Shown piece after piece: positions 1 through 64,000 of a stretch of DNA of 64,000 nucleotides; the stretch's first letter is position 1; every line of letters starts with the position of its first letter. The translations under genes and the position numbers were made by a program. Origin of the DNA: Dipteris shenzhenensis (lineage: Eukaryota). The stretch is taken from the NCBI GenBank assembly GCA_047967505.1, contig CM106538.1; one strand, given 5' to 3'. The notes beneath the pieces are model-generated. The model searched no databases. It had not been told where the DNA came from and saw nothing but the letters and a program-made list of their open reading frames with translations.

Positions 1-319
1 TTTAACATAGCTAGAGATTCCAAAAGTCTTCTCCCACCTATGGCTCACCCTCCCCATTTCTCCTATGGCCTTTATCACCAATCGTACCAGGAAGAAATGA
101 ATCTTGATAGCTAGCTTCTCACCACAATGCACATTATTATCATCATCACAATGCCCAGTGTCTTTAAGCCTCGCATGCATCTCTTTGCTTTGGGCATTTC
201 TCCTATCCTCACCATATATATAGCATTATTGCTTTAGTACAACTAGATTTAAGGTCAGCATGTATCCCTTTGCTTTGGGCTTGTCTCGTATCCTCAACTC
301 CAATGTAGCCTTACTTTTC
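1..319 (-). pseudogene. Degenerate E+/DYW-domain remnant downstream of the PPR stop codon
   Basis: Minus-strand translation past the stop gives GVEDTRQAQSKGIHADLKS. A shifted frame gives a second copy, GEDRRNAQSKEMHARLKD...HCGEKLAI, resembling the E+ segment and the HSEKLAI motif of DYW domains. No CxxC or DYW terminus is visible. Confidence 0.55.
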
Positions 320-3300
320 CTAGATAATGTAACCTTCCTCCCATATGTGTGCATCGGCATATATGTTTGCCATCAAGACATATAGTGTAGAAAGTTGTTC
401 ATCTAATCCAACCGCACTTTGAAAGGCCCACCTTCCAAGCCCGACATTCTTCCACTTTTGACAAGCACCCATTACGGTCAACCAGACAATAGTGTTAGGT
501 TGAAAAGGCATCTTCTCCACTACAGACACCGCCTTCTCCAATTGGCCTGAACGGCCGAGGAGATCAATCATGCAAGTATAGTGCTCAATCATCGGGATAA
601 TGCCATATTGTTGGCTGATAGCCTGAAAGTATTCTAAGCCCTTCTCCACTAGACCTACATGACTGCATACAGTTAGAACACTCAAAAAGGTCACCCCATC
701 TGGCTGCATGCCTTTAAGGCTCATTCTCTCCAACAAAGAAAAAACAGGTTCACTCTCTCCCTGGTAGGCATACCCTGCAATCAATGCATTCCATTGTACA
801 ACCTCCCTTGTAGGCATTGCATTAAACAAGTTATGAGCATCAACCATGCTTGCACACTTAGCATACATGTCAATAAGACTGGTTGCCACAATTGTGATAG
901 TCTCAGAACCAACCCTGCTAGCTTGAGAATGAAGTTTCTTTCCAGTTTCCAGAGCTGCCGTGTAGGCACATGCTTTCAGGATAGCGACAAAGGTCACGCT
1001 GTCTGGTGACAGACCTTGCTCTTGCATCTGTGCATAAAGTTTAGAAGCCTCCTCACCTTCTGTCATTTGAGCATACCCTACAATCATGGTGGTCCACAAG
1101 ATCACATCACGATCGGGCAATACATCAAAGACACGCCGTGCATCCTCCATACTGCCACATTTGGTATATATATCGACCAACACAGTTCCAAGAAATACAT
1201 CGAGCTCAAGGCCACTCTTTACTATTTGGGAGTGGATGGCTCTACCTTTTACCAGGCACCCTGCTTTCACAAACTTGCCCTTGACTTGCTTCCCCTCTTC
1301 TAGTGCTGTCAGGCTACCACAAGCTTTCAAAGCACCAACAAAAGTTTGTGAATTTGCTTTGACACCATCAAGGTACATCCGTGCATACAACTCCAAAGCT
1401 GGCGCACTGTCTTCTTGCTCGGCATACCCCAAAATTATGGTAGTCCATGTAACCACATCACGACGAGGCAAATCATCAAAGACGCATTGTGCATCCTCCA
1501 TGCTCCCAAGTTTCACATACATGTCAACTAAGGCTGTTCCTACAAATAAATCTGACTCAAAGCCTCTCCCTATTATTTGGGACTGGATAGCTCTTCCTTT
1601 TTTGAGGCACGCTGTTTTCAACAATCTCCAGTCAACTTGCTTGCTCTCGTCCACTACTACTAGACTGCTGCAAGCCTTCAGTGCACCAACAAAGGTTCGC
1701 TGATCTGCACTGACACCTTCCTGGTGCACCTGTGTATACAATGCTAAAGCCAGTGCACTGTAATTTTGCTCAGCATAACCCAGGATCATGATGTTCCAAG
1801 TCATAACAGGATGATCAGGCAACTCGTCAAAGACCCTCTGTGCATCCTCCATGCTGCCACTTTTTGAGTACATATCCACTAATGCTGTTCCCACGAATAG
1901 ATCTACTTCAAAGCCCCTCTTAATTACCTGGGAGTGTATGGCTCTACCTTTCACGAAGCACCCTGTTTCTTGAGATTTCCGATCACCTTGATTCCCCTCT
2001 TCCAGTGCTGCAAGGCTACTGCAAGCCTTCAAAGCACCAACAAAGGCTCGATGATCTGCAGTGACACCTTCTCTGTGCATCCTTGCATACAATTCCAAAG
2101 CTGCTGTACTGTTGTCTTGCTCAGCATAGCCAAGGATCATGGCAGTCCATGTAACCACATCAAGATAGGGCAACTGGTCAAAGACACACCGTGCATCCTC
2201 CATGCTGCCACATTTTGTGTACACATCCACCAAGGTGGTTCCCACATAGACATCGGACTCAAAACCCTTCATTACTACTTGGTAGTGGATGGCTCTACAT
2301 TTTGCAAGGCACCCAGAGGTTCTGGCATATTTCCCATCAACTTGCTTCCCATCTTCCACTGCTGCCGAATTTCTGCAAGCTTTCAATGCAGCAACAAAAG
2401 TTCGATTATCTGCTTCGACAGCTTCTTGATGCATCCGTGCATACAAATCCAATGTAAATGCAGTTTCTTTTAGGTTGGCATACCCGAGTATCATGGTATT
2501 CCATGTAACCACATTACGATGAGGCAATATGTCAAAGACATATCGTGCATCCTCTATGCTGCCACATTTTGTATACATATCCACCAAGGTAGTTCCCACA
2601 TACACCTCTGACTCAAAGCCACTCTTCACTACTTGGAAGTGGACAGATCTACCTTTCACCAGGCACCCTAAACTAGAGGAATTCCCATCACCTTGCTTCC
2701 CCTCTTCCAAAGCTGTCAGGCCAATGCAAGCCTTCAATACGCCAATAAAAGATCGATGATCTGCTGTGACACCTTCCTGGTGCATCAGTGCATACAATTC
2801 CAAAGCCCGAACACTGTCCTTTTGCTCAGCATACCCAGTGATCATGGTATTCCATGTAACCACATTACGGTGCGGCAATCCATGGAAGACGCACCATGCA
2901 TCTTTCATGCTGCCACATTTTACATACATATCCACCGAGGAGGTTCCCACGAATACATCTGACTCAAAGCCACTCTTTACCACTTGGCAATGGACAGCTC
3001 TACCTGACAGCAAGCACCCTACTTTCGCAGGTTTCATATCAATGTGAGTACCTTCTAGGACTGCCAGGCTAGTGCAAGCCTTTAATGCACCGACAAAAGT
3101 TCGACCATTGGGTTGGATCCCTTCCTGGTACATCTGCGCATACAATTCCAAAGCCCACGCACCCTCTTCCTGTTTGGCATACGCCAAGATCATGATGTTC
3201 CATGATGCCACGTTGCGTTTTGGCATGTTGTCAAATACATGAAGAGCATCCACCATGCTTCCACGCTTCACATACGTATGCATCAAGTTGTTTGACTTGC

Positions 3301-3448
3301 ACACTGAAAGCTGACTTGGGCTTTCCTCTCTATTGGTATGAATTTCCTGGAGCTTCTTCAGCTGAGGCAACTTCTTGCGTACTGCATTTCCAGCTCTGCC
3401 TGCACAAAAGGGTACACTGCACAGGAAAAGCCTATGCTGTGGACCCAT
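320..3448 (-). CDS. PLS-class pentatricopeptide repeat protein with E domains (putative organellar RNA-editing specificity factor)
   Basis: 1042-aa ORF of repeated P-L-S triplets (LVDMYxKCGSMEDA..VFD.LP.RDVVTW..MI.GYA). It ends in P2-L2-S2 and E motifs (EHYTCMIDLLGRSG, MPFQPNTIVW, YVLMANIYA). The true start is uncertain: a splice-acceptor-like CTTTTGTGCAG lies at 3410-3400. Confidence 0.95.
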   Translation of the reverse strand: MGPQHRLFLCSVPFCAGRAGNAVRKKLPQLKKLQEIHTNREESPSQLSVCKSNNLMHTYVKRGSMVDALHVFDNMPKRNVASWNIMILAYAKQEEGAWALELYAQMYQEGIQPNGRTFVGALKACTSLAVLEGTHIDMKPAKVGCLLSGRAVHCQVVKSGFESDVFVGTSSVDMYVKCGSMKDAWCVFHGLPHRNVVTWNTMITGYAEQKDSVRALELYALMHQEGVTADHRSFIGVLKACIGLTALEEGKQGDGNSSSLGCLVKGRSVHFQVVKSGFESEVYVGTTLVDMYTKCGSIEDARYVFDILPHRNVVTWNTMILGYANLKETAFTLDLYARMHQEAVEADNRTFVAALKACRNSAAVEDGKQVDGKYARTSGCLAKCRAIHYQVVMKGFESDVYVGTTLVDVYTKCGSMEDARCVFDQLPYLDVVTWTAMILGYAEQDNSTAALELYARMHREGVTADHRAFVGALKACSSLAALEEGNQGDRKSQETGCFVKGRAIHSQVIKRGFEVDLFVGTALVDMYSKSGSMEDAQRVFDELPDHPVMTWNIMILGYAEQNYSALALALYTQVHQEGVSADQRTFVGALKACSSLVVVDESKQVDWRLLKTACLKKGRAIQSQIIGRGFESDLFVGTALVDMYVKLGSMEDAQCVFDDLPRRDVVTWTTIILGYAEQEDSAPALELYARMYLDGVKANSQTFVGALKACGSLTALEEGKQVKGKFVKAGCLVKGRAIHSQIVKSGLELDVFLGTVLVDIYTKCGSMEDARRVFDVLPDRDVILWTTMIVGYAQMTEGEEASKLYAQMQEQGLSPDSVTFVAILKACAYTAALETGKKLHSQASRVGSETITIVATSLIDMYAKCASMVDAHNLFNAMPTREVVQWNALIAGYAYQGESEPVFSLLERMSLKGMQPDGVTFLSVLTVCSHVGLVEKGLEYFQAISQQYGIIPMIEHYTCMIDLLGRSGQLEKAVSVVEKMPFQPNTIVWLTVMGACQKWKNVGLGRWAFQSAVGLDEQLSTLYVLMANIYADAHIWEEGYII

Positions 3449-4149
3449 AACTTCACCAATGAAGACAAAAGCAGAGAGTTATCTTAAACAAGACAGGATC
3501 CTGAGAGAACTACCAAGGGGAAACAAGAACAAAAGTGTGAAGCGCAAAGAGTCGCAAGCATGAAGACACAGATGGCAGACAACTCTGATGCGACAGTTCG
3601 AGCTCATATGCTTTGCAATTGACCACCATGTGACGTTGCTCCAAGGGGGACGATGTATGGAGCTGAGAAAGGGATGGAGGACCACCTGCTCTGTATGGAG
3701 GCAGTGAGCCCAGAGGGGTTCTTCCTGGTAGACTTCGGAAGGGACCTGGCAACAGCTTGTTTGGACTGTTGTGGCCATTGCATTTCGGCTGGGTGTGATG
3801 AGCCTCGTCCCTGTTTCTAAGACAACCGTCCTGCTGACGGACCACCAACAGAGCTGGTCTGAGGGGCGGCGCCTCGTGTCTGACCCGCAATCATATTGCT
3901 CCATCTCGAGTGAGGGAATGTTACTCATCAACGTTCAAACTTCAGACAGTCAGACAGTTGCCTGGCCTGTACGTGATATGGTGAAGCGAGAAACTATATG
4001 TGTATTGGGACAACTAGAAACTCATGGTTTAACTACATTGTTTCAAATATGACGGGGGAAGGGTCTCACCAGGATTTTGGAAAGTCCTTAGAATATGGCC
4101 ACCTGCCGGAGCCATGACCATGGGTGAGCTTTTTAGTTGTGAGACTTCT

Positions 4150-5309
4150 GCCAACGCCGTGGCTCATCCAGCAGGGTGGTTTCTTCATTTGCAAATCTAT
4201 ATCCTCAGCAGACAAGCAACCCTCGACTTGATTGTGAAGTCAACCGAGCTTTTTGACATTAGCTCTTCGTTCCTGTAATCAAGCATAGGGATTCAAATAC
4301 ACTTTTAACACCTTATTACATCAGATCTGCCAGGTTCATCAGATTGGCACACCTTATTCCCATGGCCAACCTTTTGGGCTCGGACGGCCGTCCAGATACC
4401 CCGGTGGAGGTTAAGCCAGAGAAGACACGAGTGTCACCAGGACGTTGCAGTCCCAGACCTTGGCGAACCTTAGAGACCACGTTCTCTCATCATCTCTCTT
4501 GAACGACATTTTGTTGAGTCTGGCGATCAATTCTTCCTGTCCCTCGTGAATGAGAGGGACCGGTGTTAAATTCCATTAACCCACCCACTTGAATTCCCTC
4601 GTAGTAGCACGAAGGAGCCACGCGCCTAGCCATGGGAGGTTTTCTCTGGTCCAAAGTCTTTGGCATTCCTTGACTAAAAGCAGGTCAAATGTGGTTAATA
4701 TGTACATGTTCAAGAGAGAGTTGTCGTTGTGCCACGTACCTTGACCACGGTCTTATAAATCTCCCCAAACCTTGATCCCTGTCTCCTTTTCTTGCCCACC
4801 ATTCCTCGTGTAAAGTTTGGATTGTGATGTCTCAATGATAGCCTCTACCTTGGCCTTGTCTCTGAAGGGTTTGAGCCTTTCCTGTCCCTGGGTTGACTCG
4901 TCCTCCTCCAAGAGCTTGATTTGTTCTTCAAGTCATTTGCGTCTGTCAGCTCTAGTAGAATCTGCTCGCTTCTTGATAGCTTTGAGAAAAATGCATGTTC
5001 TTTTTGTAGCCCTGATCCACTTTTCAGTTGCAATGGCTGTGCCATCAAAAGCTTTTTCCCAGATCCTGTTTATGTTCTATTGGACATAAGGTAGGCGAAA
5101 CAAGAAAGGGTTAGCTTTGAACCAAGACTTTCTTCTCTTGCCCTGGCTTTTATCCAGAGAAATTAGGATCGGTTTATGGTCCGAGAAGGGAAGAGAAACA
5201 AGGGCTTCGCTCTTGTAGCATATTTCTGAATCTACAATGTCTCTTGAGCAGTACATCCTGTCTATTCTTGCTTTCCTGTGGAGAAGGCTAGATTGTTTGT
5301 TAGTCCAGG
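4150..5309 (-). mobile_element. L1-like LINE remnant, 3' part (end of APE endonuclease, linker, zf-RVT-like tail; RT missing)
   Basis: Reads TWTNKQSSLLHRKARIDRMYCS...PFSDHKPI from 5309 downward. A zf-RVT-like LHRGIWTAVRAQKVGHGNKVC lies near 4345-4410. No RT motifs occur between them. Confidence 0.75.
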
Positions 5310-5661
5310 TGTGAAGATAGTGGGAGACAGGGAAGGAGTCTCACTTGCGGCTTTCTCACATACACAATGGGGGAATACACACGCAGGTGGAAGCTGAAAA
5401 CAGTTTTCCTCTTCTTAGTTGTGAAAGCCAAAAGAACTCTAGTACAAAGAAATAGAAGAACCCTATATGTGGGTCTCAAACCAAACTCAACTAACTAAGG
5501 TGGCATACTAACTGAGCCACGAACTAGAGTAGATAAGGATAGCTGTCATCCAGCTATTATTCGTGGGCAGTGTACCAACCGCATTTGCAGCTAACAAGTT
5601 GGTGACATAAATGCACAACGGTCACCTTGGCATATCGTGAGTGAAGCTCAATATCTCAACA
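5310..5661 (-). repeat. 3' LTR of Copia element
   Basis: Direct repeat of 10492-10834, abutting the PPT GAGGGGGAG on the minus strand. Confidence 0.95.
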
Positions 5662-5669
5662 CTCCCCCT

Positions 5670-8600
5670 CGAGCTCAATCCCAATTCCTGCACACCAAGC
5701 AGGTCTCTGAACTTGCGTAGCTTCTCTGCGCCCAATGCCTTCGTGAATATGTCAACTACCTAATCCTCTGTGCTGACATAAACTAGATCAATAAAACTTA
5801 GTAAAACCTTCTCCTGCACATAGTGATAATGCACCTCAATGTGCTTTGTTCTAGCATGATAGACTGGGTTATTTGCCAAGTGTATACTGCTCATGTTGTC
5901 ACAATAAATGACAACTGGGCCATCTGTAGACTGATGCATATCATAAAGTAGCTTATGCAACCAAGCTACCTCACATGCAGCCATTGTTGCACCCTTGTAC
6001 TCAGCCTCTATGCTCGACAAGGCAACTATAGGCTGTTTCTTGCTGCTCCAGGTGACTGCAACACTCGCAAAAGAGAACACACATCCATTGGTAGATCGTC
6101 TATCAGAAATACTACCAACCCAATCAGCATCAGTGTATCCATGCAACTATATCTGAACCCCAGCCTCATAAAATAGTCCATACTGCAATGTGGACTTCAC
6201 ATACCTGAGTATGCGTCTAGCCGCATCCAAATGCGGTTTCCTTGGAGCCTGCATAAACTGACTTACCAATCCAACAACATAGCTTAAATCTGGCCTGGTA
6301 ATAGTCATATAAATCAAACTTCCTACTATGCGTCTTACATAGTAGGGTCTTCCAGAAGCTCACTTGCATCTATGCTCAGCTTCACATTCTGCTCCAAAGG
6401 AATTGAAATAGGCTTACAGCCTGTCATCCTATATTTGGACAGCATGTCCAATCCATACTGCCTCTGCAAGAGCTGTATCCCACTTGGTGATCTAATCACC
6501 TCAATGCCCAAGAAATAACGCAGCTCTCCCAAATCCTTCATCTCAAACTTTTGCTTCAATAGCATTTTCACATGAAGGATATCTTCATCACTATCACCTG
6601 TGATGATCAAATCATCAACATAAATGACAAGCAACATAATACCTTTCTCTGTTTTTCTCACATAGAGTGAGAAATCTGCCTTGGAAATCTGAAAGCCAAT
6701 AGTGACAAGATACTGTCCTATCTTGTTAGACCATGCTCTAGGTGCTTGCTTCAAGCCATAAAAGGCTTTCTTCAACCTGCACTCAGGATGAATAGCATGA
6801 ACATAACCTAGTGGCTGCTCCATAAAGACCTCTTCTTACAAATCACCATGCAAGAAGGCATTCTTTACATCCATCTGATGTAAAGACCATCCCTTTGATG
6901 CAACCATAGCAATGACTGCTCTTACAGTTGCCATCCTTGCAACCGGACTTAATGTTTCTTCATAATCAATGCCATATGTCTGTGCATACCCCTTGACAAC
7001 TAATCTTGCCCTTGTATCTGTTCATAGAACCATCCGCATTGTGCTTGATCTTATAAACCCACTTACAGCCAATTGCATTCTTGTCTTTAGGCAAAGGCAC
7101 CAATTCCCATGTAGCATTTGCTTCCAAGTCCTCCATTTCTTCATCCATGGCTTTCTCCCATTTTTCATTTCTCATGGCTTGCTCAAAAGAAGTGGGTTCT
7201 GGTTCCTGTATCACTTTGACCATATAGGCATAGTGAATGGCTGTAAATCCATCATATTTCAGCCTATCCACAGGATACCTAGCTCTGGTAGACCTGTGCA
7301 AAATAGGCTCACTTCCAGGTGCTCTCAAAACATCCGTGGTCTTCCTTACTCTAGGTGTAACAACAGAAGGAATACCCAACTCATCATCAATGCTCTGTTC
7401 TGAGCCACTGGATTCACCATCCACATAAGAGTGACCTGCATTCACATCAAACATGGGCTGATCTACCTTCTCTTTTCCTTTTCGTGATACCTGCGTACCA
7501 CTATCTGCATTGCTTTGAAGAGATTCTCCTGATCTCAATCTACCTGTCCATGGCGAAGTATGTGAACCACTGCTAGAGGACACTGTAGGTCCACTGATAT
7601 TTTGTGATTACTGCTATGAATTCTGTGCAGCATTACCATTTTGTGCATCTACATCAATCATCACATTTATTGGTTTATACCAGCTACTCATCTCATCAAA
7701 AACAACATCTCTGCTCACTGTAAACTTACGAGTAGAAGGGTTATAGCATCTATAGCCTTTCTGCTGCAGAGAATAACCAATAAAGATACACTTCTCAGCT
7801 TTTGGATCCAACTTGGACCTCAACTCATCTGACACATGAACATAGGCAATGCAACCAAAAATTTTCAAATGAGAAATATCTGGTTTCCTACCAGTATACA
7901 TCTCCTCTGGCATCATGCCATGTATTGCTGCAGTGGGAGTCCTGTTCATTATGTAAACTGTTGTAGCAACTGCTTCAGCCCAATAATAATCTGGTAGATA
8001 TTTTTCATTTAGCATGGCCCGAGATACCTCTCCAATATGCTTGTTTTTCCTTTCTGCAAGTCCATTTTGCTATGGGGTATGACTGCATGAATATTGCTGC
8101 TTGATGCCATGCTCCTACAGGAACCTTGCAAACTCATTTGAGAGGTACTCTCCCCCTCCATCTGACCTTAGGCATTTTATTTGCAGGCCTGTTTCTTTTT
8201 CAGCCATAGCTTTAAAAGCTTTGAAATGCCCAAACACTTCACTGTTCTTTTTCATAAAATGCACCCAAACTTTTCTGCTGTAGTCATCAATAAAAGTGAC
8301 AAAATAATGACAGCCTCCAATAGATGCAGCTTTAGTAGTCCACACATCAAAGTGGATTAATTCCAATGGCTTCTTGCTCTCTTGAACATGCCTAGGAAAT
8401 GGTTTCCTTGCCTGTTTTCCAAATTGACAGGCTTCACATACCTTATGCATTTTTGCAACCTTGAATTTAGGCAATCCTGCAATAATATTTTGGGCCTGCA
8501 TTGATTTAAGTCGTTGTACATTAACATGACCAATGCGTTTATGCCAGATATCAATATCTGCAACAACACCAGTCCCATGTGCAAACATTACTACACTCAA

Positions 8601-9984
8601 TTCAGGCATGTCCACATCCAATGTAAACATCCTGCCCTTCTTCTTTCCTTTTGCTATCAAGTGACCGTTATTTTTCATATCCTCAACAAAGCATCCATGA
8701 GGATTAAATCTGACCCTCCTGCAAGCCCTGCTCAACCATTTGACCAACAGAAACCAGGTTCTTGGTGATATTCGGGACATGAAATACATCAGACAGGTAT
8801 TTTTTTTTCCCATCCTGCATAGACAAAGGAATTTTACCAATCTGCACAATAGGATGTGTAGTATCATCACCAATCTCCACGAATCCTGGTTTTTCCATTT
8901 TCCTTGCATCCTGCATCCATTCTGCATGATCTGTCATGTGGTTTGATGCACCTGAGTCAACATACCACACATCATTTCGTTCTTCTGCACTTGTCACAAA
9001 ATTGGTCATGTGCTGCACCATAAATAGATGCTCATTTCTATCATCACCCTGTCTACTAGAAGATGCATAATTGCCTTGCTGCAATTTTCCATTCATAATG
9101 TCATTCTGCTTTTTGTAGCAGTCCTTAGCCATATGACCCATTTTACCACAGTAGTAGCATTCAACATTGCTGTTTGCATTTCGACCTCTCTGCCATCCAC
9201 CACGGCCTCTTTGGCTCCCCCTTCCTCTAGAGTTACCACGTCCTCCTCCATAGGACTGGTTTTCTTGAGTTTGCTGCAAATTCTGATTTCTACCACGGCC
9301 TCTAGATCGGCCTCCTCTACCTCTGCCTCTACCTCTTCCAGCATTTGAGTAGAAGACAGTTTCTTTTGAAGTTCCTCCTGAAGAAGATGCACCCCCATTT
9401 CTCTGCTCTTCAGAAATTGGAAGAGCAAACAACTCTTCAAAATCAAGAAATTTTTCACGGATGGCAATGGATGTCTGGAACTGTGCATAATCCTTTCCTA
9501 GACCATTTAAGGTCACAGAAACTAGATCATCATCTTCCACTGGCGACCCAATGGAAGCAAGTGCATCTGCAATTTCCTTCACCTTGATGTGGTAGTCATT
9601 GATGCTCATATTTTCTCTCTACACATTGTGCAACTCCTGCTTGAGCTGCATTTTCCTGGCTTGCGTATTTGTGCTATACATTTTTGCCAAAGTATCCCAT
9701 GCCTCCTTTGGCATACTTGCATCCTGAATATGCAGAATCATAGAATCCGAAATACTGATAGACAGCCAGTACATAACTTTTCTGGCTCTCTCATGCCATC
9801 CTTTAAATGCCTGCATTTCCTGTTGATTGGGAACATTAGGAAGAATTGGTTCTTCTTCATTTCCTGTGATGAACTCCCAATAGCCTTTTCCCATAAGGAA
9901 ATTCGTCATTCTAAACTTCCATGCCTGGAAGTTGTTCTTGTCAAGCTTTTCAGTGACAATCTATGAAAGAGAATCAGACGCCAT
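5670..9984 (-). pseudogene. Copia gag-pol polyprotein with stops and frameshifts
   Basis: Gag begins MASDSLS*IVTEKLDKNNF at 9984, with an RGG-rich linker and zinc knuckle CYYCGKMGHMAKDC. Protease WYVDSGASNHM, integrase IDDYSRKVW/LRSDGGGEY, RT YVDDLII, RNase H YTDADW/HARTKHIEVHYH. Confidence 0.95.
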
Positions 9985-10491
9985 TACAGAACACTGCAAA
10001 ATATTCTATGAGTGCAAAAAACACAACTTTTGCCTCACACGAGCAGATCTGCAAAACTAACAAAAGCAGTATTTGACCACACAGTCGCTTCCTAGTGACG
10101 ATTTTGCATCAACAGGCAACAAGCATGATTCTGCAACTCCCAATAGCTCTGCACACAGGCATACAATGCAATTTTTGCGGCAACTTTTCACCGACCAGCA
10201 GAGCAGTGGTCGCACAGCAAAAATAGGGCCTTTTTTTGAGTGCCTGCGAAGAACTTCCACCGTTAAAATGGGCCCCGAAATGGCCCCGAAATGCAGCATA
10301 TACTGCCCTCTCGCCACACCGCGAAGGGCATCTCAATCTGAAACAATGCACTCTTGCACTTTCGGCTGTGCTACCTGCAGAGATTTGCTCCCAAACTCGA
10401 AAAAGGAAAGCAACACTGGTCCTCTTACCAGGACACCATGAACTTGGTTTGCTTTCTTGAGCTCCTTACCATGAACAAGGCTCTGATACCA

Positions 10492-10834
10492 TGTGATGAT
10501 CGTGGGAAAGAGGGAAGGAGTCTCACTTGCGGCTTTCTCACATACACAATGGGGGAATACACGCACAGGTGGAGGCTGAAAACAGTTTTCCTCTTCTTAG
10601 TTGTGAAAGCCAAAAGAACTCTAGTACAAAGAAATAGAAGAACCCTATATGTGGGTCTCAAACCAAACTCAACTAACTAAGGTGGCATACTAATTGAGCC
10701 ATGAACTAGAGTAGATAAGGATAGCTATCATCCTCGGGGGCGGTGTACCAACCGCATCTGCAGCTAACAAGTCGGTGACATAAATGCACAATGGTCACCC
10801 TGGCATATCGTGAGTGGAGCTCCATATCTCAACA
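10492..10834 (-). repeat. 5' LTR of Copia element
   Basis: Direct repeat of 5310-5661, followed on the minus strand by a tRNA-iMet PBS. Confidence 0.95.
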
Positions 10835-11620
10835 CCAGGTGAAGAACGTGTCTAAAGAGATATCAATGAACGTAGTAGAATCTTTGAGAGCATTCCAAGA
10901 AGATAGTTCCCTGCCCCTTAATATGTTTCATATTCCATTCCACCTGTCTCTACGGGATTCTACCATATTGAAGTCGCCTAGAAGAATAGTATATGTTGGA
11001 AGGCTCTTTCCATTCCAAAGAAGAGTCCTTTCCCTCGCGAAGTTAGGGGCATAGATAGAAAAATTTTGACAATTTAGATGAGGATGACAAAAGTCAACTC
11101 CTATCCCGAAGGTCTAAAAAATGGGTAGTGGGAGCGTGATTGCCTGGGTGAGGTGAGCTACTATTCCCAGAACTGCTCCACCTCTCCCTTCTTCGTGGTT
11201 GGTGCAAAACCACTGTCTTTTGTCATCTATCTAGCTGAACTGCCAGTGCAACTTAGCCCCTGAAACTTTAACCTCTTGTAAGGCTACAAAATCAAGTCTA
11301 AGGGAGGACCTTCCTTATCAGCTGTTTCATGTTCTGCTTGCTCCAACTGTGCCTCAAAATCTTGGGTGGCGACCATAAATTCCTCTTCACCCGAGCTATC
11401 CTCCATCTTTTCTTCTGTGTCAGTAATGATCTCTTTACCTTTTCCTTTTGCTTCACCTCCTCATTACAAAAATTTTGGACTCAAAGAGGGCCCTTTAGAG
11501 AATCATTAAAATATTAGAGGCCTGGATAACGGAATATGGAATCCATCAATGTGGACTTCTCTGTAACAAAGGCTCCTCAATTCTAGGGGAAATTTCATAT
11601 TTTTTTCAAAATACCATCAT
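10835..11620 (-). mobile_element. L1-like LINE remnant, 5' part (APE endonuclease N-terminal half, possible ORF1 tail)
   Basis: Reads DFVALQEVK...GRGGAVLGI...SIYAPNFARERTLLW...ILLGDFNMVE...DTFFTW. It joins the 5309 fragment in frame once the Copia and one TSD copy are removed. Confidence 0.85.
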
Positions 11621-11628
11621 TGGTTCTT

Positions 11629-11687
11629 CACAATAAAATATTGCCCATGGCAGGTCTGGCCTGACATGGGCATGACCATGTCAGGCC
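11629..11687 (+). repeat. Candidate transposon terminus: CACAATA motif plus 12-bp-arm hairpin
   Basis: CACAATAAAATATTGCCCATGG at 11629 resembles the minus-strand CACAATGAAAAAAGTTGGCCTTGG that starts at 13268. Perfect stem GGCCTGACATGG/CCATGTCAGGCC at 11658-11687. No TSD found. Confidence 0.35.
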
Positions 11688-11862
11688 TCCTTGTTTTCCT
11701 CCCATCCAAACTAGACCCCAACTAGAACTATGCTCACGTTTTCCTTCTAGTTCAACAAACTTTGACTTCCAAACCAACTCTCTCACTGTTCTCTCTCTTC
11801 CAAATCGTTTCACCTCCTCCATGCACTCCAAAAATGCATTCCTACCATCTTGTAGCACCTTG

Positions 11863-12062
11863 TTTCAAACTATCTCTATTCTACTCTTGACTAGTCATTT
11901 TTCCTCCTCTTTGTGCATGTTTTTCTTACACATGCAAAAATCTCTTAGAGAAAACTTCCGTCCAAGCTTCTTGTTTCAATCTACTCTTGATTAGTCACTT
12001 TCCCTCCTCTTTGTTCAAGTTTTTCTTATACCTGTGAAAATCTCTCAGAGAAAACTTCTGCC
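11863..12062. repeat. ~100-bp tandem duplication
   Basis: CTACTCTTGA(C/T)TAGTCA...AGAGAAAACTTC starts at both 11881 and 11981. Confidence 0.85.
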
Positions 12063-12429
12063 TAAGCTCTATTCATTCCTCCTCTCTTCTATTTTGTTAT
12101 TACTTCCATTCATTCGTACATTGCTACTCTCTTCTTAGAAACCAAAGGTACAACGTGATTCTTCTTTGAAGGAGTATGAAAAAAGGGTGTTCTATTATTT
12201 TTGCCTCTTTCTCTACCTAATTGGAGTATAAAGAATCAACTTCAGAAAAAAGGACACATAGTTTCGAGGTAATGAAGTGATTTCACTTTGAAAGTCATCT
12301 CTTTATTATGTTTTTATCTCACAAGTCATTTGTATGTTTGTTGCAAAAGGTAGAGAGGAAGAGGAGATAGAGGTTGATGATATTTAGAGCCATAAGATTA
12401 TTTTGACATTTGTTTCTTCTCTGGTATAG

Positions 12430-13793
12430 GAGGGACAGAGAGAGGGAGAGCCTCTTAGAATTAATGGAAGTAACCGGTCTTCGTGAGGATGAGGTGCTAT
12501 GCCATGTTGCAAATGATGCCTTCGATGATTCCATTGACTTCAGTGCTCTCATCGATCCAAAGGTCAATGAGATAGCACACTATGATGACTCCAACCTTAG
12601 CGGTTTAGAGGCAATCTGCCTCATACAAAAAGTGATTGAGGATGTCGAGCCAAAGTACCAGATGTCCGATGAACAATTCCTAGATTTGCAGAGAAAGTTG
12701 TTCGGGGACAAAGAGGAAAAAGGTGGCACCTCAAGTCAACATGAAGTGCAAGACGAACCACAAAAGGGATTGCAGCTGGACACTATGGTTGATACCCTTT
12801 GCGATGAGGCAAAAAGGGTATGTACTTTTAATAGCTTAGGGTTTATTTTCATTATTTGATTCATATCGCTTATTCTCTTCTAGTTTTCCATGATAATATT
12901 CTTCTAGCATATAGAATGCATGAGTGTTTATGGTATTTGTGGAATATTAATAAAAAACATGCAAAAAAATCAATGTTCATTAGGGAATCAAACCAGGGTT
13001 TAGGGTTTAACAAAAATTAATTCTTTTAAATCTATGTGATCATTCAAAACATCTGAAGCATATTGTGAGTTTTAAGGTCCAAAAATACAAGATAATATTC
13101 CCACCTGAAAATTTTAAGGTTTGAATAGATCATTTCTTTTTTGGATTTTATGGGACCCCATGTACTCCAAATGACCCCAAACTTCACCATATGACTGATC
13201 ATGCCCAGAAGGACCCTAGAAGCATAAAATCCGGCATCGTGCGACCAAGGCCAACTTTTTTCATTGTGCAACCCTGGTCGCATGATGTCGGATTTTGTGC
13301 TTCCAGGGTCCTTCTAGGCATGATCAGTCATATGGTGAACTTTGGGGTCATTTGGAGTACATGGGGTCCCATAAAATCCAAAAAAGAAATGATATGTTAA
13401 AACCCTAAAATTTTCAGGTGATTTTTAAGACTAGGATTTATCCTACCATAAATATGCTTTCATATAATCACAAATCAAGGTTTAGGTTGTTGATGTGGTA
13501 TGTTTATTCCATGATATTTTGTGGGTTGATAAATATGTGAGGCACAAGGGCGGAAGCAGAAGACCTTCTGCAGGAGGATTGACTTCATTTGGTCACTATA
13601 TTGACCAAGTTCAAAAGCACATTTTGATCTTTCATCGACAATTATCGCCCGAAGGAAATTTGAATATTATGAAGTTCAGGGTCCTGGATGGACAAAGAGG
13701 GAGAGAGGGTGCGAGAGTGAGAGAGGGGGATGGGGGATCAAGGGCAAGTGGGAGGGGGTGTTGTGTGGGAGGGGAGAACTCTTAAAACGATGA
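12430..13793 (+). pseudogene. Putative spliced ORF of unknown function, convergent with the RAG1-like transposase
   Basis: Acidic exon 12430-12817 (acceptor TATAG, donor AGG|GTATGT). A phase-0 exon at 13542-13793 reads AQGRKQKTFCRRIDFIWSLY*PSSKAHFDLSSTIIARRKFEYYEVQGPGW, with one TGA at 13602. Splicing is inferred. Confidence 0.45.
13102..13420. repeat. Long inverted repeat (~150-bp arms, ~21-bp spacer containing CATTGTG)
   Basis: 13102-13250 is the near reverse complement of 13272-13420. The ORF track shows the same peptide on both strands. Confidence 0.95.
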
Positions 13794-14035
13794 AATGAAA
13801 ATGAGAGCCAATTCCTTCATATAGGGCCCAAAACCCTGCTTTTTGAAAATACTTGTAGAACATGAACTTGGCGCAACCTTGAGCTCAACATAACCTCCAA
13901 AAGCATAGAATTGGTGCAACCTAGATCTGGTAACCTATAATTAACATTGAACAACCTAAGATTTTCCTTTTTTTGCATTGATACGCTGACTTGATTGCAT
14001 ATCACCTAACTAAAATTACAAATAAATTCTGAAAT

Positions 14036-16753
14036 TTATGAATGGGCATCCACATTGGAAGAGTCTACACCATCAATTTCATCTAACTCCACCCATATAC
14101 ACCCATCTTGCACTAAGGACTCTTTGAATGCCAGTGTTGCAGTTGCTCTTATTTCGATACGCCTGTACCACCATCGAACTAATTGAACCATCAGGCTTGA
14201 CTTAGTTCTACCACCCCCATGTTGGGTCGCCCTGTTATACACACAACGTGGTTGCCAATGCGATCTTTCCATGCCCTGAGTGGACCACACTCCAATGCTT
14301 CCATCATGCCGCCATGCCATGTATGGTGCATGTGCATATAAAATGTGCTACCAAACAAGAAAACAAATTAATAAGTATGGGGCCAATCAATATGTACATC
14401 TTAATATGTAAGTTAGAGATTACCATGCACTGTGTGAAATGATTCTTTCCCTAGGCGCGATCTCCATATTCTGGCTAAAGTCATTCACAGCATTGATAAA
14501 ACGATGCGCATCATCATCTTTGAACCTTTTCTTTTGTAGCAAAGGTACCAAGCTATCAAGAGCTAACCAAACTCGAGCTTTTTCCTATCTTTTTTTCCCC
14601 TTTCCCCCTCGTTCACAATAGGCATTGTGTAACTTTCGCCATACATCAAACTCATCAGCACGTTTGAGCCTATCATTCTTTTTCTTTGCATAAAGAAATT
14701 TTAAAGCCTTGACACCTCCAAAACTTGGCTTACAAGGAACATTGCCTGTTTTTCCAAATCTTTTCTCATCTTTTGTAATCTTGACTCACCCAGAGTGTAG
14801 TCCCATATCTGAAAGCACTTTTTCAATTCTTGCAATCATTCTCTCACTTTCTTGTTGGGGCTTTAAGTTATATGCATCAATGATATATAGATGCACCAGC
14901 TTTTCAATTATTCTCACAATGGCATGAAGGGCACAAATATGTACTCTCTGAAGAGGAATTTCAAGAATTGGGCTCCACGATGGATCTTTCCTCGGAACAT
15001 CACGATCTGGTGCCTTTGTCTGATCAATCTCTACAGGTTCACAAGCCCATTGCTTTTGGTTCTTTTTACTTGCCTGTAATGGTACTCTCTTTTGTATGCA
15101 CAATGGACAAAGATGGCTTGTATTTGCTCCATGTGCCACATTAAACATATATTTAATAGTGAGGTCAGTAGCCACATGCCATTCTACACAATAGGATCCA
15201 TAGCCCTCAACCTCAAGTAGCTCACCATTGTTAAGACCTTTGATCACACTTGGGATATCTATTTGGTCAAACAAAATTGAATGTGACTCCTTTGGCACCT
15301 GTAAAACCAACTCACATTCTATTTCAAAATATTCCAAGCATTTTCCATTATTACCAAATCAAAATTCAAATTTCCATGGTACCTCAAATGCAGCCAGCCA
15401 CCAAATCCTATTCTGATTGAACGCTGAACTGCCTTGCATCATCAAGCTCAACTTGAAGGTCCAATATTCTATTCACCAATATCAAACTGACTCTTTCTAA
15501 TTTTTGACCTTTGACGACATCGCTTTCATCAAGCTTTAGTATAATCTTTAGTTGACCATTGCATTCTTCCACAAGCATATCATAAAACTTGACCATGGCT
15601 TGCAAAACTCTTTGAACATCCATAATAAAGTTGTTGTTGACTGTGAGTTCCAATTCTTTGGACTCTCCAGCCTTCCCTTTCACAGTTAGTGTACTACATA
15701 CATGATGAGGCTCACCAACTAAATCAAGTACACCCAAATTGAGAGCATGCCTTACCTTATCAACATCGGTGGGTTTTGGAAGCGGGGTTTTATCTTTTGT
15801 TCCTACAAAAAGGCATGCTTTCTTTGAGCTCTTAAATATGAGACGATATGCCCTCGTACTTATCCCTGTAGTGTCACAGACTCCCTATGCATTACTTGCA
15901 TTAAATTGCTCCACAACTTTGCTCATGGAATTGGATGTTATCTCTGATTTTAGACTTTTGAATTTCGGATGTTGTATAGTAGACTCCAACATTTTTTCAT
16001 AAACACTTCACTCATAGCACAAGACTGTTCATCATGGATAGACATGAGTTCTAAAACAGTCCTACAAGCTCTCACTCGACACTTCCAATGACCACTTTTC
16101 TTGGATATTTCATCCATTGAATGCAAGTTCCTCTTACAAAGTCTTGGACCCATAGGAGTATCCTTCATGAATGCTAATGTTCTTTCCAATTTCTTGATCT
16201 CATATTTAAGAGATGTGTTTTGTGTCTATAATTGAATTACATTTACAGTGTGCTCTCCCAACTAAGCATCTAATGTTTGAACCTTTTCCTATAATTCATG
16301 ATTTTTATTCTCTATGCCATCATACCATTTTTCTTTTGCAGTCATCTGAACAGTTGTAGCTTGCATAGATGATACCAAATGTTGATTCCAAGACTCTAAC
16401 ATTGAAATCCTTTTGTCTCTTTCGTTAAGCAAAAATTCATAGTGGGTGTGAAGGCTCCTTGCTCCATGAACAATCAACCTTTTACAATATCCTGACAAAC
16501 CATTCTCACCCTTACATAGAAAATTTATTAAGCTAGTCAACCCATGGAATTGAGGGGCCTGACAAGTTTGTGGATCTATTGGATATATCTTCCCATCTAA
16601 CCACAAATCCATATGAGTTTTTTCTTGATTTTGAAGAGCTACCAAATCAATTTCACTTGCTAAGGAGGATTCATTCCTCTTCAGAAATGGTGCATTTTCT
16701 GCATCAATTTGAAAATGGATGTCCACCTTTTTCTTTTTCCTAAGGGCCTCCAT
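14036..16753 (-). pseudogene. RAG1/Transib-like DDE transposase with a 76-bp intron (several stops and frameshifts)
   Basis: Ordered motifs: CDTTGISTRAYRLI, LKIILKLDES (D ~15529), WHVATD (D ~15165) x18 CPLC, VHICALHAIVRI, then HFTQCM|intron 14423-14348|HILYAHAPYMAWRHDGSIGVWSTQGMERSH (E ~14268). Confidence 0.8.
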
Positions 16754-17639
16754 GGTTTCATACACTTTCCACCTAACACAACATAATATTGACATCAGCA
16801 AAGAACATATATATTCAACGCACAAAACTAATACCACATACAAAAATCACATAAATAATAAATAATAATACCAAATCACAAAACTAATGCCACATATACA
16901 AATCACATAAATAAAATAACCTTGCCTTAGAAAAACATAGTAAGTCAATTAACGTAGTAAATTACACAAAACAACATATAGTATAATTAATATCACAAAC
17001 ATAATTAAACTATTGTATGTATAGAAATTAAAACAAACTATATCAGACATGCTTTAAAGAATAATGAATATCAATAACATCAGCACATATACATGATAAA
17101 ATGACAGAAAACAAAACTAATATCACATACAAAGATAGCACACTAAATAATAATGACTTGCATAGCAAATTTAGAGGCACAATTGAGTTTGTAAATCATA
17201 AATAAACAACACAAATCACATCAAAATACTACAGACATTGTTAAAATATCAAATGCAAAACATATCAAACACTTAAATAAACAATACCTGATTCTTAAAA
17301 TAGAGATCTTTGGAGAAAAACGTGATCAAACTTGTTCTCCTCACTGGACCCTCTTGTATTACAAGAGGCTGCTGCAGATGGATCTTACTCCATAACAAAT
17401 AATATGCAACTAAACATCTCGAAATCTATTTCAAAATAGAAAATTATACATAATAAGAGTGTAGAGACTACTCTTTTACTATTGCACTATTCTTTCTTCT
17501 AAGAAAGCCTCTATGAGCTCACTTTTCATGAAAATTCTTTCAAATGTTTAAAAAAACAAAAACTTGTGAATGAATAGTACCTGATTCTTGAAAAAATGTG
17601 ATCAAACTTGATCTCCTTAATGGCTGGACTAGTACGAGC

Positions 17640-17850
17640 GTAATGCACTAACTGCTTACTAGATGCAAGGTGAAGAGATGATGCTTCATAAGCGAAGCAA
17701 CATTGCCACGTAGAAACAAGAAAAAAGTGTGGCTTTTACTCAGATGTAGTAATGGGGACACTTCTTGTCAACATGTATGGTCAATGTGACTAAATGGTGA
17801 ATGCACATGTAATCTTTGATGATATGGATTATCATGGAGTATGGATGACA
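17640..17850 (+). pseudogene. PPR-gene fragment, part of a segment duplicated at ~30.7-31.2 kb
   Basis: Reads DVVMGTLLVNMYGQCD*MVNAHVIFDDM. Nucleotide similarity to 30890-31210 continues to ~18090. Confidence 0.65.
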
Positions 17851-19255
17851 ATAAATAAGCCACCTCAATTGAAAAGAAATAAAAAAAGTATTGAGTAGTT
17901 GAGGAAGGCATGTGGGAGGGGTGGTTGATTAGTTGAAAAGGCATGATGGGAGGGGTAGAAAGGCAAGGAAAGGGATAAAGACAAGAGTGACTAACAAAAA
18001 AATCCCTCTATTTATGACGGGAAGGCCCTTTCCCTCTGTCTTATATGTGAGAGCATAAATTTAAAACCCTTATACTCTCACAACATCTTCATGTAGCATG
18101 TCCTGAGTTTTGCCCCCCATTTTAAAGAAATTTCATTGTATCTAGCCTTTGATATTAGCTTAATTTGGGATACTCCACCTCTTTACCAAAGAGACCAATT
18201 GAATTTCTCAATTGGAAAATAAATTCCTTTTCAATTACCTTTCTCCTTAGGCCAAGTTATATGCATGGAATAATTTGTTGAGATTAAGCATGCCTTTAGA
18301 ATATGTATATGGGAATTATAATTGAAAAAACTAATCAAGGGAGCACTAAATGTTTTAAAAATGCCAAGCCATTCCCTCTTTGACAGCTCTAACTCCTTTA
18401 AGGTCTTGGGTTCAGTTCCTGTCAAGGTGAGACCATATTTTGGATAAAACTCTGCCTTCTTAAGGCACAAGTTGGACTACTTTAGATACTCCACTTTAGA
18501 GCTTTACGTCTGCCTGCACACAGATAGAAGAATATTTGTTGTAAACATATATAATATAATAATTATTAATATGGATTATTTAAATAAGAATTTAAGCTAA
18601 ATGTCACCAAGTCCCTCTTTCTTTAGAGTTTTCAAGAATTTCTCTTTCTCTCTCATCTTTCATTTCTTTCTCAACCTCACTTTGCACCATAAAACATTAT
18701 AAAATTTCAGCTGATACCAAGAGCAATCATGCCTAAGTGTCATAGTGCAAAAAAATTATACCCAAGAATTTCCTTATCATGGAGAGAAAGCGCATGAAAG
18801 CTACTTAGAAATGTAGTCTCAAGCTACTAGTGCTAGGAAGTACAAAAGAAAATAAGATTTTAGCAAGCATACAACATGTCAAGTTAATTGCTAAAGAGAA
18901 AATGAGTGAAAGTAGATTAATGTTATGCTAGTTGGCATGTGTATGCTAACTTCAAAATACCACTGTATTTTCTTACATGCTATAGGTATCAAAGCTAATG
19001 TAAGTGTTTTATTATGTGCATTCATGTTAAAAGAAGATACAAAGCACAAGTTATCACAAAGTTATTTCTCCTTGTTAATATCTCCTTGTGATTTTAGACT
19101 ATAACATACTACTACAATGCAAATACAAGAACTATGTACACCAGGAAAAAAAATGGAAATATAGATACATGCATCAAGAGAAAGAAAATCCATGTAAATC
19201 CATAGAAGAAACAAAAGAGAATATATTAAGTGGTAAATGAAGAGCATATGCTCAA

Positions 19256-22200
19256 TGTAGGCCATCCTCTCTCGGTCATATTGATGCCCTTTGGGCCTTG
19301 GTATGTGCCATGTAGCTTTAGTTATTGGCACTTAGGTCACGTAGTACTTTTAGTGTCTAAAATGTACCTATATCTAAAAATCTAAGTGTTTTTGCACATT
19401 TGTTAGCCCCCTTCTATAAGTGTACATGTCTTAATGTGTGTACCTACTTCATACAACCTTCCGTATAAGTGTACCGATAGATCAATTGTTCGTACAGCTT
19501 GTACCTGCTCCATGCCAACAGCCTACTGATAAAGAGTGATATCACATGGTGGGCTCCCATCATGAGGTGAAATTTGAAGCCAGGGTCCACTGGAGTAGCA
19601 ATTGGCTTGCAATACTCAAACTAAAAATGATCAAGGAGCTGTCCAATATACTTGGACTATGACATCATGATACCCCCCTCAACATGAGCAAACTAAATGC
19701 CCAAATAATAGTGCAACTATCCCATGTCTGACATTTCAAAAGCTTGCTGTTGTAAATCAGCCTTGAAAGCTAGCAATATGTCATCCACATATAAAATCAA
19801 CACTAAAAAGTCAGATCCACTCCCATGGACATAAAGAGTGGGCTTTGTGGGGCTATTCTGAAAACCAAGGGATAGTAAGTGTGCATGAATTTTAGCATAC
19901 CATGACCGGGGTGCTTGCTTCAAACCATAAAGGGCTTTTCTCAGCTGGCATACCTTGTTTTCAAAGCCAACAACCTCAAAGCCACGAGGTTGTGTCACAT
20001 AAACTTCTTCCTACAGATCCCCATGAAGAAAGGCAGTCTTGATGTCAAGCTAGTGCACTTGCCAATGGTGATGGGCTGTAATAGCAATGACACATCTAAT
20101 AGTAATAATCCTGGAAGTGGGAGTAAAGGTCTCCTCAAAGTCAATGCCTTGTTGTTGGGCATACACTTTTGCAACAAGACAGGATTTGTGTCGATCTATG
20201 CTGCCATCAGATTTCCTTTTTAATTTGTAGGCCCACTGAGTACCAATGGTATGCTTGCCGGGAGGGAGATCTACTAATTCCCATGTGTCATTGTTGGCAA
20301 TAGATTGTAGCTCTCAGCTCTCATTACATCCATCCACTCTTTGTTGTCAAAAGCATCTTTATGGCATAAAGGCTCTTCATTGCAAGCTATAGCAAGGAGT
20401 ACAAACTCAAGAAAGTGACCATGCATCTGTTTATTCCCTAATCTTGCCTAGGCAGCAAGAGGTTGATCTTGTTTGCTGTCCCTTAATGTGTCAAAAAGCC
20501 ATCTGGTAACTTGCCTTTGCTATCTATTGATAGCTCTTTCTTCAATCATTGCATCATGAATAATGGGATCATTTTGTGCTAGAAGAGGAACTTGCAAATC
20601 AGCATGGGGTGCTAGCTGATCATTGCTTGTTGGAGGGCTTGCAAGAGGCTCATGTTGCTAGTCAAAGTCCCCCTCTGAGGGAAGCAGAGGTAACCAAGAG
20701 TCAAAGGCATCAAACTTGTCAACTTCTGGCTTAGCTTTGCAGTCCACAAGAGGAGAAGCCAAAAGTTCAGCAAAGATTACATCTCTACTGATGACAATAA
20801 TCTTCCTAGTATTTGGTTGATACAACCGATACCCTCTGCTCTCCTAGCTATAACCAATAAATATGCATTTTATTGCCTTATCATCAAGCTTATGTTTCAG
20901 CTGAGATGGTACATGAACATATGCAAGAGACCCAAAAACTCTCATGTGTGAAAGTGAAGGCTTCCTACCTTTCTATGCTTCATAAGGTGTAACAGTCCTC
21001 AATTCCCTTGTTGGTGATCTATTTAGCACATAGTTGGCACACATCACTGGATCAAGACAAAATTTATTGGGCAAGGACTTGGCCTTAAGCATGCATCTGG
21101 CCATCTCCATAGTGGACCTGTTCTTCCTTTCAGGAATAGGATTATGCTGAGGAGTGTAAGGAGTAGTGCATGAGTGAACAATGCCTCGTGAAGACAAAAA
21201 TGCATCAAACTCCTTTGACATATACTCTCCCTCCCTATTTGTGTTGAGGGTGACAAGCTTGCATCCTGATTCATTCTCAACCATATTCAGCCACCTCTGA
21301 AAGCATGAGAACACTTCAGATTTGGCTTTTAAAGCATATACCCAGCAATATCTTGTGAAGTCATCAATTAGAGTCATGAAATATTTGTACCCCCCTATGG
21401 CATTTGTCCTCATTGGGCCACAAACATCACTGTGCACTAGTTGCAATTTCGTTTGTGAGAGTTTTGGACAATTCTTTTGAAAAGGAAACCGATGCATCTT
21501 ACCCAAAAGACAACCCTCACACACATGTTTGGAAACTGTGTGAGTTTGAGGTACATCATTTGTCATGCCCTATGAATGTAACTTGGCAAGAGCTCTATAA
21601 TTGAGATGACCCATTCTCTCATGCTAAAGATGAGTTTCAGCAAGCTGTGAACCTGAAATAGCAAATGCTTCAATAGAAAGTGCAGCTGAGTGATGATCAA
21701 GGTGATAAAGCCCCTTTTGCAAAGTGCTAGTAAGAACTATGGCATTGTCATCATGAAGATCATATATTAGGCATCTGTATCCATCAAAAATCACTCTGAA
21801 ACCTGAAGTGGCAATTGCTAAAATTGAAATCAAGTTGACTTCAATCCTAGGCACAAAAAGAACATTTGTCAAAGTGATAGGATGGCTTGAAATGGATGTG
21901 AGCTGCACATCTCCAATTCCTTATTTAGCATAGGAAGCATTATTAGCACATGTGACAGTCCCCCCTTGAGGTGCATTAGTTAAGGAATGAAACAACTATC
22001 TGCAAGATGTGACGTGCTTGGAAGCACCACTATCAAAATACCAATACTAAGCATCATTAGTAATAAAGAATGCATCAACTTTGGATGGATCAAAGGAGCA
22101 ATGGATGGCCCATGCCCAATCATCCTGGAGAGCATGTGCATGTGAGGCATCTACTGGCTTATGGGATTCAATTGCATGTGAGGCATTGACTGTCAGTCTT

Positions 22201-24540
22201 GCTTTCTTTTTCTCCAAAGCAATGCACTTCCTGCATTCTGAAATTTCATGCCCTGTCTTGCGACAATAGTTGCATCTTTTCTTCTTTGACCTATCTGCTG
22301 TATTTTGAGATGCATTGGAGGAATTGGCACTATTATGTGCATGTTTAGGCTTGGAAGCCTTGCCTTTTCTTGTCTACTGTGAAGCAAATGCATGATCAGG
22401 AATAGTAGCTTGCCTATTAGCACGACTTTGCTCTTCCTAGTGACTAACTGATCAAAGGAGTAGTGGTCTGGATTACCCATGGCCACTAGTCAAAGGGTTG
22501 TAGCAAACCCTTGATATGTATCTAGCAATCCATTCAATGTGGTACTAACAAGCTGAGAATTTGGCACCACCTCATCAATATTGGCAAGTTGTTCCATGAG
22601 GTATTTGACCTTTGTCAAGTATGCATCCATAGAGTCACCTTCATTCATGCTGACTTCTTGTAAAATGGGTGGAATAATGATTCTCTTGCATGATAAAGCA
22701 ATACACGAATGTGCAATTGCATCTCTTGCATCCCATCTTGTTTGTTCCTGAGTATAAGGAGTAGTAATAGGGGTGCTAGAGGATAAAGCATCAAGAGGAG
22801 TACCCTCTACAGAGGGACCAGTAGTAGAGGCAGCGATGACTGTAGCATTGGCTGGCCTCAGATCAACTCAAGAAACAATGTTTCAAAAATGCCTTGCAAC
22901 AAGAATATGTTTCATGAGATAAGACCACATCGGATAGTTGGTGCCATGCAACTTATCATCTTCACGAAGAATACCAAATAAATCATGATTGTTGCTAGCC
23001 ATTGCAAATGGGATATCCCGAAAAGAAAAGACCTGAAAATACAAAAGCCTCAAGGCTACAGCAAATGTTTGCAAGTGAATGTCCAGCAAATTTCCAACCC
23101 AAATCAAGGGGCAAATGCAAATTTGACCCAAATGTGACTGTGTCAGACAATGACAACTGCAAAAATCAGCAAATCTGGCAAAAGCTCCAAATATAATGAG
23201 GGCAAAAAGCCAAAAAGAGGGAAAATATAGCAAAGCCCCAAATTTTGCAGAGATTTTGCAAATGTGACCCAATGTCTTGCAATTTGACCCAATGTCCTGC
23301 AATTTGAACAAGAAATTGCAATCCAAATTCCAAAGCTCCAATGTCTTGCAAAAGACCCAAAACTACAAATGTCTGTAGATGACTATAGTGAGACCCAAAA
23401 TGGGTTATAGCAAGTAAGAACCTGGTTCACAGCAATGCCAAAATAGTCGGAATGGCTGTAGGCAATCTGTTGGTAGATTCGCACGTGCGGAGCTTGTACG
23501 GAGCACCTACAGATGTCTCATTTACTTATGCCACACCATACTTCACTTACAGTATGCAGTATCTCAGCTCAGTAGGTTCCTACACATGCCGAGTTTCATA
23601 GCATTGGTAGGCTGTGAAGAGAGTCTTTAGATATCTCAGAGGCACTTAAGATTTAGCCCTCTTCTATGGTGAGATCAAGGTTCACTTACCATGCATGCTT
23701 ACACGAATAGTGATTGGGCAAGTTGTTCTAACACCAGAGTGTCACATACCAGCAATTGTTTTTTTCTTGGCAGTTCACGTATCTCTTGGCTCAACAAGAA
23801 GCAACCAATAGTTGCCACATCCAGCTATTAGGCTGAGTAGAGAGCAGCCTTCATTGCTACAGTAGAGTGTATCTGGCTTCGACAATTATTTACAGATCTT
23901 GTTATTCGTCAAACATCCTCCACTATGGTCTATACTAATAGCCAGAGTGCTTTGGCCATTGCATGTAATCCAGTGTTTCATGCACGTACCAAGCACATTG
24001 AAGCTCACTATCATTATGTTCGAGAGTGGTTGTTAGCAGGAGACATAGAGTTGTCCTACCTTCCCATAGGGGACAACATAGCATATATGTTTACAAAGGC
24101 ACTTCCTTGTCCCAAGTTCAAAGTCTTTCGATAGGCTTTACACTTGGTTCCCTTTGTTACATGATCTGGCATCCCTTGTACATTCATAGGTGGTTATATC
24201 CTTTTGGATGAACATGTGCCACCATGACCAGAAAATACCAAATATTCTGAGATACTTCAGCCCATACCATGGAGGGGGGTTTGTAGGCCATCTTCTCCCG
24301 GTCGTATGGATGCCCTCTGGGCCCTGGTATGTGCCATGTAGCTTTAGTTATTGGCACTTAGGTCACCTAGTACTTTTAGTGTCTTATGACACCTAGTACT
24401 AGTGGTACCATTAGGACACTAGGTCCTAGGGTTCTCTTTTATAGTACTTTGTACTTTCATTTTCTTTACACTAGTTGATGTGACAGCCTTCAATTTTTTG
24501 CTTCGACTCTTGTGCTTGCTTCCACTTCCATGTACCTACA
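19256..24540 (+). mobile_element. Ty1/Copia element with inverted internal gag-INT-RT block and truncated 5' LTR
   Basis: TSD CTCAA at 19251-19255 and 24541-24545. 3' LTR at 24282-24540 after PPT GGAGGGGGG; 5' LTR stub at 19256-19358. gag/PR/INT/RT lie on the minus strand (~23000-19516), the RT end and RNase H on the plus strand (~23513-24134). Confidence 0.9.
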
Positions 24541-24729
24541 CTCAATGCATTGGGACTCAAGCATTGTAAACACAAATGTATGCACTTCATGAACTTGCAC
24601 AACATCAAGGTATCTAGAGAAAATGTGTGGCAAAAAATAGGAAGCAAAAGGAATCATATTCTCATAAGATTCTCTTGCTTTCTTAAAAATGACAAGAAAA
24701 GGCCAAGTTTAGGACAGAAGATCAACAAG

Positions 24730-25260
24730 GAGGAGGGGTCCTCCCTCTCCTCTCACTCTCCCCTCCGCTTCTCAACCCCCCCACCCTTGCATGTGACTGT
24801 AGATGCATGCTGGGGGGAGGGGAGGTCTTCCCTCCATCTCCTCTCACCCTCACTCACCTCCTCTCACCCCCCTCCCCTCCTCCCAATGTGCGGTTGTAGC
24901 CTCGGTTGCATGCAAGTAGGAGGTGAGCATCCTCTTACTCCTCTTACACCCCCTCCCTTTCTCATCCCCCCTCCCCTCCTCCCTATGTGCAACCATAGTT
25001 GTGTGTAGGGAGAGGGGATGGTCTTCCCTCCCTCTCCTCTCACCCCCCCTCCCTCCTCTCACCCCCCCTTCCTATGTGTGGCCTTGTGTGGGGTGGAGGG
25101 GAGAGTCTTCCCTCCCTCTCCCTCCCCTTCTCTTACCCCCCTCCCTTCCTCCATGCATGTGGCCCCAGTCTGCCGACCATGTGCATAGAGGAGGGGAGGG
25201 TCTTCTAGGGGTCGTCTTTCCCTCTCCTCTCACACTCAAGAAGAGGAAAGGAGAGTATAA
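24730..25260. repeat. Degenerate CT-rich (polypyrimidine) repeat tract
   Basis: Recurring GGGGAGG...TCTTCCCTCC(C/A)TCTC...CCCCC units. Confidence 0.7.
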
Positions 25261-25296
25261 AAGGAAGGCGAAGAGTGAAAGAAGAGGAAGAATAGG

Positions 25297-26478
25297 TCAG
25301 CAAGAAGCAACCCATAGTTGCTCTTTCTTCTTTCGAGGCTGAGTACAAATCAGCATGTTTTGCCTCTTGTGAGGCAGTGTGGTTGAGGAGGATATTAGGG
25401 GACATGGGTGCAGTGTAGAACAAGCCTACACAGTTATCATGTGACAATCAGAGTTACATGGCAATTGCAAAGAACCCTGTGTTCCACACTTGCACAAAAC
25501 ACATTGAGATTCAATATCACTTTGTATGCAAGCTCATCATGGATGGAGAGGTCGACTTGGTGTACTGTCCGACTACAGAGAATGCTATGGACAACTTCAC
25601 GAAGGCTCTTGGAAGAGAATTGCTGGAGAGGCATGTTCATCGACTTGGCGTTGGGCCGAAAAAGTAAGTTCACTTGCGGGTAGACATTGAGGGGGGGTGG
25701 TAGATATCAATGATCCACTCTTGTGTAACTACGTGTAACTACACGGGAACCAGCTAACTCTACTTGTAAGCCCTCCATATGAGGAGAAGGCATTTGAGTA
25801 GCTCGGTTATCCGGTAGGTCCTGGTTTGGACACCAGATGGGGGCCATGTGTAGCCTGATGGTTGGACGGCTTCAAATAGAGTTGGCACACTGCCAACTAG
25901 ACTACATGCAAGTGCGAGAAGGCATCCCATGACTGACCGCACTGAGGGTAGACAGAGCATTTCCTGGGGCAGCCCACTCTCGGGCTTTGGGGCTCGTTTG
26001 GAGCCCCAGATGATCCCAGATGGCTTTGGGTCGAACGGTGACCGTAGTTTAGTTGCTCTATTCTGTGCCACGGTTCTGAAGTGTGGTCGGTGGCCTATTT
26101 CAGGATCGACCTCCAGTTGACCGTTTTGGGCCGACTGGGTCGGTCTCCCAATTGGGTCTAACTGACTATGATTGGTGGGTATATAAGAGCAAGCCCATGA
26201 AGCCCATAATCATCACTGGCTATAGCAACCCTGATTCCTTAGCATCAAGCCTTCGTCCCCTACTGTTTCTAGCATGCCATTGAAGCTTCTCACATAGGAG
26301 CGCACGGTTGGGACGCAGCGCCATCTATTGTATCAGTTTTACAGTAATCAAATTTTTTGATGCTCCATACTATCTACTTTTCTCTCTTGCATATGAGATC
26401 CTGTTATCTGTTGAGCACAGATGTTGTATTGTTTTCTTACATATACTATATATGAGTCTACTCAATACGATCATAACA
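25297..26478 (+). mobile_element. Copia 3' fragment: RNase H, PPT and probable 3' LTR (25698-~26478)
   Basis: SKKQPIVALSSFEAEY...AKNPVFHTCTKHIEIQYHFV, then PPT TTGAGGGGGGG, then TG. Probable end ATCATAACA at 26478. Confidence 0.75.
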
Positions 26479-27267
26479 ATCCACTAAGAAGACTTGACAT
26501 TCCATTAATTAACATCACGAGGCTTACTTTAGAACTATCTTGCCAAACCCTCACCAAACCCCTTAGCATCCATAACAAATTAGCTAGTATGGCACACTCA
26601 AACCAAATTATGACACACTCTGTGGATGACTCAGCTCAATAAGAACATAAAAATCCATTGTTCATTGATGAAAAACTTTTGCAAGCTTTGCAAGCCATAT
26701 ACAACTTTGCTTGTTAATGAAACTAATGTAAAAAATCATCGACAAATCATCCCTGGATGTTGCCTTCCTCTAGGGACAATGTAAGGAGAATGTAAGAGGA
26801 AAAATTCACTGATTTGACACAACATAAAGACTATATATCACCATAGCAATCCAGGGTAGGGATTTCAAGCCTTCTTCAAAGTTTTGGGCTCATTTTATGT
26901 CACAGGACATGAACCACTCCTCAACCACTCTTCCTAAAGAGTTTACAAATGTCCCTGTTGCATGCTTGTAACTTCTCTATAGCTTCTAAAACTTTTGTAA
27001 TTTACACTACCCTTCTATATTTTAACATTGAGGCGTTGATTTACTACCTTATGTATATATAAATCTATAGGTAATGTAATTAATAAAGACCCATCTATTG
27101 AACTCACGTGATAGTGTTACATATGATGAGTGACTCTGTCGAGATTAACAGAGTGTGAATGTCGAATAGATACATTGCGACCTTAGATAGCTTGAGGAAG
27201 GGTAGAAAATTGACTCATGGTGTGGAATTTATCCATTCAATCTAGTACCACATAATTTCTCACAAGC

Positions 27268-27304
27268 CACAACCACAACCACAACCACAACCATAACCAC
27301 AACA
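27268..27304. repeat. (CCACAA)n hexamer microsatellite
   Basis: About six near-perfect units. Confidence 0.9.
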
Positions 27305-28609
27305 ATAAATTGAAACCTTTTTAGAAAAAGACAATTTATTGAAAAAGAGATACATTAAGTGCTTAAATTGTGTGGAGCAAGCCTTAGTAGCCTTCCCCCC
27401 CCCTACTTATGACCTTCAATGTGGCAAACACAATTTAACAAGAGAGAATAAAAGGTCAACCGACATTTCTCAAATGGTTACTACACTTTATGTTTTCTCT
27501 TTTTGGAAAAATGAATTCCCTTTTCATTTCAAAAGCGTGTGTTGTAAAAGGAACTAAAATCTATGGACTTGCACTCCCCTACATTTTCACAATTGAGCAT
27601 CTTGATGTGATTCCTTATTTTTCTTTAAGGGGGATTTGGACTCAAAAAGGTCTCCTCATGAACTCAGAAGGCCTATTGAGGGTCCCATCACCACCTAAAA
27701 AGTGCATTCCCCTATGCTTTGTTGGTCCCAACCATGCTTTAAAAAGTGCATCTCCCTCTCCTAGATGGAGGGGCCCCCTACTTTGTAAAAAGCTACCCTC
27801 TTTACACCCTAAGGTGATTCCGAATGTACCAGTTCCCCCAAAATTTTAACTTTTTAAAAAAGTGACAAAAATGGCTTGAAACCCTTCCAAACCTTCCTCC
27901 AAACCATTCCTTTGTACCCAAATTACTTTCCAACGCCTAAGTGCTTTTTCTTCTCATTGTATTATTATGTTCTAATCTCAAACCTTTGTTGCCTCCATAG
28001 AGTTTTTGTTGCTTTGACTTCCCATCTTCAAATCTATTCTCCAAATCCTCTAATGGCTCCAGTTCAAGAGCTTACTAACAACAAGCAAAAAAGCACCTTA
28101 CACATTGAAGTTACACCAAAGTGTAAGATGAGATGCAATGTTTCAAGCGCCTCTTTGGACTAATGAATAAAGCCCTTGAACTTGCCAAAAATATGGAATT
28201 CAAAGACTACTTTTTTATTCAATGAGAAAAGCACACACTCCATTAACATTGGTTGGCACACCTTTTTTATTCAATGAGAAAAGCACAATTGATGGCTTGC
28301 TTCCTAAAGAGACACACTCCATTAATATTGGCTAACACACCTTACGAGATATTAAAGCATTGAAGTGCATGTTTGTAGTGAAAATCAATGCAAAGCAGCA
28401 TATCTATGCCTTTTTTGCATGCACTCACAACAATAGGAGTGAGCAAGGGAAAAAATGTAGGACAATGTAGAGGGAAAGGGGAATGAAAGTTAAAAAGAAG
28501 GAAGAAACAATGGAAATTATAAACATATGATGAGAATTTAGACAATGGTATTGTAAATAACAACACTAACAAACAGGTACAATAGGAGTGGACTGACACA
28601 GTGATGAGC

Positions 28610-29080
28610 TATGATAAAGAAGCCATGCCCAATTGAGATGAAATTAAGTGAAAAATGGGCTGAAATTTTTAACAACCCATTAATAAAGAGTACATTTTTG
28701 TGTGTTGCATGCCGAGATGCATCTCATTGATATGGTGCTTTATTTGCACATTGTTTACATGTGGAACAAGAAACATGAAGAGAGTTACATCATGTACCAC
28801 AAGGGTTGAAGCTCTTTTATTGAGCATGGTCCTACATGGAGGAAATGAAAAGATATGTAAATCTTTACACAAAGCTCTCAGGAAAATCAAGAGACCTTCC
28901 ACGAAAAGTGTCAATAAGGCCGAGAAGTTTTTTACCAATCATGGAAAAAATTGATCAAATATGCATTAGAATTATTGGAAAGTGTTATGCAAGTTTACCA
29001 ACAATTTGGAAGCTAACCCTTGATGTGAGAAAATACCTGTTTGCAAAGCATTATATAACTTAGTGATATCTCCTAATAAT
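28610..29080 (+). pseudogene. Second, divergent fragment of the RAG1/Transib-like transposase
   Basis: VHFCVLHAEMHLIDMVLYLHIVYMWN...RVEALLLSMVLHGGNEKI...KLSGKSRDLPRKVS (across frameshifts) parallels VHICALHAIVRIIEKLVHLYIIDAYN...RIEKVLSDMGLHSG*VKI...RFGKTGNVPCKPS at 14.7-14.95 kb. Confidence 0.75.
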
Positions 29081-29139
29081 TTAAGGATGATCAACTAAGC
29101 TTAGAACCATTTTCCTTCCAAAGAAATTGCTTGTCTTGA

Positions 29140-29445
29140 GTGTCCAAGCAACACTAAGCAGCAGTGATAGAATAGGAAGCAGGTGCAAGGAAGTAGGTGC
29201 ATTGATGTATCTTACACACAAGAGTATACCTTGTTAGAGATGGAGGCTTTCCATTGTCACCTAGGGTTATGCTTGTTTAGTCGCAATGGAGTCAACCTTG
29301 ATTGATATGATTACAATTACAATGTGTCATCAGCACACATTATGGTGGAGCATACACTTGGTAGATTCAAGAACAGTTGGAGTATTTTATAAGCCATCAA
29401 GAATTTTAGCATTTGCCACAAATCATTCATCTTCACAACATGACA
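29140..29445 (+). mobile_element. PIF/Harbinger transposase C-terminal remnant
   Basis: RDGGFPLSPRVML...YNYNVSSAHIMVEHTLGRFKNSWSIL fits the DDE_Tnp_4 pattern GDxGFPL...N...SSAR..VE.AFG.LK.RW.IL. Confidence 0.65.
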
Positions 29446-29466
29446 CTTGATTCTGATGATGAGTGG

Positions 29467-29554
29467 GATGGTGTTTAGGAGATCAATATGAACGATGGCT
29501 TGTTAAGAACGATGGTGTTTAGGAGATCAATATGAACGATGGCTTGTTAAGAAC
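29467..29554. repeat. Perfect 44-bp tandem duplication
   Basis: GATGGTGTTTAGGAGATCAATATGAACGATGGCTTGTTAAGAAC occurs twice in tandem. Confidence 0.95.
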
Positions 29555-30399
29555 CTATTTGCTACATATGGATTGGAAGAAGACTCACCCGATGCATCCG
29601 TAGAGCATGCATCATTGATACAATACTTGGAGACCCTTGACCCAAATCATTGAGGGATTTTGCTTCATGGATATTAGTTGCAATTTATGTCTTGTCATAT
29701 TGGTAGTGATGTAAGGTCTTGTTTCTAGGGTGTTAACTTTTGATCGATATGTGTGGGCGTTAATGAAATTTGATTGTTTTCTATTATTTGAGGTAGTCTT
29801 GCGCTCATGTTCTTTGGTTTAGGGAGAAGAGGCCCTTTGTTTTGTCGTGTGACGAGAGCTGGGAGCCTACAGACATCTTGCAAGGACGAGAGCTGGAGGC
29901 TGGAGCCTGGGACTCGGGAGCCTGTCAATGGCGAGTTTGGCTCCACATACATTTTGCAAGGACAGGGACAATAATGTAAAGATGTTAGGTGCAACACGTG
30001 ATGGTGATTCCTACGGAGTTTCTCTCCCCTTGGCGTTTAGCAGAGTCGACAGACGTGATCACATACGTGAGAACAGTCCTTTCTTGAACTCCAAGAACAG
30101 AATAGTGGACAGGCTACAAGCGCCAAGGGACAACTAACTACTCAACACTGGGATGCATTTGGAAAATGACAGATTGCCGTACTTTGTTGATCTACTAGTT
30201 TTTGACATTGTGTTTTCAGTAGCTTTCGAAATTGTGATCACATTTTTCGGCATAATGCGGTTAGATTCATTGCTGGGGTCAGCAGGAACATCTTCCGCAC
30301 GCCCATCGGCATAGTACGTTGACTTAGAAAACTACTTGGCCAGCCGTTGAGCAATATTTCAACCTTGTAAGAACTTGATCAACATAGAATACCTTGCGA

Positions 30400-31000
30400 A
30401 TACTTCTCTCCTAGAATCTTGTAAATATGAGAAGACATCCTCTCCGGATCCATACCTACGAGAGAGATGCATGGAAAGTTGAAATTGGGTTCAAATTCTC
30501 GCAATGTGCTCATGCATAATTTGTACAACTGTATAATGAGGATGTCTTCTCATAGAGTTGTATTATATTTTGAACAAATGCGTAATGACGACGTCTTGTG
30601 CAAATATATAATCCACATATTTTGTACACATGAATAATCAAGATGTATCATTGAAGCAAATGCCTCGACTGGGCAACCTATTCTACATGTGTTACCAAAA
30701 CATCACTCTCAGAAGGAAAATGCATGGTTCATGCATTACAATGTGTGGACTAGAATCAAAGAGCAGTCTTGGGATTGTCCTCGTCAACATGCATGGGAAC
30801 CCTGGTGGCCTAGGCAATGCATGTGAAGCATTTGACAAGATGCCTACCATGATTTTGGCTCTTGGACTACTACAATGGTATTTTATTTAGATGTCGTGAT
30901 GGGGCAACTCCTTGTCAACATCTACAATGAATGGGAGAGGATATTGAATGCACATGCACTCTTTGTTAATATGGACGATCATGACTATGGATGACAATAC
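30400..31000 (+). pseudogene. Degenerate PLS-PPR gene fragment
   Basis: RRKMHGSCITMCGLESKSSLGIVLVNMHGNPGGLGNACEAFDKMP and DVVMGQLLVNIY are decayed PPR motifs. Confidence 0.7.
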
Positions 31001-31949
31001 GGATGATCATAACATGTCCCCCCAATTGAAAATAGAAAAGTACTGATTAGTTGAAAAGGCACGAGGGGAGGGTTGGAAGGCAAGGATCTCGAATGGTAAA
31101 AAGGAGAGTTATTAAAAAAAACATTCCTCTTTTTATGATAGGAAGTCTCATACCTTGTTATGTTTGACCATATAAATTTAAAATCCTTATACTGTCACCA
31201 CATCTTCATACAGCCTAGTGGAAACTCATGCCCGGGGGATTCACAAGGGGAATATAAGGATCCTGAATGATATTGGTGTAATACTCTAATGGCTTGGTCA
31301 AATTCATGATTTGCATCAATTTGAGATGTAGATGCAAACCACATAGTAGCAAGTTTTCTCTTTAGTCAATTGATTGATTGGTACCCTTGACTTAGGTTTC
31401 CTTTGTTTAAGGTCATCTAACCATGCTCTTACGTTCTCTTTAGCAATTTCTTCCATATACTTTGCGAAAGGTATCCTTTATTAGGTTTGAGTTTTAAAAG
31501 TAATCCATTAGGTTTTGGTAGAGCCACTTTGTTGCTTTGTGCTGGGTACAAGCAAAATAATCTTCCTTTGAGTTGCATCCATGCATTAGGCAAACCTAAT
31601 AGAATATTTGCAATTGGTTGAGTGGGACTTGTTCATGTAGTCATATGAACTTCTAAGCTTTACTTGATTTTTGTGTGTTGTGACATCTTGTTGGCCTTTC
31701 TCGAGAAGTGGGGGTGTTGATATACGATCCTTAGTATCACTAAAGAAAACAACACATTTGATGATATACACCTTTTTGTGTCATATTACAACATGACATG
31801 ATACAACATATACCTAATCCTCCAAAGATTTGATGTGAGACCATAAGGAACATGCATTAGTGTGTAACCTTCTACCCTATACATTATACATACATGGATG
31901 AGACCTACAATTGATCCATATATGAATAAATCTCTTACCTGATTCAATG

Positions 31950-33235
31950 TGAATTAACCGAGAATGGCTACATAGTCCCTTCTTCCACTTATCTCTTGAT
32001 GAAATGGTAGCAAATATCTATGTCCTTTAATCATTTATGATCCTTCAGATTCTTTGCCAATGTGATGGAACTTTCATTCTTGTAAAATGTCACAATAGCA
32101 ATATCCACTATGCTCAAAGAGCTAACAAAATGTGGATTGCTTGATGGGAATGCCAATAAAGAGAACTATACTCAAGCTCTACTATTGAATTGCCATGGTT
32201 TCTTGCTTCTAGTTGGACCCACACAAATTGTGAGAATTCATAATGAAAATGTACCCTAATTTGGCACCACATCTCCAATTTACATAATGGAAACCTACAA
32301 GATAAGGTTTTGTATACTATCTCTCGTTCAAATATGTACTATCTCTTGTTCAAATATGTTAGCCTATGATTGGATGTTCCATTAAGATAATCTAAATATC
32401 CACTTCACACCATTTCAAAGGTGAGCACATGGCTTCACAATTAAGCCATGAGTTTGTTGACAAGTTCTATAGTATGGCATATGCCATGCCATGTTGATGT
32501 CATCAAGGAGGTGAGATTATTGACTAATTGTCAACAAGCTAGATCTAAGGATGAGTCACTTTCCATTATGCATGCTCTCCATGAGTATAAAATGCTCTAG
32601 CATTGTGTTAATATACCAAGTTTGCCCAAGGAAAATCCTTTCCTAATTCTACTTAAACTTGAAACCCAAGATTAAAAGTTGTATGAAATCATGCATCTCA
32701 AATTGATTGCAAAGAGTAGCTTTGACTTATTTAAGTTGAAAACAGTGACTTTAATTTCTTTGATTTTTCTTGTTGCTACTGCATAGCATGATTGGCTAAT
32801 TGACAAAGTACGAGCAAAGTACTATCACCATGAGGGCACCCGTATTCCTCTTCACATGTACACTCCATGGTCAAGCTCACTCCTTTTGTACCATTATGAT
32901 TTTAAATAAGTGTCAATCCTACTGACTAATCCCTAGGGCTTGCTTGAGACCATAAAGGGGCTTTCTCAATCGGCATATCATGTGCTTAGATCCTCTTTCT
33001 ATGAACTTTTTTGTCTCCTTCATATAGACCTCTTATTTAGATCACCATTTATGGACATCCATTTAATGCAAGTGCAAACCCAATGTGTATTCAAGTGAGA
33101 TAATAAAGCAGATGTTCTTGATCCTAGTTACTAGTGCAAAGACTGCCTTGAAATCTATATCCTCTTTTTAGTAGAATCCTTTGCAACTAACCTCAACTTG
33201 TACTCATCTTCATTACTATCACCTTGTAGAATGTT
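31950..33235 (-). mobile_element. Highly degenerate Copia RT/RNase H remnant
   Basis: CRLRKPLYGLKQ near 32940-32975, with fainter RT/RH-like traces around it. Confidence 0.6.
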
Positions 33236-35144
33236 GGTAGATGCAATCATCTCGATTGTGGAATTTTGGCAACAAACGGGCATGTGGTGTCACCTGTCTT
33301 GCATAAATCCGTCTCCTTCTCTGCCTTAATGCACCCCCCTTGGGATGATTCCGTGGTTGGAAGTGGCAGTTGCTCGAGAAATTCGGCAGCTCATCAGAGT
33401 CATCACCAAGCTCTCCATCATCAGCAGGTGACGATGAGCCACACTACCCTTCTGGATGTACAACACCACCAGCCATAACCCTACGGATGCAAAAATTCAA
33501 GCTCATGAATCGACGACATCCCATGGATTCCATGTCCTTCCACCCTCGAGATTCTCCAGGGCACAACAGCCTGCGATGATGGAGCTCATTTTTGAGAGGA
33601 TGGATTGTGACATTCGTGCACAGTGTCGACGAGCAGACGAAGAGCTTACATTCTACGCCAGGACTTATAGAGCGAGGAGCATCGAATCATGCCGTGGAGT
33701 CCTCTCAGAGGAGGAGCAAACATCGATGGCAAAGCAACATCAAGTAGGAGGAGTAGCAACAGCTAACTGCTAGTAGTGACGATCGACCGAGGGATCATCT
33801 CCGAGGGAAAAAATTCATGATCGGGTGCAGAAGGCAAGGCCATTTGCACCCGACGCAAATGGCTCAGCCCAGAGCTTTTTTTTTTTTTGCGGGGCTGGTC
33901 AGGCCACCAAAAAAGAAAGGGAACCAAGGGAGTACAAAAAAAGGGGAGGGGGGTCAACCATGGGCTCACGCCCTCGACCAACGCTAAGAGAGCAAAAACC
34001 AGGGACCTCTCCATCGTCTGAAGGTAGTTTCCTTCCTTTATGCTCCCATCTTGCCGGACTTCATGTAGTTTGGTGGATCAAGAGTACATTTGGAGGCAAG
34101 GATCATCACCTGGGTGGAGGCAACATAGTTACGCAACTATGTCCTATCCGAAAGACATGTTCCAAAAGCTTGTTGATTGTGTGGCATTGGGTTCACAAAC
34201 TCCATACCTCATTGAAGCCCACCTAGGAGAGAAAGGAGCACACATACATGGCAGGAGGTGGAGATTCTATAGCTTGTTGCATGGAGAGTAAGGCCCCCAT
34301 GGTGGGGAGAGGTCACTGTCTACGTTCGCATAGAGTGTGACTGATCCCCTAAACAGTACCCGCTCACTTGGGTCCGCTCGCCTAAACTGGGGCCGCTTCC
34401 CTGGGTCCACTCACCTAAAAATTTTACCCGTAGAGAACTACTAGTAATCTTCTACTAGTTTAGTATAGTAGTTCTACTACTAGTAAGTGATAGTAGATTA
34501 TTACTAGATGGGTAATGGTAGAGTAATAGTTATAGAAATGGTAGTAAAGTACTTGTAGTAGTGAATAGTACTAGTAGAGAATCAATGTTAGACTAATCCA
34601 AATAATATTAATAATAGTTTATATTGGTATTTCCTCTACTAGTAGTTTTGTACTAGTAGTCTAATAGCAGAAAACTATTAGTAGGGTATTAGTGCAAAAC
34701 TACTAGTATAGAATATACTATTAGAAAACGGGTGTGATTTTTTGGTGAGCTTTTTGTCATGAGATTTTTTTCAATTTTCATGAATATTGTGAGCTTTTCA
34801 TTCACCTAAGAGAGAGAGAGGGGGAGAGGGGGTTTCATGGAGTGGGGTGGGTGGAAAGTTTGGGTTATGGTTGCAGTTAAGAGGAGAGAGGGGGGAGAGG
34901 GGAGATAAAGGAAAAGGGGAGGGATGGTCACATGGGTAAAGTGGCATGGAGAAGGGAGGGGAGGGGAGTTGGAACATATATTCGTTATCATAGTTAGAGG
35001 GGGAACTTATAAGGTATGCAAAGAGGAGTGCAAGGAGGAGAGAGAGGATGAGGAATATGAAACTTATGTTCATCTCCTAAATGTAAAGGGGAAGGGAGAG
35101 CATATGGGAAATTTGTTCATTTTCAAAGTGTATAATTTGATAGA

Positions 35145-35304
35145 TTTGACCTCATATTTGGATTCCTCGTCGAATTCCGGTCATTTTGAGTACCAACATG
35201 ACCATATTCCGATAAAAATAGGCCCACCTATTTTTATCGGAATATGGTCATGTTGGTACTCAAAATGACCGGAATTCGACGAGGAATCCAAATATGAGGT
35301 CAAA
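35145..35304. repeat. Perfect palindrome, 78-bp arms with 4-nt loop
   Basis: 35145-35222 is the exact reverse complement of 35227-35304. Imperfect symmetry extends over 35102-35347. Confidence 0.97.
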
Positions 35305-35347
35305 AGTTTCAAATTATAAACTTTTAAAATGAACATGTCTCCCATAT

Positions 35348-37955
35348 TGTTGGTAAGCTGAAAGGAAAGCAAAGAGTGGACACAAACTCAGAATACTTGC
35401 ATTATGGAATGAAGAAGAGTGAGGTCCTTAAGTAGGCACCTCATACATGCTCACTCACATCACTGATGACTTCAGAGCTCCACAATCATCTCCTCAATCT
35501 GCTCCTAGATTCTCTCAATCATCCTATGTGGCTTTCCACCACCTAACTGTGCTTGTGGGCACCTAACTGTGCCTCTAGCACTCACACATAGAAACCAAGG
35601 TGTGCCTGAGGCATACACCTTGAGATATCCCATCAAACCCCCCCTCAAGGGAATGCCTCAAGCTATGTCAAGGATACATCTAGTCTCATAGTTTCTCATG
35701 CCATCTCATGGTGGTCAAGGATGAATCTATGGCTAGGTTCTCATGCTAGCAAGGGTTCCCATGGGTGTAAGGTAAACAAAAGGGATACAAAAAGACCTTC
35801 CAATGGCTATCTCCCCTGCATGTACATGCACACAATGTCTGCAGGAGGTACCATGGAGCAAAACATACACATGGCCTACATCATAAGGTGACCAGAGGTG
35901 TTTACAAAACACAATAGTTTATTTCATTCATTTTGGAGGACTATCCAAGCTGAGTACCTTGACATAAAAAGAGAGATCTGGAGCATACATAGAGATGATT
36001 TAAAATGCATGATCTTCAAAGGATGCCTCATCTTGTGGAGGCTCATTAACTGAAAGTAGATTTGCATTTTCTGTCTTTGCTTTGGCTCTGCAAAACTTCT
36101 CATTATGGTTGTTCTTGCCACAGTGCTTGCATGGATTAATTTTGAAGCAATCCTTTGAAAGGTGATTTGTCTTTCCACAGTGATTGCAAGGAGTATACTT
36201 GCCCTTCTGGACTTTTACAGCATAAACAGTGTCATTGCCTTTCCTGAGCTCCATATGCCTTTCTTCTTCTTGGAGAGCAGAGATAATACCTTCAAGATTA
36301 GGATTAGGAAGATTTTTCAAAGTGGTAACTATGTGATCATATTCTTCAGGCATACTCTTAAGTAATACTGCGATAGCATCATCTAGAGTAATAGGAGAGT
36401 TGATAGAAGCTAATTGAGTCATAAGACTCCGCATATAGTTGACATGAGCTGCTAAAGTAGTACCACTAGTCATCTTCAATTCAAAGAAAGAGATTTTAAG
36501 TGATAGTTTAGAGATGTGAGAGCTAGCACCAAAAATCATGTCAAGCTTCTGCCAAGCTTCTGTGAAGGAGACTCCAAGTCAGAGATATGGTGAATATAAT
36601 CATCTCCTAAAGCAAGAGCAATGATACCATATGCTTTTTCTTCTCTAGCTGGATCCCTTTTCGATCGTGTCGGAGTTGAGGATTCTCCAGTATTGGAGGC
36701 CGTAGAAGAAGCAGTAGGAGTAGGTTTGACAAGTCCCCATAGGTTCTCCCTCATCAATGCAAATTTCACCTTCATTTGCCATGTGTGGAAGCCCTTTCCA
36801 TTGAACTTCTCTAGATTCAATAGGGTAGCCATGAGAGTGTCTATCTCTCTTACAAGGCAAAAAATAAATGAAAGACTTCCAAAATATGAGCACTTGATGT
36901 AGCAAAGACTAGTGACCAATATTCAATCAATGATGCTTCTTCTTACATGCTTCATAGAAGTGGCTAAAATGAATACTTTCCAATCAAAACTAGGTCTAGC
37001 AATTCAAAACAAAACTGAAGCCACACTTGTATTGAAGTTATTAAAAGTTTCAAAAAACCAGAAATGCTAGAGTAGCATTTTATGTAGCATCATCTTCAAA
37101 AACTTGTCCAAAACTGTCAAAACTAAAAGGTTTAACTTGGAGGGCTTGTAGCTCACTCTTCAAAGCAAGGAAAAGAGAGCTTTCTGAAGCAAAAGAAAGC
37201 TCATATACCAGAGAGGGTTGAGCACAGAGGTTGGACGAAATGGTGCGCACTTTTGCCCAGGGGAGTTGCTACAGGCTGAACCTAAGTTTTGACAATTTCT
37301 CCCTCGTTACTGAACCAAATGAGCTGAAAAATGGCTCAAAATTTTCGTCTTGAGGTCGCCCATCTACTCCTAAGAGGGCTCAGGCAATGGCAGAGCAGGC
37401 AGGGAGTATTGAGCAATAGAAGAAATTCGTTTTTTGGAGAATGGCAGCCAACAGAGACGTTTTTTCTTCAATTGCTTGTAGGTGGAAGTTCGCCCATACT
37501 AGAGGAGTTTCCAGCTCAGAGGGTTTGGGCAATGGTCGTTTGTAGGTGGAGAACCAAGCTCTCAAAGATTTTGGAAAGAAGGAGGAAAATGGAGAAGAAG
37601 AAGATGAAGAAGAAGATAATGATGTGGCAGAAATGGGCTCAAGGGGGATCAAAGGGCTTTGATACCATGTTGGTAAGCTAAAAGGAAAGCAAAGAGTGGA
37701 CACAAACTCAGAATACTTGCATTATGGAATGAAGAAGAGTGAGGTCCTTAAGTAGGCACCTCATACATGCTCACTGACATCACTGATGACTTCAGAGCTC
37801 CACAATCATCTCCTCAATCTGCTCCTAGATTCTCTCAATCATCCTATGTGGCTTTCCACCACCTAACTGTGCTTGTGGGCACCTAACTGTGCCTCTAGCA
37901 CTCACACATAGAAACCAAGGTGTGCCTGAGGCATACACCTTGAGATATCCCATCA
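35348..37955 (-). mobile_element. Gag-only non-autonomous Copia-type LTR retrotransposon (TR-GAG-like), young
   Basis: 288-bp LTRs at 35348-35635 and 37668-37955 (two differences seen). PBS TGGTATCAAAGC at 37656-37667, PPT beside 35636, TSD CATAT/CATAG. No pol. Confidence 0.93.
36000..36832 (-). pseudogene. Copia-type gag with two zinc knuckles, one frameshift near 36570
   Basis: MATLLNLEKFNGKGFHTWQMKVK...EAWQKLDMIFG...LLKSMPEEYDHIV...CNHCGKTNHLSKDC...CKHCGKNNHNEKFC, then a stop. Confidence 0.9.
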
Positions 37956-38230
37956 CATAGTTCCTCCCTTCTACTTTGAATATGGACATATCTTCCATAA
38001 TTTTTTGCCTCCTACTGCCACTCATATCCGCCCCCCCTTGTGCATAGTATACACTCTTCCACCCCTTCCACATGCTATGAAAATGAACATATCCTATATC
38101 CTCTCCCCCTCTTTCTAACCTCCCCAGCTTTCTTATAACAAAAACATGTATGGATTTCTAAAAAAAACTCGCAAAAACAAAGGAAATGGTAAAAAAGCTC
38201 ACATTAAAAAGCTCGCCAAAAGATTTCTCC

Positions 38231-40522
38231 CTATTTAATCTTATGTTTGGTGTTGCGGATGCTATAGAGGAGTGCAAGATCTCCTTCCTTGAGGTCCTTG
38301 TTTTTGAGGTTGTGGTCGGACCATTTTTTGCACCGTGCCTTCTCCACTTGAAGGCAATAGGTTGCACACAATCTTGTCTCATCTAGCCATTCGAGATCGA
38401 TTAAGTGCTCTGCCAAGGCATTTTTGGTGAGCCTTTACTTGACTGTAATGTGAAGGCTGGGCACTACATATTCCATTGGCATAACTGCTTCCACCCCAAA
38501 GGCTAGGCTGAAAGGGGTGCAGTTCGTGGCCACTTTATAACATGTTTAGTAGGCCTACAAGGATGCGATGAGCTTGTGCTCCTTTGTACGATTGGCTTTG
38601 ACAGTGCAAGTTATAATCTTGCAACACGTTTTGTTCGACCTCTCACCCAGGCCATTTGCCTTGGGTTAATATGGTGTCAACTTTCTATGTATGATCATGA
38701 ATTCACTAGTCAGGGTCGCTATAGTTTCGCTGAGGAAATGAGTTCTTTGCTCACTGACCAATTCTAAGGGACACCAAAACGACACGATGCGTATAAAAAC
38801 TTAGCTGTGGATCGTGCATCAGCTTTTCTTTTGGCTGTCCCTTCCACCCATTTGGTGAAATAATTTGTGGCCAAGATAATGTATTTGGCCACTGTTCCTT
38901 TAGTTGCTGGGCTTGTCGGACCAATAAAGTCTATGCCCCATTTCTCAAAGGGCTGATTGGTTAATATTCCCGTTAGGGACATCATATCCGCTTTATGTGG
39001 AATTTGCACTCTTTGGAAGGGGTCACATCGCTTGATAAACTCAGTTGCATCTCCAAAGAGATTCGGCCACCAAAGGCTAGCCTGTAGCACTTTACATGCC
39101 ATAATGTCAGTGGGCAAAGTGACCGCCTGCTATCTTAGAATGTGCTTCTTCAAGCGTGTTGATGTATTCGTGTTTACACATGCATCTACACATGATGCCA
39201 TCCCTATCCATGTGATATAGCTGGCGTAGATATGGCACTGCATCCTTGATGAGTTTGTGGGCTTTGTCCTTCTTGAGGGCTTTATCTAGAGGCAAGCTGT
39301 TTGCCAAGTAGTGGCCTATTTTGGCTGCCCATTTAGGAATTATGTCAATGAGAAATAGGGGAGCATCTGGGAGATCATCCTCGACTCTCGTTGAAGCTTC
39401 CCCATTGGGAATCCTTGAGAGGTGGTCAGCTAGGATGTGGGTCTTTCCCTTACGCACTGCGACTATGAAGTCGAACTCTAGAAGGATTAGCATCCACCTT
39501 GTGATGCATCCCGTCATGTAGGGCTTGTTAACCAAATACAGTAATGCTTGATGATCCACAAAAAAGACGAACTTGTTGGCTAACAAGTAATTCCTGAACT
39601 TCTTTAGCTGCATAAACCATGTCTAGGCCTTCCCTCTATGTTGTCATGTAATGGACCTTGGCATCATTTAATTTTCGGCTAGCGAAGTACACTGAGTAGT
39701 CCAAGTTATACTCCCTAGTTGAGCTAACACACACTCGATAGAAAAATTGGAGGCATCTACGTGAACACGGAATATTAGATTCCACGATGTTGTGGATCAG
39801 AGCTAGCTTGAGGGTTTCTAAAGATTTTTTACATTCCTTGGTGCACTCAAAGACTACTAATAGCTTGTACAGCTATATCTACGTAGAACATAATGAACCT
39901 TCAATAGTAGCCCATATGGCCTGTAAACTGCTGCATGCCCTTGGCAATTGTGGGGGGAGGTAATTCTAGAATAAGCTTGATCTTGTGGTAATCCTCCATG
40001 GAGATACCATTCTTGGACACTATGTGGCCAAGAATCATGCCATGTTGTTTGACCCAAAATTGGCACTTGAGGGGATTCAGGGATATAGGGTACAACCTAC
40101 ATCTTTCAGGGATTAGTTTTAGGTATCTCAAGTGATCATCCCATGTCAAGTTCATGCACACATCATCCGCGAAGACTTCCACAAAGTCCCTTAGGTACTT
40201 CTTGAAGACATTGAACATCAACTGTTGGAATGTGACGAGCACATTGGTAAGCCCAAATATCATTACTTTGGCTGCATATACACCCCACTCGATTGCGAAG
40301 GCACTTTTATGTTGATCTTGTAGGGTGATGGACACCTAATTGTATCCCCAAAATCCATCTAGGAAGCTATACTCTTCCTTTATGGCTACTCTTTCTAGAA
40401 CATGTTCTGTGAAAGGTAAGGAATAGTGGTCACGCCTGGTGGCAACATTGACTTTTTTCACATCCACACATACTCAAATCTTTCCATTCTTCTTTAGGAC
40501 TATCATGATGAGTGACACCTAG
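38231..40522 (-). mobile_element. Non-chromovirus Ty3/Gypsy pol fragment (RT-RNase H-integrase)
   Basis: FGLTNV/VFADDVC (RT), KKFRNYLLANKFVFFVDHQAL (RH), PFEKWGIDFIGP/NYFTKWVE (INT). Many stops; no LTRs found. Confidence 0.9.
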
Positions 40523-43500
40523 TTCAAGCATAAGATAACCTTGGAATTAATCACCACAATCAATCAACCTTTCAGTATTATAGCAACGTGAAATCAATAA
40601 ATCATAGATTAATGGTGCACACATGCGACACATACCATCTCATGGTGCACTTGATGCTACACATGAATAAAATTGTACGGATGGTGCACACATGCTACAC
40701 ATACCGTCATCACGTAAGTGGTGCACACAATGCTACACACTCATACAACCGCAGCCATATATCCAACCATGTAGGAGCACACATGCATCACTACAGAACA
40801 GCGAGCACACATGCATCAACTACGCGACAAAAATGCTGGATCTCACTAATCTAAATACTAAAGGAATAAATTAATGGGATAATTCCAATTCTTGTAACAT
40901 CCCTCTTGCTTGAAATCGCAATCGCCCTCATTTGTGGGACAAAAAACTAGTCAATAAATCAAGGTACTAGCAAAAATATCGCTCGGGCATCCACTTAGCA
41001 TCCTCAACGGGGTGGTTCTTAAATGTAAGAAGATAAATAGGATATGATTTTCCACGTCTTGTTTGAGTGATTTGTTGATCAATGATCTGGTCTAGCTCTA
41101 AGAGCTGGGTCTCTCCTTGAAGCAATGGTGCATCGTCTAAAATAGGTCGAACTGGTGGGTCTCCATGGAAAGGTTTCAGGAGGTGCACATGAAAAGAATT
41201 ATGAATTTTCCAATCGGATGGTAATTCGAGCCGATAGGCATTGTCATTAATGCGCTCCAAAACTTTAAAGGGACCATAGGATTTAGGGGCAAACTTAACT
41301 ACAGCGTGTCTCAATACTCTTAAGTCTGCGCTTCTCAATACGTAATATGACTAAGTCACCTTCAGCAAATACAACTTTCTTTCTACCCTTGTTTGCACGT
41401 GCAGTATACATAGCTTGAGCATGCTTGATATTCTTTTTGACAGTAGCCAAAATGCTAGAGAAATCTTCACTAAATTGATCAGCAGCCTCTACTTGGTGCT
41501 TAAGGTGGGTCAATGGAGTAGGAATGGTCTTTCCATAGACAATTTGGAATGGAGATTTGCTTGTAGCAGAGTGCTTAGTGTTGTTGTAGGCAAATTGTAA
41601 TATGTGTATAAATTTATGCCATTTGCCCAACTGACCAGACACGTAAGCATGTAACATGTCACAAATAGTATTTTGTTGACCTCAGTTTGGCCATTAGACT
41701 CGGGATGAAAAAGCAGTGGAAAAATCTAACTTTGTACCAAGATTGTCAAAGAGTGCGGTCCAGAAGTTACTACAAAATTTACTATCCCGGTCTGACACGA
41801 TTACTTTTGGAAGGCCATGGTGTATAAAGATGTGCTTGATGAACAAATGAGCAGCCTGAACTGTTGTCAAGGTCTTCTTACAAGGAATAAAGTAAGCCTG
41901 CTTGCTAAATCTATCAATGATAGTCCAAATCATATCAAAACTTGAGCTAGCCGTAGGAAATCCTTGACAAATAAGACATTGTGCAACAAAAGTTGCAACA
42001 TCAACCTTAAGCTTAGGCTAGAAAAAATATTGAATTACAATCTAATACGTAGCAGCAATGCCTCTATGTCCCATGTAGGGTGGCTAATGTACCTCTTTTA
42101 GTTCCAAGCGTCGAAATGGTGCAGTGACACACAAGCGCTTTTCGTAGAATAGATAGTCATCATGAATGGAATACGAGGCCATAGGGGTGCTATTAGCTTG
42201 CTTAATCTTATGCCAAATTTTTTAAAAGTCTCGATCAGTAGGAAAGTCTGCCTTCATAGGCTCGAAAGGGTCTCCCTCGATGACTGAGATATTATTTATG
42301 CTAGGTCGATGGCTCAGTGCATCGGCAACTACATTGTCTTTGCATGGTTGATATCAGATCATCGGTTTAAAGCTGTCAATAAAGGCAGCCCATTTAATGT
42401 GCTGATCCGAGATCACCGGTTGAGTAAGGAGATGTCTAAGACTCTAGTGATCAGTCTTAATGAGTAACTTGGAACCCATAAGATAGTGTTTCCAAAGTTT
42501 AAGGGCATGCACTACAGCGGCTAATTCTTTATCATATGTGGAATAGTTTAGCTCTGCTACTTTTAATTTACGTGACTCAATGCAATTGGATGGTTATCTT
42601 GCATGAGCACAACCCCAAAACCCTGTCCACTAGCATCAATAACCATGACAAAGAAGGGTCTCGTAAAGTCCGGCATGGTCAAAACTGGTGTGTGTGTCAT
42701 TGCACCCTTAAGTCATTGAAAAGCTAAAGTGTGCTGCTCACCCCAAGAGAAAGCATGAGTCTTACACAACAGTTCAGTCAATGGATGTGCCTTGTGTGCA
42801 AAATTTCTAACAAATCTACGATAGAGACTATACAGACCTAGAAAAGATCATAACTCATGGATATCTTTAGGCTGTGGCCAGTTTACTATCACTTCTACTT
42901 TCTTGGGATCTACTCAAATGCCTTGAGCTGAAACAATGTGTCCAAGATATTCAATTTCAGGCTAGAAAAAAGAACTTTTCTCCGGGTTAGCATACAGTTG
43001 GTTTTCATGTAAGAGAGAGAAAACAAGATCCAAGTGTTTCTCATGTTCCTCTCGACTCTTGCTATAAATCATGATATCATCAAAGAAAACTACCACAAAG
43101 TCTTGATAGGGTAGGAAGATACGATTCATCATCCGACTAAATGTGGCAGGTGCATTGGTCAATCCAAAAGGCATAACAAGAAATTCATAGTGACCAGTTT
43201 GGGTTCTAAAAGTAGTCTTGAAAATATCGGGCTCGATCACTCTCACTTGATGATATCCTGACTTAAGATCAATCTTGCTAAAGATTGTGGATCCTTTTAA
43301 CTTGTCGAGTAGATCATCAACTCTTGGAATGGGGTATCGATTTTTCACTGTGATTTTATTTAAGGCACTATAATCGATGCACATTCAAAAAGTTCCATTT
43401 TTCTTCTTGACAAGAAGAATAGATGCCCCAAATGGTGAGCTACTAGGTCGAATTAGGCCTCTAGCCAAAAGATCTTCTATTTGGGATTGATTCTCTTACT

Positions 43501-45207
43501 GCTCAGCAGGATTGTGCCTATATGATGATTTACACAGTGGTGCGCTACCTAGAATAAGGTCAATCTTATGATCCTCAGGTCTAGATTGAGGTAGGCCAGG
43601 GGGTAAGTCTTCCATAAAGCAGTGGTCATAGGTAGCTAGAAAAGGATCCAAAGTCTCTTGCTTAGTTTTCTTAGTCTTAGGACTAGCCTCAATCTTATTG
43701 ACCATAACCAAATATGTCTTCTCACGTTTGCACAAAGCTCTTTTAGCTAACTCTCAAAACTCACAAATGGAAGAGACAGAACAAGCATGCTGGGACTTCT
43801 TTTGCTGTAATTTTTTTTCTCTTCACCGCACGTTTTCCTGCCTGTAAGCCATTCTGCGATATTCGCTTCTGCTACTTCGAACTTCATTGCGCTCTTGTAC
43901 GCCAATCTGATGCGTGCTATGTTTTCTTGTTCGAGAACGCGAGGTGCGTGTGCTTCCCATGCTATGGATGACGAAACCTTGGCTCTGATACCACTGCAAC
44001 GGGAAACACTCACGGAACCTGTAAATCCTTGAAAAACACAACAACACTCTTTGAAAATATGCACAAACTCTCAAAACTCACAAACAGAAGAGACAAAACA
44101 AGCATGCTAGGACTTCTTTTGCTGCGATTTTTTTTCTCTTCGTCGCACGTTTTCTTGCCTGCAAGCCGTTCTGCGTTGTTCGCTTCTGCTACTTCGAACT
44201 TCATTGCGCTCTTGTACGCGGTGTCTGCAATCTGATGCGTGCTATGTTTTCTTGTTCGAGAATGCGAGGTGCGTGTGCTTCCCATGCTATGGACGACAAA
44301 ACCTTGGCTCTGATACCACTGCAATGGGAAACGCTCACGGAACCTGTAAATCCTTGAAAAACACAGCAACACTCTTCAAAAATATGCACAAACTCACAAA
44401 CGGAAGAGACACAACAAGCGTGCTGGGTACAATCTCCCCCTATAGGAGTGGTGCTCTCCTTCTACCTCCTATGTATTTATGTATATTTCTCAAAAAGCTT
44501 CCGAGCAAAAATCATACAAAAGCCTCTGTGCTTTCCTCCATGCACCCTTTTTAAAAAAGCCCATCCACCTTCTAGAATAGCTAGCTTTTTTCTAAAAACA
44601 AAGCTTTTTCTAACTTTAGTTTATACACTTAGCCAAGCCACTAATATTCCAAAATTCAAATATGTACATAAGCTTTTGTAATATCAAAAATTAGGCATAA
44701 GCCTTATTCATCCCCGCATCACTGGAGTTGCGCCTACATGCCCAAAATATGGCAGATCATGCTTGCCAGATGCCATCGCCTGATCAATTACTCTTCCCCT
44801 GGATTCACACGATCAATAGTAATGAAATATTTCAAGCATAAGATAACCTTGGAATTAATCACCACAATCAATCAACCTTTCAATATTATGGCAATGCGAA
44901 ATCAATAAATCACAAATGAATGGTGCACACATGCGACACATACCATCTCATGGTGCACCTAATGCTACACATGAATAAAATCGTACGGATGGTGCACACA
45001 TGCTACACATACCGTCATCGCGTAAGTGGTGCACACAATGCTACACACTCATACAGCCGTAGTCGTATATCCAACCATGTAGGAGCACACATGCATCACT
45101 ACGAAATAGCAAGCACACATGCATCAACTGCGCGACAAAAATGATGGATCTCACTAAACTAAATACTAAAGGATTAAATTAATGGGATAATTCCAATTCT
45201 CGTAACA
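40523..45207 (-). mobile_element. Chromovirus-type Ty3/Gypsy element lacking gag/protease, with truncated 3' LTR and duplicated PBS
   Basis: 5' LTR ~44320-45207; 3' LTR remnant 40523-40899 matches 44831-45207. [43 protein letters not shown] motif and chromodomain DQIIDQQITQTRRGKSYPIYLLTFKNHPVEDAKW. PBS at ~43982 and ~44308. Confidence 0.92.
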
Positions 45208-46560
45208 GTAGACAAGTGCAATGGTGTTTGGGGAAACTGGCAAACAATGAAATGCATAGAAAAGGGAGGAGCATGTTGGGAACACAAGCTTACCTTGAAA
45301 TTGCCAAAGACTACATTGACATCTTTTTGTCTCCGCACTTAAGCCTTGTGGACCGAGTCCATCTTGCAGGCAAAGTTTCCTTTTTCTTCCAGATTTGGAG
45401 GTCTTGGATTGTTTTTCATACACACTATACATTGAATAGAAACTTCATAACTAAGGAGGTTTTCTTAGATGTACAAATATCATGCCATTTTGTGGTCTTA
45501 TTAATAAAGTACTTTAGAGAATTTTGTCCAAGCCTTAGGTGCCCTTTACATCTTACAAGATCAGATGCAGTTGAAATCTTCTTTAGTAAGATTGGAAGCA
45601 TGGTGGGACATGAACGTGCTTATGACTTGATGGACATGCTACATAGTGTTGGTAGTCTGAACAGGCTTGCACACTTTGAATGTAAAAAGGGTAGTCCCTT
45701 ATTTCCAAGGGCACATAAGAAGCAAGAGCATGTTTGGAGGGAATTGAATCTCAAAGAGAACATGCCAGAAGCTAATCTAGGAGACTATAATTGTGTCTCA
45801 ACTGTTGATAAAATCATTGAAGCTTTGAAGAAAGGGTTGAAAAGTGCTCATGAAATGTGTGAACGTTTGCATATGAAGCCAAAGGGTGAGGACTCAAAGT
45901 GGTGGCTACAACCTTGGTCAGCTGGATTTGCAGATGCATATGCACAAGAGTCTAATTCCAAAGAAGAAGACCAACAAGCAAATCATGTGTCAAATATAGA
46001 GGAAAATGACAATGATGCCTCCATAAGTGAAATAAGACATTTGGTAGATTCTCTCCTAGATGAGTAAGAAGCAATGAACCTAATTGTTAGCATTGATGGT
46101 AAGACTCTATTCAAGTCTACATTGGTAAGCCAACTTAATGGAAATCCCACACTCTCTAAAGATAGACTTACAAGGGTTCGACAAGGAGTATACTACTGTA
46201 AGGAAGAGATACATGTTGCTACATCAAATGAGAACCTATTTGGAATAGGTTCTGATTGTGCTCTATACTTTTAAGAAGAAGACAAAACAAGAAAAAGCAA
46301 AAGGAAATGCAATCCAAGCTCCTTGCAAAGAAAGAATAAACAAGCTACATGGTATCTTGGACGAGTACAAAAAATGAGGAGAAAGGTTGGTGGGGGATAT
46401 GTGGAATATAAGAGGGGGTCCAACCTCTTAGATAGACCTTCTGGAGTAGAAGTCCCCAACTTAGGTGGTATCAAAAGGAAAAAGGCTCAAGATGCTTCAC
46501 ATATGACCTTACAGACCTTGACATGATAGATATTGAGAGCGTCATTGAGAGTTGGATCTA
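45208..46560 (+). pseudogene. C-terminal half of a P-element-like DNA transposase
   Basis: GTQAYLEIAKDYIDIFL...RVHLAGKVSFFFQIWRSW...NFITKEVFLDVQISCHFVVLL...PLHLTRSDAVEIFFSKIG resembles the helical insertion and third catalytic E region of P/THAP9-like transposases. The 5' part is lost at the LTR junction. Confidence 0.55.
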
Positions 46561-47337
46561 GCTTGATGGATGTCCTTATTAAATTATCATTTTGCAGGAC
46601 CTTCAATCACACAAGTGGATGATTTGTAATAGTTTCACGGTTACATCCATGATTTCCTCAACCGCTTAGCCTTAAACTCTTCTCTGTCACCCCCCCTGCC
46701 CCCCCTCTAACCCCCTCTGGACCAAATCATTGCATGGGATTTGTTACAGCAAGGTCCTACAAGAATGCAACAAAGTGGTTTTGGACATAATTTGGCTTTT
46801 GCATCAAATACAATAAGGTTCTACATGGAAGTGGCACCGTAAATCTAAATACTATGTTTTAGTATGAGATACAACAAAGTTTTGCATGGATGCAACAAAG
46901 AGAGCTTTAATATTATGTTTTGGAATTCAGTCGTGCATGAATTCTGCCATAGAGATTTTAGTACTACATTATTGAATATTATCGAGGGTTTTCATGGAAG
47001 CAAAAAAGTGGCAAGGCCTTCTATGAATGTGGCAAAGATCCATGGTGTTGTTAAATTCTTGTAACAACAAAAACACAGAAGCAATTAATAAGTTGGGATA
47101 TCATAGAGTTCCCAATCTTTGACATATGAAAGCGCTAGATGTTTGTATTTGGCAAGAAATAATTGTTATGTATTCTCATAAAATGTTTTGTCAATTTGAC
47201 TAATCTTGACATATGATTTTTGTGACATTTTGAAGCATATATGTCATTTATAAGGTTTCCAATCTTTGAAGAATTTCTATAAATGTTTTTTCTTTTGGAT
47301 TGCAAGAGCTTTTTGCATGGACATGATGTTCTCCTTG

Positions 47338-47470
47338 AAAGTATAGAGCACAATCAGAACCTATTCCAAATAGGTTCTCATTTGATGTAGCAACATGTAT
47401 CTCTTCCTTACAGTAGTATACTCCTTGTCGAACCCTTGTAAGTCTATCTTTAGAGAGTGTGGGATTTCCA
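47338..47470 (-). repeat. 133-bp inverted copy of 46139-46271
   Basis: Reverse complement with no differences seen by eye. Confidence 0.95.
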
Positions 47471-49189
47471 AAAGCATGATTGCTACATTGATGTAAATTG
47501 TATGTTTTCTAGAACATCATGTCCATCAATGTAATAGAAGGGAATATGGAGAATGTAATTAGTCATTATTTTATTTCATAGATAGTCAAACGGGGACATT
47601 GGAAACTTCTTTAAATTTTTCAATCAAATCCACAATAATGGGCCTGACAACAAGGTATCACATGTCATAAATTTCATACTTTCTCTTCCCTTTTGTCTAC
47701 ATACACTTATATGCATGAATATTTATATGAGGGTGGGCTTTATTTTGGTTTTTTAATTTATTTAAATACCTTTGCTCTCATAATGTAATGCTCCACAAAT
47801 CTTCCATACACATCGACCAAAAAAAGGAAAGCCACTTGTTGATATAGATTATTCGATGACTCATTGGAACAACTATCTAAAGCAGTTATACTCACTAAAA
47901 AATCTTATTGTAGTCCTTAGAGGAAAGGGTGGTCCTAATACATAAAAAAGACAAAGCAAGGCAAAATCAATGTTTCTTCATAGAGATCAACCATCAATTT
48001 GGAATTGAAATGCTTTTATAGGAGGAAGTGCAATCATTATGGGTGTTTGGTAATTTTTTTTGAGTCTATCGTTCACACATTTAATTCTATTAGTGACCTA
48101 TGAATGGACATCCAAATTATAATTGTTAAAATTTTGGGGGATCCTATTTTTTGTAAAGATTTTGTAAAGGAAGCGCCCCTATTGTACTCCATTAAGTAGC
48201 TTCCAAAAGTGGATACCCAATGCTCAGTTTTCAAGATTGGCCCCTAAGTTCCATGAGGCCTTTTTATTGAATAGAAAGGGTTGAGGAACTAGTACTGAAA
48301 GGGTAGGGGCCCCTTTTGCACCTTGGATGTTTTTATCAAATATTCACTTATATTGGATTACAAAATAATGTGTGCATGAGTTTACATAAGCATTGTCTTT
48401 TCACATATTGAGAATACATAATACAATTTATGCTTTCATTTTAAACCTTGAACAATTTACAAGTTCTAATTCATAAGATTGTAGTGTTGGCAAATGTCGC
48501 AAACTCTTATTTTTGTTAGGGCATATAGACTTTCACCATCCTTATAGAAGTTAATTTACGAAAGGAAATTAACATTTTAAAACCACCATACCTAGCATTT
48601 AAGTAATGCTTGATTTTAGTAGGATTTAGATTAGTTCCCTAAAGGAAATTGACATTTAAATCACCCTACCTAGCATTTAAGGAATGCTTGATTTTAATAG
48701 GATTTAGAACAATCATGCAATTGACAGGGCTTACTATCATCTTTAAGCATTGTCGATGGGAGCTTTGTAAATATGGGATATTTCTAAATGGGTGCCCAAG
48801 CTATAATCGAGTGCCCTTTTTTAGAATGGTATAATGGTGCACCTGCTCCTTCATTATGCCTTGTGATTCATAAAATGATTGCGGCTACCTTTTCTTCAGC
48901 ATCTGCTTGACACACTTTTCAAAGCCATTAAATTGTAACAATTATTTTTGGATTTAGTTAGACCATTGACCTTAAGGATGGGTGAAACTCACTAGTCAAA
49001 AGGGATATCATATAGGACATCAAACACCTTCATATGGCATTGCTAGCTGTTTTTTAGAGTGTGCTTGTTGGGAATTGGAATATTTTGTGTGAATCTATAT
49101 TGCCCATGATGATGCTCCATTCTTCTTCTGATAGATTGTAGTTGAAAGATCTGTGGTAGCTTAGGATAGTCGTATGACTTTGCTTTAGT

Positions 49190-49420
49190 AGCACGTGCCA
49201 ACAATATAGTTTACGCTAGGTTATTCCGGTGACACGTGGGCCAACATTACAAGATACTCTAGTGACACGTGGACCCGCGTCACTACACCACAGGGTGAGG
49301 TTGATTATTTAATCAGGACACGTCATCCGTGGTAAAGCTGCAAAAACACGTGCGAAGGTGTCTCCAACTGATTTTGACGTGTGTACGTAAACGCACGCAA
49401 AAGCGAGGGACACGTGGCGC
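49190..49420. promoter_or_regulatory. Dense G-box/ABRE cluster downstream of the ERF gene
   Basis: CACGTG at 49192, 49233, 49266, 49347 and 49411, plus CACGTC (49319), GACGTG (49376) and CCGCGT (~49275). Confidence 0.6.
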
Positions 49421-49987
49421 CGAATGGCGAAAGTAAATTATGAGCTGACTGGAAAGCCTTTATTGTGGTACGTCTAGTTTCTGGAAGCACATGAGGGATT
49501 GCGCTGCATATGGGCGTTTTTTCATCAGTTGTGACGGCAGCTGTTGCAAAAATCATCGCCTTTCCCAAATTCAAACGCGACAATCGATAGATCTAATCGT
49601 ACACAGTCCATCTCTACCAATCTTTCTTACGCAATCCATCGCTCCAATCGCACAAAAAGAATTGAGCTATACAACCCTCTAGAAACCAAGAGCTCCATAT
49701 GCAAGAAATTTAGACTCAATCAGCAGTTTTGCAATTAAATCTGAGGCACTCTCGGCAATCGGCGGAGCGCCAAATAAACCCGGTAGTAATATACAAAGAT
49801 TGTGGACTAGAGCGTCTCCTTCCCAAGCAATTAGCAACCCTCAACCAGTCCGCAATGCGTTTCTGTCTTCTGCACAGCCTTCTTGAACCCATGACAGCGG
49901 AGACTCGCAATACATAATGCCCCTGTTCAGGTTCTCTGTGCGCAGCTCACATAGAGCTGAGAAAATGCGCCGGTGAAGGTCCTCGGC

Positions 49988-50722
49988 TCACACACTCCAC
50001 AAGTAGGGCTCGTAAAATGCGCCCGCGAAGTCATCCTCGACGTTGTGGACGGGCACAATGGGGTTATGCATTGTGACCTGTTCCCACTGAGAATCTCCAG
50101 AGAGCAAAGAAAGATGGTCGAAGGCGTCGTCGAAGACGAAGGGGGACAAGAAATCCCAGTCGGAGAAGGGAGCTGGGAAGACGCTGCAGCTGGAGGAGGA
50201 CAAGGCGGGGGAGTAGTCAGAGGCGGAGAGAGAGGAGGAAGGGGGGGAGGCGAGGTGAAGGGGAGGAGAAGGAAGAGGGGGAGGGGGAGGGGAAGGGCAA
50301 AGCTTCTGGGAATCGCCCTCGGAACAGGGAGGGTCGTAGTCGAGCGAAGACTGGGACGATTCAAGCTCGGACGATTCGAGGTAGGCTGGGGAGGAGGCAG
50401 GAAGGGGAGAGGGAGGAGGGGAGGAGGGGGGCGGAGCAGAGGAAGCAGCGGCGGCAGCAGCGAGCTGTTGGATATGGCGATGCGGGAGGCCGAGGGGGGC
50501 AGAGGGGGGGGAAGAAGGGAAGTTGAGGGAAGCACAGGAACCTCGGAGGCAAACAAGAGCAACATCGTAAGCTCTAGCAGCTTGTTCAGGAGTAGAATAA
50601 GAACCCAGCCAAAGTCGAGCTCTGGTATTCGGTAAGCGGATTTCCGACACCCACTTTCCCCACGATCTCATCCGAACTCCCTTATATTTCTTCTCGTCGG
50701 CATCCTCTGAACGCTTCACCAT
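49988..50722 (-). CDS. AP2/ERF transcription factor, DREB subfamily (A-5/group II, ERF017-like)
   Basis: AP2 domain [55 protein letters not shown] with the DREB V/E residues, IQ..AAAAA motif, Pro/Ser-rich middle and acidic C-terminus ending LWSV. Intronless, 244 aa. Confidence 0.96.
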
Positions 50723-50819
50723 CGCCTTTAAAACAGCTCTTCCAAAACCACAGCGGTTTTCTAAAACCGGTTTGCCTTCTTCCGCCAGAGAGTCTCAATT
50801 CTATTAGCCGCCTTTCGCC

Positions 50820-51110
50820 CACTTGCCCGTTTATATTCCCCCCCCTTCCCCCCTCCACGTCAGCCCCCCTTCAGCGTGGACCCCACTTCTCCTTTTCCCC
50901 GTACCGTGTTGGCCCACCGCTCCTCCCTTGTCAGAAAGCGTATACACTCCCCGCCCACGTCAGCTGTGATGCCCTCTCTTCCCTTCCACGTGGCCCCCCC
51001 GTAGTTTCTTTGTCCGAATTTCCAAAACAAACGTTATTTTATTTTATCCCCCCCATCTTACGCGTCCTCCCCCCTTAAATTTTTTTTATTCGCCGCCACG
51101 TTAATATCGT
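50820..51110 (-). promoter_or_regulatory. Core promoter of the ERF gene (TATA box and ACGT elements)
   Basis: Minus-strand TATAAA near 50830, about 110 bp upstream of the ATG. CCACGTCAGC twice (~50856, ~50956), CCACGTGGC (~50986) and CCACGT (~51096). Confidence 0.65.
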
Positions 51111-51770
51111 GGCCATTCGTACACCCTCACATCTACTGCCCTTTCCATCCCGCGGGTACAAGTCAACGACACGCCTTCCCTATCATACATTTGAACATGT
51201 GGGCTCTGAGCAACAAGCGGGATCTCGCTAAACTTTGCGGGACAAGCAGAAACGTTTAACTCTCTCCTTTAACATCTCAATAATATAGAAACGTTTAACT
51301 CTCTCCTTCAACATCTATAGGTCTCACCACACATATTCATGAAGTAAATCTTTTAATCTCTTTTTATCAATCTAAACATAGCCTGTGAAAATTCACTTGT
51401 CCTCACAAGAAGGGGCCATATGTGTGTGATTGGAAAAGACGAGTGTAGGTGTGATTTTCACTCCCAAATAAGGGATAATTAGGGACCCCAAAGTGGGTAG
51501 ATTTAGCCCTCCTTTGAGCTATCATAAGATACAAGCAAACTCTTATGTAATCTACAATAATAAAAGTAATTTTGTAGCCTAAGAAGTTATGTGGTCCATT
51601 AATCTATTTGATGTGGCAACATCTTGTAGAGAAGTGAGAATGGCACATAGCATTTTTTATTTGGTGCTATAAGCCTTGAAATTGCCCTTTAGATTTGGGG
51701 CGTTGCTTTTGGGCACTCAAAGCTCCTAAGAGACCTCTAATTTTCTATAGCTTTTTTTCCATAAAAGAAG

Positions 51771-51771
<1 letters not shown>

Positions 51772-51822
<51 letters not shown>
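51772..51822. repeat. (GT)n(AG)n compound microsatellite
   Basis: Seen directly. Confidence 0.95.
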
Positions 51823-51830
<8 letters not shown>

Positions 51831-52063
51831 AAGCATTAGGGGGAGGCATATCTAAATACATTTTAGCATCTCTCATTCGGGCTTAATGCTTTTGAACACA
51901 AAAGCCACAAAGTGAGCACGTTACCCCTTGTGTTTTCTGTGTATTATTTCAATTGTTGGAGATGGAGATACTCCAATTTCAATCTTCACATCTCATATCA
52001 AAAGCCCATCAAAAGTATATCTTGTACTTCATCAAAGGGTGTGATATCTTAAAGCCTTGGATA

Positions 52064-52124
52064 TGCGTGCGTGCGTGCGTGCGTGCGTGCGTGTGTGTGT
52101 GTGTGTGTGTGTCTGTGTGTGTGT
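52064..52124. repeat. (GCGT)n(GT)n compound microsatellite
   Basis: Seen directly. Confidence 0.95.
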
Positions 52125-52630
52125 CATGGGGCACCAACTCCCCTTAGTAAGAATACCTATGAAAATTTTGAGTATGAGATGGATTTAACAATATGCCACA
52201 AGTAAAAGTTAGTTAGATCACATGATTGTGTTCTACACTAAAAGAGCTTCAAATATGTATTTACACATTAAAATTTGGGTAACACATGAAAAAGTTACAC
52301 GATTTTGAAAGGGGTTTTTTTATATTTTAGTGTAGTTTTTGTTTTAAGCCCCCTCATCCAAAAGACCCCCCCCCCCCGCCCGCCACTAGAGGACTTTCAT
52401 ATTTTAAGCCCTCTCATCCAAAATATGTACACATCTTAAAATCTTTCATATTTTTTGAAGTATAAACCTTATGCTTTGTATTAGGGAGGACTAGAGATTG
52501 GTCATATTTTTCCCTTGCATATTTAAAACTTTTGTAGGAAATCCATGCATATTATATATGGACCTTGTCCCCCCATACCCTAGATTTTGGACGAGGGTAG
52601 TAACATAATACATTTTGAGTTGGCACCAAA

Positions 52631-52652
52631 GTGTGTGTGTGTGTGTGTGTGT

Positions 52653-52698
<46 letters not shown>
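52631..52698. repeat. (GT)n(GA)n compound microsatellite
   Basis: Seen directly. Confidence 0.95.
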
Positions 52699-52699
<1 letters not shown>

Positions 52700-53261
52700 G
52701 CTTAGAAGGAGGATATTGGGTAGAATCAATGGGGTAGGATAGAAGTGGTAAAGGGAAGGTGAAAGTCCTTTGTCTTTAGTCATACATGGGTGTAGAAAGA
52801 GAGAAATCAATATAGAGAAAGATAATGGTAGGAGGTAGAATATTCAATAAGAAAGCATAAATTTAACAAAATTGGGACGTTAATGTAAACAAAAAGTTTG
52901 AACAATGGTTTGATTTTATTTAGAGAAAAGAACAAAAAGAAGTTAAGAGAATCTTATTAGCACCATGTTTTTAACATGTTTCAATATTAACAAGAATTGC
53001 CACTAAAAGTATTCTCTACATTAAAACAATTGTTCTAAATTTCTATTAGTGGTTGTGGGAAATATGATAGATTGTATATTGATTGCATTCAATATTCAAA
53101 TTTCCATATCATCTTGATTTTTGCACCTCATCCATGTTAAACATGTACCGATATTCCATTTCATAGATTGCTTGAACTATGACTTCATTTCAAAGCGTCT
53201 CCTCCCACTAGTGCGACATCTAAAGTTCTTTATTACCCTAAATTTCTTGTAGATTCCAGAA

Positions 53262-53269
53262 TGATGAAG

Positions 53270-53319
<50 letters not shown>

Positions 53320-56300
53320 GCACACAATGTAGCTACTTTTATTCTAAGTTGTCTTGAACATGAACATGAATATATACATGTGAACCCTTTAGGGTTAGGG
53401 TTATGGCTTGCCCCTATGCCCTATCTAGATAGTGCAATTTACACTATCCTCAACACCCCCTCTTAAATTACATTAAGTAGAGGGTGCATGTACAAGATCT
53501 TTTTGTGTTTTGTTTGGTGCATATGATAGCATCCAAAGCTGGAAAAGAAAACTAAAAACAATCAGAGTAGTATGTGCATGCGTGAGCACAGTGACTACAT
53601 AGCGAAAGCATGTACAATGAGTACAACTTACTAGATCCTGTACATATCATGCATTTCCCCCTCTTCACTTGTGGGTCATCCTTCACCTTTGGGAATAAAA
53701 CAAAAAAGATAGGCCAAAGGAAGGAGAAAGGAAATCCAAAAAGCAACATGCCCACCTAAATCAAAGATTGGTCAATCAAAAGATGACTGCATGGAGAACT
53801 GTGTATGGCTACATGCTGAACATGTCATGTGTCACCATGGACCGTGCAGTTGTCCTGTAGAAGAGGCATTCAAATGTGAAACTAGTTGATGTAGCGATGG
53901 AGATGTGAACCGGTAGGCCATGACAAGCAAGAGTGTCACCAACCCAAAAGAACTGACAACAATGTGTGAGATATGTTGCAATAGAGCTATAATCTTTGTC
54001 GAATGATGCGGGGTCAAAGAAGACCGCATAGTCGGTGTGGACAGAGTGATCCAGAGGCAGACTTAATCAAAAGGAAAAGAGATTCTTCCTACTTATGTCA
54101 AAAAGGGAGTTCAATGATGGTGAGGATCCATGGGATGCTACATTCTCTAAGAAAGATATGACTTTGAGCCTTGTAGTAGGCATGACAACGAGTCATGAAA
54201 AGTGACAATCAGTCATGAGTTGTCGTTTGCAACAGGCTATTATGATTTTTCACCAGTCTTAAAATTTGATCAATTTTACAATCTTTTGGAGACATGAATG
54301 AGAACTATTTTCATAACTTTTACAAAATAAGTATAGCTTCAAACTTCTTGTGAAAAATGTACATATTGCTAATTGAAAGATGAAAAAGTTTCTACTTTTC
54401 ACATCAAATGACAAATTGAAAAAACAAGGTCAATGATACGATCTAATATTCTTTGAACCTACTAATAATTCATGCATGTCTACGTAAAGTACAATCCATT
54501 ATTTACTTAGAATTACAAAATTGTGTCTTTTCTTCTACGAAAACTTCATCCCAATCATTGAAGTTCATCCTTGTCATTGAATTAGAGAATATATGTGGTG
54601 TTAAGACAAGTAGGTTTATGTCGTCCATAGACAAAGAAGAGGCTTTTTGGAAGAAAATATTTCGATAGATGTAGAAAGAAAATCAAAGATCTGAATGATT
54701 AAATTTTAGACGATTGTGAGTAATACAATTTAGTAGTTTACTTTATTTTGATCTATATATGAATCATGAAGATGAAAACAGTTGTCCTTTTTAAAAATGA
54801 TGTAAATCTAGATTCTGGAATCCACTTTGTTGTGATAAAGTTGAACGGATAAAATTTTCGTTAATGAAACAAACTTTTCATCCAAAAAAGGAAATTTTTT
54901 AACATGAATGAATGCAAATGTCATTCCATTAGAAGGCAAAACATTTCATCACGTAAAACTTTCATCAACGAAAAATTTCCCTTGGCAGAATTTTTTTCCC
55001 ATCAATGAAAATTTCAATCCATCGATGAATTTTGGGATTCCATAATCTAGCGAGATTCTAGAATCCCAAATTTCATTGACAGAAAAAAAATCCATTAATG
55101 GATTGAAATTTTCGTCGACAATAAAAAAATTCCGCCTACGAAAATTTTCCATCGATGAAAGTTTTATGTAACAAAGTTTTTTGCCCGATATTTTTGTTCA
55201 TTCATAAATCAAATTTCATATTTTTTCTTTTGAAAAATTTATTCTATTGACAAAACTTTTCTTTTTTTCAGACAAAATTCGTTATGTTCAGGCTTGTCAA
55301 TATAATGGATTCCAAAATCCAAAATTTCATGAATTTTTTTAAAATACAATTGCTAACATACTCATGCTTCCAAATCTAGCCTTTTAAAACTAAAAACTAT
55401 ATTTTTGCAAAGGCTAGAGCTCTCAATCGAACCAATAGACCGAAACAGAGTAAATGATAAATTGTACTAATCACGACCGATTACAATTTGACTATTTGAG
55501 TCGCTGGGCTTCTATCGAAATGTAGAGACATGCTTGCTTTGAATGAACCTCTTATATGGTCGTGGACTCCATATATACCTACCCATTTTAATATCAAAAT
55601 ATATTAAAATTTAGCCATTTGATCAACTATGTATAAAAAAGAAAAGTTGCTTTGTTAGACAATGCACTAAAAGTGTTTCATCAAATTGTATCAGATCTTA
55701 AAGTAACATCATTTTACCAATTGTCAATTAAATAGAAGAAGATCAAGGTCGCGATCCACAGCTGTTATTGTAGAAGATCTTGAAGTCAAACACGACGTGA
55801 AATGCAAAAGGCTAGTACTATAAGAGCCACAGTTCAACGCATTAGTTTTCTGGCTTCCTATGGTCTAGAACATTGCTAAAGTTGAATGTGTATATAGACT
55901 CGAGGCTCAACACCATTACATTTCTTAATGGCCTTGCTCATAGCTCAGATTGTATTCTTTGCTTCCTTCAACATATTCTCACCTTCTGCCTCTTGGCCCT
56001 TTTCATGTGGAATATTTTTAAGAGTTTATTTAAAAAGAATTGAGTGAAGGTTTCCTCAAAATATGTAGGCCCAATAAATGTAATTTGATCCAAAAAGCTA
56101 TTTTTGATTGGACAAAACATCATTGGACGTAGGATGACGTTGCTTGCCACAACTTTCTTTCCATCTCTCAAAGCCTCATATATTTTCAATGCATAGGATT
56201 TATCAAGGTTCCTGCTATTAGTAAAGACACCTGCAACTTCCACATCTTTGGCATTTATAAACCACGGTCGCTGCTAACCCCAGATATATCCCACATCATC

Positions 56301-59300
56301 ATCTATTACTACTTCATTAAAACGTAGATTGAGATTTTTGATTGATGTGAGTTCATCTTGATCATCTTCAGCTTCATGTTTTGAGTCTTCTTCATCTTTG
56401 TCTTCTTTTAACCATTTCCCATCCAGATGATCTTTCTTTATAGAGGGACGATGCCTTTTAGCATAGGGTCAAGGCATGCACACAACCATGGGTGCAAGCA
56501 TGCGCAACCTAAGGCAAGGCATAGCCCAAAGGAAATGCATGCCACAAACCAAGGACCTAGAAAGTCAAGGAGTCTAGCCAAGAGAATCCTCAATCCAAAA
56601 TCCTACCAAGCAATCGAAGGGTGACTCACAAGAGACCAGAGCAAGAGGAGTTGTAAAGGCCATGCCCAAGAAGCCCCTAGGTGGTAAGACCTCATGCAAA
56701 GATATCTCAACCCATTAAGGTGAAGTTCTAAAACTTCAAAGGAGAAGAGGATGAATACCTCTATAACAACCACGTGTAGATCTTTCTTTGAGTGTGCTCC
56801 ATCAATGAAGCTACAACCAAGCGTGAGTACATGAAATACTTCCCATTCACATTGATAAGCACGGGACAGAGGTGGCACAACAAAGTTCCAATCGGACATT
56901 TCTAGAATTAGCATCACATGCCAACAGCCTTCCTTGTGTGATTTTGATAAGAAGTCAATGAGGAGGATGTCCAAACTGGTATGATACTTTGCTCTACTGA
57001 AGAATAGGCCCGTAAAACTGCCAAGGTATGACAACTTGAAAGACTCAAGGTAGAGCTGACAGTATAAAGGCCTAGAAGCATAAAATATAACTAAAAATGG
57101 ATAAGATGTCCCTGAGTCATATGAGGTACCAAATGCTAATGTAGGGGCTGATATGAAGTCCTGGATCCAACCACCTATCTGTACCAAGTATGGACTATAT
57201 ACAACAGCCATAAGTGCATGCTGAAACATTGAGGTTCCCCAAGTTGCACTATGGATGAACTTGATGATGTCCACAACACTGGGGCAGGACTGCATTGATG
57301 CATAAGTATCCTCATGATGCCGAGGAATGATTTGCTAATCGAAAGAGGTGGTGGTAACTGGATCCCAGCATGATGCAATGCAACATGATTGAGCCAATGC
57401 TAGATTGTCTTGAAGACCGATCTGTTAATTTGAACTATTGAAGGGAACTGTGTCCAATGTATGCTCCAGGTCAGAGGTGAAAGCATCAGTGTGATGGATG
57501 CTGGAATGGAATCACCTAAAGAGCTAAATGCGCTACAACATGTATCTTCGCATGCTGCTGGAGACGTGAGTGCCTTGTACTAAGGACTTGCCTACTAAAT
57601 AACTGCATGATCATAACTAAACTCCTACTGTGTATCTGCATCATCTAGTGTGACAGTAAGTGGAGTCGGTTGATGATGGTGGGAACTAATCGGGTAATGT
57701 GGCAATGGCTTACTTGGCTTGGTGGAGTTGGATCTCCTCTATGGGTGTACTAATCTAGAGCTATACTATGCATCAAAGCACAAAATACAACAATTGAATT
57801 TTATCTTGACTCATTTTAATGTGCTAGGTACACTGCATTAGATCAAGAGGTGGTTTTGATGATGAGAATTTGATGATGTTGACCTATTCATAAGTTAAGC
57901 TGCCAATTTGAGGTGCTCAATGCGTAGAGCATGATGAGGCAATCATTTTTACTTTTTGGATCACCACAAAATTCCACCTAGATCAAAAGTTATGGCTCCT
58001 AGAAGGATCTCCAAATTTTGATACCAAGAGGGTGATCAAAATGTTGATGTGGCATAGAGGGTGATGTGGTAGATTGAGAGTCACACGTTGTGTGCCTGTG
58101 TGGCACTCAATGCTTAGGAGGCATTGCTAATGTGGCACCCTGTGTTCACATGCATAGCTAGGTGTGCCTAGCAGTGGTTGTGTGCTGACATTGCACTGAC
58201 TGCTGCTAACATGGCAGTTGATGACATGACATTGCCAACGTGGTAGTGATAACATGGTAGCTGACTATGCACTGCTGATGTGGCATACTGGCACATGTCT
58301 TGCTGATATGGCAATTGACTGTGGAATGAGTTGATGATGTGGCAATAGGATCAGACCGGCCATGTGGTGGATAGAGGCTAGAATGTATCAACCCAATTAC
58401 CAAGCACTGTTGGGGATGTGGCATAGTTATTAGCCACGTGTTGTGATTGTGACCAACTGGTTGGAGATAAGATTCCCTGAAGTCTTTTAGATTCCAATAG
58501 ATATGCTTCAGAATCTTTGAGATTCCGTTGATAGGCCATTTGTTGAGTCCCACGGGGTCGTGGAAGTTGATGATGATGTGGAGTCGAGTTTGATGTTGGA
58601 CGTCGCTGGGTCCCCTGGCCATGGAGCATCTGTTTGGCAACTCAGTCATGGGCGTTGTGGGGTCAATGAGTCGTGTGTGATGGATGTGCTAGGTATGGCT
58701 CATTAGAGCGAGATAGCCGCTCATCGAGTAGCTGTGTGGGCTGATGCATTGGAGTCAGAGGCTTGCTAGCTGGTCCATCAAGGGTTTGGAGCATCGGTTG
58801 ATGATCCTGCTGCGGGGCTATGCTATGGTCATCTTGAGGCGATAGAGCATGCTCGTTTCTCATTTGAGTTGAGTGGAGATAGTCGTTAATGATGAGGCGT
58901 CTGATGTGGGGTCTTGACTCTTGAGGTGCTTTTGCATACGTCGATGGTGGATGCACTTGAGCTGGACATTCAGCTCACCAGTCATAGGCTATGGCAAAGG
59001 AGCTTCTTTTGGCTATTGAAGGTGTTCGTCGTAAAGGGGCGCTATTGAAAGGTCTCTGGAGGTGGGCATTGTTGGAGCCTGCCTGCCAAGACTGATGAGC
59101 CATGCAAGCGTATGTGCTGCAAGGAGCCAGGGCACTGTTGCATGCAAATAGGGTCAACCGTTAGCGCTGCTACCATAAGTGCTGCATTCCATTATGGAGG
59201 ATTCTAGTCATCCCACCATTGGAGCTTGAGCTCGTAGGATGTGGAGATGTCGCTACAGTAGTGCTTGGTGGAAGATTGAAGTCGAGGCTATTGGCGAGAG

Positions 59301-59985
59301 TTGCTTGAGTTTAGAGGGCACTGCTGTTGTAGTTGGCATTGCATGCTTGCAATCTTGGCAGATCTTGGTTGTGTTGCTTTAGGATGCAAGAAGCCACTTG
59401 TTTTCTTTCTCTGTCGTAGAGTTGATGTAGAGGTTGCTTCTTGGTTGGTCATCCTATAAATGCCGTAGCTAGTTGAGCTATTATTAGAAGCCACTCGTCC
59501 TTGGCGTTTTTGTGTTCGCTTGTTGTTGTGGATAGGCATTAGATATGCAATAGCCAATAGAAAAGAAAGGGGAATAGAAAACCTTTTTGAATCTCTCAAA
59601 ACTCAAAGAGAATAATATGTAGATGGATTTCTATCTCTCTGTCTCTCACCACTCCCTATCTCTCTCAATCATACTCTATTTCTCACAAACTGAAATCTCT
59701 CTCAAATGACCTAATCACTCTAGGAATGAAAATATAGAGCTCCAAATGGCGGAATCAAAAACTTTCTGCCTAAATCAAAGATGAGGATGAGCTCTACAAG
59801 AAGAGGTAGAGAAGTTATGAACATGCCTTACAAAGGAGGGCATGTTGCCTTGATGGAGCAAGGGCTTTCACTCTCTCGAACAAAAAACTCTCTCAATGGA
59901 AGATGTCTCGTGAAAGGAGGGCTTGACACTCATGAAGGGAGTGGGAGTAGTAGCCTAATACCATGATGAAGTGGATGGGGGGGGG

Positions 59986-60025
<40 letters not shown>

Positions 60026-60169
60026 TGCACACAATATACCTACCTGTACACTAAGCTATAATGACCATGAACATGAATATATACATGTGAATCCCTTAGG
60101 TTTAGGGTTAGGGTTAGGGTTTTCCCCTATGTTCTATCTAGATAGTGCAATTTTACACTATCCTCTCCA
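53262..60169 (-). mobile_element. LTR element with ~200-bp LTRs and no recognisable gag-pol (LARD-like or heavily decayed)
   Basis: Direct repeats at 53262-53455 and 59964-60169 (TG...CA). TSD CAGAA/TAGAA, PBS-like TGGTATTAGGCT at 59952-59963, PPT AAGAGGGGG at 53456-53464. Confidence 0.85.
54830..55330. repeat. Array of short imperfect palindromes TTT(C)CRTCRAYGAAA, like DNA-transposon subterminal repeats
   Basis: Examples: TTTCATCAACGAAAA, TTTTCGTCGACAATAAAA, TTTTCCATCGATGAAA, ATCCATTAATGGAT. Confidence 0.6.
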
Positions 60170-60329
60170 TAGAACTAATAAATAGCCACCACTGGTGGAA
60201 GTGTGAGGCCATCCTACTCACTCATAATGAGGTTCTCCTCATGATACAGGTTAGTACGTTGAATCCCAAGATTTTGGATCAGTGGGAGAAGAAGATTTTT
60301 ATATGTTTCAATTCTCGAGAAAAAGATTG

Positions 60330-63300
60330 CTTACTCAGTTTTTAAGAAGCTAGTGTCAACCATTTCTTTAAACAAACACACATAATGCCCTTGAAGAGAT
60401 ATGACTCTTTGAAAGAGGCGACTTGTTGTTTGAGCATCTATCTGTTGATTTGGATTGAAGCTAAGGTTGGGCAAATGGTCATCAATGGTGAGGGACACCT
60501 CCAGGATTACTACCACGGCTTCATTGTGTTTTGCACTTTCCTTGAGTGTTTTGTCATAATTGACTTGCATAATTGATGCAAGTTTGTCTAAGGCTCTGAT
60601 GAGTGTTTCCTAGCTTGTCCATTTGATTTTAAAGTTTCTATTGATTAACGGCCAATTGCGAGGAGCATCTGCACTATCTGGACCATGATGATTGGCATCC
60701 CACCGGTAGCAACAGGGTACCACATCAAATGTGGGATGCATGCAAAAGGAAGATGGAGCTTGTAAATACTCAAGGAGGTACTTTTTGTTGAGCAGCTTTA
60801 AGGAAGCTGTGGCTCCAATTTGTTGTTGATGTCTAGAGTGATTTGTGCTTGGCGGATACTCATTGAAATTTTGGAGAGGTCCCATCCTCCTCTTGGCTGC
60901 ATGTCTAGGTATTGCCTCCAAAAATCACCAATGGGATTACTAGGCATGGGAATCATATCTGTGTCTTGTTGCAACTCCCGTGTGGGTGTGTGATTTGGAT
61001 TATCCAATTCTTGAATGGAATCATTAATGGTGAGATCTGAGGAATATGTGGTCTTGGGGTAGAGGAAGAGGTTATAGGGGAAAAGCTTGAGGTCGAAGCA
61101 AGTAGCGAATTCGAGAAGGTAGAAGTAGGAAAAGTGGAGGGAGAGTAGGGCAAATGGATTTAGCAACTTCATAGTCCTTAAGGGATGGCTTGTCAAGTGT
61201 TGGAAAAAAATTAGGTGTAACTCGATGATAGGAGTTAGATTCTTGGATTAGGTGGTAGTGTTGAGAGGCATGGGCAAAGAGGCATGGAAAGGAATATGGG
61301 TTAGCTTGGATTTCTGGAAAGGTATGGAGAATAGTACTTGAGTTAGGGAGGGATGTGATGAGATCAGAATAGAGAGTGGCGAGATTAGGGAGATTAGATT
61401 GAAGGTAGACCACATATTCCTCTAGTAGATCTTTGTCGCTTTTGGTAGCCATTGTCAGCTTTAATGTAGGATTTTTTTGGGAGTTATATCTCATGGAAGT
61501 TGCTGGTGGTGATTGTTGCAATAAGGGTAGGAGACCGGCTACTACCCAAAGAGGGGGGCTTCCCATCAAGCATACGTATAGTAGTATTGCATCAGCCTTT
61601 AACCATATGATATTTGCATGCACTGAGAGAAACAACACATTCTTCTCGTCTTCATCCATCTACTAGCATAGATCTTAGAGATTCTTTGTGCTTACTGAGC
61701 TAGTCTAATCAAGACCAACTATTGCATGTAACATCTTGATTTCCACAGTATGTGTATTCTTCCTTCAAGGTGATCCTCTTGCTGAAGGACTATAACATGC
61801 TCTTGGTCTAATGTAGTGATGCCCTATAGCAAAAGATCTTGTGCTTACACCTCTGCATTGCCATCAACTTGACCTACTAGTTGAAGTTCCAATTTGGAAA
61901 TTATAGCCTTTTGATTTTGCCACTCTATGCACTTTTCTTTATATATACCCAGTGTTAAGGTGTATGCACTATTGAACTGTTGAGCTACTTTTGGATGCCC
62001 TGGCAATTGATCATTAAGCACGTGGAGTTGGAATATCTCTTGCTCTTCAACATCCAGTTCTGCTTTGGTGTTTATAAGTATCTCCCTGGATGCCATGCAT
62101 TCCTTCTCTAGTGCTTGAATTTGATGTTTACCTTCTTTGAGGCTGTTTTGCAACTCATTGTTTATGTCTATTGTGGCATGGATTTGATCCTCTTTAAGTA
62201 GTAATCTTTCATTTAAGTGCACCATTTCCTTGTTGAGATCATCACCACAAGTAGCTTGCATTTGGCAGAGGGATAAATCAACCTCTTCTTTTCTATTCAA
62301 GGCATCAAATAGTTGTAGGTGTTTTTCTTGGAGAGAAACCGTGGCTTGTAGGGCATCCTTTCTTAGGGCATCCTTTCTACTTTTTGCTCGAGCATTTTGT
62401 GCAAGGAGCTGTTGCTGCATTTGTTATGCCATGCTTTCCTTGAGCTTATGAATTTCAGTCTTGGCACTTTGCAACTTGGTTTGGAGTGATGGTAGCATCT
62501 ACCTTTCCATTTCTCTTTCTTACTCATCTAACGCCATGGTAGTAATTAATTGTGACCATTGTTGTAACTATTGACTGTGATAATGTATGATCTAGAATGT
62601 GCTATGGCCTTTCTTGTATTGGACATATAGTTGAATCCCATGTGCCCATGTGGAATTTTGATATATTCCTTGAACAACGGTCTATTGTATGTTGCCACTA
62701 GAGACATTTGGGGGTTGTGACTCTAGAGTCGTGGAGTTGTCAATGTTGGTGACTTGTGATTCTTGAAGAGTCATGCTATTTGGCTCACTTGCAAGGTCAT
62801 TATGTGGCATTGTCTCCTCTTGGATTTCCACACTCGAGTCCTTTTGTTGCGGTAGCAATACTGAACTAAGTTGCAGGATTCTTCAGCAAAGTTTCACATT
62901 GTCATCCTCTGGAATTTGTTCAAATTGCCACAAATCCATGTTCTCTGCATTGAGAGTAGGTGGTGGCTCTAATTCCCATTCTTGTGATAATATCAATGTT
63001 TCAAAGTCCTCTATATCTTGTGTTGAGAGAGGTGTAGAGTCTTCCTCTTGCTCTATTGCAAACCCAATTATAATGGCCAAAAGATGGCCAATGTAGCTTT
63101 TGCCATTATGTGTAGTGGATACATAATTGGTTAGCAGCAAGGATATGTGTTGAGCCCAGTCTTGTAGTTTTGCTCCATAAAGGAGTGTAAGAGTTTTTAC
63201 TGACATATATTTTTTTCTCACTCCTTTATGATTGAAAATGTCAGCCAAAAACTTACCTGCCTCTTTGCATATGGGATCCAAAATCATATCATGGCGTATT

Positions 63301-63400
63301 CCCCGGCTTTGTGACTTTGTGTTAGGTGGGAATTTCCTGAATCTCAGAGAATCTCAAACAACACATAACGTTCAGTATTGTAAATCCTTCAAATCTAACA
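60330..63400 (-). pseudogene. Disrupted ORFs (one coiled-coil), probably accessory ORFs of a Gypsy-type element
   Basis: Co-oriented fragments at 62883-63287, 61845-62420 (heptad-rich), 61072-61452 and 60331-60921 separated by stops. No diagnostic domain recognised. Confidence 0.4.
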
Positions 63401-64000
63401 CTGGCAAAAAATAACTCTAACATGGAACAAGTGGTAGAATGATTTCAGGTCGATGGTATACTTTGGAGATGGTATCTCTATGCTGACGGTATGCCAATAT
63501 GTAAGGCAACCCATGCACATATACTTTCAATAAATTACGCTCTTCACTCTTATGCTCCAATGAAATGCAAAAGATGTGCGTAAGCGATAAGATGGCAGAA
63601 AGCACAACGATCCAAGACAATAGATGTGCAAAGTGAAAAAGGTGCTCCAATGAAATGCAAAAGACGTGTGTAGGCAAAAAGATAACAGAAAACAAATATC
63701 ATTTCGCTAAGTTGTTGAAAGAGTCATGTATGAGCAACTTACGAGCCCTTGTAGTTTTGGTGCTTGCATTCTCTTTATCAATGAGCTCCACATCTCAAAA
63801 ATTCCACTAACTTGTTTCCAATAAATGTAGCCTCGATTTTTTGATCTACAAACTCTAGCCAAGTGCCATTACCGTGAGCTCTATAAGGCAGCTCATAATG
63901 CTATTTGTGCTCTACGGCTTGCTCCAAATTCTAATTGCTAGTACTGTTGCCAAACTATCAGGTGAATCAAAACATAAGGTGCATATCACATAGCAACCAA

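Follow-up and report, generated by a model that had tools for sequence, protein, structure and literature searches.

RAG1 and RAG2 are the classic example of a host system that arose from a two-gene transposon. Elements of the Transib/RAG1 superfamily carry at their ends RSS-like inverted repeats (TIRs) that start with CAC and make a 5-bp target duplication. Transib is a single-gene element, and the RAG2-like partner has a Kelch-type propeller and, frequently, a PHD finger as well. CACTA/En-Spm elements encode a transposase of the Transposase_21/DUF4218 type. ProtoRAG consists of two convergently oriented genes, and how a Transib-type transposase came to need a partner is still debated, according to PMC9435367, which also lists 39 plant Transib-like proteins. 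A survey that used Pfam profiles to look for Transib in 1007 plant genomes found active elements in seven superfamilies only, Transib not being one of them (PMC12973397).

We analysed a stretch of 64,000 nucleotides of Dipteris shenzhenensis DNA (the window) and consider it likely that its region from 11.9 to 17.2 kb holds a plant lineage's cut-and-paste DNA transposon with two genes, in a copy that is now dead. It would be the fossil of a two-gene lineage of RAG1/Transib-like plant transposons that is probably undescribed.

The minus-strand transposase gene and its family

The gene at 14036-16846 on the minus strand was recognized as a RAG1/Transib-like transposase pseudogene of several exons by phmmer, tblastn and alignments to two of its related loci, L006 and L002. 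The phmmer search found 116 relatives, most of them fragments, and tblastn showed that relatives of the transposase cover positions 14120-15989 of the window. Identity to the L006 and L002 ORFs is 40-41% over about 400-460 aligned columns, and the ORF at 16289-16846 matches the N-terminal region of five loci (L001, L006, L012, L011 and L007; E values 3e-19 to 2e-14). The gene is interrupted by two short stop-filled insertions, at about 15359-15280 and about 14431-14348 on the minus strand, which are probably introns, since L006 has insertions at the same sites and L002 is continuous there. A word-index protein search with the 190-aa exon, at the 'longer' lengths, gave no match; because the family does exist, as the 116 phmmer relatives demonstrate, blanks from that search were taken as weak evidence.

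Three exons carry the recognizable catalytic blocks. The exon at 15408-15884 (minus strand), 63% identical to the L002 ORF, contains the first catalytic Asp block, KLDESD, and D5 of a homologue, P0101, falls in this same block. By alignment and family conservation, the exon at 14786-15358 (minus strand) holds the second Asp block followed by CxxC and H.C..H motifs. Its Asp block reads ATDL-TIK where the family has GDLKTLK, so that the window is one residue shorter. The second Asp is kept in 35 of 41 representatives and in 14 of the 15 locus pieces that span it, and the CxxC in 44 of 53 representatives and, again, 14 of 15 spanning locus pieces. The last exon (14036-14347, minus strand) has HxxxxH, then the catalytic Glu block GS.G.W..QGME and then HGGG; it matched 13 loci by tblastn (E 1e-25 to 1e-5), and its H....H...E pattern is kept in all nine locus pieces and both representatives that span it. 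These alignments suggest that gene 1 of the element would be a DDE transposase with the conserved order Asp, about 106 residues, Asp, about 20 residues, CxxC, H....H and Glu.

KLDESD, ATDL and QGMERSH are all retained in the window, and the gene is disabled by three in-frame stops and one frameshift, each inside a conserved block and each located by alignment on the minus strand. A stop at 15885-15887 lies in the block aligned to exon 2 of L006 (…NASNA*GVCDTTGIS…, the asterisk marking the stop). The frameshift, at 15408-15418, falls between …FSVQSE and IWWLAAF, where the relatives are uninterrupted. The other two stops are at 14786-14788 (GLH.G*V.I.KD) and 14585-14587 (…GKKR*EKARVW…). Besides this copy, which is a fossil and not an intact element, the window holds a second broken fragment of the family at 28687-28999. 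The copy is dead and has no functional importance. This decay also bears on the idea that the pair of genes described below are domesticated host genes and no transposon at all. The introns, together with the failure to find ends, would suit such an origin, but the disabling lesions, the second broken fragment and the fragmentary state of most of the 116 relatives make it extremely improbable.

Evidence on the fold comes from an AlphaFold model of P0101, a homologue 24% identical to the window protein. The model has a pLDDT of 69 and a pTM of 0.68, with low confidence around E362 (residues 354-365). In a Foldseek search, the best 47 ranks were all RAG1, BbRAGL or HzTransib chains (best match 6dbo_A, E 1e-6, TMq 0.49), and the first other fold was Hermes, at E 0.04. 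VIA-align, run against 48,161 chains, gave a Z score of 16.4 for RAG1 (4wwx_E; 326 residues aligned, rmsd 4.4), 15.2 for BbRAGL (6b40_E) and 13.4 for HzTransib (6pqn_A), and among other transposases the next best was the P element at 9.3, with Hermes at 6.6. Residues 1-391 of the model were placed on RAG1 596-987. By this offset D5, D111 and E362 of P0101, the last in the low-confidence region, come within 0-5 residues of the RAG1 catalytic triad, which we take to be D600, D708 and E962. These comparisons of the homologue's model support membership of the window gene in a family with a RAG1/Transib-type catalytic core, in agreement with the sequence-only reading, which had called the gene RAG1-like.

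Sequence searches gave no such match. Pfam reported no RAG1 family among 10 window pieces, seven homologues and six locus ORFs, and phmmer with two exons, as well as profiles A1 and A6, found no RAG1 or Transib chain in the PDB at E values up to 10. To us the last exon resembles the region surrounding RAG1 E962, a likeness that no sequence tool confirmed. The family could stand outside Transib/RAG as an unclassified DDE superfamily of its own, with a core for which RAG1 simply happens to be the nearest of the solved structures. That reading agrees with the lack of matches, by sequence or by profile, to RAG1, Transib and the Pfam RAG1 family and with the failure to find RSS-like ends; moreover, structures have been solved for few eukaryotic transposase superfamilies, which limits what the closest PDB match can tell. 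We nevertheless regard it as improbable, since Z scores of 13-16 extend over 280-350 residues, as against 9.3 for the next transposase, the alignment goes beyond the RNase H core to include the long insertion that separates the second Asp from the Glu, the D/D/E spacing is within 5 residues of that of RAG1, and the CxxC and H....H motifs are present.

A convergent second gene

The 19 related loci are metagenome contigs. At least 500 nt beyond the transposase is kept in five of them, and three of these five (L006, L016 and L019) carry a second gene on the opposite strand, tail to tail with the transposase. In L006 this gene comprises ORFs at 3822-5120 and 3290-3814, about 160 nt from the transposase, and its relatives in L019 (E 2e-12 and 5e-31) and L016 (E 2e-16) are placed and oriented in the same way. 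It is absent in the other two informative loci: L002 has a histone H3-like gene there, and L013 extends only 511 nt downstream. These loci support, at the level of sequence, a conserved convergent second gene in the transposase family. The tail-to-tail linkage that the sequence-only reading had suggested checking holds in three of five loci, and no shared ends were found.

The second gene has 21 database relatives. Genomic context covers three of these proteins, and the remaining 18 might stand without a transposase. Intact relatives are about 600 aa long, with an acidic N-terminal part, a conserved C-terminal domain (C-domain) of about 100 aa and an acidic/basic tail. Neither the window ORFs, the L006 ORFs nor the 21 relatives contain a Pfam family, Kelch and PHD included, and a search of the ESM Atlas with the 433-aa ORF of L006 returned no usable match. 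The earlier judgement that the partner is not recognizably RAG2 therefore stands. There is no sign of RAG2-likeness in the sequence, and this exclusion applies to the sequence level only, because the fold model of the C-domain was poor (pLDDT 45.7).

In the window, a profile of six relatives identified the putative last-exon remnant of this gene at 13486-13785 on the plus strand, with the homologous stretch at about 13519-13653. When this partial-partner profile was run against all 2693 six-frame pieces of the window, the piece at 13486-13782 (plus strand) ranked first with an E value of 3.8e-5, the next being 0.31. Leaving out each relative in turn gave E values of 2e-6 to 4e-4, and the best control hits were 1.8 for reversed sequences and 0.11 for five-fold shuffled ones; the profile region had been chosen after the similarity was spotted by eye. 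The remnant's frame begins after an AG, and about 250 nt separate it from the transposase stop. By the profile, the window retains a statistically significant remnant of the partner at the predicted place and on the predicted strand. The conserved C-domain is missing downstream of it (E 11, rank 9 for the C-domain profile against the window). A frame-0 ORF at 13605-13793 had been matched to the C-domain by eye and was dropped when the profile gave no support.

Two details of the initial gene model bear on this remnant. The second exon had been placed at 13542-13793, where the reading frame is broken by a stop at 13602-13604; homology is seen instead in the frame 13486-13785. The spacing of about 240 bp between the two stops proved correct, as the plus-strand frames end at 13785 or 13793, about 245-250 nt from 14036.

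Further upstream, a stop-to-stop ORF of 150 aa at 12407-12859 (plus strand) contains an ATG at 12464, and position 12817 is directly followed by a GTATGT donor. This delimits a candidate upstream partner exon at 12464-12817 on the plus strand, an acidic stretch of 118 codons running from ATG to GT donor and in phase with the remnant frame at 13486. The putative intron between them contains a MITE-like hairpin repeat of 319 nt (13102-13420) whose arms of 149 nt are 93% complementary and 21 nt apart. An ORF of at least 150 aa arose in 0.8% of 2000 shuffles of 11629-14035, and 1.5 such ORFs are expected across the whole window. No relative of the ORF was found by the word-index protein search, and the ESM Atlas gave a best value of 0.85 and no lead. 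With the upstream exon of L006 and L019 as query against the window, the ORF came third in phmmer (E 7.6) and did not appear among the profile matches; BLASTP of the ORF against L006 yielded E values of 0.044, for a non-collinear piece, and 0.67, neither of them significant. The first exon proposed by the sequence-only reading is thus present as an ORF with its donor, and no homology to it was found. The same division applies to the convergent partner as a whole, for which the remnant at 13486-13782 provides evidence and the 150-aa ORF, put forward as its main part, has no detectable homologue.

These results bear on whether the plus-strand partner belongs to the element at all. One could suppose that the transposase pseudogene is real, that the 150-aa ORF arose by chance or has nothing to do with the element, and that the profile match at 13486-13782 is fortuitous. 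The ORF's lack of a homologue, its expected frequency across a shuffled window, the empty C-domain search and the choice of the profile region after inspection by eye all lend themselves to this view, which we nonetheless hold to be very unlikely. The profile match ranks first of 2693 pieces, survives every leave-one-out and exceeds anything in the reversed and shuffled controls (0.11-1.8); it lies on the predicted strand at about 250 nt from the transposase stop, where L006 has about 160 nt, and the frequency of so long an ORF in local shuffles is low.

A further possibility, rather unlikely in our estimation yet less so than any of the foregoing, is that the second gene merely came along as a passenger, be it a fragment captured from the host or another element nested early in the lineage, and was inherited with the transposon while having no role in transposition. 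It has no known domain, and it diverges much faster than its neighbor: the transposase tails of L006 and L016 share 86% identity, their partner C-domains about 50%. In L002, furthermore, the transposase ORF is intact with no second gene downstream. Against a passenger, orientation and spacing persist where the partner proteins are only 46-50% identical, the second-gene ORFs are open in L006, and the conservation of the C-domain over 21 protein clusters is a sign of purifying selection.

Element ends and nearby repeats

The left terminus of the element had been placed at 11629-11687 (plus strand), on the strength of a CACAATA motif and a 12-nt hairpin. Both are present, the motif at 11629-11635 and the hairpin arms at 11658-11669 and 11676-11687, and their role as a terminus is unsupported. 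With 13 copies in the window and 12.8 expected, CACAATA marks nothing, and the left edge has no inverted match above shuffles in 16847-20500 (score 21, shuffled mean 21.6). Neither a TIR nor a target-site duplication was found in the decayed window copy, nor inverted ends in L006, and no related locus has been demonstrated to span both ends of the element. In the neighboring ORF at 10928-11113 (minus strand), an endonuclease-like 'GDFN' stretch was seen by eye.

Repeats flank both genes. Upstream of the candidate partner exon, at 11880-12068, two tandem copies of a 100-nt unit (85% matches) may be subterminal repeats. A repeat search also found short direct repeats clustered at 16816-17231, upstream of the transposase start, with no inverted copy on the other side. 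In L006 the motif GACGCGATA is present in 10 copies, against 0.47 expected, all within 5056-6066.

Comparison with known elements

In the element that we propose, gene 2 on the plus strand would converge on gene 1, their stops about 250 nt apart, and would encode a fast-evolving protein of no known family. Excision by the transposase may have proceeded through nicking and hairpin formation, as with Transib and RAG. Gene 2 could have been an accessory factor that transposition required or that regulated it, its protein perhaps binding the gene-adjacent repeat clusters or the transposase itself; as such it would be a functional analogue of RAG2 and not a homologue. In the window copy gene 2 would then have lost its conserved C-domain and received the hairpin-repeat insertion, and the ends are unrecognizable.

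It is tempting to speculate, and we do so tentatively, that plants and related green lineages harbor an unclassified, deeply divergent RAG1/Transib branch that independently acquired a convergent accessory gene and needs this partner for transposition. If true, the two-gene layout of the RAG1-RAG2 style arose at least twice, with unrelated partners. A RAG1-type core with an unrelated conserved convergent partner in plants would be an independent natural experiment on partner dependence, and would add a transposon type that is invisible to Pfam-based surveys. No such plant element is described in the literature searched, a comparison that had Repbase and the 39 plant Transib-like proteins of PMC9435367 outside its range.

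With CACTA/En-Spm (TnpA and TnpD) and PIF/Harbinger (a transposase and a Myb-like protein), the plant element shares an accessory protein beside the transposase and gene-adjacent repeat clusters. Unlike theirs, its transposase lacks their Pfam families, including the Transposase_21/DUF4218 type, and the predicted fold is RAG1-like. The P0101 model has the catalytic-core fold of HzTransib (6pqn_A, 282 residues aligned at Z 13.4; 6pqr_A, E 1e-3 in Foldseek), and both are DDE enzymes in which the second Asp and the Glu are set apart by a long insertion. The plant element differs from Transib in its introns, its conserved second gene and its plant-genome setting; similarity to Transib is undetectable at the sequence level, and TIRs and target duplications were not found. 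Compared with RAGL/ProtoRAG, the plant partner has an acidic N-terminal part and a C-domain of about 100 aa in place of Kelch and PHD, and RSS-like ends were not found, but the two systems are alike in a predicted RAG1-type core (4wwx_E, Z 16.4; BbRAGL 6b40_E, Z 15.2) and in the possession of two convergent genes.

Transposase gene and its relatives

The window is plant nuclear DNA, and its minus strand carries a long PPR gene with an E motif (320-3478), an AP2-domain ORF (49988-50794) and a copia-type retroelement whose gag, integrase and RT pieces are spread over several frames (6335-9618, extent to 9960). An exhaustive phmmer search with the 190 amino acid piece of the transposase at 14786-15358 returned 116 representatives at E ≤1e-3, 37 of them at E ≤1e-10 and most of them fragments of 80-300 amino acids, and tblastn of these relatives covered 14120-15989. 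Since the ORF at 16289-16846 matches sequence lying upstream of the core at five metagenome loci (E 3e-19 to 2e-14), the minus-strand transposase gene spans 14036-16846. Alignment to relatives crosses in-frame stops at three places (15885-15887, 14786-14788 and 14585-14587), and reveals a frame change at ~15410 and a GDLKTLK block that is one residue short. Two short stop-filled insertions, at ~15359-15280 and ~14431-14348, also occur in the related metagenome locus L006, while the ORF of a second such locus, L002, is continuous; we read them as probable introns, not lesions. The window copy of the transposon is dead, a fossil.

A second, short fragment of the family, broken by stops and running from the H.C..H block onward, lies at 28687-28999 (weak matches from 28186) on the plus strand, opposite to the transposase gene; next to it, no trace of the partner was detected. 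Two unrelated pairs of dispersed direct repeats, 17734-18092/30881-31209 (66% identity, 375 nt) and 19256-19358/24282-24384 (93% identity, 103 nt), are oriented in a way that does not fit one element common to both transposase fragments.

No Pfam family was found for the minus-strand stop-to-stop ORFs of 14036-16846, for seven homologues or for six locus ORFs. The minus-strand ORFs had no match in a PDB sequence search, and two profiles of the family retrieved no RAG1 or Transib chain from PDB at E ≤10. By sequence, then, the family is not RAG1-like and lies far outside the sequence-profile definition of Transib. The fold was examined with P0101, a member of 479 amino acids that covers the three acidic motifs and shares 24% identity with the window copy (structure model pLDDT 69, pTM 0.68). 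RAG1, BbRAGL and HzTransib filled the best 47 ranks in Foldseek (best match E 1e-6, TMq 0.49), followed by Hermes at E 0.04. VIA-align, run independently all-against-all on 48,161 chains, placed RAG1 first (Z 16.4; 326 residues, rmsd 4.4), with BbRAGL at 15.2, HzTransib at 13.4, the P element at 9.3 and Hermes at 6.6. It mapped model residues 1-391 to RAG1 596-987, and under this offset D5, D111 and E362 of P0101 fall 0-5 residues from D600, D708 and E962 of RAG1. Counting only sequences that span the site in question, the second Asp is conserved in 35 of 41 representatives and in 14 of 15 locus pieces; for the CxxC the figures are 44 of 53 and 14 of 15, and for the H....H…E block 2 of 2 and 9 of 9. 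The fold matches, together with this conserved motif layout, thus bear out the label RAG1-like at that level, and the family seems to be a new form of Transib/RAG element.

A convergent partner gene at related loci

Scanning metagenome contigs with alignment A2 yielded 19 related loci. In the 6.1 kb L006, the transposase lies in three open exons and is followed downstream, on the opposite strand, by partner ORFs of 175 amino acids (3290-3814) and of 433 amino acids, the latter acidic (3822-5120). Using these ORFs, tblastn found relatives in two further loci, L019 (E 2e-12 and 5e-31, interrupted by stops) and L016 (E 2e-16), in the same relative position and strand. Only five of the 19 loci were informative, continuing for 500 nt or more past the final transposase match; the C-domain, the conserved part of the partner of ~100 amino acids, lies on the opposite strand in three (L006, L016 and L019) and is absent from L002 and L013. 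L002 has an intact, intronless transposase ORF of 527 amino acids (3-1586) with a histone H3-like ORF downstream on that strand (1675-2229; Pfam Histone, 7e-34), and may represent a form of the family that lacks the partner or arose by retro-copying.

The partner proteins of L006 are only 46-50% identical to those of L019 or L016, so the linkage of transposase and partner is old. Between L006 and L016 the C-terminal piece of the transposase is 86% identical and the partner C-domain ~50%, reflecting either much faster evolution of the partner or an exchange of modules.

Searching with a profile of the 175 amino acid part brought up 21 more proteins (E 7e-82 to 7e-5), all of them lacking Pfam domains. 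Pfam assigned no family to the partner itself, the ESM Atlas gave no lead, and its fold model (pLDDT 45.7) was too poor for a structure search. Nothing indicated Kelch or PHD features; by the tests run the partner is therefore not RAG2, in agreement with the sequence-only reading, and its role is inferred solely from its conserved linkage with the transposase.

Partner remnant and flanking repeats in the window

From six relatives, and with no window sequence included, we built a profile of the opening part of the last partner exon and ran it against the complete six-frame set of 2693 pieces from the window. The plus-strand piece 13486-13782 ranked first (E 3.8e-5, 20.8 bits; aligned stretch ~13519-13653), with the runner-up at E 0.31, and it stayed first in every leave-one-out profile (E 2e-6 to 4e-4); the best controls reached 1.8 for reversed and 0.11 for five-fold shuffled pieces. 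The profile region was picked after a weak similarity had been noticed by eye; because the margin is large, we nevertheless accept the homology of this piece to the last exon. Its strand is as predicted, and its frame ends ~250 nt from the transposase stop, versus ~160 nt in L006. In the window, a profile of the conserved C-domain found no match (E 11, rank 9).

An in-frame stop lies inside 13542-13793, the interval previously proposed as exon 2, so those boundaries are not supported. The plus-strand 150 amino acid ORF at 12407-12859, formerly the main partner candidate, has no relatives in a protein search or the ESM Atlas, nor is it significantly similar to the upstream exon in L006 or in L019. 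Its occurrence by chance is unlikely locally (0.8% of shuffles of the surrounding 2.4-kb stretch), and, read from its ATG at 12464 to the GT at 12818, it is in phase with 13486, which sits behind an AG; it is thus a reasonable but unproven candidate for the upstream exon. A near-perfect, MITE-like hairpin repeat of 319 nt (13102-13420) sits in the putative intron; its two arms of 149 nt are 93% complementary and separated by 21 nt, and the window has no other copy of it.

The CACAATA motif and hairpin at 11629-11687, suggested earlier as a terminus, find no support: the window has 13 copies of CACAATA where 12.8 are expected, no inverted copy lies between 16846 and 20500, and local alignment of 11601-11760 with the reverse complement of 16847-20500 scored no better than shuffles. 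No terminus was established in the window or L006. Direct repeats precede both gene starts in the window (11880-12068 on the partner side, 16816-17231 on the transposase side). Upstream of the partner gene, L006 has tandem units of 89-95 nt and matches to the 9-mer GACGCGATA at 5036-6066; all 10 matches (0.47 expected), in both orientations, are upstream of that gene. These repeats may be subterminal binding sites.

Relation to known elements

A DDE transposase screen recovered only 35 Transib transposases (bioRxiv 10.1101/2021.09.26.461848), and in a Pfam-profile survey of 1007 plant genomes, Transib is not among the seven superfamilies with active autonomous elements (PMC12973397). For plants, 39 "potential Transib-like proteins" are mentioned without detail in PMC9435367. 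Our literature searches turned up no account of a plant RAG1-like element with two genes, Repbase being outside the search.

The sequence-only reading was partly right: its terminus, exon 2 coordinates and status for the 150 amino acid ORF are not supported, and its central proposal is supported for the family, with only a fossil in the window. ProtoRAG, as described in PMC9435367, combines RSS-like TIRs with convergent RAG1L and RAG2L genes; at the family level, our data support a RAG1-like transposase paired with a convergent partner of its own, one that is not RAG2.
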